Part shown: piece by piece, positions 1 to 64,000 of the stretch
Position numbering within the stretch: the stretch's first letter is position 1
Layout of the letters: every line of letters begins with the position of its first letter
NCBI GenBank assembly: GCA_918797485.1
Contig: CAKKNE010000003.1
Span: forward strand, 3,286,001-3,350,000
Direction of reading: 5' to 3'
Length of the DNA stretch: 64,000 nucleotides
Source: Pelagomonas calceolata
Taxonomy: Eukaryota
Position numbers and translations under genes: made by a program
Notes under the pieces: generated by a model
What the model saw: only the letters and a program-made list of their open reading frames with translations
What the model was told of the DNA's origin: nothing
Databases searched by the model: none

Positions 1-808
1 TAAAACCCGTTTTCTCTCAAAGGGGCGGGTGACATCGAGGCAAAAGGCCTGATTTACGCCAACCCCCCCAATCAGCCCGCAGCCGTTCTTAGAGGTCTTC
101 TTGGACCTCCGCAGTGCTGCGGCCGCGAGGAAAAAAATTCTCGGCGCGCCGCCGCGGCGCACCAGGGCGCCTCGGCCAGGCGCTGCTACGGTACCTCGTT
201 ATTGCTGGAACGGCGCGCGCGGTCGCGACCCGCGGCCCAAAATCACCTCAGCGGTAGCATTTAGCCCTAACTGGCGACCGAGGGACGTCGTCGCTTAGGT
301 TACAACGAGTTTCGGCGGCCGCGAAACCGTGCCGTGCGGACTCGAAGGCTGCGGCGTTATCGCTGTGAATAAGCACGCGCCGCGTGCCGTCATTGGCGCA
401 ATGGTCAATCAGAACGCTTGGAGCCGTCGCCGGCGGTGGGACGCCGCGGAAAAAACGCGTGGCACCTTTGCACGAGAATGGGCGCCGAAAGATGTTGGCG
501 CGCTTCAGTAAGTCGGCGGCCTGTTTGATATCACGCTTGCCGCGTGACTTCGAGTGTGAATGCGTCGGTCTCTGTCCGCGATCATGGCTCGTCTAGGCCC
601 TCCTACATCGCAGGCGCGCGCCCTCGATCCACATGCCTCAATCGGGCTGGCCCAATCGTGCCAGCAGCACTGGGGTTACTTTAGGTAGTGTGCTTGTATG
701 ATTCCTTACCCTACTCGGCAATGTTAGAGAAAGTAGGGACCCGTGATGGGCGAGCGCCAAGGCAAAAGCCCTCGTCCCCGGTCTGAGCCGCGGCATATAC
801 GCCATGGA

Positions 809-1230
809 CGCTGGCGGACGAGGCCACCCTCCGCCACCTCTGAAACTCGGCGAAGGCCTTCTCGTATATCCTCTCGCACTACTGTCAAAGCCGCGTCGTT
901 GCATTCTAATGCAAACGTCCAATAGAGGCCCGGGGATGTCTCGAGGGCAGTTTCGAGATCGGGCGTGGCGACCCTCCAAAACTCCCAGAACTCCGTCCAG
1001 AGCATCTAGCAGGACACATCAACGCCCCGCATAAGTGAAAGCTCCTCACTCGATCGGTTGCGCTTGAATCTGGCCGATTTGGCCGAGGGGCGGCCGACGG
1101 TTCTCGGCCGCTGACGGACGAGGCCACCCTCCGCCACCTCTGAAACTCGGCGCAGCTCTTCTTGGGTACTCTCTCCCGCCGCTGTCGAAGGCGCGTCGTT
1201 GCATTCTTCTGCAAACGTCCGCTAGAGCGC
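809..1230. repeat. Diverged direct repeat, two ~120-bp units exactly 300 bp apart
   Basis: GACGAGGCCACCCTCCGCCACCTCTGAAACTCGGCG at 817 and 1117; GCGTCGTTGCATTCT..TGCAAACGTCC at 893 and 1193. Confidence 0.85.
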
Positions 1231-1637
1231 CGCGCAGACCTCGCTTTGAAGAGCGCTGAAACGAGCGCCGCGCGCGCGGTTTTAATTAAAGCCGCTCAGC
1301 CCAGCGGTCGACATGCATGTAGGGCTTCGGCACAGGCCGTTCTGGCCAGCCTTGATGGTCTCTGCGCGGAGTTATCGCGTGTTTTACGGAGGCGCTGAAA
1401 CGCTAGCGCGTTTACACCGTTAGATAACTGCCTCGATGTCACCCACCCCTTTTTTCGGGAGGAAAAAGGGGTAGCACCCCGAACGACGTAGGAGAGAGGG
1501 GTGGTACCCCTTTGACGACGTAAAAGAGGGGTGGGGTCTTTACGCACCAGACCTCTAGTGCACACTTAACCTCGGTAGGGGGCGCTGCGGGTTGGCGGTA
1601 GCGTGACAGCCGCAAGAGAAGCTTATAGACTGAGTGA

Positions 1638-2337
1638 ATCATGATCATCCTGATGACTCGGATCATGCCGCCGGCCAGTGATGATGATCATGATCATGAT
1701 GTTGGCGGCTCGGGAAGCGTCCGCGGTTGCCAGTGGCTTTCTGCTATCATGATGCCATCATCATCATGGCGTGACTTGGATGCATCTCAGCCATAGTATC
1801 CGAGTCCAAGTCGTCGAGTTAGGCCACTGGCACGGCTCGTAGCACGAGCCCAGCCCACTTACTTGTACGCAATCACGCGCACCGTGACGCTCAGGCTCTC
1901 GCGGTCCATACGACCTCGGCTTCTGACGGGTCAAGACCTGCGCGAATTACCGTCACGTCATTTCTGCCGGCCCGGGCCCGGGACCAGGAATCAGAGCTAA
2001 TTTGAACTTGAAGAGAAAAAGGCAAATCAAACCCTACGTCTAGATACTCTACGATTCGTTGCGGAGTGTCAAAACTGTGCTGGCTGGACGAGATACGTAA
2101 TTATTGACTGGCTCAGGCTGTCAAAGAACAGCCCGGGCCGCGGCGAATACAAATCATAGTAGTAGTAGGTGTCAAAGAACAGCGGCCAGTAGACTCGGAA
2201 CCGCGACCCCAATTAATTCTCTAAATTAACTCACTGACGGTAAGCCTGAATTACTAGGAGTGGGAGCCTGAGGCGACCCCCCCCGGGCCCGGGCCCTCAG
2301 GCTATTAACTTGAAGGGGACTCGGATATTGCCGCGGC
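1638..2337. other. Dense cluster of XY-C-rc(XY)-G-XY scars (putative transposon excision footprints)
   Basis: Matches counted by eye at 1638, 1655, 1687, 1693, 1728, 1746, 1799, 1825, 1881, 1890, 1969, 1975, 2005, 2112, 2132, 2137, 2192, 2265, 2282, 2288, 2296, 2307, 2318, 2330. Confidence 0.85.
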
Positions 2338-2520
2338 CAGTGCAGTGGTACCCGGGGCCGGACCCTTGGGATATTGGTACTTGTATTACCCGGGGTCTTA
2401 ATTCAAATACGTGGTGTGCTTGGAGACGTCCCAGTTGAACATTACAATCTCGCTAGAAATGTACTTCTGCTATGCTACGAGCTTGTACTAGTGTGTTGGC
2501 CGGCGTAGCGACTGGAGACG

Positions 2521-3864
2521 ATGCAGAGCGAGGAGGCAAGTTGTTCTAGCCGAATTACATATGAAGCCGGAGCGTACAGGTTGAGAGGGACGATAAAGAG
2601 CTCGACATCTCGAACAACGATGTTTGCACCAAGTAGACCTCAGCCCCTTATATGTATAGTTAACTCCGACGTACCAGGTACCGTGAGGCTGGAAAAATTG
2701 TCAACTTGGCGCTACACGGACTAATACTGCAAGTGAAACCAGGTGTTAAGGTTCTGGACCTGTGCAAGTTCGGAGATACTGTTATCACACAGAAATGCGG
2801 CACAATCTATCAGAAAAAAGTTAAAGGTAGAGCCATTGAGAAGGGGGTCGCATTTCCGACGTGCAATCAGCGTGCAGAAATGCCATATTATCATCAGGAA
2901 CAGTAGTTCACTTTTGTCTTGTGCCTTTTTGATAATAAATAAATCCCTACATAGTTGTGTCTCTGTGAATGAGTGTGTCTGCCATAATTCACCACTTGAG
3001 TCGGACGTTCCCGGTGACACCCTTTCATCAGGAGACCTGGTTAAGTTGGACCTTGGGTGTTACGTTGATGGATATATCGCGGTGGCAGCGCACACAATGG
3101 TCTGCGGCGAGCAGCCGTGCCCTGAGAAACCGTTATCTGGTCCTCGTGCAGATGTGTTACATGCTGCTCATATTGCCGGGGAGGTGGCAGTGAAGTTGCT
3201 GCGACCGGGAAACACAAATTCGCAAGTCACTAAGGCAATTGAGAAGGTTGCTCACGACTTTAACGTGAATGCTTGCTCTGGTGTGCTGTCACACCGCATG
3301 AAGCGGTTCGTTGTAGATGGAAACAAGGTCATTTTGCTGCGTGAAGACACCGATCAGAAAGTTGAGGATTCTTCTTTTGAACTTAATGAGGTATACTCGA
3401 TCGACATCGCCATGTCAACAGGTGATGGCAAGCCAAAAGAGATGGAGTCTCGGACCACCATTTTCAAACGGTCTGTTGATAAGAATTATATGCTTAAGAT
3501 GCGCTCCAGTCGAACTCTTTTCAATGAGATAAATGCGAAATTCCCTGCGCTGCCCTTTGGGTTGCGTTCTCTAGATGATGAGCGCCAGGCTCGCATGGGT
3601 ATAGTGGAGTGCCTCAAGCATGAATTGGTCCACCCTTATCCCGTTCTTTTTGAAAAGAAAGGTGATCATGTGGCCCACTTCAAATTCACCGTGCTGATCC
3701 TACCCAGTGGCCCTACTCGCATTTCGGGCCTGAAGCCATTTGAACTTGGTGCTGTCAAAACTGAAAAGCGACTTTCAGATGAGATTAGTGCCATCATGTC
3801 CCTTGCATCAAAGAAAAAGAAAAAGAAGAAGAGCAATGCAGCATTGAAGGCAACCTCCTGCTGA
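2521..3864 (+). CDS. PA2G4: Proliferation-associated protein 2G4 / EBP1 (inactive peptidase M24 fold); 3 introns: 2536-2579 (GC-AG), 2633-2677, 2861-2954
   Basis: Manual splicing gives MQSEE|VERDDKELDISNNDVCTK|YREAGKIVNLAL...KGVAFPT|CVSVNECVCHNSP...GDLVKLDLGCYVDGYIAVAAHT...YPVLFEK...VAHFKFTVL and a C-terminal lysine run, all EBP1/ARX1-family hallmarks. Confidence 0.93.
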
Positions 3865-4169
3865 TGAGAATCGCCGTTTTGATGGTTTTAAGCCAGTTGC
3901 TTGGTCGCTACCGAAATAACGACGCCAATTAAGACTATCAGAAAGCCGCCGGCCTGGTCGTCCGAGCGGAGCGTCTCGCCTGGCTTACTTTGACGCTGCG
4001 ACCCAGAGCCGGCTTTAGGTGGTGTACGGTGAGGAACGAGGCGGCACGTGAGAAACCACCTCCATAGACACCCCTACTAGGATGCTAATGAGATAGTAGT
4101 AACTTGAAAGGGATTTTGTATACGCTTTTTCTCCACCCCCCTCACGGAGATACTGAGTACATATCTTCC

Positions 4170-4198
4170 TTTATTTATTTATTTATTTATTTATTTAT
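4170..4198. repeat. (TTTA)n microsatellite; another at about 58946-58993
   Basis: Direct reading. Confidence 0.9.
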
Positions 4199-5576
4199 GG
4201 GTAGCTATCAATATAGGAGGGGCTTAAGCACCAAAAATCAATATAGACAGGCGTTAGTAAAGGGTAAATTTTAATATGGGGAAGCCTTAATTAAGCCAAA
4301 ATATGTCAATATTTTGCAGACACCCCCTATTTCGAGCCCGCGTGCGCGCATAAGCCCAATTTGATAAGTAGCCATATGGCGATCTCATAGGATGTCGGTC
4401 GCCGACTACACCGTATTCGGGGAGATCGTGACCGGAAGTAAAATTCTGGTTGCTGAATATCCTTCAAAGCCTGGATTTAGCAGTTGATGAGCACTGGGCT
4501 GGGCTGGACGCTCGGACGCTCGGACGCTCCGAGTCGGACGCCGCGGCGCGGACGCGCGGACGCGTGCGCGTCCGCGCACTTGGGTGCTATATAAACCCCA
4601 AAGACGCCTCTTCATAATTTGAAATTATCTCAATTTTTTTGGGGGTCCTATGCAACTACGTGACCAGGTTGTTAGAGTGGCTATAAAATAATAGTACGAG
4701 CCCCAGGTCAGGGGCCGTGCAAATCAACGAGCCCGACCCGGACCCCAAGAGAGGTACAGGGACCGCTCCGTGCCATTGGCAGACATTGCGGGCTGGCTGG
4801 TATTATGGACTGCTGGCATACATGTGGTCCAGCGCAGCCAAAGCAGCAGTTCACAACAAGGCTGCCCTAAAGCTCCTGAGGGAACGATGTTGAGCATCAG
4901 GTGTGTAGATTCAGCCGTTTCGCAGGGCTCTAGCTAGCCCTATACCTGGCCCAGCGCAGCGCCTGCATAAGATTAATTAACGACAGCCCGCCACTATAGC
5001 CATTCAAGCACAAGCAGAGCAACCTCACGATTCCCTGGGACACGACCCATTACTAGACATTGACCAGAAGGTTTGCCAGCGAACCCAGCTGGGCCGGCGG
5101 TGCAACGCGTACTGGCAGCCCCGTTATGCAATTCGTGTGGATAGTAGCGCAGTCCATAGACCCAATGATTATAGGCACGGAGCCATGATAGTTGCACGCG
5201 TAATATATATCGCAACCAAGCATCAGTAAGCCCCCCAGCTAGCGCGGCGGACGCCGCGCCCTACTATTGATGACGTTTGCGAGCCCACAAACGCTGTGGA
5301 GCCTCTATAATGCCCAAGAAGCGAAAGCACGATGCCTTAGCATTGCCAGATCGCGCGCTCACCGCGACGGGACGCTTGAACCCAGGTATCGCAGTCTCCA
5401 ATATGGTCAGGTCTTAAACTGCATATGTCAATATGGAAAGCGCTTACGTAGCATATGTCAATATGCAGAACTTCTCAAATTGACATTTGCTAGATAAGGT
5501 TTCTTATATTGACATTAATTCTTTAAGTCATGTCTATATTGATTGGTTTTAAAGACTTGTTATATTGACTATTCCC
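4199..5576. mobile_element. Degenerate TIR element (GGG...CCC ends, subterminal TCAATAT repeats), possibly PIF/Harbinger-derived
   Basis: The left end GGGTAGCTATCAATATA...AATCAATATAGACA mirrors the right end TGTCTATATTGATT...TATATTGACTATTCCC. A minus-strand peptide PIIIGSMDC near 5150-5180 resembles the Harbinger transposase GSxDC motif. Confidence 0.5.
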
Positions 5577-5825
5577 TTACAGAATCCTCCCTTTCTTACC
5601 AACTATTTAAACACAGTACGGCGTTGTGGTGAGTTGTCGGAACCGGGAAAGCGTTGACTCGGCACGAGTTATAAAAGAAGGTTCAGCTAGGATGCACTGG
5701 CAAATGGCGGGTCCGGCCGTCGTGCCGTCCAAGCCGCCGTCCCGCGAGCATCGCCGGGCGTCCTGGCGTCCTGGCCGCCCCCGCCGTCGCGTTACCTACT
5801 CATCTCACCCGTGTGTTTGAATCGC

Positions 5826-6020
5826 TCGGAGGGGATCCGGGGTTAATAGCCCGCCGTCAATAACCCGACGGGTTTTCGACTAAACCCGTTTAGTGAGATT
5901 AGCGAAAGACCCCTCAGGACGAGCGGATGGGCGCAAGCAGCCCGTTGGGCTTTTGGATACGTACAGGTGCGCCAAGGCAAGTACCAAGTCATGTGGCCCG
6001 GCGCGGCCCAGGCGCCAGTT
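5826..6020 (-). mobile_element. Partial inverted copy of MITE family B
   Basis: Reverse complement of about 36903-37095 (CGACTAAACCCGTTTAGTGAGATTAGCGAAA...GGATACGTACAGGTGCGCCAAGGCAAGTACCAAGTCATGTGGCC). Confidence 0.85.
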
Positions 6021-6369
6021 GCAGAAAATAAGTAGGGTGCGGTGGTATACCGACCCTCTGCAACGGTGTGAGTGAGTTTGGCGTAAGTGACTCCCCGTGT
6101 AATACTAGCACTAAGAATGAATGTGGTGTAAACCTTCATTACGTCAAGGTGGGACTAAGTAGGAGAGTAAGAGGGGCCTAGTGCCAGTGTAGTACTAGCC
6201 TGAGGGGATATATTCTTCGCACTCCCCCTGAACCTTGATATGGTTTGGTTTTTCTTTTTCTTTCAGTTTATAGAGTAGAGCTTCTGTGTCTACTCTATAT
6301 TGTGAACCACAAGCAAACAGTGCTTGTGTAGTTCTCGGTCGGTGTGTCTAAAGTAATTCGCGGACATGA

Positions 6370-6674
6370 TGATATTTACCAAAATGCACATTTCAATGAA
6401 ACGAACGAAAAGGATAGGGGACAATTTTCACCCCATATTCTCCTAAGGGAAACAAGAGCTTACCCTCATGAAAAGGGGGAGTGCGATAAATAGGGCGAAA
6501 TACCCCCCCTATCCTATACCCTTCCTATACACTTACATCACCCTTCAACACGCAACGCGTAATAAACACAGTTAAAACCAAAACTACTTAGTGTATTTAA
6601 GGTAGCTCCGCGGCAGACTATCTCAGCCGCCGTACTCCCAAAGGTGCGTACTCCTTTGGTCTTGCATATTCGCA
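6370..6674 (+). mobile_element. 3' end of an LTR retrotransposon: polypurine tract, then LTR 6482-6674
   Basis: AAAAGGGGGAG is followed by TGCGA...TCGCA; near-identical to the reverse complement of 21563-21875. Confidence 0.85.
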
Positions 6675-6915
6675 GTTAAAAGAGAGAGTGAGAGCTAAGA
6701 GAATGGTGTTTTTTTTGCGGGGGCCGCCGTCGGCGAGCTGAGGAGGTCCCGCTGGGGGAGTTGGACGTGGACCCAACAGACTCGGAGGAGCCAGTGGCCA
6801 ACGTTGCGGGCGCGGGAAGTTCATGATTCCGCACATGCTTCGCCTAGGTGGGTGCGGGCCCGGGGCCACTCTGAACCTAGCTGAAGCACACTTTGAGGCA
6901 CTGCAGAACCTATTG

Positions 6916-7983
6916 TCACGGCGCCGCTGCTGAAACTTGGAGCTTGATCCAGGCTGGGCCGAGGTGGTTCGGGCGTGATTTACCCTCGAAAATTCTGGCG
7001 AGATCCAAGATGGCACAGTCAGCCAAACTCCTCACGAGTTCACTTGGAAACTGAGCAGCGAGGTCCGCATACCTCAGCGGTGGCTTGACGTTGGCCTCTA
7101 TGAGCCAAGCACGCGCCCTATGGTCAACAATGAAGTCAAAACCGACAAATGCAAGTGTGCCGTAAGGAAGGTCGTACCAGATGGCGTCGTGAACGAGCCC
7201 GACAACCGCTGCGATGTCTGGTTTCGTTCGTGTGTCAAACGTATTTCCCTCAAGAGCGTCTCGAACAGTCGCCTCTGATGCAATATTTGAGGTATAGAAC
7301 CGACCAAAAGCGTCTAGATCCCTTTGAACTTTCCTATTCATAAGCCCTGAAACTGCGGTCTTTGCACGGTGGCATTCAAACAGCCAACAGTCCGTCCTTC
7401 GAAGCAAAGCCCACACGCGAAGCTCAAATATCGATGGGCCAATCGGGAGTATTGCTGGATCCACGGCACGCTGGATTACAACTGCGTGACAAGCAACCAT
7501 GAGCACTTTGGCGAATATGCGTGCCGCTTCAACATTGCCCGCTGGAAATGTGCCAGTGCCCCCGCTGGTACGCGGGTGTTTCACGAAAAAGTGGGTTGTG
7601 GTAGGCAGCGTATAACTGATTATAGATTCCGCTCTCCATGCTGTTACGGCTCCATTGCTCCGAAGGATCCATGTCTCAGGCCATCTTCGTCTTATGTTGC
7701 TCCTCAACGCTAACTGCTCCAGCCGTTCAAACAGATGTGCCTTACATGTTAACGGGGGGCATATTGCCAGCCAGACCCACTGGTGTACTCGCGGGGCGGC
7801 AGGGGGGGGGCGTTCTGTTGCTAGAACCACAGTCGCCTCACAAAAATGATGTGTATGTTTCCAGCCACGCTTGCGCAACTGTAGCGCTATTGCGTGCCGG
7901 TGATTGTTGCAGAGGAATATTCGTGAGCTTCTTCGCTCATCCTTTCCTTCGCTATGAGTGCATTCGGTCGATAGACAGGGCAT
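6916..7983 (-). CDS. Tubulin-tyrosine ligase (TTL/TTLL) family ATP-grasp protein, divergent
   Basis: 355-aa ORF with FFVKHP..SGGTG, VVIQRAV.P, FELRVWAL and FVGFDFIVD...WLIEANVKP motifs. Confidence 0.75.
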   Translation of the reverse strand: MPCLSTECTHSEGKDERRSSRIFLCNNHRHAIALQLRKRGWKHTHHFCEATVVLATERPPPAAPRVHQWVWLAICPPLTCKAHLFERLEQLALRSNIRRRWPETWILRSNGAVTAWRAESIISYTLPTTTHFFVKHPRTSGGTGTFPAGNVEAARIFAKVLMVACHAVVIQRAVDPAILPIGPSIFELRVWALLRRTDCWLFECHRAKTAVSGLMNRKVQRDLDAFGRFYTSNIASEATVRDALEGNTFDTRTKPDIAAVVGLVHDAIWYDLPYGTLAFVGFDFIVDHRARAWLIEANVKPPLRYADLAAQFPSELVRSLADCAILDLARIFEGKSRPNHLGPAWIKLQVSAAAP

Positions 7984-8234
7984 CTTCTTGTAGTACTAGC
8001 CTGCACAGCAGGTACCTATCCGCTGTAGAGAGAGAAACCTACTAGCCCATCCTACCCTAGATATGTATCTCCCACTCTCTAAATTTGAGTCTATACATTG
8101 AGTGTGTATCGACGCTACGGTGTAAACCAATTTGCTAAAAAACACTCTCGTAGTTAGGTTGGCCCAGCCTCTGGCTGGTGAGCTAGGACCCTGCTACCTT
8201 ACATAACGCTGCGACATACTCTTGCTACGCTGAT

Positions 8235-8316
8235 ACCTACGGTACCGCAGTACGGTACCTACGGTACCTACGGTACCAGCAAGTACCGTAGGTACCGTGG
8301 TACCGGTACCTACGGT
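8235..8316. promoter_or_regulatory. GGTACCTAC/GTAGGTACC array in the divergent TTL/kinesin promoter region
   Basis: TACGGTACCTACGGTACCTACGGTACC...GTACCGTAGGTACCGTGGTACCGGTACCTACGG. The same motif recurs at other gene 5' ends. Function is inferred only. Confidence 0.5.
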
Positions 8317-8374
8317 GGAGGGCAGATTTTACAACTGGACTGTCATAAGAACTCGGCAAGGCCGTCAATTTAAT

Positions 8375-10504
8375 ATGCCAGATGAAAGTGTTAAGGTAGT
8401 TGTACGCGTACGACCGTTGTCGCGTAAGGAACAGCAAGATGGGCACCTTGCGACGACCGTGGCTGACGAAGATCAAGGCACAATAACCTGCAATAACCCT
8501 AAATCTGATATCGCAGATCCACCAAAAGTCTTTACTTTTGACGCCGTCTTTGCTTCCGGCTGCAACCAGAAATCTATTTATGATAAATGTGGAGCTACGG
8601 TAGTGGAAGCGGTACTTGATGGTTACAATGGAACAGTCTTTGCCTATGGTCAGACAGGTGCAGGTAAGACCTTTACCATGGAAGGTTTATCAGAACCCCC
8701 CGAGTTGCGTGGCATTATCCCAAATGCATTTCAACATATCTTCGACAAGGTGGCGCTCGCCGCGGAGCAACAGCACTTTCTAGTGCGCGCATCATACCTC
8801 GAGATTTACAACGAAGAGATACGCGACTTGTTGTATTTATCACGTGTCGGCTACTAATCTTTAAAATAGTTTATTTTATTCTAAAATGGTTGTGTGTAAT
8901 AGCGTCAAAAACACAGGTCCAAGGAACCAAAAAATAGATTGGATCTCAAAGAAAATGTGGACTCGGGTGTATACGTCAAAGATCTGACCTCTTTTGTGGT
9001 CAGGTCGTCTCATGAAATTGATCAAGTTATGCAGGCAGGTAAAAAAAATAGATCCGTTGGGGAGACGCTAATGAATGCTGGTTCGTCCCGGTCTCATGCC
9101 ATATTTACAATCATTGTGGAATGCGCAGAAGTAGATGAGAAGCGTGGTGAGCACATTCGCGTAGGAAAATTAAATCTCGTGGATTTGGCCGGGTCAGAAC
9201 GGCAGTCAAAGACAGGAGCAACTGGCCATCGACTCAAAGAAGCCACAAAAATTAATCTCTCACTGTCTGCACTTGGAAATGTGATATCTGCTCTTGTTGA
9301 TGGCAAGTCACAACATATCCCATACCGCGACTCTAAACTTACTCGATTACTTCAAGATTCTTTGGGCGGAAATACAAAAACAGTGATGTGCGCCAATTGT
9401 GGCCCAGCAGGCTATAATTTTGAGGAGACCATTTCGACTTTACGATATGCCAATCGAGCCAAAAACATCAAGAATAAGCCAAAGATTAACGAGGATCCCA
9501 AGGACGCTATGCTCCGTGAATTCCAGGACGAGATAAAGCGGCTCAAAAACCAGTTAGCTAACCAAGGCAACAGAAATCACAGGGCTACTATGAATGAGTT
9601 CATGCTGGAAGAAAAAGTCGTGGAGAAAATAGTTGAAGTGGAAAGAATTGTTGAGGTGCCGGGCGCAGCGACGGAGGAAGAGCTGGCTGAGCTTAAAGCA
9701 ACAGTGGATAAGGAAGCAGAACAAATGCGTCTCCGAGCTGAGGCTGAGATGAAAGAAGTCATCGACTCCCAGACGCGCACGACCAAAGAGCATGAGAAGC
9801 TACGTCAAAAACTCGATGCAGAAGCAGGTCGCGCTGCGCACTCTGAGAAGCAGCGCATTCTGTTGGAGAGGAAATTACGATCCATGCAAGAAAAACTGAT
9901 GCAGGGGGGTAGACTGTTGGATAAGGCAGCCAAACAGGAAGCGATGTTACGCCGCGCTCAGCTTGAACTTGAGGAACGTAAAGAACAAGAACAGGCCCTT
10001 GCACGCCAAGTCCGGGCGAAGGAAGAGGATGTATTTGCCCTGGAGGAAAAGTATGCGAGTAAGCAGGATGAAGCAGATGATAAGACCAGGAAACTAAAAA
10101 AACTTTGGCAGAGGCTTCAGTCGTGCCAAGCAGAAGCTCATGACGTGCAGGAGGAGTTCCAGCGTGAACGAGAGGACATGCTCGACACGATTCGTGAGCT
10201 TTCAAAACAACTTAAGCTAAAAGAGTTTCTAATGAAAAATTTTATACCCATTGGGGAGGAGCGGAAATTTGAAGTCCGTGCCACTTGGAATAACGAAGAG
10301 GAACTGTGGGACCTTGCGTGCCCCGCATTTTCTCATAGCCAACACCACTTTAAAGGGCACTGTTCTTGGTGTTCGGCCGGTGTGATAGACCTAAATCGAG
10401 ACTACACAGACGCAGACGAGCCCAGCAGCCATATACCAAATCCTTATCACAATTATGATAAAAGAGATGGAATTGCCAAAAAAGTAAGTTCATCTAAGGT
10501 TTAA
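8375..10504 (+). CDS. Kinesin-II (KIF3/FLA10-type) motor subunit; intron 8833-8916
   Basis: ESVKVVVRVRP, P-loop YGQTGAGKT, SSRSH, LVDLAGSER, HIPYRDSKLTRLLQDSLGGN, kinesin-2 neck NKPKINEDPKDAMLREFQ.EI, then a coiled-coil stalk. Confidence 0.93.
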
Positions 10505-10798
10505 AACTGAAATGAATGATAAACGCACTACTTTGTATCTCCTGCAACATGAAATATATATACTACTTATGTCTTGGACGGTATGCTGCAGTCTATTACA
10601 CTCGTGGCTCATGTTGCAGTATTTGAGCTGTCTGAACCGCCGGCGAATAATTGCAAGCTGGAGCTGGTGGTCTAGTGGTTTTAAAAGAAAACATACGGCA
10701 ACGGAAATGAGCCGAGGTCGGCCGAGTGGCTAGGCGGTCCTGGCTAAGCAAAGCAATATTACTAGTACTACTCCTCCCCGGTACTACCGGCGTGACTC

Positions 10799-11122
10799 CT
10801 AAGGTGCAATTTACGTGGGAAAAACGCGCAAACTACGCGTAAAGCACCGCTACAGGAGATCCGAGTCCCACTGGCACGTAAAAAACGGCGTAAAAAAGGA
10901 GCCGAGCCAATCGCTAGTTTTATGCTGTTGCGAGGTGCGTACTCTAGGTGTGCGCTTGCGCCGTACTCTAGGTGGCCACCAAGGCCTCGTTTAGTCGCTC
11001 TGCTGCGTATGTGCGGGTTTTACAAATAATTAAAAAGCCCGCGTAAATTGCGCGTAAAACACGCGTAAATTTACGCTGGACCGTTTCTCACGTAAAAAAC
11101 GCCGCACGTAAATTGCACTTAC
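10799..11122. mobile_element. MITE family C (hAT-like, degenerate 8-bp TSD)
   Basis: TIR CTAAGGTGCAATTTACGTG / CACGTAAATTGCACTTAC; flanks CGTGACTC / TGTAACTC (6 of 8 match). Paralogs at 43417-43868 and 23071-23230. Confidence 0.8.
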
Positions 11123-11399
11123 TGTAACTCCTCCTCCTCCTCCTCTACTACTACTTAGCGGGGACGCGACTCGGACACGAAACGCCACTGTAATCGTGAC
11201 CTCAGGTTGACTGGCGCAATGTTCCAGCTTATTTTGGGAGGAGCCCTGTCCGCAGCTAAGCGCACGATTGACCACAAACTCACAAGGACATCCTAGACGT
11301 ATAATGTATTCTAGTTAAATAAATAATCGGACGTTGTTAGCTTAATAGAATCGTCGAGTCATGCACCACCGAGCCTACACCGAGCCACCAAGATTGAGT

Positions 11400-14300
11400 T
11401 TAGTTCTGGTCCTTGCAATGAAATTTTGAACAGCGTCGCGTATGCTCAATGATGGAGAGGGATATCGGGAGACCATAGCACACTGGGGCGGCACCATTAA
11501 GGTTTCTTAGTTTTGTCTCTCTCCTAGCTGCGTTTAGAATGTCAGGTATCGGACAACTTGGGCTTTTAGCCATTGACTGTAGCAGATACAAAGTGATACG
11601 ATCAATATCACGATCTGTGACGTCCCACAGCATAGCAACAACGATCGGAGTCCCTCTAGCAAGCAGCTCGAGAGCCATTCCCTTTGCTTCAAAATCACCT
11701 ACTCGCGAGAGAGCACCCGAGGAACAGCCCATAAGCAGCACTGCAGACATGAAATTAGATGCAACAGCAGACTCCAGGTAAGCGCCTCCATAGCCGTGAC
11801 CGCAAAAAAGAAATGCAGCACAGTTCGGCATCTTGGCGGTCAGCTGTGCTGCGACATCACGGGGTGGCATATCACCGAGAGCAGCATATGACCACACAAG
11901 ACCACTCGTGGCGTTTGTCTTAGTATCGCCCAGATATTTTGCCAGCTTATGACGGGTAGAGGGCAAGTTCGCCTGTGGATCGACAACGCAGCAGGCACGC
12001 ATAGGAATATCATTATTGATGGTATCCGAGACACTTAGATTCATCCCTGTTGCAAGTGATAATGCAAATGCGAGGGAAGGCACGCGTGATATTGGTGCAG
12101 AACGTGGGACAGACAGAGCTTCGAAAGGCAAAAATTGGAGCTGCTTGTCCAGTGCTAAAATCATAGGTTGGCGAGCTTTCGCTACCTTTCGGGGTTGCAT
12201 CACACATTGTGATGTAATGGCCGCCTTTTGAAGCACACCAGCGAGCCGACCAAGCAGTGGCCTTTTTAGGCCCAAGTTGCTGAGCCTCAGGTCATCCAAA
12301 GCGGCCTTGAGATCCAAAATCGTCAGCTTGTAGAGAAGAGTGAGCCACAGACGAAGCAACATCTTCATGATGCAGGGGGAAGCGGTTCCTCTTATGTCAA
12401 CAACCCCAAACCTACTGGCACAGAGAAGCGTGTTGGCTTCCAGTAGAGTTATATTGGGTGCAGCCCAGAAGCATAGCTGCATGATCTGGTATTCAACACT
12501 AATCGGAACTTCGGCACTTTGCTTAGGACGGAGTATGGACGCAGGCTTCGTTGCAAAAAGCGCACGCATTGCACCAAGCCAAGACTTGTCAAAGCCAACA
12601 AGCCCAGCATGTAGGACTGAATCGAGAGAGTGCCGTTGGCACCACCAGATTCTGCGCGCAGCAGTATGATTGCTCCTGCTGGTAAAAAGCAGCTTCGAAC
12701 GTTGAGGCAGCAAGGACGCATCTGCGCGAAGACCAGCAGCAGAGGCCTTCAGAGCCTTAGCAGAAGTTCCAAGGGGAGAAGTCGAAGTATCTGAATCGTA
12801 CCAGCTTTCTGGGAGGCCTGAGCATAGTGTGATTGGTTGTTGACCACGCTGAAGCCGTGAAATCACAAGGTGCCCTGTTGGCGATATGAAACCTGCAACA
12901 AGGGAAAACGTTTTAGGAAACGGCGCCAGCAGCCGATCGAGAACATTCCGATCATGTGTTTCAAGAGTGTCGCACCAGCCTAGAGCTCCTGCATTTGGAA
13001 CTTCAAGTAAGCCCATGAGGAGATCATCTACTCCTGCCATTGCTCGGCTCAAGAGGCTATTTGAGTCGTTAGAAGTAGCAAACGCATGGCGTGCACGTCC
13101 CAATGACGAGTGTGCGAGAAGCGCCACAAGTGGGGACGAAACCGCACCTGGGACAAAGTGAAGTGCAGCCACAGTGAGGGCGCGAGCACTCTTTGCCGCA
13201 AGTTTCCACTCGCATTTTCGCCGGGCATAACTAAAGGCATGACGAAGCAAATCCAGGACTTCCGATGCAGCAGCAGTGTTGCTAGATGCCACATTGAAAA
13301 GTTGTCGAGCCAGGCGGTATCTAAGCCAGGAACTTCTTAGCATGATGGATGATGACTGAATGCGCAGTGACTCGCGATAAGTGGCCACTGCCCGAGACCT
13401 GCGACATCCAATGTCGATAAGACGGGCGCCGCTGCTTATAAGAAGCTGACAATGCCGCAATAAGCCAGCGTGACTTTGTTTGCCACTGATGGCATCGACC
13501 TGCCAAGGTGACGATTCAGTGAGGCATTCGTCTATGACTTTGAGGACTTTACTTGCTGACTTGTAGCACCTACCTGCAATTTCCAGTTTACCTATGCGCC
13601 TAAGTAGATCGCCCTCATTAAGAACCTGCTCAAGACATCGGATATTCTCAGGAAAGTCGATGCTATTATCATGACTAGCAAGGTCTAGAACCAATGCTGC
13701 ATCACCCCAATCCTGCAAGGAGATAGCAAGACACAATTCAAGCCCTCTTGCCGCCTGCCTTAATTTGTGACATTGCTTGATACTAGCTGCACGCTGTACA
13801 TATTTGGATGCACGTGCACTGCATCCCCGAACAAGCCAGAGCCGTGCAAGATGAAGCCAGAGTACACCCTGGATCATTGCCTTCGACTGTGCAGAATCTC
13901 GAATGGCATATAAATTGCGTTCACACCAGCAAGGTGGGAACCTCGAAAGTATCTCGAGAGAACCAAGAGCATTTGTGGCGCCCGAAATATTTGCAAGATG
14001 CATTTGTGTAGCGAACATTTCAAGCCCAATTTCTGCAGCTGCTCGCCGTTGCATATGGATAAGTGCTTCGTCCAACGCAATAGCTAGGTGTGCTTCAGCT
14101 ACGTTGCCACTCGGCTTGCCTTGCACACGAAGTAAATGATGCCGGTCATCGAAGTAAGGCGGGGTTCCAACCTCACAGCAACATAGATTTTCAAATGGTG
14201 CTACAACAGAGTCCCCACCGACAGTGACTAACATCGAAGAAGACGGCCCTATTGATCCACTACGAAGAGCCGCAATCGCAGACGACGCGATAATTGCACT

Positions 14301-16382
14301 GTGCAGCTGTGGTACTAGCCTCGCCAGTGCACCACATGAACGAATCTCACAAATGACGTTTTCGACAGATGCAAATGCATCCCGCAACAATGCTGTCGCT
14401 AACGCCAGATGTTCTACGTGTACTGAATGTAGATCGTGCAGCCCCTCAAGGCCTGAAAGCGCAGATGCTTCGTGGGTCACATCTCTGTAATGATTATTTG
14501 CATTCGACTCGCAGCCTATTGCTAATGCTAGGGAGCAACACGCAATGGAATCAGTAGCTGAATTAGAACCTGGTGACCCCATGCAATAATTTGCAAGTAC
14601 GGCACCAGCAGTATAAGAACCTCGGCGCACAAGCGCGATACTCGCGCGAGACAATGTTAGCGCAGCTCTAGCTACATCACATGTTGCCAGCTCCTCGGCC
14701 GCAGTGATAAATGTTGAGATGCTACTTTGTCTTTCGCAGATCCCGAGTCTTTTTCTAAGTACATCCTTGACATGCATCAAACCTGAAGATTGGAGTAAGT
14801 CGAGGAGGGATGGAGGTAACATAGTGTTAACTACAGCCCGCGAATAGCATGTGACAGCATCAAAAATCGAGGCCTCGTCAATGCAGTAGCAGGTCGACCA
14901 CGCAGCAGCCGCAGCAGCATCAAAGTCTCGCTTAAGCCGGTCCAGACAATTTGCAATCCCAATCCATGGCACGGCGCTGCCACTTGTCCGCAGACTAGCA
15001 CGTTTTAGAAGTGCAGCAGCCACGCCAAACGTACGAGTATCTGTTGCTCTGCGAAGAACTACGAGGCCAGTTGCTGCATAGCCCATCGCAGCTCGCTGAG
15101 CTGACGACATGCCCTCAGCAGACTTGGAATGTGTGGCTACTTTGTCGAGCGCACTACGCTTGGCAGCAAAACTGGCTGCAAGCCAACATGCATCTGCACG
15201 CTGGTTGCATGCACTACTTTCCTTCATATACTTCCCCCATTCATGGCGCGCCAGAGTAAGAAGAACTGTCTCATAATGTGAGTAGCCACATGCTTTTGAA
15301 TCAGAGTAATGTCCAAATGCGGTTGGCGCATTAGAAAGTGCTATCCATGCACGCCGCCACACAGAAGAAATATATTGGTCTGTCTTACTTATCTCCAGGG
15401 CACAATTAAAACACCTGTTAGCCTCGGCAAGTGCTATTGTTGGCTTTCTTTGCTTTCCAAGATCTGAACAGTAAAGAACTCCGTGAAACAATGGCCAGTC
15501 CCCTAGCTGTGCCCGACCCCTAGCTCGGACGCGCGCCGCTCCAAGCTTATCGCCAGATGCGTCTAAAGTTATCGCGCGTCGCGTGCACCACTCAAACATG
15601 ATGTGTGGCGTGGCCCTCCACGGATCAAGCTGTCCGTCAAGAGACGAAAACCACTGCACACGAGCAACAACAGAAGCAGGAGCCATCTTTTTGTGTGTCG
15701 AAAGGCCATGTAGGGCTTCACTCGTGACAATATCCACAGCTTCAGGTGCTACGGCGACAAGTACTTCTAATGCTGTGCGTCTACAGGTCCATGCTATGTC
15801 TGCCAATTCTGGAGATGCCGCCTCAAGTGCAAAAGCACCTTTCCAAAGTGTCGCTCGTAGTTTGTCTGCATACTCTCGCGGAGATATTGACTGCACCCTG
15901 CATTGCTCCTCTGTGGACATCACATAGAGTAATGTGGTAATAGCCCTGGCACTCCACGCACCTTTAGCAGCCAGTGCTTTTGCCCCCTTTAAGCTTGGGG
16001 TGGTGACGATACTGTTAAGTTGCAGCCGTGCAGCATTCACGCTAGCTCCCGCTCCGAGTGCTACTGCAGTGAAAGACCACGCATCTGCTCGTCGTTCTAG
16101 TCGTTCTTTAAGAACATCCGCCAATAGCAACGCGTGGATATTCGTGACCTTGTTTTCCACTGCGCGACTGATGGCTTGGTAGAGCCACTTATCACACGAT
16201 GAATCGTCTCCAGGGTAAGCCGCAAGATCATTGAGAGCTACAACTGCATCCTCGAAAGCTCTACGGCTGGCATGCTGCTTCAACCCAAGCTGCGTGCGTA
16301 ATACTAGTGACCTCACCTCTCCACCGCCCTCTAGTTCTACCCTATTGCAGCGTGCATTCGCACTTGCCTCCCGGCGCGGCAT
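11400..16382 (-). CDS. ESP1: Separase (peptidase C50)
   Basis: About 1660-aa ORF; C-terminus has LPFEAL, VVDPQANL, FLFCGHG (catalytic His), LLMGCSSG (catalytic Cys), LWDVTDRDID and APVCYGLP. First ATG is at 16382; the ORF-track start at 16424 is not ATG. Confidence 0.9.
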   Translation of the reverse strand: MPRREASANARCNRVELEGGGEVRSLVLRTQLGLKQHASRRAFEDAVVALNDLAAYPGDDSSCDKWLYQAISRAVENKVTNIHALLLADVLKERLERRADAWSFTAVALGAGASVNAARLQLNSIVTTPSLKGAKALAAKGAWSARAITTLLYVMSTEEQCRVQSISPREYADKLRATLWKGAFALEAASPELADIAWTCRRTALEVLVAVAPEAVDIVTSEALHGLSTHKKMAPASVVARVQWFSSLDGQLDPWRATPHIMFEWCTRRAITLDASGDKLGAARVRARGRAQLGDWPLFHGVLYCSDLGKQRKPTIALAEANRCFNCALEISKTDQYISSVWRRAWIALSNAPTAFGHYSDSKACGYSHYETVLLTLARHEWGKYMKESSACNQRADACWLAASFAAKRSALDKVATHSKSAEGMSSAQRAAMGYAATGLVVLRRATDTRTFGVAAALLKRASLRTSGSAVPWIGIANCLDRLKRDFDAAAAAAWSTCYCIDEASIFDAVTCYSRAVVNTMLPPSLLDLLQSSGLMHVKDVLRKRLGICERQSSISTFITAAEELATCDVARAALTLSRASIALVRRGSYTAGAVLANYCMGSPGSNSATDSIACCSLALAIGCESNANNHYRDVTHEASALSGLEGLHDLHSVHVEHLALATALLRDAFASVENVICEIRSCGALARLVPQLHSAIIASSAIAALRSGSIGPSSSMLVTVGGDSVVAPFENLCCCEVGTPPYFDDRHHLLRVQGKPSGNVAEAHLAIALDEALIHMQRRAAAEIGLEMFATQMHLANISGATNALGSLEILSRFPPCWCERNLYAIRDSAQSKAMIQGVLWLHLARLWLVRGCSARASKYVQRAASIKQCHKLRQAARGLELCLAISLQDWGDAALVLDLASHDNSIDFPENIRCLEQVLNEGDLLRRIGKLEIAGRCYKSASKVLKVIDECLTESSPWQVDAISGKQSHAGLLRHCQLLISSGARLIDIGCRRSRAVATYRESLRIQSSSIMLRSSWLRYRLARQLFNVASSNTAAASEVLDLLRHAFSYARRKCEWKLAAKSARALTVAALHFVPGAVSSPLVALLAHSSLGRARHAFATSNDSNSLLSRAMAGVDDLLMGLLEVPNAGALGWCDTLETHDRNVLDRLLAPFPKTFSLVAGFISPTGHLVISRLQRGQQPITLCSGLPESWYDSDTSTSPLGTSAKALKASAAGLRADASLLPQRSKLLFTSRSNHTAARRIWWCQRHSLDSVLHAGLVGFDKSWLGAMRALFATKPASILRPKQSAEVPISVEYQIMQLCFWAAPNITLLEANTLLCASRFGVVDIRGTASPCIMKMLLRLWLTLLYKLTILDLKAALDDLRLSNLGLKRPLLGRLAGVLQKAAITSQCVMQPRKVAKARQPMILALDKQLQFLPFEALSVPRSAPISRVPSLAFALSLATGMNLSVSDTINNDIPMRACCVVDPQANLPSTRHKLAKYLGDTKTNATSGLVWSYAALGDMPPRDVAAQLTAKMPNCAAFLFCGHGYGGAYLESAVASNFMSAVLLMGCSSGALSRVGDFEAKGMALELLARGTPIVVAMLWDVTDRDIDRITLYLLQSMAKSPSCPIPDILNAARRETKLRNLNGAAPVCYGLPISLSIIEHTRRCSKFHCKDQN

Positions 16383-16739
16383 GGGACCGTAATACACCGT
16401 AGGTACCGTAGGTACCATTATCAAAGAAGTAAAATCGACTCTTAAACTGGTTTCTCAGGGCACTCCTCTATCAACGACCGACGACGAGCTACGCCCAAGG
16501 GCGCCTAGCGCGGCGGTGGATGCGGCCTCTCCTCCTAAGCTTGAGATACGAGCTTGTACTGGAGCACTTGGACTGGAGCACTTGCATTTGAAATTGGAAT
16601 TGCAAGTTAGTAGTCAGTCACTTAGTCACTTTAATCGCTAGCGCTAGGCGGCCCACCCGTGGAACGAGCGTTGTACTTTCTTCTGTACATTGTAGCCCTA
16701 CCGCAGTATAATATTATATCGAAATTAACGCACTCAAAC

Positions 16740-17792
16740 ATGGCTAATTCAGCTTACACACACACAACTTCTCCTAAGCCCTTGTTGTCAAAGATGAAAA
16801 AAACGACGTACAGAGCAGAGGACGAAGAAAACATAATAACAAACAACATAATGTTTGATCGACGTGTTGTACGCGGCAATACGTACGCCGCCCAGGTTGT
16901 AACTCACAACACGCAGCGGGAAGTTGAGCGTATGAGATATGAAAGCGAGCGGACGCTACGGAGGGACGCAACATGCCAACGCAAGGAGCGGCTAGCTAAG
17001 CCAAGCACCCCTCCGCCCGCAGAAGGGAGAGCTCACATCAAAGCTCAAACAGACACTTTCCTCGAAGAACTGTCTGATCGCCCGGTGGAGAGTGAGGCTG
17101 TGACGCAAACTGAGGCTATTTTGGACCGACCTCCATCGCCTTTGTTCATCCCATCAAAGACTGGAGTTGACAAAGAAACGGATATACCTGGCGGTGACCT
17201 TTTTGATTTTGACATTGAGGTAAAGCCAATACTCGAGGTATTAGTTGGTAAGACCCTGCGCGTTTCAATGATGGAGGTAATGGAAGAGGCCGAGCTTGAT
17301 GCTATTCAGCGCCGCCAGATGGAATTTGAACAAATGCGGAATGCTGAGCTTGTTGAGGTCCAGCGCCTTGATGCAGAAGCCTCGAGGCGTTTCGCAGAAA
17401 AGCAGCGGCGTTTCACTCAGGAGACGGACCGGCTTCGTCAGCAGGCAGAGCTTGGGCAAAAGGTTGCAGCCCGTGCATTTGCCAGGAGCTATCTTGCGAA
17501 TCTTTCCGAGCTTGCCTTCGACCAGCTTGAAGACTCAGGCCACTTTGTTGATCCTGTTGAGAAGGAGATTCAGGATAGCTTCATCCCATGGTTATTCGAT
17601 AGTGTAGTTGAGACCACCAATAATCATATCAGCTCAAGTAGCTGCGTTGATGCTCTCATTGTCGACGCAATTGAACTAGCCAGCAACCTACAGAGCGATG
17701 TCATTAAGCAAATAAAACAAAAAGAACGTGCTCGGGTCTTTGCCGTCGAGGATGCACAAGAAATAAAAGAGGCTGAGGGGACGGCAAAATGA
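16740..17792 (+). CDS. RSP3: Radial spoke protein 3
   Basis: NIMFDRRVVRGNTYA, LDRPPSPLFIP.KTGVD, LFDFDIEVKPILEVLVGKTL...MEVMEE.EL; likely start MANSAY at 16740. Confidence 0.93.
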   Translation: MANSAYTHTTSPKPLLSKMKKTTYRAEDEENIITNNIMFDRRVVRGNTYAAQVVTHNTQREVERMRYESERTLRRDATCQRKERLAKPSTPPPAEGRAHIKAQTDTFLEELSDRPVESEAVTQTEAILDRPPSPLFIPSKTGVDKETDIPGGDLFDFDIEVKPILEVLVGKTLRVSMMEVMEEAELDAIQRRQMEFEQMRNAELVEVQRLDAEASRRFAEKQRRFTQETDRLRQQAELGQKVAARAFARSYLANLSELAFDQLEDSGHFVDPVEKEIQDSFIPWLFDSVVETTNNHISSSSCVDALIVDAIELASNLQSDVIKQIKQKERARVFAVEDAQEIKEAEGTAK

Positions 17793-18329
17793 TGCCCTTT
17801 GCACGCAGCCCTAACCATACAGTAGCTGGAAACAGCGACGTGGTATAGTAGCTCGCTGGTGGTCTGTGACTTTACTGGAAGTACACTGGCAATAAAAGAG
17901 GGCAATGAATATGACCTAGAATTGGAATCATCGGCAACTTGCCTCCAATTTGTCCCCAAGAGAGCATCGGGCGAACAACCCGGTCAGGTTTAATACCCTC
18001 AGGCTAATAAACTCGATACTAGATGGTGTTGCCAAAAAATACTAGTACATTGCGCGACTCAATTGCGGCACGAAACGCCACCGCGACTTACGCGTTCACC
18101 GGCCACCACTAAATGACTCAATAAAAGACGAAATCGAGATGAGAGGACACATCACAAAACGAGGTCCCCAGGGTCCCAAGGGCTACCTAGGCGAGCTCGA
18201 GAGAGACAGGGACTGCGTGTTGCCCCAGAGCGTAATCGCTCTTAAGAACACTCATCCCCCTGACTGAACTTGAATGCTTCCAATAAACGACAGTTATTAG
18301 TAGTATGTCAGTTACGATGTCCACACACG

Positions 18330-18750
18330 GACTAATTTGAGATTCGAGTTCCCAGCCACTGGCACTTGTGTTCCGGCAATTTCGGATACGGGCCCCAAAG
18401 AGTCCCTTTGTACGCCCCGAGACAGGGCTGGGGGAAAGGGGTCACTTTCGCGTGCCCAAATGGGCCTAACGTGCGGACTTAGCCTAACTTGCGGGTTTTC
18501 AGGATGAAAATAAAACCTCGCTTCCATGCTGGTAATTTGGTCTCCCAGGGGGCCTCGGTACCTATGGCGTGGGGAAGATACGTAGGCGCGGCCGGGTACC
18601 CGATGGGCTGCCAGATAGGTCGCCTGACGTGGCACGAAACGCCACCATGACTCCGATTCAGGCTGGCGACGTTCGCAGGCCACTAAAGTCGTTTCGCCCG
18701 CCCGTTTCGGTCACGTCCCAGAGGGGTACCTAGGCCCCCCTGGCTCGACT
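18330..18750 (+). mobile_element. MITE family D/E copy
   Basis: CTAATTTGAGATTCGAGTTCCCAGCCAC is shared with 21437 and, inverted, with 25443 and 59311. GGCCTAACGTGCG...TTAGCCTAACT.GCGGGTTTTCAGG is shared with 30867. Confidence 0.8.
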
Positions 18751-19349
18751 TGCCGGAACACCGGACGCCTAGGTATAGAGCTTCGTATCATTTGGGTTCG
18801 GGGGTCACCCCCCTTAACAACACTGGCCGTGGCAAGGTACAAATCCCAAAGAGGTGTAGTAGAAAACCGCCATCAAGGGCCTTTCTTTAAGTCTTCCTTA
18901 ATTTACTATTATTTCAATTCAAGTTTTTTGCCAGTGTTTTTATCTGGTAGCGACTCGGACCGAGAAATGGCCAAACAGAGCTATATGAACACCATCAAGA
19001 GAAATGAAGGTGTGAACTACTCCGAGTCCACGGTTAGCTGCCCTCGGACCTTTTTTTTGCCCGGCCGGGGGCTGCTCCGCGAGGTTTAAACCCCGTCGAT
19101 TTTAGTGCTATCCGAGCGCAGGGTAAAAAACCCGACGTGGGAAGCGTCCGTTGCAGATTGAAAACGTATGTCCGAGAATCATAAGGTCATCTGGGCTGCC
19201 ACGATTTATCCCTCTAATAACGTAGGTACCGTAACATAAGGCTTCAGCAAAGCTGCGTCGCCAACTCAATACTGCTGGAAGCAGGCCGTGGGCCGAGCTC
19301 GCGCAATCGATCATCCTCGCCAGCGAGTTGGCGCCACGCGGAAAGCAAT

Positions 19350-20981
<1,632 letters not shown>

Positions 20982-21423
20982 ATTCATTGCAGTGGTTGTT
21001 ATCTCATCCCTTTTAACGCCACAAAAATTACGCCAAACACTCAAAATCAGGCGACTCGCAGCAAACTTACAAAAATCTTTGCGGTTCTGCTACTGGGCGC
21101 CAACAACTTGAACTTCAAGAACTTCCTCCATTCCCCCTTTCGTAGGCTCATGCTTGTTGGAGCTGTACACAAAACTAAGGAATCACGCGAAATACTACTC
21201 AGCATGCAAAGAAATCCACACTGGCAAGGCTGTATTCCTGAATGGGGTCCTGACAACTTGAAGGGGGAGCCCGATTTTTAAATACATTGAATCCTCTCCG
21301 TGCACGGGCATACACAAACAATGGGAGATGCACGAAAATGGTCATCTCAAAATGGTTTGGCCCTCCCGCTCCTGGCAGCCGTTATACTAGTAACTGCACT
21401 AGTTAGTAGTTACCGTGACGGTA

Positions 21424-21562
21424 CGGGGGCGGTCTCCTAATTTGAGATTCGAGTTCCCAGCCACTTGGCCGCCGGCGATTTTGGTTGTGGGGTCCCTTTG
21501 TACGCCCCGTGACCGGGCTGGGGGGAAGGGTCCACTTTCGAGGCGAGACGCGGTCGCGAAGT
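21424..21562 (+). mobile_element. MITE family D/E left end, interrupted by the Copia LTR
   Basis: TA|CGGGGGCGGTCTCCTAATTTGAGATTCGAGTTCCCAGCCACTT. Confidence 0.75.
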
Positions 21563-23055
21563 TGCGATTATGCAAGACCAAAGGAGTACGCACCTTTGGG
21601 AGTACGGCGGCTGAGATAGTCTGCCGCGGAGCTACCTTAAATACACTAAGTAGTTTTGGTTTTAACTGTGTTTATTACGCGTTGCGTGTTGAAGGGTGAT
21701 GTAAGTGTATAGGAAGGGTATAGGATAGGGGGGGGGGGGTATTTCGCCCTATTTATCGCACTCCCCCTTTTCATGAGGGTAAGCTTTTGTTTCCCTTAGG
21801 AGAATATGGGGTGAAAATTGTCCTCCATCCTTTTCGTTCGTTTCATTGAACTGTGCATTTTGGTAAATATCATCAGGTAGCACATGGGCATTTGCCTCTC
21901 AATGAATACACTTAATACTACACAGAAGAATTGGTAGAGTGTTCTGTAGATTGTTTTGTGGTAGGTCGTGGTGGTCGTAGTTCGTGGTAATGTAGCGTTG
22001 AGATGTCGAATAATTAGCAATCATTTGGGCCACCATAAGAGCTAGGAGCTTCATTAGGGTCAAAGCGTACCGCACGTCTCACTTGTGGAGTACGAGGAGT
22101 CGTACTAGGAGAAGGTGCGTCAGGCTCATTGAGTTGCTTCTCGAGAATGCGGAGAGCATATCTGTGTAATGGATCACTCATGCCTGCTATTTCAATCCGC
22201 TGACGCTCCTGAGTGGCGACAATGTGATCTAAAGCGATCATAACTACTTGGGTATATGAAGTTCCATCTCCTTTCTCCTCGTCATCTTGTGTTTCAGTCC
22301 ATACAGGGCCCGCTTGAGCTTAACAGTTGTGTGAAGCTTGCCGTCGGTGTCCCGTTACCTTATACCTTTGGGTAGGTCCATATATGACTGCTTTGAATCA
22401 AGATCGGACTGAATAAATGCTTGCGGAATATCGGAGTGCTTGATCGGGAAGCTACCCATCTACTGTCGTCGATATCCTCGGGTGCGTCTAAAATATCATT
22501 CAATGGCTTAGGAAGTCGTTGCAATTTGGACCTCCCTTGTGCGTTTTGACATCTAAAAAGACGACCAGCAGCTTGTACAGTTGTGCACTCATTATGTCAA
22601 ATTGTTCCTTTGTACAAGTGTTGCCAAGATTTATTGACCTCTTATAGCCATCCTCTTCATCCTGATCGGGATCGAGAGGCCAACCTGGAGGTGTCTCGGT
22701 CTGCAACCTAACAAATCTTGAGAATTCAGGTAATCTCTCTCTCACATTCTATGGCAAACGCGGTTCTCCAGAGAATGCCTCTTCTGAGGGCATAACCGTG
22801 TGGAGAAGACTGACATTTTTCTATGTTCGATATGTAGCTTTGACCAGGTTTGCAGATTGCGACATAGTCTTCTGATATCTTTGCTCTACGTGCGCCGGCA
22901 GAATGTTCCTTGAAGTACTTAATGAGCTTGGGTAACTTTTGCCAGTTGCAACCCAAGAAGTATAACATTCTTCTCGTATAAGTTTCTGTCTCGATACCAT
23001 TATCACTAACAAAAAGTGCAAGATGAGGATCTTTGTCCTTAGTTACTAGTTTCAA
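21563..23055 (-). mobile_element. Decayed Ty1/Copia LTR retrotransposon (3' LTR 21563-21760, PPT 21761-21771, RT remnant near 22360-22450) inserted into a MITE
   Basis: TG...CA LTR with 5-bp inverted ends. Minus-strand peptide IKHSDIPQAFIQSDL..SYMDLPKG matches the Copia RT D...AF...L...YM..P.G motif. Confidence 0.8.
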
Positions 23056-23070
23056 GTTTAGGCTCTTTTC

Positions 23071-23230
23071 CGCAAATTACGCACAGCCGGGCGTTTTTTT
23101 ACGTGAGAAACGGCCCAGCGCAAATCACGCCGTGTTTTACGCGCAATTTACGCGTGCTTTTATTAATAAACCCGCGCGCACGCAGCCTCACTGCGGCAGC
23201 TGAGCCAGAGAGCGCCTAAAACTTTGAAAC
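23071..23230 (-). mobile_element. MITE family C, partial inverted copy
   Basis: TTTTTTACGTGAGAAACGG.CCAGCG...TTTTACGCGCAATTTACGCG is the reverse complement of 11040-11100. Confidence 0.75.
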
Positions 23231-23502
23231 GACTGCCCGTAGTGGCCGCGGGGATATCGGCGACGTCTCTGCGGGTTGGCCGCGGGGTCACGGTCACGGT
23301 GGCAGGACGACGCATGGGGCGGCTAGGCCCGCGGCCCAAGCCTGAGGACCAATAGATATAATAAGGCCCATATACCGCAGTAAGAATACCAAGTACGTTG
23401 ATTTTAGTGTACTATACTACCTAGAATCCAACGCGTTATCAGATCGATTTGGTGCGTGTCAAAGCTGCTTTGTTGACGCTGCTTGGATCTGAATGTCAGG
23501 AG

Positions 23503-25359
23503 ATGACTACGCCCGAAAAGTCTCCTACCAGAGATCATCCTGAAGAGTTCCCAAGCTCAAAAAACGAGAAAGCCACCATTGAGCTTGAAAATCAATACGA
23601 GCACAAGCTAGCTCTCGAGCTGGAACGCTTTGACCATCTGTCTGAAGAAATAGAATCCATTCAACAGAGATGCGAAAGCTTATTGCAAGCCCAAACAATA
23701 GAACACGAGGCTGCGATTCGAGATGCAGAAGGACGCACGAAACGCGTCGAAAAGGAGCTGCGCCAACAAATAGAGCGCCTGTACGAAGATGCAAAGCACA
23801 ATGAACATATGTTCCGGGAGGTAAATAGAGAATTGTGATACGGTAGGTATTGACCAGCAGCATTACGGTAGGTTCTTGACCAGCAAGAGCATGAGTACGA
23901 AACAGAGCTTCAACAACTTATGGCTGCTGCTCAAGCAGAGTTGGCTATCGAACGTGAATGTACAGCTGAAGCTAGGGGCCTAATTCAGGCTCGAAATACA
24001 AAAATTTCACGACTTGATAAGCGTCTGGATGCGCTCAAGACTGCCAGTCATGCTCGGAATGTCCTCTTGACAGCCGAGAAAGTACGCAATGCGAAGCTTG
24101 AAGCCACCCTACGACACTTTAAGCGCCACATGGAAGAGCGCGAGTCTACGCTTGAAGACAAAGAACTTTCCATTTTAAATCTTCGGCGAAAAAATGTGAC
24201 TTTGGATAATTTCCGGCTTGTGCTGGATCATCGAGTACAACGACTCGTACAGGAACGAGGGCCTATCACTCGACATGTTGAGGGTCTAGAAGCTCATATT
24301 ACCGCGATGTACGATGAACTAGAAGCAGACTATTACGAGAGGAAGAGGAGGAAGCAACAGCTAAATTCCAAGGACTCAAAAGTAATCTCTTTGGGACAGG
24401 AGACTGCAACCTTACGAGGTTTACTTCGGGAGAGAGATGCGTATATTGCCTCCTTTAAGCGCATGTTGTCCACGCTGGTTGAGGTTACGACACCGAAGGA
24501 CTTGGAAGACGCAGTCAAAAATGCATATTGCAAGTATATAAGAGATGAAGGATCACAACATCGATCGAGTGGCAATTCCTTTGAAGAACATCAGGAATGC
24601 AGACAAGTCTATCCTTATGGTCTGGATAATGCACTAGTTGAGGCGCATTCACAGCGAATTCGTGCTCAGAAAGCCACAGAGATTTCAGAGCATCGTCTTT
24701 GGGTTGAAAGGGGCAATGCCCAGCGGCTGCAGAGGGCCAGACTTGGTATGTCTTTGTTCACATTTTCCTTGCATCAACTCGCGATTAGGCGAAAACTCAC
24801 TCTTAATTGCTGAATGCAGTTCGTTAAGAGGCGAAAGCTTATCACTCGCACGAGATATCAGTCATTTGCGACAAGTAATGAAGGACCACGACGAAAAAAA
24901 GCGTCGCAAGGCACCCCAGTCGCACAAAATGGCGCAACATCATGTCTCCCCCACTCATGGTGAAAGTCATTTCGCGCTCGGCCCTAGTCTAGCGCTGCAG
25001 GCAGCTGATTTACCATTGGAATCATCTGGCAGTCAGGGGTTTCCAAGACGTAAATTCGATAGAGAACCGAAGCCGCCTACTTGGCGACCGACTCAAAAAA
25101 GACTTTATCGAGGATCTACAAGGGCACTAAATCTATTGTCTGATCGCGATGCCCGAATCGTTCAAGTAAGTCATCTTTCTTCACACATTTTGTAACTCAA
25201 AAACCATAGATGGAATCTGCACATGATGCAAACACGAGAGTAATTGAAACTCAAAAAATGGAAATCAAGCAGCTTCGTAAACAGTTGCAAAAGGAGCATG
25301 GTCCAGGGGAGTCTAGAGATGGCCAAAGGTCGACCTCTAAAATCATAAAAATGGTGTAA
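23503..25359 (+). CDS. CFAP57/WDR65-like coiled-coil protein (C-terminal half only, no WD40 region seen); introns 23821-23871, 24746-24788, 25166-25209
   Basis: LENQYEHKLALELERF, KELSILNLRRKNVTLDNFRLVLDHRVQRL..ERGP and GENSLLIAECSSLR resemble CFAP57 C-terminal motifs. Start uncertain. Confidence 0.65.
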
Positions 25360-26037
25360 AAACTGGCTCAACGCCACGACATAAGTACCCGAGTGACCCC
25401 TTTCCACCAGCCCGGTCTCGGGATCAAAATTCGCCCCCGGAAAAGTGGCTGGGAACTCGAATCTTAAATTTTGGGTCCGCGTCCTTGTTTAGACTGGAGT
25501 TCGAGCTAATCTTATCGTTCGCTCCCGGAGATGCGTCCCAGACCAGCGAGTGCCCTTGCCCGTTTTTCAAATAGCAGTCTGTGACCCCAAGTCCGACCCC
25601 CTTCAGGGAGTCAGCTACCGTCACACGTGTTATGACCGACCGGGTTATTAACTCCGAATCCCCTCCGAGGGTTATTAACAGGTTACTTACAACCCGCATT
25701 TACCCGCACCAGCCCGCATCTACCCTGGTGGCGCCAGGGGCTGTTAATTTGCGATGTGGCCATTTCACCGCCGCGATCCCATATCGGCGCAGCTATCGGC
25801 GCTCAGGCAGCAGGCCCTCCGAGAGTCTGGCCGGCCCTCCCCCTAGTATCCCAGCTTCAACTTCCCCCATGTCAACGTCAAGTAAACGTAGTCCTACTTC
25901 TGCTGGGTTCTTCCGGGCTCTTTTGGACGTCCAGTGGCCAAGTAGGTCCAGTGGGGCCGTGTAGCATACTTTCTGATTTCAATGCCCATTTGGGGATTTG
26001 TTTGTTTTGGAAAGCACCCAGCCTCACATACATTTAT

Positions 26038-27803
26038 TTAGCTTAGCGCACCGGAGGCTGTGCTAGAGACAAGGAAAGTGGACATACCACCGGAGGTACA
26101 CATCTTGAGTATCTTCGCCTCCGAGGATGGATTGTACGTGTCTCCAAGATCACATTGTGTTGGCTCGTCAACGATGTCGGTTTTATTATTGACGTGACCT
26201 AGCGCTTGACCATATGCATTATAGCCCCAGCCGCGTACCATGCCATTTCTGAGCAGAAGAATTCCATGAGCTTCGCCAACAGTACCGAAATTTACTTCAG
26301 TGCCCAACAGCTGCTTGGCAGCGCCTGCGAGCACTCGTGATGTTGCGACACCAGAAAACTTGCATTCTGAGGCTTCGTTTGTACAATGCGCTGTTTCAGT
26401 CTGGAGCGGATCAGAAACTGATATCTCTGGGTCTTTTGAGCCTATTAAACTGCCCCAAAAGTAAGAGCAGTGGCTCTCTGTTGTGCAGAGTGTTGAGTAG
26501 CGACCGCATGCAACTGATGCACAATGTTCGTGCTCCATAGAAGTCACTCCCTGGGGCCTGCCAAAACATTTTCGCAGAACATGGCCTAGCTGCCCCTCGC
26601 TATTACTGCCCCAGGCAAAAAGCTTCCCGTCCCTGAGGGCAGCGGCTGTGTGTAAGCCACCGCAGCTGAGCGCAGATATGGGATTAATTGTTGAGAGGCC
26701 TGGCAGTTTTACCTCTCGCGGCTTTTGCTGACCATGGTGATATGCCTCGTTTTGACCCCAGCCAAGCTGCCAATGTTCATTGTAACCCCAAGAGAAGAGC
26801 TTGCCGCTCGCCATAGCACAGGCAACGTGGGATTCACCAGCGGCAACAGCCAGAATCTTTTCACCTTTTATGCCCTTGTCTCCTTGTTTGTCGTAACCAT
26901 TTGCCCATGTTTCCGTGAATAGCCCCGGCCAGTTTGATGATTGATACCGGCCCCATGACCAAAGCTCACCCTTGTCATCGATAGCAACGGTGAAGTATGA
27001 ACCACAGACAACTTTGCAAAGTCGAACTTCGCGACTCATCTTGCAAAGCACTGGCTCTGCTGATTTGATTTCATTGCCTGTGCCCAACTGTCCAAAATTA
27101 TTGTTTCCCCAGGCTAATGCGGCACCACATTCAAGAGCAACTGCTGTGTGTAGCCAGCCACAATCGACAGAGACGACTCGCGCTTGAAAGACAGAGTTAA
27201 TGAGCCGGGGTTTGATTATCTCTGTTGATTGTAGGGAATCATATCCCCATTGAATGACAGCGTTTGGCGGTTCTTTTTCTCTGTCATTACCCAACATCAC
27301 ATGTAGCACACCATCACATTGCACATATAGAGACAGCTCATCATCGTCTGCCACTAATGTCCCAAATGCGTCCACCAAATATGTAGATTCCATCTGAAGT
27401 GGTGTTTGCGGATGAATCTCGGCATAGCGTTTGAGGAAAGCCTCCTTGACTAAGCGTGGTCTCGACCTACGGCAAAACTAAGAAAAGAAGCGTTTACGTC
27501 GTCGAGGGACAAAGGAAAGAACAGGCCGTTACCCCAGGAGTCATCGCGCGGGCATTTGATGCGTACTGAATGCGGCAGCCGGCGAGAGGCACGGTCGCCA
27601 TGGAATACGACAAAAAATTTAAGCCGACGTTTGCGCTGCTTGCCCAAGTGCGGGCTAAGTGCCGCTTTGTGTCTGCCGCTGTCCAACACCTGAAGTTCGG
27701 GCTCGTCATCAGATTCGCTACCGAGCTGATTCTCTGATCTCGTGACGCGAATCATAATCAGAGATTTGCAAATCAGTGATCCGTTTCTAATCACTACGTC
27801 CAT
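26038..27803 (-). CDS. RCC1/BLIP-II repeat protein; 5' exon structure (about 27394-27803) uncertain
   Basis: Repeated CG..HT...G....WG.N..GQLG units (VDCGWLHT, WGNNNFGQLG, SCGGLHT, WGSNSEGQLG). The frame stays open upstream of 27393 to about 27450. Confidence 0.8.
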
Positions 27804-29004
27804 ACATTAAAAAAGTAGGCTGCTGTATTTTATTTGCTACCAGGTCCGTTTCGATGCCCAAGGCCGCCCGGAGGGCTGCATAGGAAGGGGGGGGATATAT
27901 TCTGTGGGCCCCACCCCGACCTCCCCCCATCCGAGCAATCCCCTCGTTTTCGTGGCCAACGCGGCGGCGTTGCCGCGGCCATGGCGGCGCCCGCGGGTTG
28001 GCCCTGGAAGGCCCCAGGGCACGAACCCGCGCGGCTTGAGCATACCTTGGCTCGCTTGTGTCGACTCCTTTGCCTAAAGTACTGTTTAGCCCGTATAACA
28101 GTGGTTTTCATGTAAACGGGTTTTGTGCGCTTCAAAAATAACCCAGCAGCGGAGTCCGTTGGAGACGCTGTCTGCGGGAGAAGAAAGTTCAGTAAAATTT
28201 ATATCGATCATACAGAGGGTTCTAGGAAGACTAATAATAGCGGCTGGGAGAGCTACGCCCGGGCCGGGCCGATTCCCGCCGAATTTCCTGGACATCCTAT
28301 TTTTTATGTCTGGAGAGGTATATACGCTCCTCAGGTTGGAGATCAGTCGGAAACCTGGACTTGCGGACTCGCAAAGCCGGAAGACGGGTTGAGCCTGAGT
28401 AGTATAAAGAATTTAAAAAAGCAAAACCAGCGCATTTTTATCGACCGGGCTTTAATCGACCGGGTCCCCGATCCCACACTTTCCCCCTAAAACGCCGAAA
28501 TTTTTTACTCAGCCCCGCCCTTTCGGTGCCAACTTGGCTAGCCGCCGCGATTTCCGCCGAGGCGCCACGTGTGAGAGAGAAAACACGAGTCTGCCACCAT
28601 ATCCGGCTTTACGAGCACCTCATACGCCCCGTGTGAACGATTTCTCTACTGGATGCGACCGCCAGAGTGACTTGGCTCCGAGCGCAGCGCGCCGCGAAAG
28701 CGTCGCCCGCCAGGAGTTTCGGCGCGCGCGGGCCGTTTCCGGTGATCTCGGCGACTCTGTCTATTCGTAATATCGCTTCCGCAACCACGTGCAGGCGGAC
28801 ATGGGCCCACGTGTGCGAGGCGTGCCGCACGCCGCCGACGCGCGCCACGGCCACTTCGACCTTGATGGCAAACGCGCTAGCGGCCGTCTGTTGTCTCTTA
28901 CGCGTCCCGGAAATCTCCCGCGGCCCGCTGGTACAAGCTGGTAAGAGTACCGTGGTAAGTCGTAGAGACCCCCCCCCTCGATCCCTCCCCCCTCGAGCGC
29001 GACG

Positions 29005-30419
29005 ATGGACAGGGTATCTCGTTTTTTTGGAAACCTCCCCGGTTTGGGAGGCGGCGCGGCTCCGGCTGACGCACCACTCGTGGATACAGCTGAAAAAGTT
29101 CAGATTTCCTCTCTAGCGCTACTAAAAATGCTTAAGCATGGTACGTGCATGCTCAAGGATCCTCGCACATTTGTCCAGGTCGAGCTGGTGTACCCATGGA
29201 AGTAATGGGTTTGATGTTAGGACAATTTATCGACGATTACACTATAAATTGCGTTGATGTAACTGTACCTCCTTTCGCACGTGATGGCCATGTGTTATGT
29301 CGTCTTAGGTGTTTGCGATGCCACAGTCGGGGACGGGCGTGAGCGTATTCAGTCTGCGTGTATGTGCCTACATAGTGTGTTTTGAAGCTGCATTGCAGGT
29401 TGAAGCTGTAGACCCAGTTTTTCAAACAAAAATGCTCGAGATGCTCAAGCAAACTGGGCGACCAGAGATGGTCGTCGGTGCGCTCCTCTTGACCCCATGT
29501 GCTGCGGCAGCTAAAGTACTATGTTCTTAGGTTGGTATCACTCTCATCCCGGTTTTGGGTGCTGGATGTCGGGTAATCTTTATGATTTTATTTAGACAAA
29601 AGGCACAATTGCAGGTGTTGATATAAACACTCAGCAATCCTTTGAGGCCCTCAATCAGAGAGCTGTCGCCGTAGTCATTGACCCGGTGCAGAGCGTCCTT
29701 ACTTGCGTCTGTGATCTAGTAATTTTGCGCTCTCAAATTCGGTTTGCTGATTCTAGGTGAAAGGCAAAGTGGTGATTGACTGTTTTCGTCTCATCAACCC
29801 GCAACTTATGATGCTAGGCGACAGTCAGCGCCTTATACAATGACTAGATTTATTCTTCAATCAGGGCAAGAGCCGCGACAAACTACCTCCAATGTGGGGC
29901 ACCTGAAGAAGCCTTCAATCCAAGCTCTCATCCATGGCCTAAATAGACATTACTATTCAATGGTATCTACAAGTTAATGGTACTGTATGCATTTGCGTGA
30001 GCAGGTAATTGATTACCGTAAAAATGAACTGGAAGAACAGATGCTTACAAACCTATACAAAAAAACGCGAGTTTTCCAACGGCCCACCTGCTGCTTACCT
30101 TCTTGATTCTTAGGTGGGTCGCGGGCCTAATTACTCTCGACTTTGCTTGCCATACACTGGCAAACCACGAGATAATTGCTAATATGGCGAGGCATTCTGA
30201 AAATTATAACCTTCGAGTCAGAGACGAGGAAGGCAGGACGGTCGAGGAACTGCTAGTAGCCAACGTTGGAAAAGTGGATCCCAAGCGCCATCTTGTAAGT
30301 AATGTGGATACGCACATGTGTGAGGTTTACCCTGAACCTAGGAACATGGCGTCGATGAAGTGATGGCAGCAAACATCATGCAGGTGCTTGGAATTATGCT
30401 CAAGACGCTTGTGTTCTGA
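29005..30419 (+). CDS. RPN11: 26S proteasome lid deubiquitinase RPN11/PSMD14; 10 introns: 29141-29178, 29259-29308, 29345-29398, 29478-29530, 29573-29614, 29695-29756, 29818-29864 (GC), 29963-30004, 30067-30113 (GC), 30295-30341
   Basis: Manual splicing restores [34 protein letters not shown]...[21 protein letters not shown]...[25 protein letters not shown] (JAMM motif)...[10 protein letters not shown]...LVF*. Confidence 0.96.
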
Positions 30420-30702
30420 TGAAGGTTGCAGTCAGCACTGCTGTAGCATCCTGTTTCGCCGCGTTGGTCCAAAAGCGGAGTTCTTGGACCAAGGGATTGC
30501 AAAAAGAATAAGTGCAGAGCCACCCCACCGGCAACCCCCCGGCGGCGAACCCGCCGCCACAAGAGGGGTCTGAAAAATGTGCCTGAAAAGTGGCCACGGT
30601 CACTTTCACGGCCTGATCCCCCCCTTATCTTCATAACTATCCCAGCGTTTTGGCCGGTCGCAGTTTTCTGTCGCAGTCTGAAGGGGGGGGGGACTCCAGA
30701 TA

Positions 30703-31219
30703 CGGGGCCGGCACCCCATTGTGACCCCAATTGGTGAGATTTTCAATTGATAGCCTAAAAGCGGGGATTTGTCCCAGGGGGCATCCCCCAGGGGCATCAT
30801 AATCACACGGCGACACTAGCTTGCCACGGAGGTGCCCCCATCGAGATGGAGTGAGGTCCCCAAAATGGCCTAACGTGCGAGGTTTAGCCTAACTCGCGGG
30901 TTTTCAGGGGTGAAAATCAAAACTCGCTACTATGCTGGTGGTTCCCCCCTCGAAGGCCCCCTTGGTATCCGTGGCGTCGGTAGGATGCGCAACCACCGCA
31001 TCCTTTGGTGTATGGTTGCACAAAAGGTCACCTGACGCGGCACGAAACGCCACTGGTGCGACGTTCGCGTGGGGGCCCTTCCGCCCCCTCGATTTTTCAG
31101 GGCCCCGTACTCCGCCAGAATGTGAGGCACCCCCTGAGGATCATTCGCAGCTAGTTTTCGCTTATAGGCTATTAATGGGGAGGCGCTACAGTAGCCGAAT
31201 TAGTCGAGTGCCGGCCCCT
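30703..31219 (+). mobile_element. MITE family D/E (TA|CGGGG...CCCCG|TA-type ends)
   Basis: TIR CGGGGCCGGCAC / GTGCCGGCCCC. The core CCTGACGCGGCACGAAACGCCACTGG..CGACGTTCGCG is shared with 52835-53130 (which ends CCGGCCCCG|TA) and 18330-18700. Confidence 0.75.
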
Positions 31220-31562
31220 TCTCCAGATGGGAGCTCAGATCATGAGTCAGATGGGCCGACTAGCTGGTCGACTCGGAACGGACCACCCGGGCTGTGACCA
31301 TCAGGACTTGCAATCCGAGTCGTGGTCCACCAGTCAGCGTGGCTGCCAGTGGGCGGAAGTAACTTGCCAGTGGCCCTACTAGTAGGCTATTAATGGGGAG
31401 GCACTACCGCGATAAGTTCTGCAGTCGAGTCATGGCCAGCCCCCTGTCAGCTGCTTGACACGGGGGCATCATGGCCAGCCCCCTGTCGACGGGTCAAGGG
31501 CTCCAGAAGGTCGGTTGACCCTGCACATCACCAACTTACTATATTGATGCTTCTCTCGCAAG

Positions 31563-34500
31563 TCAATCAATATCAAACCCAGTAGCTTCCATTTGAATTG
31601 CCATGGTTAAAAATTTGGTAAGTTTCTTCTTTGATTCATACAAAGGTAGATCTATTCGATTGAAGCAGGTATGTGCTTTTGGGAACACAGAGACAGCTTC
31701 TGGAATTGAATTGATTGTAAATTTTCGAATATTATTATCATTGCCTTGAAGAGCGCAGAAGCCTTGAGCTGGGACCTATCAAACGTTTGGTTAAGAGGCG
31801 CAATTTGGCAATTTCAGCTAGCACACGGTACTTGACTCCAGAAGTCCCCGTGACAAATTGAAGGAGCCTGGCTTTGTGCTCCTCATCAAATTCATCAACA
31901 ACGACCTATGGTGAATCATACACAAACAAACAAAGAGGCATTGGAAAACGCACCTCCCAGAACCACTTGACCACTTTATTTGATGCACCTTTGCGTTCAT
32001 AATCACCCGTGTACCTAACATCACAGTATCGTACATAGCTTATGGATAAATTGGTAACACTAGAAATTGCTCAGTGTTTCGTTTCCAGTCTTCAATATCT
32101 ATTTCAGGGAGTCCACATAGTAGAAGCTCAAGCTCCTGGAAATCAAATACAGAAAGAAGAGCCTACACATCAAATATGCAGATGTGACTCGGAAGCTCAA
32201 AAGAAACCTCAGGAATGACGTCATAAAAACCAACCAAGAGGGCCTTTATCTGCTCCTTTACTCTTTCTAACAGCCGGTAGCGCATTTGAAGCTGGATGTA
32301 TTCATCTACGTTTTTGTTAGTAACCATGCAGTTAGCACCATCGGACTTCAGTTCTATTGTTTGCGCAGTACCCCAGTGGTCTTCGGTCACCGTGAAATCA
32401 AGGCAGCAAACCTATAAACGTCAATCTCAGAGAGATCCGCACATTTACATCTTCAATGAAACCTCAACATCCTCTAGATCCTTTAACTTGCACAAATTAG
32501 CATAGGTGTCTGCGTCAAGCTGTTCCAAGTCCGCCACCGTTACAGGCCAGCCCAGGATATGTTTGTACCTGAGAAATTAGCACATAGCCAAGGAGAATGT
32601 TCAGAAAAGTAGAGCAAACACCGAGACTTTATACAAGGGACGTACAAGATGACCAGCCACTATTTGGCGATCAAAGAGTGCCTTGCCGAGTAGCCTTCCA
32701 GTGAAATGAAAGTAGCGGAGATGTTCGTCATTTGCAACGCCCGACGAAGGATTGATCTGCATGCACATCTGATTTATTGAGCTGTACGACCACAGGGCAA
32801 AATCAGGATTGAACAGCAGGGCAGAGACCAGCCTAGACGAAGTAATAATATATGGATAAAACGCTCCTAGAATTGTGACACAGACTAATGACTGAAACCA
32901 CTCCCTAGCAACACCACCCGCATCTACACCTGCACATGAGCGAGATCACAGGTCCGATGCACCACCCCCCGGGAGAAAATAACCCCGCCAGTGCCTGGTT
33001 CTGAAATAAATTCAAAGCGAAATATCTTGCGCATGTCTCCTTGGGTAATTGATTCTGTCGCTTCCATTGAGTCTTGTAGCAAGTTTTCACGCCGCACATT
33101 GATCTTTATGTGCCCGTCTTCCCAAGGCACTTGAATTTTTGCAATCTGCTGGCGAAACCAGGCTTCTTTGTGCTGAAATGGCATCGCTGCGTACCTTGAG
33201 AGTTCTTGGGCAAGGGACGTGCCGTTGTTGATCGCAGGAACGACAGTAGACAGAGAGGCTTCCTTCGCGGGGACAAGTTGAAGTGAATGGTCAACTTTTG
33301 ATTTTGACGAGACTGTAGCAGAGGACCGGAGCTCTCTTACGAAAGCAATTCGTTCAAATGCCCAGGTAAGGTCTCTACTATCTTTTAGCTGCCCATCAAC
33401 TTCACCCTCGCTTCGAATCCAATGAAAAGTCAGGTCTGTAGATAAGCAACGGACCCAGCCATCCTTTTGATAATTGAGCTTAATCGATTGTATTTCGTCA
33501 GAGCTTAACTTGATCGGCAATTGAAACCTTATCTTCTGCCCCGGTCTTGCGTTTGCCGGGCAGGTGACCATAACACGTTGCCCATTTGCAATGAGTGCGA
33601 ATGCCTGGCCTGATCGCACGCCCTAGGATGAACTTGTTTTTCCTTGAACTTCAATGGCAATTATGCGCAGTTACTCGCTTGGGGCACATTTACCTCAAAC
33701 ATCTGATTGCCAAAGGGGCTTCGCATATGGCTATTAACCCGTGCATTTTCGCTCCCACTCGAAGAGCTGGAGGGGTCCATTTCTTGAGGTGTGCTTAGAC
33801 TTGTGCCTGTGAGACTAAACTATTAGTACATCACTTATCAGCATGACCAGCGAATTATTATCGGAAGATCTGGTGTGCGTACCTCTGCGAGAGGTTGGAA
33901 CCATGATACGAACCTGAGATCGCTTTTAGTTATGTTGAGTTTTTTAGTGCATGACACCTGCATGCCTGGTCGGACACCTATAGTGGTGCTTAAAACAAGT
34001 AAGCCTACACAAAAAATGCGCTGCCTACGCGCCAGGAGGACATGTAACCATCAGCTGTTGATTATTCACTAGTACTGGAAATTGCTCTCCACTTCGGACA
34101 CCATGTGGAACCTTAAAATTGCAGACATGAGTAAAAACTAGCTGTGAACACTGCGAGCAACGGTTGCCATGTAGGCTTGTGTGCCCTGGGAATTTCTTGG
34201 AGCAGAGACAACTATGCGTTCACCTATTTGCCTCCCACCTTCAAGGCATCAAAAGGTAGGCGAGTTTGATAACCTGGACGAATGCCGGGTGGACATCGGA
34301 CCATAAGTTGCTGTCCATTGGCAATCACCTGAAAACTAGTTGGAGATAGGGCAATATGTAAAATCAAGTACAGGGAATTCTTGTCCTGGTCGAATGCCGG
34401 CAGGAACTGTCACATAAAACCTATTGTTGATGGGTGCTTCATTCGTTACAATAAAAAGATAAGACAGGAAGAATACTGGGCTTGTCTCCTTTGAGATCCC

Positions 34501-34687
34501 GGTACAGAGTAAGCGCCTATGATGAAGTACTGTATTTTGTTATTTTTTACGGCCGGTCTTTCCCACCGGGGGGCGGCACGCTAGCTGTTGATAGTTGATT
34601 AGGAGGACGTGAGCTGGCGTTAAGCGAACTGGCCCGTGCTTCCCGGCCTCGTGATTCCCTGGAATTGGTAGAAGATTCATTGCCCAT
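31563..34687 (-). CDS. HECT-domain E3 ubiquitin ligase (NEDD4-like HECT) with N-terminal V.VP.G.RPGQ repeats; many short introns
   Basis: [39 protein letters not shown] and catalytic [13 protein letters not shown]. Putative start MGNESS at 34687 is an N-myristoylation-type motif. Not all exon boundaries resolved. Confidence 0.88.
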
Positions 34688-34814
34688 GCTGTCCTGCTGA
34701 ACTGAACAAGAAGCGCAGCACTTACACTAGTACCGTAGGAGGTACCGTAGGTACCTGCGTACCGTACACTCATACACTCATCTGCGGTGCCTGTTCTACG
34801 GTGTTGCCAGGCAG

Positions 34815-36070
34815 ATGTGCGACACCGCGCGATACGCACGGCAGATGCTAGTTCTCGGGCCGTTAGCTCAGGAAACGATTCGAGAATCATCGGCTCTTGT
34901 TGTTGGGGCAGGTGCGCTTGGGTGCAGCTGTCTACCATACCTCGTCGGCGCGGGTGTGGGCAAAGTCACAGTCTGCGATGGCGACAGAGTAGAAGCTAGT
35001 AACCTTCATAGGCAGGTCTTGTTCGCTGAGTGCGACATAGGGAGGAATAAAGCAGAAGCTGCGGCAAGCCGGCTTCAAGCGATGAATTCAGATGTGGCCC
35101 TGGTAGCCGTCCCACGGCATTGCATGTATGATGAATGCACATCAGATCTAGTAGAGAAGCATAGCATCGTCGTGGATTGTAGCGATAACATAGGGACGCG
35201 TTACCTTTTGAATGACGCGTGTTTCTTAGCAGGTAAGCCGCTTATTAGCGCCGCTGCGCTCGGAATTGAGGGTTCGCTGACGCGCTGGGGCAAAACGGGC
35301 GGGCCTTGCTATAGATGCGTGATTCCTCGGCCGTCATCGCTTGAGGCACGACGGAGATGTGCCGATCAGGGTGTTCTCGGACCAGTACCTGGCGTTCTTG
35401 GTGCGCTTCAGGCTTTAGATGTCCTCCGTTACCTTTCAAAACTTGACGGTATGATAAATAAAATGCATATTTTCGATGGCACGGGTCTAAAAGCATTTGG
35501 GTTGCCTCCCCGGAGGCCAACTTGTGTGCTCTGTGGAGAGGCCCAAACAATCGAATCTCTCCAGGACTCAAAACAATGGGCCCTCGGCCAGGGACTTTAT
35601 GCAGATTTTGATGCTACTCTGTGAATTCTAGCGGCGTCCTGCAAGAGCTTGCTGTTGACTAATTAATAACTCTGCTCAGGTGTAGTTTCGGCAATCCCCT
35701 TCCGTCTGAACCGGTCTCACTTCCTTTTGCGAATGAAATCACCGTAATTGACTTGAAAAAAATCATCGACACAGCAGCTTCTCTCACTCTCGTTGACGTC
35801 CGTGATCCCACTCAATTCGCTATGTGCAAACTTCAATCTTCCCTCTCTCTCCCCCTTCGTCAGATTCTCGAGGCCCCTGACTCTGCCTCTTCATTCCTAC
35901 GCGCAAAGACCGCACTCGATTCTCCTATTTATGTTCTTTGCCGTCGTGGGGCTGACTCTCGGGTCGCTACTGCAGAGCTCCTGAAGCTTGGCTATTCAAA
36001 GGCATGCAACGTCATAGGCGGCCTTGATGCTTGGCGCCGCAGCATCGATCCTGAGTTTCCGTCATATTGA
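34815..36070 (+). CDS. MOCS3: Adenylyltransferase/sulfurtransferase MOCS3/UBA4 (ThiF + rhodanese); intron 35621-35679
   Basis: RYARQ, VVGAGALG, SNLHRQ, DCSDN..TRYLLND, PCYRC, GVLGPVPG, then rhodanese LVDVR...VLCRRG.DS...GGLDAW...DPEFPSY. Confidence 0.92.
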
Positions 36071-36769
36071 TCAACTTTTAATCCTGTGCAAGGTAGGCCA
36101 AGGAAACGTAAGACTCTACTAAGAGTGAGTTTGTGGAAGTCTGAGGGGGTCCTGGGCATCTTCCAACGGCAAGCTAAGGAGCGGACTACGGTGACTGCTC
36201 GCCGCGATCCAGATATAACCGCTCCCTTAGCTGATTGCGGCGCTTCCGAAAATATAACCGCACAAGGGAGTCTGTTATTGTTGTAGCTAGCCCGGACCAC
36301 TCCTGTCGGCACCGCCTCGTGGGTCTTGCCTCTCCCAAGTATCTCAGCTTCAACTTCTCCCAACTTGGCAATGTCGTGGCGTGGCTGATACTGGTAGTCA
36401 TGCGCGGTAGTGCGGGTAGACCACGGATCCTCCCAGGTCAGACTTTCGACTGCCACCCGGCGTGCAGCGTTTTGGTGCGTTTTAGGCGCGGAGGGCAGCT
36501 TTCGGACGCAAAGCGGCGGCTCATTGCTAAGTGCAAAAAAAAAAATAACTTGATGCGACGTAGCAGGCGTCCGAAACCGAACTCTTCACTGTCACGTTCC
36601 GCCACGAAGACTCAATAACGTCCCCCCAAAAACCCGCAATCGGCGAAAGCTCCCCGGCAGAGGAGGAAAAAGGTAGTATGAGCTACTCCACCGTGACGGT
36701 TACCTGCCCTCAGATGTGAGAGACGTACACCTGTCTTGCTACTTCTGCTTCTAGGTACGTCCCACTGGG

Positions 36770-37144
36770 CTAGGTTGGCACTTACCCGAGGGGTTATTAA
36801 CCCCAATCGTGGCCCGGGGTCAGTAACCCGGGTAATTACCCGTTAGTACGGGTTATTAACCCCGGGATCTTATAGAGGGGTAGGGGGAGGGGGGCTCACG
36901 GGCCACTGGCGCGGGCCTGGGCCGCGCCAGGCCACATGACTTGGTACTTGCCTTGGCGCACCTGTACGTATCCAAAAGCTCAACGGGCTGCTTGCGCCCA
37001 TCCGCTTGCCCGGAGGGGCCTTTCGCTAATCTCACTAAACGGGTTTAGTCGAACCCGTCGGGTTGGGCGGGTACTAACCCCGGATCCCCTCCGAGGGGTA
37101 ATGATAGGTTAAAAACGGGTAATTACAGGTAAGTGCCAACCTAG
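36770..37144. mobile_element. Intact 375-bp hAT-like MITE (family B) with perfect 8-bp TSD
   Basis: TIR CTAGGTTGGCACTTACC / GGTAAGTGCCAACCTAG; TSD CCACTGGG at 36762-36769 and 37145-37152; internal GGGTTATTAACCC motifs. Confidence 0.92.
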
Positions 37145-37512
37145 CCACTGGGAGATGTGGAACTTGGAATTTACATGCTGGAATGTGCGGAACTTGGGTT
37201 CTTGCGAAATCCGGCCACTCGGGCAGCGGGGTGCGCGGACGCCAAGGTTGCGCGCCATCAATAGTGTCCGACGGGGCCGGGCCAATGTTGCTGAAAGCCG
37301 GGTAAGGTAAGCTAGCGTCTCCTTAATGACTCCATCTATAAGCTGTCGTCTTAACCGCCATTGCTTCAAAGATAGATACCCCTAGCAGCAGCGTCATATG
37401 TATCAGGCGGCCTGGATCTATCAACCGGATATATTTTATTTACTTGGTGACGGATACTGCCGTAGTGACACAAAGTTCACATAAGTAGCTGCACTAATCA
37501 TGGTGGTCTGTA

Positions 37513-40386
37513 TCAGCTTAGAAGTGTGTCTCGCTTGGTTTGTGTCCAAAGGGCGATGTCACGAAGGCTGTCTTGACGAAGTGCCTCCTGTATGACTTCT
37601 ACGACAAAGTTTTGTCGGAAATAAACTGAGACCTGTGTAGAAGAACAATCTCAGTGAACTAGGCGAAAGTTGAATATATTAAAAAGACGCCAATCACACC
37701 TCTTCAGCATGCTGGACAAGTAGTGTAGCTAGGTCGCCAATAAGCCCGACTGAATTCTTAATGAGGCTTGGGTCGTCTCCATTTTCATTCACTACGACTT
37801 CTAAAAATTGAAAAATATTTCCTAGATGAGGCTTTATGAATGGTGAACCACCACCATCATGTAACCTGTGAAGTTGGGCTCAAATACTACAAGAATCGTG
37901 AAGACAGGCTCTGATGACTAGCCCCTGAACAACGCCAATGTACGCTTCCAAGATGCCCTCGCGCAAGACAGTTATGTACTCCACTAGATCTTCATCATCT
38001 GGCGATATCTTCATCGCTGCGGCCTGCTCGAGCATTTGGAGTGTGGATGGGAGATACTTAACAAAATTCCCACTAACAGCGAGCGCAATGTCACCAAAGC
38101 AAGATAGCACAGCTGGCTTGACTTGTCGATTCAAAGTTGGATTTTGCAGATCTTCTAGCAAACAACGGACGATTTCGTCACAATATGGGAGGATCCGACT
38201 CTCCAACGCACGACACACGTCACCTGCTGTTCCAACCGAAGCGGAACAGACTTGCCAGTCTGCATAATTTCGCAGTCCTTTGATGAGGAAAGGAAAAAAG
38301 TCACCCATGTATTTGTCGAACGCTTGTTCAACTGTAGAGGCAATTGCTCCAAGGGCCATAAAGGCCTCCTCCGATGCTATTGCATGCTCATTATTGAGAA
38401 CCTGTAGGAGCAAAGCAACTATATGATCACAGAACGGCTCGATGTCCTTGTCTACAGCGCGTGTAATAACTTGCATCACGCTACAGAGGAGACTCTGCAA
38501 TTGATAACGCTCCTCTTTGTCATCTTGCGAGACAACAACAGTTGAAAACGTCGAGTGGAGCCGTTGTAGAACTACTTGCATGACCTCAAGAACAACTGGT
38601 CGCATGTCGCGTGCGTGATTTTGAATCAACATGTTGACAGCTTCATAAGCTTGGCCGCGAAGATTATGATCTTGCCAGTCACGCCTTTCGGTCGCAGCAA
38701 GAAGCTGCGTCAACAGAGGACGAAAAAAAGGTGACAGAGCATTCGTTTCACGACTTCTGGGCGCACGCTCAAAGGCTTGTGCAAGATTGTGTAGTGCAAA
38801 GCAAGATTGAGATGCGACTCTAGCACTATCCTGAAGGGCACCGCCTAAGCTCTCGACGAGTGGCTGAAGGTAACCTTGTGGTATTCGCTGCGCGTGGAGT
38901 TCACAGATCCGCCCAAGAGTCCAAGCTGCTGTATCTTTGACCAATGTGTGGTTGTCTTTCAAGGTTCGGACAAGGACGGGCATTGCAGTTTGCACTGGGT
39001 CAGTGAGCAGCTCGGGTTTTGGCCCATCCAGAAGCTGACCGAAGGCCATGATGCTGGCTTCACGCCGCCGCCATTCGGCGTGCAGAATGTTGCTTTCGAC
39101 GAAAGCAAGAACATCGGGGACTATGGCATCGCCGGCGGCTTGGGCTACCAGGCCTAAACAAATCGCCCCAGCGGCACTAAGATTCCAGGTATCTTCATCA
39201 GCATATTCATCCTGTTTGACAAGGGTGGATTGTAACAGCACAGGGACGATATGACTGGCTGCTGCGCACACATACCGCGCACATTGTCGGTGTGACAATG
39301 TGCGCGACTGATCAACCGAATTCGTTTCTTCAAGAATCTCCAATTCTTCCTCACACAAGGACGACCAAAATTCAACAGCCATCATTGAAACCTGTTCGTC
39401 TTTATCTTGTTGTATTGCCGTCAATGTCAACGTGAAAAGAGCTTCAATATACTGTGGAAGCTTTTCATAATAAAGAGCTGCAACGCGAGCTAGGGACTCG
39501 AATGCAATGATGCGCAATTGCTCGTCAGGGCTCTTTGTTGCGGTGCAGAGAACCTGCATGATCATCGTTCGCTCTGTCTCATTGTCAAAATTGTGCCGTG
39601 TAAAAACTAGACTACTCAAAAGAGCTCGTGCAGCGGCAACTCTCACTGTAATAGCACCATCTTCCCTCATGCCATCTACTATGGCAGTCAGGATTTGATT
39701 TGTCTCTGTCTGATCTACCGCCTCTTCTTCAAGATCTTCACAGAGGTAGCCGAGAGCCTCAAGAGTAGATGTTTTCGTGAGGTTGCTGTTTCCAACATCC
39801 TTTGTTGTCATGTTCTTGAGCAACTGTCCAAGCAATTCTGGCCATTGTTTCTCCTGCAGCTCCAATGCACCTATCTTGGCAACGACTAGTGCACCAGCGT
39901 GCGCGGCTTGGGGATTCGCGGACCGCAACACCTTAAGGCATGCTATTTTCACATGAGATCTGGAGTTGGCGTCTACGTCTGTATACCATTTTCTCTTTTT
40001 CTCTGCAGATATATGCGCGTCTCGGGCGAACAGTAAGTTCTTCAGATGAAGTCCTGCAAGTTGTCGCCTGCATTGGATATATTAGCATAAGTCAGATTTT
40101 CAAAGCGAATCGCGTGTTTCCAACACAGCTCTACGAATGCTCATTCCTACCCTCCTCCGAAAGTTCATCTGCAAGCGCGACCATCAATTGTGGCTACAAT
40201 CGAGGCGAGTTATGGTGTTTAAATTAAACAAGGGCTCACCAAAGATTGTGATTCCCATTGGCATAGTTGGTGCTCGGCTGCATTTCTGACGGTCAGTTCT
40301 AAGAGCACAGCATGATACCAAGCCTACTTGCCACAGTTACCTTGACTTTGAGCATTGAGCAAAATTGAACTAAGATCGCGGGCCAT
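37513..40386 (-). CDS. KPNB1: Importin subunit beta-1; several short introns including GC-AG 37866-37922; 3' end approximate
   Basis: MARDLSSILLNAQS, QWPELL, TLEALGYLCE, NQILTAIVDGM, AVEFWSSLCEEE, WRRREASIMAFG, VKDTAAWTLGRICE, VKPAVLSCFGDIALA. Confidence 0.92.
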
Positions 40387-41673
40387 CACCAAGTCCCGGC
40401 GTCGATACAAGCGTAAAACCTAGTACTAGTACTAGGGGCACTTTAGGTCCGGGTTTTGGGGCCCTGGAGGACGGCTAGCCGCGTTTTTCGCGCGGATTTT
40501 TGTACCGAGCCCTGCACCGGGTCGATTACGACCCCGCGGAGGTGGTTTGGGGCTGGGGGCGACCGCCTCTGATTTAAGGGAATTTATTTCGTGACGAAAA
40601 ATGGCCTCGGGATGGGCAACGGTACACTAAATCGACCCGAGGTGAGCCCTTAGCCCGCGGGATAGCTCCGATGACACCCGGCGATGGCTGAAACGGCCAT
40701 ACCCGCCCAGGTGGGGAGGGGTGGCGTGCGGCCCGGCAGTAGGCTTATCGGCTCGGGGTTCGTGACGGGAACAAGAACTTGCACCCACAGCCACAGCTCA
40801 ACAGAAGCACCCTCGGGGACCACATAGCTTCCCCGCTCCTCGGGCGTGTAGGAGACCATTTCAAAAATGTGAATTTTGGCCGCTTGTTCGATGGCTTTTG
40901 CGGCTCCAGCGCGGAGTCAAAACGCGAGAGGCCCGATCCGGGCACGATTCCGCCGGCTAGAGGGACACATTCGCTCGAGGGGGATGGCGGTCACCGACGG
41001 TGGGGAGCTCGTAACGGCGGATAACGGGGGCGACAATATTTTGGCTTTCCACGCCATCGCCGCGATTCCCATCAGGAAAGCCTCAACCAACTCGAAAGGT
41101 CACCACGCGGTGGTATGAATAGTATCGATGCGCGGGGTACCGCGTTTTCGACCAGGGTGCTGCTACGTGGCTTTCCAAAGCCTCGACAGAAGCGCCGCAC
41201 AAACGCTTCGCGCCGAGCGTCGCGACCTGCCCATCGTCGGTCGTGTCCATTTTCCTACAGCGCAGGTTGGCGTCATCGCTGAAACACCCCTGAACACCCC
41301 ATCTCGCGTCTCGAGATCGTAATCATGGTAATGCTAAGCTGCTGGTTTTGGCGTGCTGGTGGTCCGTGGCGCTGCGGTTGGTTCTCTCTTTCTCGGCAGG
41401 GCTGCGCGATGCAGGGTGAGCCGCTATGTACTCACATCTCTCCTAATCGTCTACGCTGGCCAGCACGCAGCGTTTAAAGACGAAATCGGGCCATCCAGAG
41501 CTCGTCTCGACGCGAGAGCCGATTCGCGCAAAGGAGCTATAACTTTGCGGAGGCGTCGCCGGAGCCCGTCCGACAGCCCTCGAGGCCTAGGGGGAGCTAT
41601 AGTCTCGTTTTCCTTTTGTTTGCTAAACCTGTTTTGTCTTAAAGTGCCCCTACTAGTAGTAGAGCCGGTGTGG

Positions 41674-42147
41674 TTGAGTGATGGCTAGGTTGCAGGTTGC
41701 AGGTAGACTACGGCAGGTACCCGAGGTTGTAGATTTCGAACGCGCGGCCACTTTTACAAAGCCGGAGAAACGCGGCCTGGAGAGGCGCCGGCTAAACATC
41801 ATGGAACGGGCTCCAATTCGCTTGCGTCGTGGAAACTCGTGCCGTTCGGGGCGGTTGCGCTGGCGACTCCAATTTCGCTTTTTTGACGACGTCGAGCTAG
41901 AGAATTTCCGGCCGACGGCGCGAGGCCTCTATAACGCAAGACTAGGTAAGTGAAGAATGAAGCCCTTGTGCTCATCAGATAGCCGCCTTGGACCGGTGTC
42001 CGTTCGCGTGCTTCGCCTCCCATTTGACAAGCGACGTTTCGCCCTTAGGCCCGCTATACTTTAAAAGCGGCAGCGCGTTCAAAACCCATAACCTCAATTA
42101 CCCGCCCTAGTCTTCCTGCAGCAACCTGCAACCTAGCCATCGCTCAA
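41674..42147. mobile_element. Foldback/MITE with ~90-bp imperfect TIRs; no TSD found
   Basis: TTGAGTGATGGCTAGGTTGCAGGTTGCAGGTAGACTA...GAACGCGC.GCC.CTTTTA versus the reverse complement of 42060-42147. Confidence 0.8.
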
Positions 42148-42161
42148 AGATGATGGAAAGT

Positions 42162-43397
42162 CACTGGCAGGCTTATTAGTACTAGTAGAATACCGCCAAG
42201 GGACAGCAACCGTCACGGTGACTTGAGTTGAACGTGCCAGCAGGCCAATAATATGACCCTGCAAAGAGAGGCGTCAGGAAGACCTCAAACCTCGCAAATC
42301 TCCTGGGTTATTTGGCAGTTCCCTATCCTATCCTATTGACCTACGCAACCGCAGGACCTAGATCACCGTGAGTCCGTGACGGGCCCGTGGGCATTTAAGA
42401 AATTTGGTACTTCGGCGATCCCACAAGGAGTCCAAGTCGTCACTTCGGGGTTTAATTCAAGCCCGCGGCCCGGAGGTCGAAAATTGGGTCCTTGAGTTTT
42501 GTTTCCCCGGCTTTCTTAAGCTCAGGCTGCCGCCGGCGGTGTCACGGTCGGCAAGGCTGCCCTGGGCCCTAAGGGTCTTCAAGTTTGGTGGTCCAAAATT
42601 ATGCACGCCATCTCAATCATGATGATTCCTGAATTATTGTTCTTTGCATTGTTCACTGTAGACAAATCAGGAAGCCAACATAGTTCGAGTTTTATTGGCT
42701 TGACTAAAACAAAAGAACCGACCGGCGTGACCAGCCTGAATTGCAACATCCCAAACAGACGGAATCAGCTTTCAAGGAGCTTATCATGATTGTGTGGGAT
42801 GAGCATAGCCTCAGGCTGAGCAATCTGAATGAGTGCAGATATAATAAAGATAAAAACATAACGTGAATATGCCACTCATATCAGCAACTTGAACTTGAAC
42901 TTGAACCACAGAAGTATTTAGTAGCAAAGCCTTCCAAGCCTGAGTCCTCTCCGAGTCTCAGTCAGGTCGTTCTTACGCTTTGGCGGGTGGACTCGGAGGG
43001 GTCGGTAAGTCCAAGGTCAAAAATGTTGTAAGAGCCATAACTTCCATAACTTGAACTTGAAGAAAAAAAGCACTGGCACCTCAGGCCAGAGTAGTTCGAG
43101 CTTCATCAACTGGCGCTTCTTGATGAATTCGAGTCACAGAAACTCAGGATAAAGTAGCCAAGAAGCGCGCAAGGCCGCGTCTATTGTACTAAAGCCTGAC
43201 TCGCCGCCGCCGGCGGAGGGAGCTGGTAACTTGAAACCCCGCCTCCGGGCCACAAACTTCCGATTCGTAAACTCTGTAACTCAGGCTAATCATTTTTTTG
43301 TCAAAACATGCGCGATTATTTTTGTCAAAACATAGTGGGATGTGTTCGCACGGCCCAGGCCGAGAGGATCACATTGCACGTATTTCAAGTTCAAGTT
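42162..43397. other. Second dense cluster of XY-C-rc(XY)-G-XY scars
   Basis: Matches at 42162, 42180, 42212, 42521, 42531, 42541, 42578, 42616, 42783, 42810, 42886, 42892, 42898, 42937, 42950, 42990, 43048, 43054, 43071, 43208, 43228, 43280, 43384, 43390. Confidence 0.85.
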
Positions 43398-43416
43398 ATG
43401 GATGATGCAAAGAGAC

Positions 43417-43868
43417 CTAGGGTGCGATTTACGTGGAAAAAACGCGTAAGTTACAAGTAAAGCACCGCTACAGGAGATCCCACGTAAAAAACGGCGTAAA
43501 AAAGGAGGTATCCAAAAGTCCTTCCAGGGCTCCCGAAGCCGGCGCTAGCAGCCCTTTTAGACACTAGCTCGCGATCAGCACCTCGCAGAGTGTGGCTGCC
43601 CCAAACGTTGTCAGAGCCGAGCCAATTGCTAGTTGCATGCTGTTGCGAGCAAGGTGTGCACTCTAGGTGTGGGCTTATGCGCCGTGCTCGTGCTGCTATT
43701 GAACTGCGTGGCCACCAAGGCCTTGTTTAGGCGCTCTGCCTGCGTGTGTGCGGGTTTTATAAATAAATGCACGCGTAAATTACGCGTAAATTGCGGCGTA
43801 AATGACGCTGGACCGTTTCTCACGTAAAGAACGCCCCGGGCCGGGGCCGTGCGTAAATCGCACCCTAG
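43417..43868. mobile_element. MITE family C, longer copy
   Basis: Perfect 17-bp TIR CTAGGGTGCGATTTACG / CGTAAATCGCACCCTAG. Contains about 120 bp absent from the 10799 copy. TSD not clean. Confidence 0.85.
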
Positions 43869-44092
43869 CAGAGCGGAGATTAAGGGAGATTTAACTATTC
43901 TGGCATAGTAAACTTTTGAAAAGCTTTTGAAAACCGGGAAGGTTTTTTGAAAAAAACGCAGGGCTCCGGGGGCTTGCATTCCCTCCTATAACGCGCGGTC
44001 GCGCGGCGGCGCGGCGGCGAGCCACGGGCCTGTCTTCGGCGAACGAAGCGCCATGCAGTCGTATGAGTATCGTTCGGTTCGCTCATGGTCCA

Positions 44093-44690
44093 AAGAGATC
44101 AATGTGACACTTACTGAGGGGCGAAAAAAATAATTTCTTTAATTCGCGATATTGACGGTCCCGCCATGACGGCCGCGTCGATGGAATCCTGTCGATTTGC
44201 GGCCCGGAGGTCTCCCAGGGGTCGATTTTGGTCGGTGGTAGACGTGCGCACGCGCCTACAGCGCGTGCGCCACCCCTTCCATCAGTCTATACTTATCAAG
44301 CAAGGTGCTCAGCCAGCCAACCAGCTTGAGCCCAAGTCCTCAAAGTTTTGGATCCAGAGTTCTCTGGAGAGCCCCAAGCACCGGCGCATGCGGCGTGGGC
44401 GACTACCCGCCCCAGACCTATCCGAGAGGGAGTCCGCGAGCCGAGCTGCCCCCGAAAAAAGTGTGCAATTTGGACCTGATGGCACCGTTCCCGTCAAAAA
44501 CGCCAATTACCCGAGGGGCCCCAGTAGTCGCCGTAGCGGTCTCGTTGGACCCCATACTACCCCAACGAGTCAATTACAAGTATATGAAAAAAAAAAATAA
44601 GAAGGGTACTTTTGGCTGCCCACGCTCGGGACGCGAACATCTTGATCTGGACCTCGCGTAAGTCCGTCGGTCATAAAATAAATGATCGCG
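44093..44690. mobile_element. Candidate 598-bp insertion with 10-bp TSD (MULE-like)
   Basis: TCATGGTCCA at 44083-44092 and 44691-44700; only weak terminal symmetry. Confidence 0.45.
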
Positions 44691-45931
44691 TCATGGTCCA
44701 TGGTGAAGGTACACGGGCTGATGGCCGCAGGTGTAAGTAATTCGCCGTTTTAACCTAGATCGGGGCTCGCAAGACCGACGACCCGCGCCGAGCATCTTGG
44801 GGTCTCGGAGCAATGTAGTACGCGTTCAGGCCAGTTAGCTGGCACGTCCCACAACCGAAGCGCCTGAAACGCGAATTTATTTTACAAACCACCGGTCTGG
44901 GGCCTTTCTGGTGCTCCGTCTCCGCACCGTCGTCCGCGGAGAACGGGCAAGTCGATCGATTGTGAATAGAACAACGGCGTTACGGTCCATCTGGATGGTG
45001 TCGTCGCTGATACTCGCAGGTCCAGGTATTAAGCCCGTTTCGCATGAACGCGGGGTCGCGAAGTCGTCGTTTCGCGAGGCTCTAACGGAGCCCTTAATCG
45101 GTCTCACGGTCGCTGAGGCGAATAGGACGGACTCTACCACCAACAAACGGAAGGAAACGAACATAAACTCGGGAGTTGTCTAGTAGAATTCTCCTCCCGC
45201 CCTCCGAGCGCTTGCCGTCGGCTCCGGTTCCGTCGATTGTGTATGAAAACTGGGCTGGAGTTGATATGATGTCCCATTTGGACGGTAGAAGGCGCCATCA
45301 ATCGCTGGTGTATTTTGGCGAGCCGTAAGACTCATCCGCGAATGTCGCAGGCGGTGCCTTCCGGGAGGCGCGAGGGTATGTTCCCCGGCCGCTACTGTGG
45401 AATATTTGGTCTCGGCGAATGACTAGGATGTATTCTGAATTTTGGTCATTCTTTTGACGCTATCGAAGCGTATCTTTGAATTTGCTAGTAAGTCGATTAC
45501 GCTAGCTCCGTATTTGGCGGTGTGGCCACTACTGTCAAATATTTGGTCGCTTAAGCGACGCCCCGATACCGCTCGTAAAATTCTATAAATACGCGGAATG
45601 TGCTCGTAGCCTGAGGCCCTATCTCAGGTTATCTGCCCGTCTGTTAACAGCACGGGGCACCAGGCTGATACTTTTTGACCTACCCGACGTCCGAAAAGAG
45701 CTACAGCTAAATGCCCCGGAGGCTAATTTGACACCGCTGAAGATCTCGAAGGCCGCCTTGGCATATCCAGCCATAGACCACTAGCAGTCGAGGGCCCTCG
45801 GAGGCCAAATTACCAGCATAGGGGCGAATTTCGTGTTTCGGACTTGATCACGGTGTGATCACCACTTCGTGAGCTGTAGCCTGAGCGAGGGTGTATATAT
45901 ATAACATAAATAATAGTGGCGGGTCGCGTGG

Positions 45932-46717
45932 TTACGCGTCGGTTTCAGCAAGTACGTTGAGATGGCCATCAATCTCCTCTTCGGTGAGTGCATGGCAGCT
46001 TGAGTCGCCCGAAAGGAGCATCGCCTCGATTTCAGACGCCTTAAAGTCAGCGTTGAGAACGGATTGGAGGGCGGCGATGGCGCACTGGACTGTCTTGTCT
46101 GCGTCATAAGTAGCAAATTCGTCGACCTTCTTCTCAAGGAAATTCGTTGCCTCCGACTCCTTGGCTCCTGCGGCTGTCGCGAAGTAGGGGAAATGGTGGC
46201 CCGCGGGATCGACCTTGAAGATCTGGGGTCCCTTCTCTTCGTCGACGGCCGCAATGATGCAGATTGCTGCTAACGCCCGCAGCGAGGCCTTTTGTGTGTA
46301 CACCTGGCATATGTCTCCCACACGCTTAGCAAGCGACGCTACGGGCATGGCATACCCGTACTGAAATTTGAACTCGGCGGCCTCATATCGCAGCCTTGTC
46401 GCTTGTGTCCGACAATCTGCTGACATGCCTGTCATGAGCACCGCCAGTTTTTCTGTCACTTTGTACAAATTTGTCACCGACGTTGCATCGACCAAGCGGT
46501 CTGGCACTTTCTTCTGTGTCACGAGCACGCAGCTGTCTGCGCCGCGGACGGCAACCGAAGTTAGCCCCGACGTGGTCTGAGCGCATTTGATGGCGTACTC
46601 CACCTGATAAAGTTTGCCGGCGGGCGAAAAGATCGTGATGTGGTGGTCTGCGTGGGGAAGCGGGGCGTGGGGGACGATGAATTCGCGACGCGCACCATAG
46701 TTTGAGTCGCGGCTCAT
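45932..46717 (-). CDS. PSMA6: 20S proteasome subunit alpha-1; in-frame 48-nt intron 46648-46695
   Basis: MSRDSNY|DHHITIFSPAGKLYQVEYAIK, GLTSVAVRG.DS, QKKVPD.L.D, RYEAAEFKFQYGY.MP, FKVDPAG, NFLEKK. Confidence 0.94.
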   Translation of the reverse strand: MSRDSNYGARREFIVPHAPLPHADHHITIFSPAGKLYQVEYAIKCAQTTSGLTSVAVRGADSCVLVTQKKVPDRLVDATSVTNLYKVTEKLAVLMTGMSADCRTQATRLRYEAAEFKFQYGYAMPVASLAKRVGDICQVYTQKASLRALAAICIIAAVDEEKGPQIFKVDPAGHHFPYFATAAGAKESEATNFLEKKVDEFATYDADKTVQCAIAALQSVLNADFKASEIEAMLLSGDSSCHALTEEEIDGHLNVLAETDA

Positions 46718-47039
46718 TCTCAGATTAGCACCCCAACAAACGCGCCGCAAGGGGTCACGCAAACTCTCCTGAACTAGACGAGGTCCGCAACCCCTGTCCT
46801 AGGGCTATAGGCTAGAGGGAGCGTAAACCTTTGCCGCCGCAAAGCGTTACTGACCAACCCGTGGGAAATTCAACGTTCCGGTCGGCGAATCAAATGCTCT
46901 GAACCATCCGGCACCGTGACGAAGACTCTGGAATCATGAATCGCCATTATTGTACAGGGCAAAGAGCCCAACTAACAGGACAGGTGACATGCGCTCTGCT
47001 GGCTAGCGTGGCGCTCTGCGCTCTGAGCTCGGGCCGTCG

Positions 47040-48880
47040 ACTGGCCCAGCATCGGCTCTAGCCTTCCAGCTTAGTAATGTCGGTCGTGGTATATACTTGG
47101 CTAGAGATTGCGGGCATCAAAGATGGCGAGAGCGTAGCTTTGATGGCGTTGACAAGTGAAATTGCGAATCAAATGGATCCTCAATTTCTAGATGCTGCGA
47201 GTTGAGATTAACGCACCTGAAACTCCTCACCTGAAATCACAGGCGTCACTGCGGCAAGTAAATATTCGGCCCTCGTCACTGGATCAACTTCTGGTAAATA
47301 GACAAGGTCGAAATTTCATTTTGGAGCTTTTCAGCTCCCTTAAAAAACAAGGCTACGGTCGATCAGACTTCCTTAGCCTCTGCCTTCGAGAGATCATAGC
47401 CATCGGGCACGTCAGTGAGTTGCTTAAGGTTTGCCCAGGCGACCATATCCTCATTTAGTCCGGCTTGCCTGCCTGGTTGTAGGCCCGCGATCTAATTCTG
47501 TGCGAAGACTTGCACGTTTTCGATGCAGCATTAGTCTATTTCAGTACATGTGCCAAAAATGCAATGCAAAACGCTGCACCCTATGCGTTGGATGAGCGGG
47601 CTATACCGGCCTCGGTTCTAGTCATAGAAAACGTGTTACAACCATGCAGTATGTGCCTTGAAGCTTCATGCTATGCCTTTCACTTTTTTAAGATGCTCGA
47701 GGAGGGCGACGTCAGGGATGAACTTCTCTGGCTCCGTGCTGGACTGGAAATTAGGCCGAGTGCCGGAATTCCAGAAAGGGTTGTGATTGGCAGCTGTGGG
47801 ATATCGTTAAGAAGCAATTTGCGAGAAGCTGCGCTTCGTTTCTTAAGCAAGGATTCATCTTCGGTCCTGGATAAACTCCCTGACAGTTTCAGTCATAACC
47901 CTTCGTTCCTTGATCTGCCCCTCGTTGCAGATCGCCTCTTTGCAATAGCGTCCTTGCCGCGTTAAGCTCCTGAAATTTTAGTGCATTGTTTGAATTGATG
48001 TAGGTTTGATCCTCAACTTGCACATGGGGTGATTCTCCCAGTCATATCCCTTATGATCGCAGTTGCGGCGACTAGGTCAACAGGTTATCGAAGGAATGAG
48101 CCGCGGGACGATACATCAGCCATCACTGCGGAGTTGGCTTGCACAGCAGCATCAGTTCTTGCTTGCGGCCGACGTTGCCTAGAGGAACGTCTGGTAAGTC
48201 ACCCTAATGAACTCGAAGCTGATGGATCCGTCTCACGTGGGGATGCCCTTCTTTCTCTATCTCGGTATTTTCCAGCAGCGCGGCATGGAGTACTTGTTTG
48301 GCTTAAAAAATGCCTGCTGGACCCTGGGTGGCTCTCGACGAGGCTATCACGATTTAGTCCAACCCTCATTTCTATACTGAAGGTGTATGCTACTTACCCA
48401 CGGTCACAGAGAGAAGTCTTTGAAGTTTTGAAATTGGTTGTTGAAAATCCGTGGAGAGCAATCCCTGCTGCTTCTTATGCGAAATGCGATGGAAGTGCCC
48501 TAAGCCCACATGTCCAAGAAAAGTATGAACTTACTGATGCCCGTAAAGCTGCTCTATTTGCACTTATTGACCTTGCCGTTGCCTGGCATGGTGCCCCCGA
48601 GGTCCTCTACTTTGTTGAGAACAGCAAGGGCATTGATGCGTCTCAATTAAGGCATGTCGTTGTGCAACTCTCCCGTAAGACATTGCCACCATACTCGTTT
48701 CGTTTTGCCCATGCCGTTGCAACTTTGCTCTCTTGCTTCAAGGCAAAGCAGATATGGCACTCAGAAACTTACTCCCACGAAGACCGGCAGCTAATTCGAA
48801 CGCTATCCAGTCAAATTGCAACTACTCTCCGGGGGCGCACAATCCATTACACTTACCTTGCTCAGTTGGGGTGTGGTTAG
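47040..48880 (+). CDS. NELF-C/D (TH1-like) homolog, divergent; introns include 47197-47242 (GC-AG) and ones near 47429-47482 and 47951-48003; start not resolved
   Basis: C-terminal GIDASQLRHVVVQL....PPYSFRFA resembles TH1 D.SLIR.FV.EVL....PPY...F. N-terminal WLEIAG...MDPQFLD resembles TH1 WL..TG...FDP...D. Recognised by eye only. Confidence 0.6.
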
Positions 48881-49164
48881 AGAGTGTGGTATATGACCAC
48901 AACATGACGAAGTGTCTCATGCAGGCTAATAAACATTAGGGTTCGGCGGTCTATTCGGCCGAGGGAGGACGCTGCCGAGAATTCCTCATGCTACGCATGG
49001 GAAGTGCTCCATCCTGGGGACCCGGGGCGAAAAGCGCCGCTGGGATGTAGACCATTGCGTGTCCTCCGTCCTCGATTTTTAATAGGTTATTCAATCAAGC
49101 CATCTAATCAGCTTGGCCTAGACACAAGCCGGAAATTCCCTTAGAGCCCTTGTAGATATGGAAC

Positions 49165-50980
49165 GTTAGGAAATAATTTTTCCGTAATTATGGTTCAATT
49201 TATACGTCTCAGGGGCGAATTTTGGGTTGGGGTTCGGGCTTTATTGCAGCGGCGCGCATGGTCGCACCGCGTCGCGGCTGCTTGCTCTGCGCAAGGCTGC
49301 CCGCATGGTACCAAATTGCGCACAGCCCATTATTTTAGCATACGGAACCTGCGAACTCAGCAAAAATTTCCCGCCATTCGGCCGGCGCGTTGCTGTTACG
49401 CACATTGCGCAAAATCAAAGTCGACTAATTGCGCTTACCCCCCTATAAAATTGGAAGTCTCCACGCAGCATTAGGATTCGCAGGGTAATTCATCTTAATT
49501 AGGACTCATGAAGGATGGGTCAGTTTCTTATTCGAAAAAAAATTACGGCAAGGGGGGGCCCTACTAATCAGCCAAGCTAAGCTACCCGCCGGGCTAGAAC
49601 GAGATCCTGTTTTTTTTTTGTTTTTTCAAATTGTGGGCACTAATGAGCATTGGCTGGCTGTCCCGCCCAAAGCTGCTGCCCCGCCACGCAACTAGAGTGA
49701 CAGACAGCCTTATTATTATGCTGGTCCGCGGCCTCTGTTGCGCACCAATATTGTTGACCACTTCCGAGTCATGAGAAATCACGGCTAGGTGGTTTATATA
49801 ATAAATAAATTTGTAAGCGGGCTATGGTTAAGGTGCACCATAGTAAACGCCAGCGTCGGAGCGTCGCTCACGCTGTTAGGGCTGTGGCGTAAGGACAGTT
49901 TACCGGCAGCCGCAAGAAATTACTTACGATATTTACACTGCGAGGATTCGTCAACCAATTTCCTAAAACTATTCGCAACGCGCCTGGAATAGCGTGCGTT
50001 CTACAGTTGCAGTAACTGTTCCTCAAAAGTTCGTACACATCAAAAATCTTAAAGCTTTTGCGTTTTTTTAGGCTTTCTTGCAACGAGGTGAGCTAGGAGC
50101 TGCCGCGGCAGTGGACAATAGGTGAACAATAGGTCAACAAAGGTTGCCCGTACGTCGCGGCCGCCATATTTGTTTTAGCCTGGAAATCGTGCCGTCGCTA
50201 TCTCGCTCATTGCTACATTACACGCATATTTTCCTCGTCCCTGGGCTCTGTCTAAGCTTGGTCTACTATGACCCCCGGCAGCGCCAAGTCGTGGGAGGTA
50301 TTTCCGTGATAGGCTTAGCTGTGGTGCCTCAAAAGTCGGCCCCGTGCGAAGCGAAACCCAAGATGCATTTTTCATAAAAGCCGCCGTGTTTGCGCATCCT
50401 AACGACGCAACGGGTACCAAAGGGGGCTTCGGGAGAGGGGGATCCACCCGCGAGTAGGCTATATACCCGAAGCCCATCTCGAGGCACCTCCGTGGCAGGC
50501 TAGTATCGCCGTGTGCTTAGGATGGATGCCCCGAAACCCCAACGGGAGAAGGGAAGGCGCCCCCTTCGGACTACCAATTGAAAATAAGACCAATTTGGGG
50601 TCCGGCCCCACCGTGAGAGCCAACTTAAAAATCCTTCAATTTGACCTTGAGACTTATATCTACAGGGAAGGAACGGTGCTAACTAGTACTAGTAGGAAAT
50701 ATTTTTTTCGTAATTAAGGGTCCATTTATTTGTTTTATACGCCGGAGTTTGCATGCAGGCGATTCCTGGTTTTGGCGGGTTTTATCATCCGGCCTTTGCT
50801 GCTTTGCATCGCACCGCGTCGCAGCTGATTAGCGCGAGGCTGCCCGCAAGGTACCGATTTTTTGCGCAGCCCAAATTTAGCATACGGAACCTGCGCCTCA
50901 GCAAAAGCCCCCTCCTCCATTTGGCCGGCTTTTGCTTGATCCGCGGCCCTATAAACTTCGAACTTGAAGTTCCAAGCAGT
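49165..50980 (+). repeat. Two diverged ~300-bp copies (49165-49470 and 50693-50980) of an interspersed repeat
   Basis: Shared TAGGAAATA.TTTTT.CGTAATTA, TCGCACCGCGTCGC.GCTG, TTTAGCATACGGAACCTGCG and CCCTATAAA. Confidence 0.8.
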
Positions 50981-51457
50981 TTTTTTTTTATCACCTCGGT
51001 AATCTGACAAGCATGCGAATGAGGTCTCTGCGAGCCACACACGGCTCTATGGCGGCGTTCTTTTGAGTGACAGAGAGATGTCTTATTTGATCAGGACAAA
51101 AAAAAAAAGCTCCTGTCTCCTGCTGGCCAGCAAGCCGCGGAACCATGTACTACGTGGTACGTAGACTGGACCGTCGAAGGGAACTAGGTTCCATGTTCCG
51201 GTTGGTCTCTGATTCCGTTCTGCTTCAAACCGGCCCGAGTTCAGGTTCGTTCCATTGCCATAGACTAAGCCAGCGGTCGCCTTGGCGAGTCACACGACCC
51301 AGCAACAGCCACGCGGTTGGCCCGGGAGCAGACGTTATATAGCCTGGGCCACCAGCCGGCTTGATTTAAATAAGCAATGCAATGATTAGGCTGTTGGAAA
51401 TTCTCTGCTGAATATCATGCGGCTATGTGCTCGCTCGGCACGACATGCAGGCAATTA

Positions 51458-51838
51458 AGCGAACTTAAGACTTGTTTGTCAGGCCCGATTGTAATCCGGC
51501 GCAAAAATTTGATACGCCCCCTGGATTAGAGGCTAAGATCGGAGGATCAAAGTCGGGCAGCGGCACGCGGACTGCATAGTGATCTGTTTCCAGGGTTGTT
51601 TTTGGTTCGTTCAACCGCTCGTGACGCGCGCTAGGAAGCAGTATCTTACTTGCGACAGCTCCCTGGGGCACAAGCTTCTTCCCGTGGGCCGAAGGTTCAC
51701 GTGGCCACGAAAGGGAATTGATTTGACCAACGCTATTTTGTCGTTTGCGCAAAAACCACTGATACATGTAATGAAAGAAAGTTAATACGTATCGCAAGAA
51801 TTTGCTCCTCTCGTCAGTATTACGGCCCTCGCGTCGCT
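51458..51838. mobile_element. Candidate 381-bp insertion with 10-bp TSD (MULE-like)
   Basis: CAGGCAATTA at 51448-51457 and 51839-51848; ends AGCGA...TCGCT. Confidence 0.55.
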
Positions 51839-52834
51839 CAGGCAATTAATTAATTACCTGCCTGATTTGAGTTTTCGAGTTTCGGGTTCTAATCAATTTT
51901 AGTCACTCGGACGCTGGGGCCAAGACAGGCGATTACGTGATTATAGCTATATTTCAGTGTCGCTCTGGCCCCAAGCCCAGATGGCTGCGATAGCGGGTCG
52001 GGCCGCAGGACGGCACCTTCGTCGCAGTCTACGCGCGCGGGCTGCCCGTGGCGACGCGTTTCGTGGTTTTATGGCGTGCTGAAATGCTCCTGGGGCGAAA
52101 TCTCACGCAGAAATCGCAGCACTAGTTCGCGATGAAGCCGCTGCCCGGCGGTCTCCGCAAGCAAGGTGGAAGTTGCTCTGGGATGCCTTGAGTGTGCCGC
52201 GGTGGTAGTGGCGGTCGGGCACGATGCGGCCAAGAAAAGCTGGCCTGAGCTCGGCCCTTGACGCGCCCATAACGAGCCTCGTGGGGCTCCGCGCGAAAAC
52301 TTTCGCTGAACCGAGGCTGCCCGAGAAGGTAACAAAGCCAGTTGAACGCGCAGGGGCAGTTATTTGCACCAATTCCGTCGCTGAGATCATGCTCGGCGTG
52401 CCGCCCCGCGGCGCGACGCAGCAGAAATCGCCAGACGGCATGCCCTAAAGAAGACATTGGGTCAGACACATGCGTGGGGTACTCTCGGACACTGCGGCCG
52501 CGTTCAAGCGCTCGAGAAGCTGGAGATAGTGTCGTATTATGTGTCTCGGTCGGGACCGTCTCGCAGTCGACTAAAAGCACCGAAACGACCAAACCCAACT
52601 TACGCGAGGGCAGTCGAGGGTACTATCAGTCCCTGTGAACGATAATTGACGCTGAGGAGCCCCGGAAGGCGATGTGAGGGGAGGCGCCGCGAACGGAGAA
52701 TGGGGGACGCATCTAAATTTTCCTAGGAGTCCGTGTCTCGGGCGCCCAGGGCTCCAAGCGGCCCCCCTCGCGCCGACAGCGTATTTTTCAAATGCTCGGT
52801 TTTAGCGTGATTTTAGCAGCGTCGCAGCGTGATC

Positions 52835-53355
52835 AGCTACTATGCTGGCGGTTTCCCCCTCGAAGTCCCCCTTGGTATCCGTGGCGTCTGTAGGAAGCGC
52901 AAACACGGCAACCTTTGGTGTATAGTTTCCCAAAAGGTCGCCTGACGCGGCACGAAACGCCACTGGCGCGACGTTCGCGTGGGGGCCCTTCCGGCCCCTC
53001 GCCTTTTTAGGGCTCCACACTCGGCCAGAATGTGGATCACCCCCCTGGGGTCCATTCGCAGTAAGTTTCGACGTTCGGGCTATTAAAGGGGCGGCGCTAC
53101 AGCCCCCGATTTAATCGGGGTCCGGCCCCGTACATACCCGGGCCAAGTTACATTACATAGTGTAGGTCTACCATGCCAGTCGCGGCGCGAAACGCGGCGC
53201 GACGTTCGCGTTTGGCCCAACTTTTGGCCCTTCCGGCCCCTCGCTTTTTTGGGGCCCCACACTCAGGCTCCGCCAGAAGAAGTTCCCCCCTTCGGGCTAT
53301 TGACGGGGAGGCGCCACGGCCCCCGTTTAATCGGCCGAGTGGGGGCCGGCCCCTT
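52835..53355 (+). mobile_element. MITE family D/E: one copy 52835-53130 plus a partial tandem copy 53180-53355
   Basis: Long similarity to 30926-31219. Confidence 0.8.
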
Positions 53356-53828
53356 GCTAGGCCGACAGGATTTTTTTACGGCACAGGTTATCACGTAGCC
53401 CATGATTAGAGCCCATGATGTGGACTCTTTTTTTGCTGGAAGCCGTCAAGAAACTGTGCAAGAGCACAAGCCTCGGTCGCCTGCGGCTGCCAAGGCGATG
53501 CCGTGGGCCGATGGAGCCAAGGTCGCTCGAAACGGCCAGCGCACGTCAAACTCGCGCACGCCACTGACGAGCTGCACGCCCCACTCGTCGACATTGATGA
53601 CACATGGCGTGTCTGAGCGCCACCGGGGACGTAGCCAAAAGCGCCCGCGAACCGCATCCGCTTAATATCGTGTCTTCGTGTATGTTGCCTCGTCGAACTT
53701 GCAGCCTTGGTTGAACGCCTTGATTGGCACTTTGTCGTGCTGTTACACTCAAAATCGATAGTTTCGGTTTTAACGCGATCTGATGTGCTACCGCACTAAA
53801 ATGGCAAAACCGATTCGCAATCACAATG

Positions 53829-55892
53829 CTAATAATTGCTTCGGAGGTCGATTAACAAGTGCGAGGACCTTAAACTACCAGGTCTTACAAATTGTGAATT
53901 TTGTGATTTTAAGTTAAGAATTTTGACTCTACTGTCACCTTCCAGCCTGGACTGGCGATTGTATTCACAAGAACGGTATAGTTCTGTTAGTTCAGTGAGA
54001 ATCTCGTGGGACGAACAGCGTCCCTTGTCACGCCAGCCAATGACAATTAGACCATTTTCATCTTGGGCATCTTCGTCGAGTTGCATATCAAATCTGCTTG
54101 AGGCCAGAATGGTTTTGTTGCTGTTTAGACCAACATTAAGCATGTGGCCACCACAGGCAGAGATACAGTTCTGCCTTAAATCTAGTAGAACTAAGACAGG
54201 TGAAATGGGAAGAAGCTTCGATGCAAGTAAGGATGCTGCAATGTCTCCAAGGCTGTTATTACACAAGACAAGGTGGGATAGTAAATCACCTGGTTTTGGC
54301 CAAGGTGGGATGCATAGAGGGTGGCCTTCAGACGCAATGTAGGCTCCGAGCTTCCTCAATATGTCTATAATCACATGATCCTTTAATCGCAGTGCCGAGA
54401 GATTTATCCTTAACAAATGTGTCCCACCAAGTTGAGTCGAGTGATAGCAAACAGCTTGAATATACCGAAATGTTGCCTCTTGACTGGGTGGCTTCACTTC
54501 GATATTTGACATGTTCTTGGTTTGATTTAATACTCGCAAGATTTCAGCAAGCTTCAATGCGATAAGTTTGTGTGTAAGGAAGTTTTTCCAATCGAGCTCT
54601 TCCACAGCGCATAGTAGGTTGTCGGACACACCATCCTCTCGGTTGGCTGTAAAATGCCGCCAGCTATTTTGTTGTTTGCATGTTTCCATTGAAGCATTTT
54701 TTCTGAAGCTCTGTAGGGAGCTACTTGTCTTAATCGTTTTGTCTTGCAGGTGCCGATGATCCGCCAATTGCTGCGCTACTAGACTAGTCTGTGCTGGTGA
54801 ACAACCCTCTAAGGACAGTTGCTGACGCCAAAGAATATCGGCAACGGCAATGGCATTCATCTGGTGCTGAAGAAACATGCAATACATAGCCAAACGATTT
54901 CTTTCTTTCGCTAGTTTGTGGTCAGTTTCACTATCTAAGGCGCTGTTGTGGCACTTGTGGTGCATTTTATGGCTCGAAATTTCTGGAATAGGCGATGCTG
55001 TGGTACTTGTGATTGCATTCGACTGCACGTCATCTAGTATATGTGCGGAGGGGGTCTCCTTCATATTCTGCACAGTGTTTATCTTGGTTGCCAGTGTGCA
55101 TTTCTTCATTGACTGATGCTCCTCGCAAACTTTGTCTTGATAACACCTATTGTTCTCCAAGGCTATCCGATCATGTTTTATTTGGCATACACCCTTGCGA
55201 AGTAGTTCGAATTTCAGCATGCTTAAACTCTGGTCCAGCAGGTGTGACTCTTGCCTTTTGTGTAGCAACTTCTGCCGGACACCCGTAGCTACGCACCTTG
55301 GAAGCCCCAACCGCCGGATTACAGCCGCATAGTTTGTGGAAGTTTCAACGACGATGGCTTTTTCCATTTCTGCTGCGGAAACTTCACATGCACGCAGTGC
55401 GAACCCTCTCGCTGTGTACTTGCTGCTACTGCGGCTAGCCAAAGCAAGAATACGTCCACATTTCTTTCTGTAGCCGCTAGTTTCTGCGACCGAGATCCTG
55501 TACTTGTTAGAGGTATTTCTTGCAATGTCTTGCCACTTCGCAACTTCATCATGGGCTTGACACATAATTGCAGAAGACTTTATTTGATCGTCCTGTCTTG
55601 CTCTATTAGCATTAAATACCTTGCTTTGTTGATTACTAGCTATGTACTGTGTTGCGTTTAGTGCTGTTAGCCAAAAGCGCGTTTGCAGCGTGACAGTTCC
55701 TTGCTGAATGAGAACACGTTTCATCGCTTGCTGTAAGTTTGCCTGGTTGCCAGTTTCAGTCTCGGTAGGTTCAAGTTGTAAACGAAGCAAAGATCTATGT
55801 GTGTTGTCAAAGTATTCCCTTAAGGCCTTTTGCCTGAATTTTGTCGAAGCTGGCAGCTTATCCACTTGGTTTTTACTTCGGCGAACCACCAT
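53829..55892 (-). CDS. Hypothetical coiled-coil protein with C-terminal RNI-like leucine-rich repeats
   Basis: 687-aa ORF with INLSALRLKD, LVLCNNSLGDIAASLLA and LDLRQNCISACGG. Confidence 0.65.
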   Translation of the reverse strand: MVVRRSKNQVDKLPASTKFRQKALREYFDNTHRSLLRLQLEPTETETGNQANLQQAMKRVLIQQGTVTLQTRFWLTALNATQYIASNQQSKVFNANRARQDDQIKSSAIMCQAHDEVAKWQDIARNTSNKYRISVAETSGYRKKCGRILALASRSSSKYTARGFALRACEVSAAEMEKAIVVETSTNYAAVIRRLGLPRCVATGVRQKLLHKRQESHLLDQSLSMLKFELLRKGVCQIKHDRIALENNRCYQDKVCEEHQSMKKCTLATKINTVQNMKETPSAHILDDVQSNAITSTTASPIPEISSHKMHHKCHNSALDSETDHKLAKERNRLAMYCMFLQHQMNAIAVADILWRQQLSLEGCSPAQTSLVAQQLADHRHLQDKTIKTSSSLQSFRKNASMETCKQQNSWRHFTANREDGVSDNLLCAVEELDWKNFLTHKLIALKLAEILRVLNQTKNMSNIEVKPPSQEATFRYIQAVCYHSTQLGGTHLLRINLSALRLKDHVIIDILRKLGAYIASEGHPLCIPPWPKPGDLLSHLVLCNNSLGDIAASLLASKLLPISPVLVLLDLRQNCISACGGHMLNVGLNSNKTILASSRFDMQLDEDAQDENGLIVIGWRDKGRCSSHEILTELTELYRSCEYNRQSRLEGDSRVKILNLKSQNSQFVRPGSLRSSHLLIDLRSNY

Positions 55893-56960
55893 GGAAGCCA
55901 GCGCGATCGTTGGCTGTTTTCGCGTCCCCGAATCTCCAACACCGTCTTACATTACATGCCAATATAGTCGAATAACCATCGAATATTTAATTCTCCGGGT
56001 CCGGCTACCTACGCACCGTTGGTACCTACGGCCCGGTTACCATGGTACCTACGGTACCGTGGGTACTACCTACGGTACGGTAAGGAGCTACACCTACAGA
56101 TCTTACCTCCGATACCTACCATAATGCCGTACGGCAGCGTGTTATGCAGCCGATGAGAATAATGGTACAGAGAATATCGTGACGAGTATATGCGTTAAGT
56201 TGTTTTCGTCTACGCGGGATATCCATCCACTCGTGCTAAAAATTAACGAGGCGCCAGAGGAGCTCTCCTTGAGGCCCTCAATGCCAAGAGAAAACCATCA
56301 GTTGGAACCAGGGCCGCTTGGGACCGCGGAGTTCTGCTCAAAAGATGCTGGGTCCTTGTTACAGCTCTTGGATCTTCGGCGCACCCGGGACTCGATAGCA
56401 CATTCGATGGGGGAGACACTGGCATACAATGTGCCGGCTCCTAATCGTGCCAGCTGTCCCCCAGCTCTGGCGGTCATTGAGGCAGAGGTCTCGCGCGTTG
56501 AGGCCAGCATTCAGGGAGGGCTTCGCAAGGTGTGGCTGGGACAGCAACAAGCATGCAAGACTTCCGGCCCATCACATGGGACTTACCCCTTGTGCGGGCC
56601 CGGCGGCGACGTCTGGGTGTCGGCCGCAATGACGTCGCGAGCGGCGTAATTGTGGGGGGCGGGGTGTGGGGGCGTATAGAGGGGCAGATCACAGGTCAAT
56701 ACAAGCGCTCGAGCACCGGTGCGCGCAGCAAGCGTGCGCAATAGAAGACCTCAGATGTGTGCAGGTGGCGCTTGGAGCCGAGGCAAACCGCGAGGCGGAG
56801 GCAAAACTTGCTCTTGCTCGCGAGCTGACAGCTGCGCACACAGTTTGTTGCTGTGTGGTACACTTAGGTCTTGTTATGAAAAACCTAAATGTAGGCAGCA
56901 CTCATACAAGCCAAGGCGCACACGCAAGAGACCCAGGATAAGTGGGACTCATACTCGCGC

Positions 56961-58466
56961 ATGGTCGCGGTCGAGACGGCGTGTGCTGTCGACCGCGCGG
57001 CGTGTGCTGGCATGTCCGGCATCGCGCGCATTCGCAGCGCACGGACGATTCGGCGCCTAGTAAGAGCACCGTTAGCACGCTCTTTGATGGCGTGGGCGCA
57101 GGTGGTGGCGGAAAAGCGTATGCGTGAGTCAATGACACATAAACCTCGCCTGGCCTGGTATGCTCGAAGCTCGCTACGTGTGCTCAAGCGCCTTGAGCGC
57201 CTTGACACATGGTTGGCTTTACGAGCCTGGGTTGTCACCACTGCCCACCTTCGTTCATTGGATGATATGTGCCTGCGCGCGATGACACGGGTTGTAGCCA
57301 ACGCTACCGATCGTACTTTGAGTCGTGGGTGGGCGACGTGGGTCACCCGGACGAGTCGAGCGCGGGTGACCACAGCGCTCCTGCACACCTGGGCGCGGCA
57401 GCATATGGCGATGGTGATGCGAATATGGGCGACGGCTGCGCGCGACGCAAGTAGACGCGCGTGCTTCGCAGCACGGAAAAGCCTGAACCATGCGTGGGTG
57501 GCTTGGGTGCGCGCGGCAGGAGGGACCCTTGGGTCATGTGATGTGCACAGAGGCGCATTACAATGTGTCTTGCGGTGTCTCAAGGCGACAGTGATGCGCC
57601 AGACAATTTTGTGCTGGCGAAAGGCTGCGCATTGCGTGCACTATGAGCTGCTCAGAGATGTTCGGGTGCGCGGCTGCGCCGACGTATCATCGCTCGGCAA
57701 GCCATTTGTTGATATCGATGGCCCATACCACGTGCAGGGACGGGCTGAGAGGCGCGCGCTCCGGCGTCGATACCGTGCGCTGGCTTGGCGCTTGGCGCTT
57801 CAAAGACGCGTGCGGCGCGCGCTTCAGGGCGCCTGGGGTGCCTGGTATAGTGCCACAGCGCAGAGACTGGCAGCTGGGCGGCGGCGGCGGCGGCTCGCTC
57901 GCACTTCCACGTGCCGCGCATTTGGCCGGCCAGCGGCTGCGTCGAGCATGTTGGGCAGGAGCGCAATTGACAGCTATGATGGCCCTCGCAGGTGGGCGGC
58001 GATGGCAGCAGCGAGTGATCGACGTGCAGCGGCTGTGGTACGCGCGCTAAGCATAGCCGCTCGGGGAGATCGCGTTGCGCTTGTCCGCGCGGTAGCTATT
58101 TGGCGCCATGCGTGGAGACCGGAGTCCAGCGCCATGATTACACTCAAAGCGGTGCCTGCCGGTCAACTTGCACGTAATGACCGCGCGATAGCCTTGCAGA
58201 GCGCACTCAATGCGTGGCGCATGGTTGCCAGCCGCACCACCCGCCTCCGTACATCAGATGGCATGCGCCTGCGCGCTGCCGGGGCAGCCTGGGGTCACTG
58301 GGTAGCGCACAGTGTATCATCGTGGGATATAATGCTAATATGTGGCTTCCACACGCAGGTACTCCAGGTTGCGGTTGGCCGAGAACTGAAGCAACTCGAA
58401 GACGCTGTGGCTCAGCTTGCGACTCGTGGACGCTGTGGGCGGCCTCGGCGAAGTCTTCTCCGCTAA
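56961..58466 (+). CDS. Sfi1-like Trp-spaced repeat protein (putative centrin binding); probable extra 5' exons from about 56150
   Basis: 501-aa Arg/Ala-rich ORF with recurrent L....W..W motifs (LSRGWATW, LNHAWVAW, ALQGAWGAW, ALQSALNAWR, AAWGHW). Confidence 0.5.
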   Translation: MVAVETACAVDRAACAGMSGIARIRSARTIRRLVRAPLARSLMAWAQVVAEKRMRESMTHKPRLAWYARSSLRVLKRLERLDTWLALRAWVVTTAHLRSLDDMCLRAMTRVVANATDRTLSRGWATWVTRTSRARVTTALLHTWARQHMAMVMRIWATAARDASRRACFAARKSLNHAWVAWVRAAGGTLGSCDVHRGALQCVLRCLKATVMRQTILCWRKAAHCVHYELLRDVRVRGCADVSSLGKPFVDIDGPYHVQGRAERRALRRRYRALAWRLALQRRVRRALQGAWGAWYSATAQRLAAGRRRRRLARTSTCRAFGRPAAASSMLGRSAIDSYDGPRRWAAMAAASDRRAAAVVRALSIAARGDRVALVRAVAIWRHAWRPESSAMITLKAVPAGQLARNDRAIALQSALNAWRMVASRTTRLRTSDGMRLRAAGAAWGHWVAHSVSSWDIMLICGFHTQVLQVAVGRELKQLEDAVAQLATRGRCGRPRRSLLR

Positions 58467-59159
58467 CGAAGAACAGCCAAGTCCACATCTCGCCACTTTG
58501 CGGTCTTCGCCTCTCGCCCCGGCGGCCCCGCAGCCCCCGGCTTCCCAAGAGCAAAATGGCTAGTTTCTGGTTGCTGCACACTCCCGGCTAAGTAGCCACC
58601 TATTTAGTGCCATTCCACCCCCTCAATGGCCCGGTGGCGATTGGGGGTTCAGATATCCAGTCTGTGAAAACGGAGATTAAAAGCCAAAATGACCACCAGA
58701 CCCTTGACAAACGGCGTATAGATTTCTTGCAATTGGATTATCGAATTTCACATTCATGTTACGTGAAGGCAAACACTGGCAAATTGTTTATCCTGGTAAA
58801 TCCCTCGAGAGTTATATCCGGCGGGTCGGTACCTTATTGCTATTTCAAGGCTCCGGTTGGGCATCCTGACCGAGCAGGGAGAAGGCTCTTAGGAGCTTGT
58901 TCCTTTTTTAGGTCCGGCGAGTCTTCCTAAATTAAATAATTATAATATTTATTTATGATTTATTTATGTATGTATTTATTTATTTATTTATTACGCTGCA
59001 CACGGGCGTCGTCCCGGAGGCGGGCGTACGCGTCGCCGGCGCGGGCGAAGTTTTCCGCGGCGGCGGCGCGGTAGCGCGCTTTGCGGTGTAGCGGTCGGTT
59101 TTACATCATTTTTATGATTAGAGGTCGTCCTATGAGCCTGAGCGCAGCAAATAGAACTA

Positions 59160-59356
59160 AATCGGCCTCTAAAATCTTAAAATGGTGTAAAATCAGCCAC
59201 AACTTATATCATCATCGTCTCGCAGTGAAAGTGACCCCTCCCTATCAGTACGGTCTCCGGGCGCGCAAAGGACCCCTCTGAGACTTCGTAACTCGCAACC
59301 AAAATCTCACAAGTGGCTGGGAACTCGAATACCAAACGAGGGACCGCCCGGGCCCC
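59160..59356 (-). mobile_element. MITE family D/E inverted copy (paralog of 25330-25481)
   Basis: TCG.CCTCTAAAATC.TAAAA(A)TGGTGTAAAA...AGTGACCCCT...CGGTCTC...AAGTGGCTGGGAACTCGAAT occurs in both. Confidence 0.75.
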
Positions 59357-59395
59357 ACAGCATGACAATTAGATCCAAGGAAGTAAAGTTAGGAC

Positions 59396-61582
59396 TCAGG
59401 AGTCAACTGGACCTGCCCAAAGAGCCTCACATTGTTCATCAAAAAGTGTGCTAGCTACATCATAGATTTGATTGTCATTAATGAGGAGATGCCGTAGTGA
59501 TTCTATTGACCTAGAGTCAAGGGAGCTTAGGATTTTACGGCCCTTCGCATCATGCATTGCAGCATTCATTACAGCTTCCCTTGCAGATAGGATGGCATCT
59601 GGCCGAGATTCAAGGACAGAATTCAAGAGTTTAATCGATTTTTGTTTTTCTGAGGCGAGGAGGATCAAGTACGTATCAGTTTCAAGTCTAGAAATGGCAT
59701 CTGCAACCTCGGCTTTGTTACCTGGACCAAATTGCTTGACTCTTGCAGCTCTTGGGTCATTGTGTCTTTCTAGCTCGTCGATCCTCAAAGGCAAAAGAGC
59801 ATCAAGCAGTGTGTTGCCTCCAAGAACAGTTGCCTTTGCATGATTACGTAGTCGCTCCTCTAGAATGCTAGGGTCTATGGCCTTGGGACTCTCGTTGTCC
59901 GCTGCAAGTTGAGTCAGGGGGTCCATGATCACAATGATTAAAGCACATGCTCTTGATTCAGTTGCACAGGCGTCTTTTGCCATAGAACCAACAATAACTT
60001 TGACATTTCGCCACCTGCCTCGCCGCCAGTCAGTGGCAGTATCAACGACAGCATTACTACTCAGTTCTTGAGGCGCAAAAGAAAAAACTGCAACTCTTTC
60101 CTGCGGCACCGAACTGTTATGGGCATCCTTAGTTTTGCGAGTATGCCTATCTTGCGTAGTTCTTCTATCCCCCCTTTTTGCAGATCGGGCAAGCTCGTCG
60201 AGGCCAAATCCAAGCAATCTGTGCATTAATATTAACGCATTGCGTTGGAAGATTGCCCTGTGCTCGGTGAACCTTGGAATCGCATGCGAGTGAAGTACAG
60301 TGCAGCCTCTGCCGCCTAAAATACCGTCAACAGCTTTGATGGAGGCGGCCGTTATTAGCGTAGTACCAACTGCATCTAATATGCTAGATTGTGTAATCAC
60401 CTTCCAATGTGATGCATCGTACCCACCACATCGCAAGGGAAGAGGAGCATTCAAATTCTTTATGTGCCCTCGGCAATTTAAAGTCCCTTGGAGAGCTATC
60501 CAAGGCGCTACCTCGAGAAACAATGCTGTTCGAAGCGCTGGCTGATCCATCGGATTCTGGATCAGTGAGAGTGCCAAAGACTCATGCCAGTAAACCTCAC
60601 TCCAGCGCCGCAACACACGCCTTGAGCCATCACATGAGGAGACGGCCATGACACCCGTGTTGGGTTCTGGGATATCTCCGCCTTTTAAAATTCCGAACAT
60701 GCGCCCAAGCATTGGCCGGTGATGTTCTGAAGGTGCAGTCACAAATGCAAACCAAGGACCCTCATCAGACACCATTTGAAATGCAGAGATCAGTATCGCG
60801 GGATCACAAACCAAAGTGTCCGCATCCAAAAAAATGGCGGCCGTACCAAAAGTTTCTAAAGCCAGTCGGAGTGCAACCATTTTGGCGCTGCGCAATTGGC
60901 GGACAGCCGCCCAAGCTGTCACTTTTGAGCTCCTTCGCTCCCTCTCTTTTTTTCTATTCAACTCGATGGTTGCACTCAAACTGTTGCCTTTGTTTCGTAT
61001 TCTGGGGTCAGCAATAGTGAATGCTTCGAATTCGGGAAGAGATGTAAAATTCATACCTAGCCCATCTACTGATGCGACAAAATCCCACCAATAAGCTTGG
61101 CCATAGAATAATGCCTGCGATGCGGACAAATGCAGTCCGAAATCAGATGTCACCAGGAGGGTGCCCACGCTGTTATCCATGATTCTCCGCACACTGGTTG
61201 CAGAAACGGATGCCTTTTGAATTGTTCCATGGCCGACTGCAGCGTACACAACACCATACTGCATTGATATGGGGTTATTTGACGAACTAGAAGTAAACAG
61301 CCGTTTGTGACCAGGGGATAAGTCCGTTGTGACTCTTTCCAGGAAATTAGCTGCTTTTCGAGCCAAATTAAGGCAATGAGATATCATGGGTGATTCAATC
61401 AGTTGCGGCGTCATTTTTTTAGAGTCCCCTCTTGAGTTCTCGCGGAGGTTTGCATTTCTCCCCAGATCCTCGCGCGTTTGCCATTTCGTCCATTGCACAT
61501 TCCCATGATTCCCTGATAGTACCCATGCGAAGATTCGAAAATTGAGGAGCAGGACAAGCGCCCTGACCAACTTTTCTGGCAT
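59396..61582 (-). CDS. Membrane-anchored nucleotide-diphospho-sugar (GT-A) transferase-like protein with an extra C-terminal domain
   Basis: N-terminal hydrophobic anchor; IFLDADT (DxD), EPNTGV, DQPALR.AL, LNCRG and VLHSH. Confidence 0.7.
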   Translation of the reverse strand: MPEKLVRALVLLLNFRIFAWVLSGNHGNVQWTKWQTREDLGRNANLRENSRGDSKKMTPQLIESPMISHCLNLARKAANFLERVTTDLSPGHKRLFTSSSSNNPISMQYGVVYAAVGHGTIQKASVSATSVRRIMDNSVGTLLVTSDFGLHLSASQALFYGQAYWWDFVASVDGLGMNFTSLPEFEAFTIADPRIRNKGNSLSATIELNRKKERERRSSKVTAWAAVRQLRSAKMVALRLALETFGTAAIFLDADTLVCDPAILISAFQMVSDEGPWFAFVTAPSEHHRPMLGRMFGILKGGDIPEPNTGVMAVSSCDGSRRVLRRWSEVYWHESLALSLIQNPMDQPALRTALFLEVAPWIALQGTLNCRGHIKNLNAPLPLRCGGYDASHWKVITQSSILDAVGTTLITAASIKAVDGILGGRGCTVLHSHAIPRFTEHRAIFQRNALILMHRLLGFGLDELARSAKRGDRRTTQDRHTRKTKDAHNSSVPQERVAVFSFAPQELSSNAVVDTATDWRRGRWRNVKVIVGSMAKDACATESRACALIIVIMDPLTQLAADNESPKAIDPSILEERLRNHAKATVLGGNTLLDALLPLRIDELERHNDPRAARVKQFGPGNKAEVADAISRLETDTYLILLASEKQKSIKLLNSVLESRPDAILSAREAVMNAAMHDAKGRKILSSLDSRSIESLRHLLINDNQIYDVASTLFDEQCEALWAGPVDS

Positions 61583-62252
61583 GTTGACAGGGATCCTAAG
61601 AAATGCAACATAGCCGCATGGTGACGCTACGTGCGTGTCGGGTGTCGCTCTGATGCTTCGCTCCAGCGCGGGGGTCCAGCTTACTTTCTAACTTTAGGTA
61701 CCGCAGTATGATAATACATTGATATTAAGCACTCAGGGTACTTTGAACCAACTCGGATGAGTGCGAGTTTCTTGCACCGCTGCCCATCACGCGGTCCATT
61801 ACGACGGGGTTGCGCCGGCTTGGGGTTGCCCGAGACGCAGCAGCCTATAGTAGTACGAGTGAGTACGCTGTATTTCACTATTAACGGCCGTGTCACGGTG
61901 ATTTGCCAGTCAACTCTCTCTCTCGTTTCACCCGCGGAGTGCTTGCCAGCCCAGGGGCGGTTCGTTGCCAAAAAATGATCTAAGCGACGGGATTTTGTGC
62001 GGGGGGTGTCCGGGCGCCTTGTGCATTCAGCCACGGGGCCGCAACAAGCGTGAAGACAACCCAAACTTCCTGACCGCCCACCACTAGTGCGGCGGTGGAG
62101 CCCAAGCTGTGGGGTATGATTCGCACCAACCCGTGTCGGCCGGACATACAATGGCGCTGAGCGCAGGACTACTCCCATTGCAGCATGAAGCGTGTGCAAA
62201 ATACCGGCCATTCGATCAGACGCCGCTCAGATCCAGAAAATTTCCTGCAGCT

Positions 62253-64000
62253 TCACAAATTAGCAGACAGGATACGAACAAGGTCGTTTGCATCCGCCCG
62301 TGCAGACGGACAAGGCTGCAGCGCAAGGCTGATGGCAGAATACATGGGCCCGATGAATCTCCTGGGTATTTTCTCAAGTATGGAGGGGAGGGGTTCGGAA
62401 TGCACAGATGGCAGAGCACCGGTAAGCCACTGATAAAGGCAACAGCCAAAGGCCCAGACATCCGCTTTTGGGGAGACTGCGCGATATGATTGTAAAATCT
62501 CCGGTGCAATGAGATCTCTGGAAATCGTTCCGTAGTCTGATCGACCATGTGAATAGCCGCAGTGTCTTTCACGTGCGTCCAACATGAAGAGGAAGTCATC
62601 TAGAACCACGCGACCTCCATCGTCAAGGCATATCGCACCAGGATGAATGTTCTGGTGAATGAGACAATTTTGATGCAAGTTAGCTAATGCACAGACAGCT
62701 TGGCGGCCCCATGCTTGGAGCATTTTGGGATTAGACCATTGATTAATTGCATCGGTTACTGAAATCCTAGCACGAGAGGTCACAATAGCGACGAGTATGC
62801 AAATCTGACTACAGGTGCCGTGCAAATTGAAAGAACTAACCTCATGTGAGCAAAGGAACTGGATCTTAACAACACCAGGACAATGAAGGTTGTGGAGAGC
62901 CTCAGCAATTGACATTATATATTGAGCATCTGCAACATGCTGCAGCCGCAAAAAACGCAGAAGAAGGGAGCAATTTGTGGTTTTATCGTGCATGATGTGT
63001 CCTACGGGGCGGTCGCGGCCACTCTCAATGGTCTCGGTCCATTTGAGTCGTGCGAGGAATGGAATCACATTACGTCCATTGAGCTCGGCAATAAGTTCTT
63101 GGAAAGATCCCCGAGCTTTTTCTTGCTGCATCATAATAGTATGCTCGATGCTTTTCCGTATGATTCCTACTACAGCACGCATCTGGCATTCTTCCATGGT
63201 CATTTTTTGCCGTTCAGATTCAGCCAACAAAGCGTCAGGCTCGGCCGCACGAGAAGACCACTTTCCGATGTGGCTTAAGCTAGACACTGATCGATGAGAC
63301 ATCTGCAGAGAACTGTGGCCCAAGTAAGCCCATGGCCCATCAGCGCTATCTTCAGCCCATACCGGATTTGGCGTGTTCCACTTCATTGAGGTTCGACCAA
63401 CCTCCCTGTTTTGGGCATAGATAATACAGTACATGTCTAAAGGTGTGACTTTTGATATTACGCCTTCGAGCAAAGCCAGTTTGTTGGTTTTTAATTGTAC
63501 AATCGGCTGATGTGCGATGTCATCAAAGTACGACGGAGCCAAATTCTTTGCTCTCAGGATGCATAAATGCGAAGTAGTATTTCCAGCATGATCCGACTTT
63601 AATCTTATGACAAGTGCTGGGCGTCGGCCAAGCCCTGGACTCAATTTAAGTGCCAGTGGTGTTGTTGGAGGGTACGATAGGAAAGCATCTGGAATGTTCA
63701 CATGAGCAAGAAGGCGGTCCTCGCCACAGTGAGCCTGAGCTAGGAGAGCAATGCGAACTGGCGAACTTTTGTGTTTGATCTGCAGAGCGCAGCCCAAATC
63801 GCTTTTCCAGTGGTCAAGGTACGACCTATCTGATGTTACTACCGAAGATACTGCTGCATTGAGGATGGTCGAAACAACGCAACTTCGCTTCTGTAGGGCC
63901 ATACCTCCATCTAGTACCCAGTTGTGCTTGACTTCACTTCGCGGAGTCTCCTCAAGCAAATTGACTGCTTTCGCACCGGCCTGTTGACGAGTTCGAGCGT
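62253..64000 (-). CDS. C2-domain plus protein-kinase-like protein (probable pseudokinase); 5' part outside the window
   Basis: C2-like ILRAKNL...EVGRTS....TPNPVW. Kinase-like ALANLH...IHQNIHPGAI, LDDF, IAPEIL, KADVWAFGC and RADA..L. Confidence 0.7.
   Translation of the reverse strand, partial: ARTRQQAGAKAVNLLEETPRSEVKHNWVLDGGMALQKRSCVVSTILNAAVSSVVTSDRSYLDHWKSDLGCALQIKHKSSPVRIALLAQAHCGEDRLLAHVNIPDAFLSYPPTTPLALKLSPGLGRRPALVIRLKSDHAGNTTSHLCILRAKNLAPSYFDDIAHQPIVQLKTNKLALLEGVISKVTPLDMYCIIYAQNREVGRTSMKWNTPNPVWAEDSADGPWAYLGHSSLQMSHRSVSSLSHIGKWSSRAAEPDALLAESERQKMTMEECQMRAVVGIIRKSIEHTIMMQQEKARGSFQELIAELNGRNVIPFLARLKWTETIESGRDRPVGHIMHDKTTNCSLLLRFLRLQHVADAQYIMSIAEALHNLHCPGVVKIQFLCSHEVSSFNLHGTCSQICILVAIVTSRARISVTDAINQWSNPKMLQAWGRQAVCALANLHQNCLIHQNIHPGAICLDDGGRVVLDDFLFMLDARERHCGYSHGRSDYGTISRDLIAPEILQSYRAVSPKADVWAFGCCLYQWLTGALPSVHSEPLPSILEKIPRRFIGPMYSAISLALQPCPSARADANDLVRILSANL

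Follow-up and report, generated by a model that had tools for sequence, protein, structure and literature searches.

Six-base insertions that follow a palindromic rule in noncoding DNA of Pelagomonas calceolata are probably footprints of transposon excision

Results

The DNA analyzed here (the window) is a 64-kb stretch of the Pelagomonas calceolata genome that has a GC content of 51% and carries kinesin and separase genes; the closest named relatives of its DDX5-type helicase (positions 19836 to 20978) are found in pelagophytes, including Aureoumbra (82%) and, in a cluster with 90% identity, a member that carries the taxon label unclassified Pelagophyceae. Each P. calceolata chromosome has been described as containing one region of 52% GC, taken to be centromeric, within a genome of 63% GC, and these low-GC regions are rich in MCM and kinesin genes, and are reported to show no accumulation of repeats or transposons (PMC9481584). 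The window probably lies in such a low-GC centromeric region. It was compared with seven alleles (L001 to L007), which are orthologous loci from metagenomic consensus contigs, three of them from one assembly. In the orthologous alleles, the GC content drops from 57 to 68% to 45 to 50% about 3.5 kb upstream from positions 1638 to 2337, and this step lies just past a gene that is, from our reading of its sequence, presumably MCM-like. The step is sharp in L002 (5900 to 6100) and L006 (5900 to 6200), from about 62% to about 47%, and apparently marks where the low-GC region begins. Positions 1638 to 2337 themselves form a noncoding spacer upstream from a gene of the Peptidase_M24 family, and a candidate transposable element (positions 1 to 1560) adjoins this spacer on its left side.

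The spacer is a hot spot for 8-mers that obey a single rule, XY-C-rc(XY)-G-XY, in which XY is any dinucleotide and rc(XY) its reverse complement; we refer to these 8-mers as scars. We counted 26 exact matches in the spacer (23 if overlaps are disallowed), close to the 24 given in an earlier note on this DNA, while shuffles that preserved 2-, 3-, or 4-mers (1,000, 500, and 500 shuffles, respectively) gave means of 0.2, 0.6, and 1.3 and a maximum of 5. The whole window holds 123 matches versus 16.9 to 18.8 expected, with a maximum of 30 in any shuffle (60, 30, and 30 shuffles for 2-, 3-, and 4-mers). All 16 rule words are present in the window in 4 to 13 copies each, and 12 of the 16 occur in the hot spot; as that note had held, the enrichment spans every dinucleotide rather than one or two. 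Among the 12 most overrepresented strand-collapsed 8-mers in the window, 5 are rule words. For all 16 dinucleotides the inner pair is the reverse complement of XY, i.e., palindromic to the flank in the manner of P nucleotides, so that each half of a scar is an odd palindrome whose inner pair is set by the target. TA is the target in 8 of the 123 scars, and the inner letters change with the target.

The choice of C and G as spacers is equally specific. The C/G pair leads the 16 possible spacer pairs (123 matches), followed by G/G (59), G/C (40), and C/C (31), and the remaining pairs are mostly near chance in the window, with T/G (28) slightly higher; the specific enrichment of C/G spacers, required by the original proposal, is borne out. 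Half of the G/C matches (20/40) share the register of a C/G scar, which marks them as by-products of tandem scars, and triplet runs at self-complementary XY make up 48 of 90 G/G and C/C matches; the other 42, of which 13 are in register, are only partly accounted for. The base just outside a scar is C on a slightly raised fraction of strands (0.33), and both a preceding C and a following G are found in 15 of the 123 scars. A 3-bp analog of the rule has four matches in all versus about one expected. Decay of scars at CpG is not evident as a class (26 C>T changes at CpG versus 23 C>A and 32 C>G).

Outside long open reading frames (ORFs), the window contains 119 scars in 37.6 kb, a mean of 3.2 per kb, and inside them 4 in 26.4 kb, where 6.4 are expected under an approximate ORF mask; frame preservation therefore plays no visible role. 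The scars are strongly clustered, with 13 in each of three 500-bp bins, and exact scars take up 143 bases of the 700-base hot spot. The description of the motif as a frame-preserving scar that saturates intergenic DNA was, on these counts, overstated in both respects. A second dense cluster, with 24 exact matches, lies at 42162 to 43397, and a further hot spot with nine matches is seen at 6001 to 6500 of L002, by the GC step.

Comparison of natural alleles showed that the rule describes insertions as well as words. Fourteen pairwise alignments yielded 156 indel keys, among which six-base indels (21 keys; 20 sites, one of them counted twice) outnumbered five-base (5) and seven-base (4) indels. 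Sixteen of the 20 six-base sites fit the rule exactly, as was predicted for polymorphic six-base indels, 2 fit with one mismatch, and 2 are off rule. Four of the 16 exact sites are changes in the number of tandem units, which slippage could produce; the other 12, none of them a tandem duplication, represent 6 of the 10 strand-collapsed dinucleotide classes. The chance of fitting the rule is 0.0009 for a random insertion of six nucleotides, 0.038 for a random deletion, and 0.056 for a tandem duplication. Deletion between 2-nucleotide microhomologies fits most often (78/355 = 0.22), and even under this null the probability of at least 16 fits among 20 sites is 6e-8.

In and around the hot spot, the polymorphic sites include a near-rule scar at AG with one mismatch (1627 to 1634), missing from L001, L004, and L006; the scar GACTCGGA (1655 to 1662), whose empty allele is GA; tandem AT scars (1687 to 1700), one unit shorter in haplogroup B; and a TC scar array (1799 to 1812) of one, two, or three units depending on the allele, with one mismatch, at a CpG, in the second unit. 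The scar CCCGGGCC (2132 to 2139) is a recent gain, present in the window and represented by CC in all seven alleles. Downstream of it lie CTCAGGCT (2296 to 2303; empty allele CT), GCCGCGGC (2330 to 2337; empty allele GC), and, outside the hot spot, AACTTGAA (4101 to 4108). Two polymorphic half-scars of three bases, AT-C-AT (2153 to 2157) and TA-G-TA (4255 to 4259), were also found. At 1727 to 1732, the window is without 24 nucleotides that are found in all seven alleles, and these missing nucleotides are made up of nested scars and lie between TGCCAG repeats. Farther downstream, the 4164 to 6670 spacer is almost wholly different in L001, L002, L003, L005, and L007, with kilobase-scale replacements and deletions between flanking genes that are 98 to 99.9% identical.

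The alleles fall into two haplogroups, one with the window, L002, L005, and L007 and one with L001, L004, and L006. L003 is a mosaic across the whole locus, which would mean either that recombination took place in a region supposed to be poor in it or that the contig is a chimera of assembly. Nine of the 16 exact sites could be polarized, either because only part of one haplogroup carries the scar or because a paralog is without it, and all nine are gains, with no losses; the remaining seven differ only between haplogroups or between two alleles and were left unpolarized. Across 1625 to 2470, 30 substitution alleles were counted among the seven alleles at positions away from gaps, versus 8 six-base and 2 nontandem three-base indels of footprint type, and all noncoding intervals aligned to the window give 130 substitutions versus about 12 six-base events; these ratios are rough, given that metagenomic consensus contigs were used and that a single assembly supplied three of them.

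Contigs from independent sequencing runs told the same story. Relative to the window, X8, X9, and X18 have 6-bp indels at 1655, 1686, 1798, 1803, 2131, and 2296 (among the 12 of 14 indels listed), and X8 differs in 1625 to 2470 by a single substitution and 45 gap letters, while X2 is identical to the window over 1522 to 4157. The recurrence of the motifs in the contigs of these four runs and in the seven metagenomic ones excludes an assembly artifact. X18 was tried as an outgroup and dropped; it carries haplogroup B substitutions and was therefore left out of the polarity calls.

Scars have also arisen inside repeat copies. A CA scar at 18357 to 18364 lies within a repeat copy (at 18332) of which three paralogous copies are without the scar, and two adjacent scars, TC and CA, occur at 10860 to 10876 within the copy at 10798 to 10901. 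The latter pair documents a stepwise gain: neither scar is present in the paralog at 43416 to 43507 or in L001 and L006, one is present in L002 and L005, and both are present in the window. In alignments of older paralogs, the rule fits only one of four six-base gaps.

Among 23 three-base indels, 7 are tandem duplications, 1 is a homopolymer change, and 11 do not have the form XY-N-XY; in each of the other 4, XY is self-complementary and N is C or G (AT-C-AT, GC-C-GC, TA-C-TA, and TA-G-TA). This pattern consists of four cases noticed after the fact, and 11 of the 16 nontandem three-base indels fit no such formula.

The element to the left of the hot spot is a candidate donor, a nonautonomous element of CACTA type at 1 to 1560. 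Its right end, CTCTAGTG, occupies 1553 to 1560 and is followed by CA, and its left end probably lies about 90 bp before the window. L002, L003, and L005 carry a 92-bp version, CA-CACTAGAG...CTCTAGTG-CA. The candidate terminal inverted repeat (TIR), CACTAGAG/CTCTAGTG, is 8 bp long with CACTA/TAGTG ends; subterminal repeats lie at about 1429 to 1545, with GGGGT(G)G/TACCCC units recognizable by eye at about 1445 to 1545, and an inverted arm pairs 19 to 42 with 1429 to 1452. These features suggest membership in the CACTA/CMC clade. The flanks are CA and CA in L002, L003, and L005 and TA and CA in L001, L004, and L006, and the right end is deleted in L007; all of these represent a single site, at which a 2-bp flank match has a 1-in-16 probability by chance. 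No empty allele of this site was seen among the window and the seven alleles. Inside the element, a 138-bp segment is duplicated (806 to 943 and 1106 to 1243), with a similar short minus-strand peptide in both copies for which we found neither a Pfam match nor a protein homolog.

A transposase with DDE and C(2)C / H(3-4)H motifs, as expected of an autonomous partner, was not seen in the window. None of the 7 scanned ORFs of the candidate donor had a Pfam match, a homolog search with its 93-amino-acid ORF found none, and a Pfam scan of 67 ORFs of the window returned no transposable element family, in line with the earlier remark that no transposase is visible there; among the rows listed from the P. 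calceolata annotation, the sole transposase match is Tc1-like. De novo scans of the window and the alleles for TIRs with target site duplications (TSDs) returned mostly chance pairs and missed the element with the 8-bp TIR, which was found by a CACTA-directed scan. Two repeat families were rejected as donors: the one at 36762 to 37153 has an inverted repeat starting with C and the one at 41666 to 42155 also starts with C, but a 2-bp TSD was seen for neither. The latter is a decayed inverted-repeat element whose right end, TGATG, is the terminus given for PlavakaB (PMC12730594). A very high-copy short element at about 8026 to 8233, which reaches a summed depth of up to about 200 times single copy in X2 and is missing from L001 and L006, might be read as having an AT duplication and C...G ends, but these ends lie inside TA-centered arrays and are ambiguous, and it was left uncounted.

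Other repeats share the locus. An array of TA-centered units (TA-CC/GG-TA and TA-CCG/CGG-TA) at 8234 to 8316 represents a separate, second process, and further TA-unit arrays, also with TA-CTGCGG-TA, lie at about 34730 to 34760 and 56030 to 56070 and at 8575 to 8700 of L001; they are polymorphic among alleles. CCG is the commonest filler of TA-NNN-TA (17/135), and these arrays resemble piled-up Tc1/mariner footprints at TA hot spots. Inverted-repeat elements at 40434 to 41651 and 43420 to 43865, with GGGGCAC...GTGCCCC and GGGTGCG...CGCACCC ends and flanks of TA (or ACT, or CTAG), belong to other superfamilies, and TA scars lie beside the former. A TG...CA-ended repeat, about 310 bp long and present in two copies that are 96% identical (6364 to 6674 and 21563 to 21878), showed no target duplication, and an insertion specific to L003 (6234 to 6776), with broken frames, gives the impression of a non-long-terminal-repeat retrotransposon fragment.

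Discussion

Six-base insertions that convert XY to XY-C-rc(XY)-G-XY differ between natural alleles of P. calceolata, and the mutational process behind them is real, active, and rule governed. We consider it likely that the 8-mers are excision footprints of a cut-and-paste transposon of CACTA/CMC type with C...G ends and a 2-bp TSD. Target-dependent odd palindromes are, by analogy with known systems, the expected signature of opened flank hairpins. The hairpin and CMC reading proposed earlier has gained from the formula-bound insertions, the +3 products, and the adjoining CACTA-ended element, the identity of the enzyme still being, like the excision chemistry and the identity of the element, something that we infer.

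The following sequence of events would produce the scar. The element would insert at any dinucleotide and duplicate XY. At excision, a nick made by the transposase in the nontransferred strand, one base into the element, would allow the 3'-OH of the flank to attack the opposite strand at the junction, leaving each flank sealed by a hairpin with the terminal C of the element in the loop. A host nuclease might then open each hairpin two bases 3' of the loop C, and the resulting 3' tails, with rc(XY) and XY at their ends, would pair over two bases, with fill-in and ligation completing the scar. Because these tails can pair, a single outcome would be expected to dominate. Where XY is its own reverse complement, one tail could pair instead with the XY of the other flank to give a +3 product, XY-C-XY or XY-G-XY, and the hairpin model predicts such products only there. 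Repeated hits on some spacers could generate the tandem and nested scars. The simplest source of the fixed C and G would be the terminal base of the element itself, left on the flank; the fact that C precedes a scar on just 0.33 of strands, with both a preceding C and a following G at 15 of the 123, indicates that they are not copies of flanking bases.

The proposed chemistry has relatives. In Ac/Ds, the flank hairpins are described as being opened off center to give odd palindromes, with joining often over microhomology; the footprints are of 28 types, and a few can dominate, two of them making up 35 and 18 of 128 in Candida (PMC5873905). The scars resemble hAT products in their odd palindromes and, if they are hairpin derived, in joining over microhomology and in the dominance of few outcomes, but in hAT the base in the loop is described as complementary to that of the flank, with varied outcomes (PMC5873905), whereas here the center is fixed as C/G regardless of what flanks it, the target duplication measures 2 bp, and a single outcome dominates for all dinucleotides in natural populations; a center complementary to the flanking base was not found. 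Flank hairpins, opened by host enzymes, are likewise a feature of the MULE Muta1, for which they are shown in vitro, and are cited for hAT, Transib, and RAG; excision of Muta1 in yeast is more than 90% precise, and an element base left in the loop is not described for Muta1, Transib, or RAG in the parts of that source used here (PMC5499845). CMCT elements have mostly CA..TG termini and TSDs of 2 to 5 bp and have catalytic motifs in common with Transib/RAG1 (PMC12730594), which makes hairpin chemistry plausible for this clade. CACTA elements are defined by CACTA/TAGTG ends and subterminal repeats (PMC7139988), both of which the candidate donor has, as CACTA/EnSpm elements do, although its TIR of 8 bp is shorter than the 10 to 28 bp quoted for plant CACTA elements (PMC12730594, PMC7139988).

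The TA-centered arrays in the window resemble the footprints of the Tc1/mariner superfamily. Tc1/mariner footprints consist of TA, terminal element bases, and TA. They are similar to the scars in combining a TSD with terminal element bases and unlike them in having a fixed TA target, fixed inner letters, and no target-dependent palindrome; neither a fixed TA target nor fixed inner letters were found for the XY-C-rc(XY)-G-XY scars. Our literature search found no report of this footprint rule, either for the CACTA/CMC clade or for pelagophytes, in a search that scarcely covered older work on En/Spm and Tam, where single footprints of this kind are possible. As evidence of novelty, this search is weak. 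Flank hairpins are known from other transposons; the stereotypy, the rate at population level, and the testable cleavage geometry would be surprising.

Several other origins were weighed. A selected protein-binding motif or a sequencing or assembly artifact might be suggested by the confinement of scars to noncoding spacers near gene starts, but 16 unrelated words follow one formula, exact +6 insertions occur even within repeat copies, and the observations were reproduced across independent runs and assemblies; the indel data refute this origin, and we give it practically no weight. Processes without any transposon, namely, replication slippage, fold-back template switching, or microhomology-mediated deletion of old sequence, are also very improbable. 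In their favor are the tandem unit changes at 4 of 16 exact sites, the 7 tandem duplications among 23 three-base indels, and the loss of 24 nucleotides between TGCCAG repeats in the window, which shows that microhomology-mediated deletion does occur here. Nevertheless, duplication does not describe 12 of the exact sites; template switching requires a C before XY to complement the base after rc(XY), and the observed frequency of 0.33 excludes it; and deletion fails against the nulls, is at odds with nine gains at nine polarized sites, and leaves the origin of the motif unexplained. A slippage-type origin is therefore largely refuted, while expansion of tandem units by slippage is plausible.

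A transposon that also forms hairpins but belongs to another family or has another geometry, for example, hAT-like with a longer C-XY-G target or with G...C ends, would agree with the Ac/Ds palindrome, whose center is described as complementary to the base that adjoins the element (PMC5873905), and with the slightly raised frequency of C just outside the scar. With such a C-XY-G target, however, every scar should be preceded by C and followed by G, and the 15 of 123 found exclude it; the empty alleles at polymorphic sites mostly have no such flanks, the 3-bp analog of the rule is at four matches versus about one expected, and a G...C-ended element would presumably become one terminal base shorter on the transferred strand with every cycle. 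We regard this geometry as improbable, if slightly less so than an origin without transposons. Unlikely, yet the most serious of the competitors, is a hairpin-type scar without a stably inserted element, in which a domesticated or roaming transposase or a host nuclease makes a break with a 2-nucleotide stagger, or an abortive integration is instantly reversed; a C would be added or left at each end, the ends hairpinned and then repaired. This idea fits an excess of about 100 scars in a 64-kb window that offers one doubtful donor, the concentration of scars in a few spacers, and a transposase unseen in the window, as well as the finding that no filled allele was present at any of the 20 polymorphic six-base sites in the window and seven alleles, which are short-read contigs. 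Against it, filled alleles are undersampled in such contigs, since they break at inserted repeats; an element end of C...G type adjoins the hot spot; and the duplication of XY plus a nontemplated C on each side would have to be supplied separately, whereas a C...G element with a 2-bp TSD gives both at once. We therefore favor excision of a C...G-ended, CACTA/CMC-like element over these alternatives.

The excess of scars over recognizable donors, about 100:1 in the window, means that such a donor model demands very short residence of the element. It is tempting to go further and to propose that a hit-and-run CACTA/CMC transposon is among the main writers of new intergenic sequence in the low-GC centromeric regions of this picoalga, which is abundant in the ocean, leaving one stereotyped scar per 3 to 10 point substitutions, with copies that barely persist and a cleavage geometry so far undescribed for the clade; this wider proposal is tentative, and we regard it as somewhat doubtful. 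If it is true, scar counts would provide a genome-wide map and a clock of past transposition. Laboratory studies usually follow footprints at one marked locus at a time; a single formula such as this can be tallied throughout a genome and in wild populations, so that earlier transposition may be mapped and dated even in places from which every element has gone. From the formula also follows a sharp, testable prediction about where a CACTA/CMC transposase cuts and where the host opens the hairpin. If the reading of the scars as footprints is right, visits by transposons would be a major source of new intergenic sequence in Pelagomonas.

Follow-up and report, generated by a model that had tools for sequence, protein, structure and literature searches.

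The intergenic DNA of the 64-kb window (the whole stretch of DNA that was analyzed) carries numerous scars that follow a single rule, in which a dinucleotide XY becomes XY-C-rc(XY)-G-XY, i.e., a 6-bp insertion with a 2-bp repeat. These scars were probably inserted one at a time, presumably upon the excision of a cut-and-paste transposon, and scars nested within other scars would be independent second hits. The motif has 123 matches in the window, compared with 16.4, 18.6, and 29.9 under Markov models of order 1, 3, and 4 (20 simulations each), and all 16 dinucleotides serve as XY. Recursive stripping of the window removes 124 events at 112 sites, whereas 15 other letter pairs used as controls give 14–32 matches each on the stripped sequence. 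The enrichment is confined to the 2-base form; the 3- and 4-base forms have only 1–4 matches. With a rough reading-frame mask, which left some exons near 29.2–32.9 kb in the non-coding class, only eight matches fall in 29,273 coding bases, equal to the control level, against 115 in 34,727 other bases. The chance background outside reading frames is about 15 matches per letter pair, corresponding to about 13% of the scar matches.

The window is eukaryotic DNA, as judged by its host genes identified with Pfam (proteasome, kinesin, separase-like C50, importin, and others). Among named organisms, pelagophytes have the most similar proteasome subunit (Chrysophaeum, 76%; Pelagophyceae sp., 76%), and the same DNA is present in cultures and marine metagenomes from several studies. 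Two contigs from one metagenome scan, L001 and L002, cover a related locus; they differ by five substitutions and one indel, and because they are nearly identical and belong to one record series, we counted them as a single allele. The GC content of the window is about 50%. That of L001 drops sharply from 59–66% to 45–53% at about base 6000. As an extension of the low-GC side of this step, the window lies within a low-GC domain. In the available part of PMC9481584, the chromosomes of P. calceolata have 63% GC and one trough each of 52% GC, and the troughs are interpreted as centromeres. The low-GC domain at our locus resembles these troughs, which we take as a lead, and the scars may be restricted to domains of this kind.

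Scars are absent (0 per kb) from an LTR-like remnant and from one MITE, amount to 1.5–2.7 per kb in the other repeats and the polymorphic block 1–1546, and reach 27 per kb in 1547–2519. The first dense patch (1630..2345), in which 25 events are spread over 20 sites and make up 21% of the bases, lies upstream of the scar-free main reading frame (2737..3864, forward strand) of a host gene that Pfam assigns to the Peptidase_M24 family and that we presume to be Ebp1/PA2G4-like. The second patch (42150..43400) contains 26 events at 20 sites. A further patch of ten events was observed at L001:5998-6520 between two convergent gene ends, with AC and CA scars overlapping at 6285. The density of neighboring scars is about 20 per kb at 2–20 bp, 10–13 at 21–400 bp, 6 at 401–800 bp, and 2.7 beyond. 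The unit of clustering is thus a patch of 400–800 bp, with mild extra clustering within 20 bp, where 46 scar pairs at 2–20 bp amount to about twofold the density at 21–400 bp; selection or chromatin could equally produce the latter. Around the scar sites we found neither a flank consensus able to steer insertion nor a dinucleotide preference. Cytosine is mildly favored at position −1 (72 of 212 half-sites, p 0.02, uncorrected over 12 positions).

Comparison of alleles revealed the scars as single steps. Between the window and L001, compared over 10,763 aligned columns without an outgroup for direction, we counted 28 substitutions and 16 indels. All five six-base indels are exact scars, in agreement with an earlier note on this DNA, which had proposed that spacers grow in 6-bp steps, and both three-base indels read TA-C-TA or TA-G-TA. 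At the TG scar at 1728..1735, L001/L002 carry 24 additional bases comprising four further scars (TG tandem, GT, TC, and AG) and one substitution. This 24-bp indel at 1734 collapses via five scar steps to the stripped sequence of the window plus one unique substitution, as did none of 3000 shuffled inserts. Five of the remaining eight indels are homopolymer or single-base differences and one is a (TTTA)n difference; the last two, AC-TTA-AC versus AC (5 bp, 1566–1570) and a doubling of TAGT (4 bp, 11316), fall outside the rule and are perhaps footprints of other elements. In the spacer at 1551–2519, five rule-conforming indels stand against two substitutions.

Among the polymorphic scars, the TC scar at 1799..1806 occurs once in the window and twice in L001/L002, the CT scar at 2296..2303 and the AA scar at 4101..4108 are missing from L001/L002, and the TC scar at 4528..4535 is missing from L002. 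The empty alleles read T-AA-A, C-CT-A, and A-TC-C. As for the 3-bp variant, the TA at 2190..2191 reads TA-C-TA in L001/L002, and TA-G-TA at 4255..4259 reads TA there. Three-base (ATG, ATC, TAG) and six-base units are also mixed at AT and TA in 1638–1770, 2155–2168, and 41651–41661, as a +3 product would seed. Scars also decay, as seen in the L001 substitution at 2272. Paralogs within the window give the same picture: two scars, TC and CA (10860..10876), are the whole difference between the repeat copy at 10798–10901 and its paralog at 43416; both are missing in the paralog (43416–43507), and the TC scar is also missing in L001/L002. In addition, three paralogs lack the CA scar found in the repeat copy at 18357..18364. 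In contigs of four other runs, pieces differ by 6, 6, 6, 21, 30, and 33 bases, as judged by lengths alone; the 12 of 182 indels listed for this comparison come mostly from repeats. From piece lengths alone, run X5 seems to carry the nested allele at 2131 together with the extra 24 + 6 bases, in which case the short form of the window at 1734 would be a loss.

The longer copy of a 15-bp local duplication (2119..2145, forward strand) had been explained as the rule applied at GC and then at the new CC. Compared with the scar-free copy (2170..2184, forward strand), it indeed contains a GC scar into which a CC scar was later inserted (2131..2144), and in L001/L002 the outer GC scar is present but the inner CC scar is missing. 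This intermediate indicates that the nest at 2131 was built stepwise. The other nests named at the time are likewise present, namely a TG scar enclosing a GC scar (2329..2342, identical in L001/L002) and, by recursive stripping, an AC scar with a GT scar at its center (42209..42222) and an AG scar with a CT scar at its center (42807..42820). Stripping scars had also been predicted to improve alignments, and it reduced the gap bases between the two duplication copies from 12 to 0, which none of 15 control letter pairs did. Over all comparisons, including those with paralogs and the allele, gap bases went from 12 to 0, 12 to 0, 68 to 44, and 22 to 16. Of the 15 controls, two lowered 68 to 62 and three raised 22 to 28, and gap bases were otherwise unchanged.

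The 11 compound sites comprise four nests and eight tandem events at seven sites. Whether nesting exceeds chance depends on the null. It does so against uniform placement over the window (4 nests versus 0.7 expected, reached in 1 of 60 runs) and marginally for placement over all non-coding DNA (1.0 expected, P 0.05, 60 runs), but not against local density: 2.2 nests are expected with placement within each spacer (P 0.16), the two dense patches hold 2 versus 3.1 and 2 versus 1.9 expected, and re-placement within ±10, 25, 100, and 400 bp gives 8.2, 7.1, 5.1, and 3.8 (400 runs each). Most likely, the nests represent independent second hits within patches that were already rich in scars, with no special re-targeting needed.

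Tandem scars, in contrast, are in real excess above every null and are tied to the process that makes scars. Recursive stripping confirmed two tandems of the earlier list, three AA scars in (AACTTG)3AA at 42886..42905 and two GT scars (GTCACG twice) at 23287..23300. A third, given as GGGCCC twice at 2282, is a genuine tandem of two CC scars with ambiguous phase (2282..2295), but the sequence from 2282 is (CCCGGG)2CC, and GGGCCC twice begins three bases later. Stripping added two AT scars among 3-bp ATG/ATC units (1687..1700), two GG scars (1969..1982), two AA scars (43048..43061), and, as partner of the latter, two TT scars (43384..43397). A perfect 19-bp inverted pair, 43043–43061 and 43384–43402, 322 bp apart, contains both of these AACTTG tandems, which are possibly one event copied. 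The eight tandems compare with 2.0, 1.7, 1.3, and 1.0 expected under re-placement within ±10, 25, 100, and 400 bp (P at most 0.0025, or at most 0.018 if only six are independent), and they account for 8 of 12 compound events against 2 of 7 expected (p 0.007; 0.04 without the two possibly dependent events). Doubling occurred at 7 of 104 scar sites and at 1 of 1687 other seeds of period 6, and none of 185 motifs of the same shape with other letters was doubled; inside both patches, 6 of 40 scar sites were doubled versus 0 of 63 other seeds (p 0.003). Outside the coding mask, eight of the nine period-6 arrays of at least 14 nt consist of scar units, in line with the proposal that scars generate hexamer microsatellites. 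Scar pairs at distances 1, 2, and 3 number two each, and a smooth local-hopping kernel thus fails to explain the tandems. We see close to an even chance that tandems arise within one repair event by slipped re-annealing, in which the filled-in 8-nt tails would separate and re-pair by their last two bases, writing the unit twice. A further cycle that strikes exactly the same dinucleotide is a somewhat weaker candidate, and the single and double alleles at 1799 lean toward such a second hit and against slipped re-annealing. Ordinary slippage is an unlikely origin.

Could an old scar, or its exact site, instead be the preferred target, so that nests and tandems count repeat visits to one spot? 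The earlier note had inferred such iterative re-targeting of hotspots. In favor of this idea is the tandem excess, seen at every scale and in the share of tandems among compound events, whereas the nests, although five of the seven dinucleotides of a scar would yield them, remain at or below local expectation, so that the "same spot" is in fact the patch. The five-deep compound in L001 reaches a depth seen in just 2–7% of uniform-patch simulations; its rarity favors some fine-scale re-targeting and speaks against a reading with none, as does the copy-number polymorphism at 1799. The roughly twofold pair density within 2–20 bp and the mild preference for C at −1, a base offered by the scar center, point the same way. 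Nevertheless, the excess is limited to a spike at the dinucleotide that is duplicated, with no more pairs at distance 1 than at 2 or 3, and no flank consensus steers insertion, and we consider preferred targeting of old scars improbable. If, on the other hand, scars were made once and all tandems were replication-slippage microsatellites seeded by the 2-bp repeat, the single and double alleles at 1799, like the 24-bp difference that lies between TGCCAG repeats, would be understood as length changes at repeats, and a step from two to three copies at 42886 would be easy. Since other seeds with a 2-bp repeat hardly double, whether window-wide, inside the patches, or among motifs of the same shape, slippage as the source of all tandems appears very unlikely.

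The transposon itself may also be questioned. A host nuclease of the Spo11/TopoVI type might cut with a 2-nt stagger, after which a C would be added to each filled end, followed by hairpin formation and repair. Spo11 makes a 2-nt stagger, and REV1 adds C. We know of no precedent for such a route to scars. It would account for 64 kb with 124 events and no element, for the lack of dinucleotide preference, and for patches near gene ends, and a pelagophyte genome encodes SPO11 according to the accessible part of PMC9481584. However, known transposons with C...G ends and 2-bp duplications, as described in the portion of PMC12730594 at hand, provide both constants without extra steps, and the locus lies in a low-GC domain of a type interpreted as recombination-poor centromere in P. 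calceolata (PMC9481584, same part). Meiotic breaks would be expected to be rare in such a domain. We therefore judge the host-nuclease route to be highly improbable. That the scars are chance words, regulatory motifs, or assembly artefacts is practically negligible: the background of about 15 matches per letter pair would be in favor, but the use of all 16 dinucleotides, the gaps of exactly 6 bp in alignments with paralogs and alleles, and the recurrence of the same scars in independent metagenome contigs argue against it.

Returning to the excision of a cut-and-paste transposon, the putative element would have C...G ends and a 2-bp target duplication. The non-transferred strand would be nicked one base inside the element, and the 3'-OH would seal each flank into a hairpin with the end C of the element at the apex. 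The host would open the hairpin two bases beyond the apex; the resulting pair of 5-nt tails would then join via 2-nt microhomology to leave the 6-bp scar. With a self-complementary XY, the tails could pair over 5 nt, giving XY-C-XY or XY-G-XY (+3). In a symbolic model with a 2-bp duplication, only the combination of nick +1 and opening +2 among nine geometries yielded the scar for the three dinucleotides tried, and it also yielded the +3 forms at TA; a flush nick led to +4, not +6. The geometry was fitted to the scar, and the +3 form is its sole independent prediction, resting on two indels. In the window, AT and TA with a C or G center show a weak excess (144 observed versus 93 expected; 115 versus 110 with an A or T center; p 0.04), and CG and GC show no such +3 excess (277/217 versus 209/156). 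The +7 product predicted for homodinucleotides is barely above the controls (3 versus 0–2), and other junction products (+4, +5, +7, and +8) are not enriched in the window. A bolder reading, which we consider less likely than not, is that this geometry, a flank hairpin capped by the end base of the element itself, is undescribed, that in the spacers of a centromere-like low-GC domain of an abundant ocean alga the cut-and-repair cycle may generate most of the length variation and locally outpace point mutation, and that its repair may seed most hexamer microsatellites. In the most extreme version, which is highly improbable, the host nuclease with C addition would write the scars in place of a transposon.

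We searched for the element responsible. Candidates with C...G ends and a 2-bp duplication numbered 57 in the window versus 36–60 in five shuffles, scans of the window, L001, and L002 for inverted repeats and duplications gave no excess, and Pfam identified no transposase family in the 115 of 150 window frames of at least 90 aa that were scanned. The segment 4239–5541 (CA..TG, AT) turned out to be the interior of a GGG..CCC element, and 43349–43851 terminates within another repeat. Block 1–1550 is a candidate element: it contains the inverted pair 19–42/1429–1452, its right end is a G before AC, and its left end lies beyond the window. L001/L002 lack the block at this position and instead have an MCM-family gene upstream. 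The end motif of the block matched viral contigs once, over 19 bases and by chance (L003), and had no match in prokaryote genomes, and two repeat motifs from the window had no matches in viral contigs.

Several other repeats were observed. A 375-bp hAT-like element, whose ends read CTAG and whose duplication is 8 bp long, occupies 36770–37144, with related pieces at 5825–6013 and 25643–25685. Two elements with GGG..CCC ends and TA-rich flanks, which we take to be PIF/Harbinger-like, lie at 4198–5576 and 40433–41651, and the first contains polymorphic scars. The repeat at 8026–8310 is of very high copy number, with a depth about 100 times that of unique DNA; it ends in an array of 9-bp units with dyad symmetry, and contigs connect its end with its start. 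An LTR-like repeat (21563–23050 and 6364–6674), presumably Copia-like to judge by a motif, has a decayed internal part without a Pfam match, and one run joins 4031 to 6667, indicating an insertion allele. A 15-base word recurring in several repeat families (11174, 18068, 18631, 31038, and 52949) is perhaps a subterminal binding motif.

Under the excision reading, each scar would pin down a cleavage geometry, namely a nick one base inside, a flank hairpin, and opening at +2, applicable to a CMCT-type transposase. With five rule indels to two substitutions in one spacer, excision scars would be a leading class of mutation in intergenic DNA of a wild phytoplankter. They offer ordered, easily scored markers for population history, their tandems a route from break repair to the birth of microsatellites, and their stripping a useful alignment tool. 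The proposed insertion-excision clock does not survive in absolute form; it is rough and relative only, given the background matches, scar decay, the apparent loss at 1734, and the variation from 0 to 27 per kb. Nests gauge patch density, and tandems may not represent separate visits.

Tc1/mariner transposons target TA and retain terminal element bases between two target copies upon excision. The scars share with them end bases that stay at the donor site between target copies, but differ in their inverted target copy in the middle and in their targets. TA is found at 8 of 106 scar sites, with 5.7 expected, which contradicts a Tc1/mariner footprint. The excerpt of PMC5499845 moreover describes Tc1/mariner excision as proceeding with no hairpin.

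In the literature covered, which stops short of the older En/Spm and Tam1 footprint work and of supplements, neither the rule nor such scars in pelagophytes are described; the available text of 10.1101/2025.05.19.654958 lacks the words "footprint" and "excision", and that of PMC9481584 lacks "footprint". That hAT, Transib, and MULE transposons use flank hairpins and join at microhomologies is established, according to the consulted sections of PMC5873905 and PMC5499845. For Ac/Ds (hAT), the former describes footprints formed by a flank hairpin and microhomology joining. Such footprints and our scars have in common short P-nucleotide palindromic insertions, an odd center, a microhomology join, and few predominant products; the scar consists of two overlapping odd palindromes, which the hairpin model reproduces. 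However, the hAT palindrome has at its center the base complementary to the flank base that adjoins the element (PMC5873905, same sections). The apex in hAT is thus set by the flank and the duplication is usually 8 bp, whereas the scars always have C and G with 2 bp, and one product dominates. The hAT geometry would require C-XY-G targets, which the empty alleles contradict, and a 5–8-bp target duplication, whereas only the 2-base form is enriched here. Muta1 (MULE), Transib, and RAG share with the scars a flank hairpin, host opening, and end joining in the quoted part of PMC5499845, but Muta1 differs in its flush cut, flank-only hairpin (43 + 43 nt), and mostly precise excisions.

The likeliest agent would be an element of the CACTA/Mirage/Transib clade (CMCT). 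In the extract of PMC12730594, this clade (EnSpm/CACTA, Mirage, Chapaev, Transib, Plavaka, and ESTA) has mostly CA..TG ends and 2–5-bp duplications. The 2-bp duplication deduced from scars and empty alleles lies in this range, and C...G would fit CA..TG, a comparison that concerns the outermost base of each end of the putative element. A DDE transposase with C(2)C and H(3–4)H motifs, as expected for this clade, did not appear among the 115 window frames scanned. CACTA footprints are given as 0 and 4 bp in the available part of PMC4015899, and PMC3193017, as far as accessible, gives them in a figure. Overall, the scars appear to behave as excision footprints of the hairpin type, distinct from those of hAT elements and compatible with a CMCT transposon.

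Follow-up and report, generated by a model that had tools for sequence, protein, structure and literature searches.

The window analysed here is a 64-kb stretch of DNA with a GC content of 51%. It carries, in order, genes for Ebp1/kinesin/DBP2, a TTL-like protein, separase, RSP3, RCC1, RPN11, HECT, MOCS3, importin-beta, PSMA6, an LRR protein and a C2-kinase, in agreement with the gene order of Pca_3p18540-18730 on chromosome 3 of Pelagomonas calceolata (supplementary table of PMC9481584), an alga that is abundant in the ocean. The window DBP2 was 82% identical to an Aureoumbra protein. Since troughs of 52% GC are interpreted as centromeres in the available part of PMC9481584, the composition of the window would fit a place in the low-GC centromeric trough of chromosome 3. 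The published model Pca_3p18540 (PMC9481584, as far as available) apparently fuses Ebp1-like, kinesin and DBP2 domains in one gene, whereas the spliced RNA contigs of the three are separate.

Stacks of short words delimited by TA were found at five sites in the window. Array 1 (8234-8316) lies between the divergent TTL-like (ATG 7983, minus strand, 251 bp from the array edge) and kinesin (ATG 8375, plus strand, 59 bp) genes and contains four CCGTAGG units in both orientations together with CCGCAG, CCAGCAAG, CCGTGG and CCGG words. It adjoins FAM0, a dispersed repeat of about 200 bp (8028-8225), and is one substitution apart from its allele on the metagenome locus L014. The spliced RNA contig of kinesin extends to 8303, into the array, which is a weak hint; the RNA contigs of separase, RSP3 and TTL end before reaching the arrays, contig X15 is mostly unspliced, and RNA contigs cannot show where transcription starts.

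Array 2 (16396-16416) lies at the 5' end of separase between two in-frame ATGs, downstream of the one at 16418 and 14 bp upstream of the second at 16382. The preliminary description had placed it just before the separase ATG, which is right if translation starts at 16382 and wrong if it starts at 16418. The upstream ATG overlaps with a CCAT word bounded by TA, and translation from it would pass through the array in frame, giving an N-terminal extension of 12 residues in the window and 15 in allele L014, where one additional 9-bp unit adds three codons in frame. Judged from the overlap, this ATG may be a start codon made by a transposon scar.

Array 3 (19221-19233) consists of one decayed unit and CCG, with the DBP2 ATG (19350) 117 bp downstream. 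Array 4 (34728-34767) occupies the 127-bp divergent promoter of HECT (ATG 34687, minus strand, 43 bp from the array) and MOCS3 (ATG 34815, plus strand, 48 bp), and its allele L020 has two additional units in the opposite orientation. Array 5 (56006-56120) is located 114 bp upstream of the LRR-like ATG 55892 (minus strand) and faces a plus-strand gene; an X-box/RFX reading of its word at 56036 was dropped because RFX is, to our knowledge, not a stramenopile family. Shorter occurrences were two single words, CAAGCTGG and CCGTGG (28932-28957), 48 bp upstream of the RPN11 ATG (29005); GG and CCGCAG (61695-61708), 113 bp upstream of an ATG at 61582 (minus strand); a single CGAGCTTG (2476-2487) about 45 bp upstream of the Ebp1/PA2G4-like ATG (2521); and, in the separase/RSP3 divergent promoter (16547-16708), a single CGAGCTTG at 16547 and CCGCAG at 16699. 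A further single word was found at 23373, and a short CGG-GG run at 23839-23870 apparently falls within an intron. The five arrays and the weaker copies at 28947 and 61695 given in the preliminary description were thus all recovered.

The 11-mer TACCGTAGGTA had eight copies in the window compared to 0.01 expected, and none of 100 shuffles reached eight. Long words were present in 10 of 14 5' flanks of 300 bp (11 counting the short word at DBP2) and in none of 18 3' flanks of the same length, three of which belong to approximate 3' ends, in line with the earlier claim that arrays are not seen at 3' ends. The window flanks are not independent, since divergent gene pairs have arrays in common. 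Among the flanks checked, no array words were found in the PSMA6/47123 divergent promoter or on the 5' side of importin-beta.

Position of the arrays in metagenome loci

An 18-mer scan of metagenome contigs gave at least 125 stretches, and 123 loci (about 617 kb) were used. Having been chosen by this seed, they form 97 independent groups including the window. Foreign loci were left out (L001, viral; L032, L036, L112 and L010, by composition or appearance), as were L034 and L048, which carry bacterial gene families, from the position tests and the window's own locus group from the metagenome 5' tests. On the giant-virus contig L001 the same 9-mer is repeated in frame within a long ORF (1501-1540), an unrelated case. 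Gene models were based on ORFs. A Pfam search covered 266 ORFs of 190 aa or more; a codon model trained on 50 Pfam positives found the correct frame in 49 of 50 left-out cases, and distances were taken to the ATG, not to the transcription start. The position test set was made up of 72 arrays from 56 loci, each locus being at least 1.1 kb long.

In this set, 35 coding starts versus 2 stops were located within 300 bp of an array, and 19 starts versus 2 stops of Pfam-confirmed genes within 600 bp. Within 1 kb, the coding end closest to an array was a start in 46 cases and a stop in 9, with none for 17 arrays, and no array (0/72) lay inside a kept ORF. The median distance from array to ATG was 130 bp, with words ranging from -45 to over 1000 bp. 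These results bear out the proposal that arrays mark gene 5' ends, and divergent promoters, where they had been said to occur often, were frequent sites in both the window and the loci. Away from the seed, long words were detected in 7 of 58 5' flanks compared to 0 of 84 3' flanks (P=0.0015), indicating that the 5' bias is general and extends beyond the window, yet that most promoters are without words.

Low GC3 was found in 25 of 48 metagenome loci, compared to 453 of 16,667 genes located genome-wide in low-GC regions according to the available part of PMC9481584, which suggests that arrays are enriched in centromeric regions. This hint is weakened by assembly bias and by high-GC3 genes inside the trough itself (DBP2, 0.68; PSMA6, 0.66).

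The same positions could be read in another way, with the words as dimeric transcription-factor sites or a core-promoter element multiplied by selection. The strong 5' bias at a median of 130 bp, the many arrays in divergent promoters and the spaced palindrome TACC-NNN-GGTA would agree with such a reading, and a similar TA-bounded word of Phytophthora has been read as a transcription-factor site (PMC3520976, available part). A core-promoter element would be expected at most promoters with fixed distance and orientation, whereas 51 of the 58 unascertained 5' flanks lacked long words and spacing and orientation varied. Furthermore, alleles differ by whole units, words have appeared at empty TAs within repeats and split the site when they nest, and the 85%-identical Ebp1 homologue on L003 has no such word upstream in the printed stretch. 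We therefore regard an origin as regulatory sites as rather improbable, and the core-promoter option of the preliminary description is not supported as an origin; the arrays may nevertheless have been co-opted later for promoter function. Locus L003, whose Ebp1 homologue shows the 85% protein identity, carries related repeats and the same arrays and possibly represents a sister lineage sharing the element described below.

Word grammar, empty sites and allelic gains

After CC, with the seed removed, CGG followed 198 times, compared to 34 for CC, 13 for CCG and 12 for GG, so that the array unit is the 7-mer CCGTAGG with a duplicated TA. Independent CC and CGG scars, which had been proposed as separate footprint words, are ruled out by these bigram counts. 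Other TA-delimited words were CC, CCG, CCGCAG (53), CCACGG (45), CCAG (35) and CCGG (24), and the rarer CCAGCTTG (15), CCAGCAAG (15), CCATGG (8) and CCGCAGG (8). An origin of CCGCAG and CCGTGG by CpG decay of CCGCGG was rejected, the count of the parent word being 0.

Adjacent units occurred in all four orientation pairs (72, 66, 34 and 26, seed included), in uninterrupted runs of up to 7 units. The halves of split units formed matching brackets in 27 of 72 cases versus 9.1±2.7 in shuffles, none of 2000 reaching 27, as expected if the internal TA of a unit had been hit again. C followed TA in 223 of 370 flanks against a background of 26%, a target preference that is inflated by decayed words at array edges.

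The repeat FAM0, bounded by TA on both sides, was represented by 34 repeat segments in the loci and the window, many of them flanked by an array on one side or on both, and its internal TAs allowed empty and filled copies of one site to be compared. At one internal TA, 11 of 14 distinct copies were empty, two carried CCGTAGG plus TA and one carried the reverse word. A second FAM0 site (L118) and the comparison of L098 with L046 gave the same pattern. The summed contig depth of FAM0 was far above that of neighbouring bins in three of four runs, and no FAM0 was found in viral contigs. FAM0 was ruled out as a centromeric satellite, its copies being dispersed, and as donor of the 7-mer, its ends not yielding the words.

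When one array was compared on different contigs, as alleles or recent duplicates, 10 of 22 comparisons differed by whole word-plus-TA units, 1 showed a complex difference and 11 were identical or differed by substitutions only. Unit number, whose polymorphism between strains had been put forward as a check, varied between contigs. In four comparisons (L020/window, L077/L058, L041/L053 and L069/L059) the gained word had no neighbour in the same orientation.

These gains also bear on another reading, in which the arrays are a 9-bp minisatellite whose growth at open promoters comes from slippage and template switching. Template switching can be favoured by palindromes, and some of the allele differences are simple additions of tandem units (window 16396 versus L014; L025 versus L120). 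Under slippage, however, new units should copy an adjacent unit of the same orientation, while units arose at empty TAs without a neighbouring copy and the four comparisons above are exceptions. In addition, the same limited set of words is seen again at loci that are not linked, and the words correspond to the ends of an independent element. A minisatellite origin is accordingly very improbable, and slippage may be a secondary source of tandem copies.

We consider it likely, on sequence grounds, that the arrays are footprints, stacked on one another, from the excision of a small non-autonomous DNA transposon that targets TA, has the unequal ends 5'-CCGT…CAGG-3' and probably prefers gene 5' ends. 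Directly observed are gains of a word plus TA at empty TAs in both orientations, the nesting, the 5' bias and an element that matches; together with the allele differences, they uphold the option of piled-up TA-anchored footprints in the preliminary description.

The candidate donor and a second class of scars

A complete 100-bp copy of the candidate donor was found at L018:3330-3429 with TA on both sides (TA-CCGTATTCA…TAGCAGG-TA). The RUVBL1/TIP49 ATG lies 60 bp downstream of it, and the search seed is 6.5 kb away. Another short copy occurs on L025, and the pieces found on L022 and L024, which overlap, point to a form of about 655 bp, so that two repeat ends found separately belong to one element with the ends CCGT…CAGG. 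Left ends were present in 8 locus groups, 3 of the 8 deviating from TA-CCGT, and right ends in 9 of 124 loci (7 groups), of which 5 of 7 run straight into TA and 2 of 7 deviate from CAGG-TA; the exception on L024 reads as a scar of the second class described below, followed by TA. No donor ends were found in the window itself. The TA flanks of the L018 copy and the gain of TA with each word are consistent with a TA target and TA duplication.

Joining the donor ends gives CCGTAGG (436, seed-inflated), CCGTGG (45), CCGG (24) and CCGCAGG (8), and the footprint words would accordingly read as donor-end bases between TAs. CCGCAGG gives weak support for end joining, being only about twice as frequent as the remaining variants with one base of the unit changed (1-4). 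CCGCGG, the word that perfect CCG…CGG ends would give, had 0 occurrences. The donor has almost no terminal inverted repeat (TIR), just CC and a weak block about 21-33 nt inside; its best end-to-end alignment was matched by 15 of 1000 shuffles and the other three, two of them mis-registered by 2 nt, by 140-401 of 1000. A search for TA-flanked TIRs missed it for this reason and found L018:10077-10511, a single copy with the ends CCAT…GTGG and a possible source of CCATGG and CCGTGG. An element on L054 has CGG…CCG ends that do not join to the 7-mer; the earlier suggestion that a TA-CGG…CCG-TA family could explain part of the pattern would hold in that L054 could give single CGG, CCG or CG words, and fails for the 7-mer.

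No donor was found among the loci for CCGCAG, CCAG, CCAGCTTG and CCAGCAAG. On L020 (1-925), other repeat-like DNA takes the place of the HECT side of the MOCS3 promoter from the TA just upstream of array 4. This DNA ends in CTCCAG-TA, has an 82%-identical piece in the window (44048-44646) and is a possible donor of the CCAG and CCGCAG words.

No transposase family was matched by the 91 short ORFs from the repeats. At least one Tc1-like DDE gene is present in the annotation (Pca_3p03790), unlinked to the donor, and the best candidate for the transposase is a DDE protein of the Tc1-like type. Among the compared loci, empty and scarred alleles of one site were found, and an occupied and scarred pair was not. 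Since, in addition, the ends are barely inverted and no transposase was found, excision of this donor is something we infer.

In the proposed mechanism, the element would insert at a TA located some 20-300 bp before an ATG and duplicate the TA. Staggered cuts inside the element ends would leave a few terminal bases at excision, and end joining would fix CCGT+AGG as the main scar, CCGT+GG, CC+GG, or a single CCG or CC. With each scar would come a new internal TA as well as GG-TA-CC junctions; as favourable targets, these would lead to stacking and nesting, and the minor words CCGCAG, CCAG, CCAGCTTG and CCAGCAAG would derive from sister families.

Several other repeats were observed. A TA-flanked 1.2-kb element with GG…CC ends (40433-41652), about 45 bp upstream of the importin-beta ATG (40386), is set in TAG/TAC words; it is not the 7-mer donor and shows that TA-targeting elements occur at 5' ends. 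More TA-flanked inverted-repeat elements with GG…CC ends lie at 41686-42135, 43418-43867 and about 36770-37144 of the window. Two near-identical inverted copies of a repeat of about 310 bp are 15 kb apart (6364-6674 and 21563-21878), the second adjoining a fragmented minus-strand ORF region (21900-23060) without a Pfam match. A family with CAGCGAT inverted ends (L073:7207-7574 and other loci) has flanks that are constant but differ from each other, with TA at one end and AA at the other, and no clear target site duplication (TSD), and L062 carries between two arrays a 2.1-kb foldback-like element with many internal inverted repeats (300-2460).

The top over-represented 8-mers outside the arrays fit the formula XY-C-rc(XY)-G-XY, which corresponds to a 6-nt insertion that turns any dinucleotide XY into XY-C-rcXY-G-XY. 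This second class was found 2402 times compared to 297 expected (460 kb, both strands), about 8-fold, with all 16 dinucleotides enriched, while a direct-copy control gave 294 versus 232. The window had 246 versus 37 expected, with 114 of 123 window sites outside gene spans; one example (10860-10865) is present in the window and absent from allele L014. Outside the arrays, 54 of 67 distinct six-base indels were exact second-class insertions; counts of 4-, 5- and 9-nt indels include array-against-array alignments and were unused except for cases with unique flanks. The class accounts for the TAGTACTAG, AACTTGAA, GACTCGGA and CACTGGCA words. Among 457 inverted-repeat pairs, no convincing candidate for a donor with a 2-bp TSD and C…G ends was found. 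With 92 sites in 97 5' flanks and 130 in 102 3' flanks, it showed no 5' bias, and tolerance of non-coding change alone therefore does not explain the bias of the arrays.

The second-class insert contains an inverted copy of the flanking bases, a hairpin-type trait, and the array unit can be parsed likewise. The same element with the same 5' targeting could then have left its scar through flank hairpins, TA-CCG-(inverted TA)-GG-TA, by a transposase not like that of Tc1/mariner. This is also favoured by the enrichment of a hairpin-type formula in the same DNA and by a donor without proper TIRs. However, the form XY-CCG-rcXY-GG-XY is restricted to TA (387 of 398, seed included), the left end of the donor already reads CCGTA and several frequent words have no internal TA, making hairpins an unlikely source of the array unit. 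We are doubtful, to a somewhat lesser degree, of the combined proposition that a TIR-less promoter-seeking family, dense at centromeres, would tune transcription or extend the separase N-terminus and that a sequence-blind hairpin transposase would leave the dominant 6-base scar.

Relation to known footprints and implications

According to the available portions of the cited papers, excision of mariner and Stowaway elements leaves the TSD and element ends (PMC4561436), footprints hold 1-4 bp from each end with re-insertion beside an old footprint on record (PMC1925063), and scar lengths are quoted as 0-3 bp for ZB and 2-4 bp for Tc1/mariner, ZB and SB preferring AT palindromes with a slight genic bias (PMC7913693). 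The Pelagomonas arrays resemble Tc1/mariner and Stowaway footprints in the TA target, the TA kept on both sides, the few end bases between and the re-insertion beside a footprint. In contrast to the 2-4 bp of Tc1/mariner (PMC7913693), the Pelagomonas scar has 7 nt, with one dominant form from unequal ends; the donor is almost without TIRs and up to 7 nested units form a run, unlike in Tc1/mariner and Stowaway; and the arrays are strongly 5'-biased, unlike ZB and SB. By analogy, the arrays most likely work like Tc1/mariner footprints, with a putative kinship to that group. The second class is similar to the Ac/Ds hairpin (P-nucleotide) footprints in the available part of PMC5873905, with microhomology-joined inverted flank copies centred on one base, but differs in its constant centre bases (C, G), its 2-bp duplication of any sequence and its one dominant 6-nt product.

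The TACATGTA motif of Phytophthora promoters is likewise an abundant TA-bounded near-palindrome upstream of stramenopile genes. It equals the C. elegans Tc1 footprint, as the authors note in the available part of PMC3520976, who rejected a footprint origin and proposed a transcription-factor site. Unlike that reading, the empty and filled alleles and the donor of Pelagomonas favour footprints. The word 'promoter' is absent from the main text of PMC9481584 as far as available, and in the open literature, apart from subscription papers and the supplements of 10.1101/2024.10.30.620910, we found no description of such arrays in pelagophytes.

Motif searches would take these words for promoter elements. 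Scars can be told from binding sites by comparing empty with filled sites and by analysing nesting, and both approaches could be used on the TACATGTA motif of Phytophthora, whose reading is disputed. The second class of scars provides a simple, countable mutational signature. As footprints, the arrays would bear witness to intense cut-and-paste transposition in a genome that has been described as poor in repeats and mark promoters that are likely open, and alleles with different scars would be natural material for testing their effect on expression.

Follow-up and report, generated by a model that had tools for sequence, protein, structure and literature searches.

Six-base scars of the form XY-C-rc(XY)-G-XY in a marine pelagophyte: most likely footprints left by an unseen transposon excised with an unusual cut geometry

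Two copies of one repeat, here called family C, differ by one clean 12-base gap when they are aligned, which raises the question of what process adds such bases and how often it acts. Both copies lie in a 64-kb stretch of DNA, referred to below as the window. From 10855 to 10890, the first copy reads GGAGA-TCCGAGTC-C-CACTGGCA-CGTAAAAAACGGCG, where TCCGAGTC occupies 10860–10867 and CACTGGCA occupies 10869–10876; the copy at 43473 reads GGAGATCCCACGTAAAAAACGGCG, with a plain TC at 43478–43479 and a plain CA at 43481–43482. The same rule describes the sites at 10860 and 10869: a dinucleotide XY becomes XY-C-rc(XY)-G-XY (rc, reverse complement), for a net gain of six bases each. We refer to the resulting eight letters as a scar, TC-C-GA-G-TC at the first site and CA-C-TG-G-CA at the second. 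The original prediction described both copies exactly, and proposed that the scars are two separate insertions that slippage does not explain.

The direction of change was read from a sample of wild copies. One exact-pattern scan of metagenome contigs, with a pattern that accepts empty and filled forms alike, gave 41 loci; L003, L015 and L017 were set aside as non-algal chance hits that lack a family C element, and the remaining 38 were kept. Adding the two copies in the window brings the sample to 40 family C copies at 14 loci. Neither insertion is present in 36 of these, three carry the CA insertion only, and the window copy alone carries both. At the 13 other loci, all 27 copies are short. 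At the 10.8-kb locus itself, nine wild alleles have no scar and three have the CA scar only (L023, L031 and L036, the three alleles closest to the window). The TC scar (10860–10867) is the youngest, being confined to the window allele; all 12 orthologous metagenome alleles lack it. The CA scar (10869–10876) is absent from the other nine. The nesting of these states follows the SNP distance measured across 3 kb of adjoining coding DNA: alleles 23–30 SNPs from the window are scar-free, as is L014 at 8 SNPs; L023 and L036, at 3–5 SNPs, have the CA scar; and the TC scar is added in the window only. The multi-copy contig also lacks the 12 bases in all four metagenome runs (depth 135/171, 51/62, 218/254 and 97/97). 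Because copies at other loci are short and the alleles at the 10.8-kb locus form a nested series, we conclude that the long form is derived and is not the family consensus. Alleles with zero, one and two scars all exist at this locus, confirming two separate, exact +6 insertions of the predicted form. New scars arise between alleles only ~0.1% apart. In the region 10004–16400, the wild alleles also fall into two haplotype groups whose coding DNA is ~0.8–1% apart, and these groups differ in mobile elements at 4.2–6.7 kb.

Family C is a hAT-like MITE that serves as a neutral target. It is ~430–450 bp long, non-coding and multi-copy (14 loci), with end motifs of the type TAGGGTG...CACCCTA and perfect 8-bp target duplications in four of the four intact cases listed. 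The host of both scars, copy A (10799–11122, + strand), is internally deleted with decayed ends and a decayed 8-bp duplication (cgtgactc / tgtaactc). Copy B (43417–43868, + strand) is full length, ends in CTAGGGTG...CACCCTAG and has empty TC and CA sites, and a fragment at 23077–23187 (− strand) retains the right part only. In the available text of PMC6004678, hATm elements have TAGGGTG...CACCCTA ends and 8–9-bp duplications; family C shares the end motifs and the 8-bp duplication but differs in a further C/G at its termini, beyond the motif. The window and 38 loci yielded no autonomous partner for it. Both contain many hAT-like MITEs with C...G ends, and a second CTAG-ended MITE, at 36770–37144, has a perfect 8-bp duplication, CCACTGGG, and contains other sequence in L026. 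Since its own target duplication is 8 bp, family C is not the maker of scars that retain a 2-bp duplication. It is their passive target, and the scars are not confined to it.

When the window and 38 loci were aligned all against all and indels were kept if flanked by 10 identical bases on each side, 153 distinct indels resulted (1 bp, 48; 2 bp, 12; 3 bp, 18; 4 bp, 4; 5 bp, 7; 6 bp, 22; longer, 42). Six bases is the commonest length after one. The exact scar form accounts for 17 of the 22 clean 6-bp indels and three of the five 12-bp indels, some of the 12-base events reusing six-base ones; a random six-base deletion would have this form in 0.7% of cases across the whole window, or 1.1% in non-coding DNA. 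Tandem duplications make up two of the 22 six-base indels, against 17 with the inverted middle, so simple slippage fits poorly, as originally argued. When 2.6 kb were compared with four metagenome runs, five of the nine indels listed were gains or losses of 6 or 24 bases at scar sites, and the remaining four were of 1–2 bp. Scars have been gained on both sides, in the window allele and in wild alleles. The same scars are gained and lost in independent metagenome assemblies, which rules out an assembly artefact.

Two other kinds of length change were observed. Deletions of 42–118 bases at 2–3-base microhomologies separate alleles or copies at 8832–8916, 18271–18315 and, in family C, 10901, pointing to active microhomology-mediated end joining. 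Pile-ups of a 9-base GTAC-based unit (GTACCGTAG / TACCTACGG) occur in the window at 8244–8309, 16395–16420, 34732–34760 and 56006–56067, in L028 at ~7281 and in L033 at ~9842. They make up a second class of stereotyped change, polymorphic by 9, 18 and 22 bases, for which the +6 model offers no account.

The scar motif is abundant well beyond the 10.8-kb locus. There are 123 matches to XY-C-rc(XY)-G-XY in the 64 kb, compared to means of 17–28 and a maximum of 39 in Markov simulations of order 1–4. With the fixed bases replaced by each of the other 15 pairs, the number of matches is 14–59. Only a 2-base unit gives a peak; units of 1, 3 and 4 bases are not enriched. Among all templates with a 4-base spacer, the motif ranks first (z = 25.5), and all 16 XY are enriched. 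For each of the 16, XY is kept at both scar ends, as a retained target duplication would be, with rc(XY) in the middle. Long ORFs hold six matches in 25.4 kb, which is background, compared to 117 matches in 38.6 kb outside them, where ~12 are expected. The idea that scars add two residues in frame to genes was rejected; in the one case compared, importin beta, the motif is no insertion relative to 10 homologues.

Matches cluster at kb 1–3 and kb 42–44 of the window. The first hot spot (1638–2359) lies upstream of an M24 peptidase gene, with 26 matches in kb 1–3 and several scars polymorphic between populations; the second (42162–43397) has 25 matches in kb bins 42–43. Individual scars can be polarised at several further sites. 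An AA scar at 4101–4108 is absent in L023/L031 and in runs X9 and X14, and a variant in X4 at 4099–4106 may be a different scar a few bases off. A CA scar at 18357–18364 lies in another repeat family and is empty in the other window copies compared, and a CT scar at 53262–53269 lies in a third family, where the paired copy is empty. Within family C copy B, a CC site at 43834–43848 carries nested scars: the consensus has CC, L024 and L026 have a +7 insertion, and the window has a further +6. Repeated removal of scars from 93 kb of non-redundant non-coding DNA recovered 317 + 38 + 5 = 360 scars, or 2.3% of bases, with ~30 expected by chance. The excess density is 4.4 per kb in low-GC loci (201 vs 13.7 expected) and 1.9 per kb in high-GC loci (30 vs 6.8 expected).

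The +6 insertions are therefore derived, recent, still polymorphic, present on all 16 dinucleotides and depleted in genes. We think it probable that they mark the excision of an unseen cut-and-paste DNA transposon, CMCT/CACTA-like in having C...G ends and making a 2-bp target duplication. The donor site would be XY[C...G]XY. The non-transferred strand would be nicked one base inside the element, and the flanks sealed into hairpins whose tip is the terminal C of the element. An Artemis/SNM1-type host nuclease would then open the hairpins 2 nt 3' of this C, leaving the 3' tails XY-C-rc(XY) and rc(XY)-C-XY; the covered part of a related pelagophyte's annotation includes one SNM1A-1C-like nuclease. 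The 2-bp duplication would ensure that the two tails always pair through their final two bases, and fill-in and ligation would give XY-C-rc(XY)-G-XY. The hairpin intermediate is deduced solely from the +6, +3 and +7 products. The most likely mover would be a CMCT-clade (CACTA/Plavaka-like) family.

This footprint model makes testable side predictions, +3 and +7. A string model of the hairpin tails returns +6 for all 16 XY through pairing of the last two bases, an extra +3 at palindromic XY through five-base pairing around a C:C mismatch, and an extra +7 at AA, CC, GG and TT through one-base pairing. Both side products are seen, in small numbers. Six of the 18 three-base indels have the form palindrome-C/G-palindrome (null 3.9%, p = 4e-5), as do five of seven non-tandem XY-b-XY cases (null 21%, p = 0.006); the test was not blind, as three such indels were known before the idea formed. 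The +6 rate is lower at palindromes, at 65/23,542 (2.76 per 1000) compared to 272/67,403 (4.04 per 1000) elsewhere (p = 0.005). Counts of +3 words hold for TA (185 vs 120) and AT (154 vs 114); for GC, C/G was not separated from A/T, and for CG it barely was. The four +7 words occur 10 times vs 2.3 expected, one of them as a polarised insertion, while control words occur 2 vs 2.3 and 18 vs 11.6 times; AA and TT alone give 3 vs 0.8. A 1-base slip following a +6 insertion could likewise produce a +7 word.

The search for the mover covered a small fraction of the genome, namely the window and 38 loci. Scans for terminal inverted repeats (TIRs) and duplications, for presence/absence and for repeat boundaries found no element flanked XY|C...G|XY there; they gave hAT-like, TA-flanked and LTR-like elements. 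Of 2012 inverted CA...TG pairs, 137 are flanked by a 2-bp duplication, vs 126 expected by chance. No transposase was found among 21 + 87 ORFs scanned against Pfam (the 87 being a subset of 143 listed) or four ORFs compared against PDB. The covered part of the related pelagophyte annotation, for which repeats had been masked beforehand, has no entry for PF02992, PF18758, PF05699 or Plavaka. No donor allele with an element at a scarred site was seen in the small sample of 15 orthologous loci or among the loose ends listed, and long footprints of the hAT type formed no clear class. A 961-bp gap with a 2-bp overlap (L010 vs L002) was rejected because its ends are not C...G.

One candidate for the scar-making element is a polymorphic TIR-like insertion at 1–1550, which is absent from L009, L018, L023 and L031. 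Its right end is G, and this final G precedes an AC that matches the empty site. There is an inverted match between 19–42 and 1429–1452. The left end lies ~80 bases outside the window, and the insertion contains subterminal repeats and a 122-bp internal repeat (806–927 / 1106–1227). It may be hAT-like, because its end resembles that of family C. The candidate's end pattern had no match in prokaryote genomes and none in the loci; a match in viral contigs (L042) was taken as chance from the 100 bases viewed.

Several other mobile sequences were noted in the window. TIR elements with GGG-type ends at 4196–5580 (1.4 kb) and 40434–41651 (1.2 kb) are absent from some wild alleles, and the latter has TA scars flanking both sides. 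A very high-copy short element at 8026–8228 (summed contig depth ~40x single-copy) has TAG...CTA ends and a possible 5-bp duplication, and is absent from L008, L009, L018 and L039. A young repeat occurs in opposite orientations at 6364–6674 and 21563–21878 (96.5% identical, ~10x single-copy depth); its end is TG...CA-like, and it is possibly an LTR.

Other processes could be proposed for the scars. Replication slippage, quasi-palindrome template switching or an assembly artefact would account for the short inverted copy within each scar, yet the C and G are fixed, no pre-existing palindrome is necessary, and identical scars are gained and lost across independent metagenome assemblies; we regard this group of explanations as highly improbable. 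We rank equally low two hAT-based schemes, excision of family C itself and canonical excision at a 4-bp C-N-N-G duplication. The latter geometry would give the same eight letters, and C...G-ended hAT-like MITEs are abundant here, but it needs a C before and a G after every scar. Isolated scars have no fixed flanking base: C precedes 139 of 406, and the base at 10859 is A. These flank counts refute a canonical hAT cut on a C-N-N-G duplication and indicate that the target is not the source of the C and G; moreover, the duplications of family C are of 8 bp (4/4 intact cases listed).

An unlikely but more serious possibility keeps the unseen transposon and dispenses with the hairpin: a staggered cut would leave a single 3' C on each flank, and a Pol theta/Pol X-type polymerase would template-switch the inverted dinucleotide. 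This would account for the constant C and G, and is consistent with the small deletions at 2–3-base microhomologies among alleles; according to the accessible part of PMC11292364, Pol theta can extend a stem-loop held by two base pairs at its terminus. However, it requires two exact template switches every time, and once scars are removed, products that are shorter or lopsided show weak enrichment at best (XY-CG-XY 1.02x, XY-C-rc-XY 1.3x), while +3 at palindromes follows directly from 5-nt hairpin tails. Somewhat less probable still is a scheme with no element at all, in which 2-nt staggered breaks by a host enzyme (Spo11/Topo VI-like) are followed by fill-in, addition of an untemplated C, hairpin closure and rejoining. 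Spo11/Topo VI-like enzymes cut with a 2-nt stagger, and this route would give an identical string. The window and loci yielded no element, scars cluster in intergenic hot spots, and, according to the available text of PMC9481584, a related pelagophyte encodes SPO11. Against this, low-GC regions are proposed there to be recombination-poor in the related alga, and it is in low-GC loci that excess scars are denser (4.4 vs 1.9 per kb). The genome also contains many mobile TIR elements, which does not favor an element-free origin. Finally, we know of no chemistry by which both ends would gain exactly one C and be closed into hairpins.

The preferred reading, excision of a transposon through flank hairpins, can be compared with known footprints. 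Tc1/mariner excision leaves TA, element end bases and TA. The scars resemble this in keeping the target duplication, in having element end bases between, and in their fixed length; they differ in that Tc1/mariner uses TA only with a fixed core, whereas here any XY serves (TA makes up 15 of 337 scars) and the core has the target's reverse complement at its middle. For hAT, MULE, Transib and RAG, the portions available of PMC5499845, PMC5873905 and PMC13041557 describe hairpins on the flanks, P nucleotides, joining by microhomology and host opening of the hairpins at the tip or 2–4 nt from it. Ac/Ds footprints and V(D)J coding joints are thus similar to the scars, with a palindromic joint insertion made through a flank hairpin, off-tip opening and microhomology joining. 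In the same texts, Ac/Ds gave 28 footprint types in 128 clones, unlike the one dominant product here, and has 8-bp duplications rather than 2 bp; its palindrome centers on the complement of the flanking base, whereas the scar center is a constant C/G. Because the Ac/Ds center is not an element base, the proposed nick inside the element is without precedent in the portions of the literature compared. Hairpin footprints are therefore already established, and the differences here are the constant tip base, the 2-bp duplication and the single dominant product.

Terminal C...G together with a 2-bp duplication, which is what the scar requires, is known from CMCT-clade transposons. The sections available of PMC12730594 and PMC6004678 give mostly CA...TG ends and 2–5-bp duplications for these families; the 2-bp duplicators are CMC-NA_1/ENS1_Cis, with ends CAC...GTG, and PlavakaB, with ends CATCA...TGATG. 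The same sections give no excision footprint for CMC-NA_1 or PlavakaB. The window and 38 loci yielded no element of this kind. The XY-C-rc(XY)-G-XY rule was not found in the literature searched, most subscription papers lying outside it, and the words 'transpos', 'indel' and 'footprint' are absent from the main text of the pelagophyte pangenome preprint.

The host is a widespread marine pelagophyte alga. Genes in the window include separase, kinesin, radial spoke protein 3 and importin beta, the last 77% identical to clusters holding Aureococcus proteins, and at least half of the window's words occur in 20 of the 24 runs listed, mostly marine metagenomes. An intron of a DEAD-box helicase gene, at 19690–19836, carries a CGCGTCGATGGCGT motif, a putative introner motif of pelagophytes that is found again in high-GC loci (L035). 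The GC content of the window is ~51%, and that of family C loci elsewhere reaches 62–65%. The window resembles in this respect the 52% GC troughs of Pelagomonas calceolata, which are proposed centromeres in the text available of PMC9481584; low-GC regions of a related alga are reported there not to accumulate transposons.

The scars are real, derived, recent and widespread in the genome, and excision footprints with an unusual cut geometry are their most likely source, the element itself being unseen. They would record heavy mobile-element traffic in the kind of low-GC region reported to be transposon-poor in the related alga. Each scar would also read out the cleavage chemistry, namely the position of the first nick, the point of hairpin opening and the joining of the ends, for a class of transposon with no described footprint in the literature searched, and would provide a sequence-independent, datable and polarised marker of past transposition. 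More tentatively, a hit-and-run transposase or host enzyme with an undescribed cutting geometry, sealing one C into each flank hairpin, may have made the +6 scar the main source of indels longer than two bases in a widespread ocean alga; the scar may have come to make up more than 2% of the alga's non-coding DNA, with the element itself seldom retained.

Follow-up and report, generated by a model that had tools for sequence, protein, structure and literature searches.

Rule-bound six-base insertions in non-coding DNA of Pelagomonas calceolata, probable excision footprints of a cut-and-paste transposon

Genes and repeats of the locus

The 64,000-nucleotide stretch of Pelagomonas calceolata DNA analysed here (the window) carries eukaryotic genes, among them those for separase, kinesin, radial spoke 3, importin beta and the proteasome. 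Among named proteins, that of the pelagophyte Aureoumbra is closest to its DEAD-box helicase (82%), and hundreds of marine metagenome contigs encode identical proteins. Regions of 52% GC in P. calceolata have been described as putatively centromeric and rich in cell-division and microtubule genes (10.1101/2021.10.25.465678), and the window, with a GC content of 51%, is probably one of these low-GC regions. According to the same source, no transposon accumulation was seen in them; a higher TE density and spatial insulation are described for them in a later preprint (10.1101/2025.04.21.649811).

A scan with the radial spoke 3 protein recovered 21 loci, namely ten of the same species (L001-L010), five of a sister species and six distant ones. 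The same-species loci are orthologous metagenome haplotypes with 0.25-1.7% substitutions, and they split into two groups that differ by about 0.8% in coding DNA, which is what a weakly recombining region should show. The sister-species loci show 88-91% protein identity and a different gene order. Loci L015-L019 and L021, which are distant, AT-rich and short and hold 0-2 matches each to the motif described below, were left out. When contigs were placed at 80% likeness, paralogous repeats swamped the result.

Three repeat families of the window, D/E, G and B, merge into a longer composite repeat (18332-18690, 30725-31218 and 52836-53129; 14802-15450 in L001), which is present at 10-35 times single-copy depth, and relatives of some of the families occur in the sister species. 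No homology was found for the composite repeat, and the repeat cores of the window had no match in viral_contigs (0/5 scans) or genome_contigs (0/2). A 474-bp unit at 41674-42147, with 27-bp inverted ends (81% over 83 bp), is MITE-like and unrelated to the insertion rule reported here. Short motifs at 42323-42356 and 41908-41949 reach 4-5 times single-copy depth in three runs; the former ends in a small hairpin and CTAG, and we take it to be Helitron-like by its features.

Several structural variants distinguish the window from the other haplotypes. A block at about 21423-25629 is inverted in L004, L008 and L010, with breakpoints near inverted D/E copies, and a 218-bp insertion at 8013-8239, with TACCTA on both sides, is seen in comparison with L005, L008 and L010. 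At 24568 the window is without 36 bases found in L001, L004, L008, L009, L010 and three runs; a coiled-coil ORF is thereby 12 residues shorter, with its frame kept. A probable copia remnant (21563-23060 and 6364-6674) has a 311-bp TG...CA repeat in two copies 96.5% identical and a decayed RVT_2 frame; in the window it replaces about 830 bp found in L001 and L009.

A six-base insertion rule in non-coding DNA

The initial annotation had singled out one copy of family D/E, within 18341..18370, in which six bases interrupt a sequence that is continuous in three other copies, and had read them as an insertion. The interrupted form, ATTCGAGTTCCCAGCCA-CTGGCA-CTT, is found at 18342-18367, and the form lacking CTGGCA lies at 21447 (+), 25443 (-) and 59311 (-). 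Three other filled and empty pairs named with it are likewise present in the sequence. The sites compared are listed here, with the strand where one applies.

18357..18364: scar CA-C-TG-G-CA, inserted bases 18359-18364, in 9/10 orthologous haplotypes
21447..21466, + strand: D/E paralogue, empty site, by sequence comparison
25443..25462, - strand: D/E paralogue, empty site, by sequence comparison
59311..59330, - strand: D/E paralogue, empty site, by sequence comparison
50961..50968: AA scar; the paralogue near 49454 and the sister-species copy are empty
59347..59354: CC scar; the paralogue at 21424-21433 is empty
31377..31384: TA scar; the paralogue at 31165 is empty
53262..53269: CT scar; two paralogous copies are empty
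19021..19028: TC scar; its paralogue instead carries an AC scar at 36690-36697, three bases off

None of the three D/E paralogues carries the motif at the position of the 18357 scar, and nine of the ten orthologous haplotypes do, the tenth (L005) being rearranged at that point. Thus, the scar is a derived, copy-specific insertion, as had been proposed. In other families too, the position of scars varies from copy to copy, as the neighbouring scars at 19021 and 36690 illustrate. The alignment of the 50961/49454 pair needs an upstream deletion of about 35 nt in one copy. What did not stand is the label 'MITE' for family D/E, since no terminal inverted repeat with a target duplication was found and, in L001, the family continues into families G and B. 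Family D/E is simply the substrate in which the scar appears.

The four pairs (CA-CTGG-CA, AA-CTTG-AA, CC-CGGG-CC and TA-CTAG-TA) obey a single rule, in which a dinucleotide XY becomes XY-C-rc(XY)-G-XY, where rc denotes the reverse complement, with a net gain of six bases. Every scar can be split into a left part XY-C-rc(XY) and a right part rc(XY)-G-XY, so that at each end the flank is followed, past a central base, by its inverted copy, and the rule reads the same on either strand. The full rule, with the reverse complement of the duplicated dinucleotide in the middle, was absent from the initial annotation and points to a hairpin mechanism.

Throughout the window, 8-mers of the form XY-C-rc(XY)-G-XY number 123, against 19.5 expected from an order-3 Markov sequence. 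All sixteen dinucleotides are represented, with 4 to 13 matches each, TA accounting for eight of the 123. When C and G were replaced by the 15 alternative letter pairs, 14-59 matches each were obtained, and C/G forms with a 3- or 4-base duplication occurred four times and not at all, respectively. For XY that is neither palindromic nor a homopolymer, C-rc-G is the sole strongly enriched spacer (61 vs 7.75 expected); the runner-up among spacers containing rc(XY), for non-palindromic XY, is found 19 times against 4.25 expected.

The matches and their two densest clusters are located as follows.

151..63739: extent of the 123 matches to XY-C-rc(XY)-G-XY, some 100 more than by chance
1638..2337: scar hot spot in non-coding DNA, 26 matches in 0.7 kb
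42162..43397: scar hot spot with tandem runs, 26 matches in 1.2 kb

Nearly all of the matches (114 of 123) fall in the 34.4 kb outside the listed coding stretches, and the nine within the 29.6 kb of coding DNA are at chance level (control mean 9.5). About a hundred exact six-base insertions have been made in non-coding DNA under one rule. Forms with one mismatch are also in excess there (352 vs 219-269), so that decayed scars are about as numerous as intact ones. The scars are clustered, 22 of 113 gaps being 12 nt or shorter (4.5 expected), and a tandem run at 42886 has one unit fewer in runs X10 and X5.

Target preference around XY is slight. A weak preference for C before and G after XY was found (78 of 226 symmetrised flanks, p = 0.02), and both bases flank XY at no more than 14 of 113 isolated sites. 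The invariant C and G of the scar are absent from the empty sites; as the target does not supply them, they come from outside.

Scar polymorphism and the search for a scar-making element

The ten haplotypes show 14 distinct six-base indels, and 11 of these are exact scars; deletions of six bases placed at random in the same non-coding stretches fit the rule 1.6% of the time. Further, a 12-base indel at 10863 consists of two adjacent scars. Representative sites, including one old scar, are given below.

10860..10876: a TC and a CA scar side by side; the paralogue at 43416-43507 and five haplotypes lack both, and the TC scar is missing from L001 and L009 as well
18918..18925: polymorphic TT scar; in L002 its central AA holds another scar
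21255..21262: polymorphic AA scar, carried by the window, L001 and L009, empty in L004, L008 and L010
27972..27979: polymorphic GC scar, empty in L009
17884..17891: old scar that the sister species shares, downstream of the radial spoke 3 gene

A haplotype tree, with weak support for where L002 and L004 are placed, shows the scars at 10860, 10869, 16547, 16687, 18918, 18921, 19076 and 21255 as gains; those at 21408, 27972, 28303 and 28379 have no firm polarity, and no scar needs a loss. The window and L008 differ by eight clean scars and 339 substitutions in 19.5 kb, or about one scar per 40 substitutions. The same excess is found in the sister species, where L013 has 33 matches against 4.1 in controls. 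The polymorphism among haplotypes, the excess in the sister species and the shared scar at 17884 together indicate a process that is old and still running. Protein variants of five genes (98 members) contained two 2-residue gaps; each lies in one divergent DDX5 member and could not be traced to DNA.

A second, TA-specific scar system is present in the same DNA. It takes the form TA-CCG-TA-GG-TA or its reverse complement (eight copies) and TA-CCGCAG-TA (four copies), at 8234-8310, 16395-16420, 34731-34765 and 56021-56080 and at 8243, 16699, 23373 and 61699. Between haplotypes its arrays vary by 8, 9 and 18 bases, one site has units in both orientations, and no such scar was seen in the sister contigs checked. 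These scars look like the result of repeated visits by a TA-targeting element, ESTA- or mariner-like.

The search for the element responsible for the XY-C-rc(XY)-G-XY scars covered genes, filled sites and contig ends. No Pfam transposase was detected in the 26 long ORFs and 96 shorter frames of the window, in six read-through frames of the hot spot at 42150-43410 or in 15 frames of the sister locus, and Rfam gave no match. The P. calceolata annotation rows listed, for which repeats had been masked beforehand, include one Tc1-like transposase and none of the CMCT clade (PMC9481584 supplement). No certain filled allele was found at any of the 12 polymorphic scar sites. In the window and six loci, C...G elements with a 2-bp duplication gave chance-level or internal matches only, and no convincing CA..TG or CATCA..TGATG element was seen. 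The loose contig ends covered (24 of 63) all lay at other repeats and none at scar sites, which does not prove absence.

Two candidates were rejected. Paralogues of a CAC..GTG candidate at 43349-43851 run past its supposed end. The recent repeat 6364-6674/21563-21878 is likely a copia LTR, as suggested by its TG...CA ends and an adjoining weak RVT_2 match (E 3e-4, under the curated cut-off).

One further insertion is an ambiguous candidate.

40426..41659: 1.24-kb insertion with GGGGCACTTTA inverted repeats and no long ORF, missing from wild contigs of three runs

Diverged relatives of this insertion are present at lower depth. It may be a C...G element with an 18/20 inverted repeat and a TA duplication, in which case it would be a candidate scar maker and no further event would be needed. 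Alternatively, it may be a GGGG...CCCC, TA-specific element with three scars around it. Two related contigs that start at 40433 and one that ends at 41652 favour the GGGG...CCCC reading; another related contig matches to 41656 and favours the longer end.

Origin of the scars and comparison with known systems

The observed rule, excess, polarity as gains, polymorphism and absence from coding DNA are probably explained by excision footprints of a cut-and-paste DNA transposon with predicted C...G ends and a duplication of any 2 bp. The invariant C and G of outside origin, the strand symmetry and the duplication of XY suggest such ends and such a duplication. Insertion of the element would turn XY into XY-[C...G]-XY. 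At excision, a nick one base into the element would free a 3'-OH on each non-transferred strand, which would attack the opposite strand at the element border and give a flank hairpin with the terminal C of the element at its tip. A host nuclease might then open the hairpins just past the tip, turning the left end into XY-C-rc(XY) and the right end into rc(XY)-G-XY, and end joining through the shared rc(XY) would yield XY-C-rc(XY)-G-XY for any XY. As the duplication would be equal in length to the opened arm, microhomology would always be present, and this would explain why one product dominates among the scars (61 vs 7.75).

A toy model run as a consistency check gave the scar at every site only if the nick lies one base inside the element, and never with nicks zero or two bases inside. 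An element with G...C ends was rejected, as it would lose one terminal base at each jump, and so was a 4-bp CXYG target, given the small number of isolated sites (14/113) flanked by both bases. Against this reading stand the searches above, which gave no transposase, no certain filled allele and no convincing C...G element, as well as the clustering of the scars, which, with up to three scars at the 40424 junction, requires strong local re-insertion. With a few elements jumping repeatedly in a poorly recombining region, scars would accumulate and filled sites would stay rare. SNM1/Artemis-like, Ku and POLQ-like genes are present among the P. calceolata annotation rows listed (PMC9481584 supplement). 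The likeliest scar maker would be an element of the CMCT clade (relatives of EnSpm, Plavaka and Transib), at about an even chance.

There is an outside chance that no mobile element is left and that a host enzyme, either a domesticated CMCT/RAG-like transposase or a SPO11/Topo VI-type cutter combined with C addition and hairpin closure, writes the scar into non-coding DNA of low-GC, putatively centromeric compartments. A domesticated or trans-acting transposase, RAG- or Kat1-like, would insert and remove a short-lived, host-controlled end, so that filled states never persist. This very improbable variant would account for the extreme uniformity of the product, its persistence across the species split and the lack of filled alleles; however, no candidate gene was found, the scars have no site specificity, and ordinary conservative transposition likewise predicts far more scars than elements. 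A cutter of the SPO11/Topo VI type, which we also consider quite improbable, would act on 2-nt 5' overhangs by fill-in, addition of an untemplated C, hairpin formation (the 3' end attacking the protein-linked 5' end) and end joining, with no transposon. The failure to find an element, the non-coding and hot-spot-like clustered distribution of the scars and the weak preference for C before and G after XY (78/226, p = 0.02) are in its favour, as are the presence of SPO11 in P. calceolata (10.1101/2021.10.25.465678) and the reports that SPO11 leaves 2-nt 5' overhangs and is able to reseal nicks by reversing its 5' linkage (10.1101/2024.11.20.624382). However, it requires an invariant C addition and hairpin closure, neither of which figures in the account of SPO11 given in the latter source; the bias of mouse SPO11 at -3/+3 is clear there, and no such bias exists at the scars. 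In addition, low-GC regions are proposed to suffer fewer breaks (10.1101/2021.10.25.465678). The second, constant TA-specific scar in the same DNA, which resembles element ends, also argues against such a cutter.

Mariner-type enzymes nick inside the element, and a mariner-like exit without hairpins could leave one base per end, with snap-back repair synthesis writing the inverted dinucleotide. A POLQ-like gene among the listed annotation rows (PMC9481584 supplement) is consistent with this route. Nevertheless, a one-base loop is implausible, varied products would be expected where one form dominates, and all sixteen dinucleotides are used rather than TA alone; we consider this route even less probable than a domesticated transposase. 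Slippage, a selected binding motif or an assembly artefact is barely conceivable. Tandem runs do exist, and that at 42886 varies in unit number; yet sixteen different words follow one context-dependent rule, insertions are nested in the centre of others, and identical scars are found in independent assemblies and runs. The scar that L002 carries within the central dinucleotide of the 18918 scar, in particular, cannot be produced by slippage, and this group of explanations is largely refuted.

If the scars are excision footprints, they record an excision chemistry, with a flank hairpin bearing the terminal base of the element at its tip, a 2-bp duplication and one repair product, and they predict the ends and the clade of an element not annotated here. 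We have not found this chemistry described before, and the geometry of the scars appears to be new; the literature covered held no description of a flank-hairpinning transposase that nicks one base inside its element. The scars, which are invisible to repeat finders, would further show heavy, continuing transposon traffic in low-GC regions. As unmistakable and probably irreversible gains, they can serve at once as markers with which to trace the haplotypes of a phytoplankter that is abundant worldwide, and a comparison of scar density within low-GC regions and beyond them is a direct test of whether homologous repair is lacking there. If a host enzyme were responsible instead, it would be a rule-bound insertion mutator that predates the split from the sister species and fires about once per 40 substitutions. 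The literature covered, from which most subscription papers were missing, contained no description of such a scar or of pelagophyte footprints.

The footprint of Tc1/mariner elements consists of TA, element end bases and TA, is confined to TA and has no inverted target copy. The scar resembles it in being stereotyped and in retaining what would be the terminal bases of an element between duplicated dinucleotides, and differs from it in using all sixteen dinucleotides and in carrying an inverted target copy in the middle. The target duplication of hAT elements is 8 bp, unlike the 2 bp of the scar. V(D)J coding joints carry P nucleotides. They also pass through flank hairpins, as the scar is proposed to do, and hairpin formation at flanking ends is common to hAT excision and V(D)J recombination (PMC2803484); however, RAG cuts fixed signals and gives diverse joints (PMC2803484), whereas the sites here are random and the joint is fixed.

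The CMCT clade, comprising EnSpm/CACTA, Mirage, Chapaev, Transib, Plavaka, ESTA as well as Lanisha, has CA..TG ends and 2-5 bp duplications, with which the 2 bp seen here agree (PMC12730594). The clade, to which Transib and RAG1 belong, is defined by a DDE transposase carrying the motifs C(2)C and H(3-4)H (PMC12730594). In PlavakaB the ends are CATCA..TGATG and the duplications 2-3 bp (PMC12730594), whereas only the terminal C and G can be inferred here, and Plavaka elements occur in red algae (10.1101/2025.02.11.637652). By its sequence, the scar is thus consistent with membership of its putative maker in this clade. Pelagophyte introners insert in genes, with an 8-bp duplication in the Aureococcus sp. 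example (10.1101/2022.06.06.494994), in contrast to the 2-bp duplication and the lack of a coding excess here.

There is a close likeness in form to Ac/Ds (hAT) footprints in plants, budding yeast and Candida albicans, which are also short inverted flank copies arising from hairpins and microhomology (PMC5873905). These palindromic insertions around a central base, mostly joined at microhomologies, are a documented sign of hairpins (PMC5873905). Their centre is the complement of the flank base and they are heterogeneous, with 28 types in 128 clones (PMC5873905), whereas the centre here is a constant C or G and there is one product. Further, the scars are read here as an accumulated record, some 100 of them within 34 kb. 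The scar works in the manner of a hAT or RAG hairpin footprint, yet it is neither a hAT nor a mariner footprint, nor an introner product.
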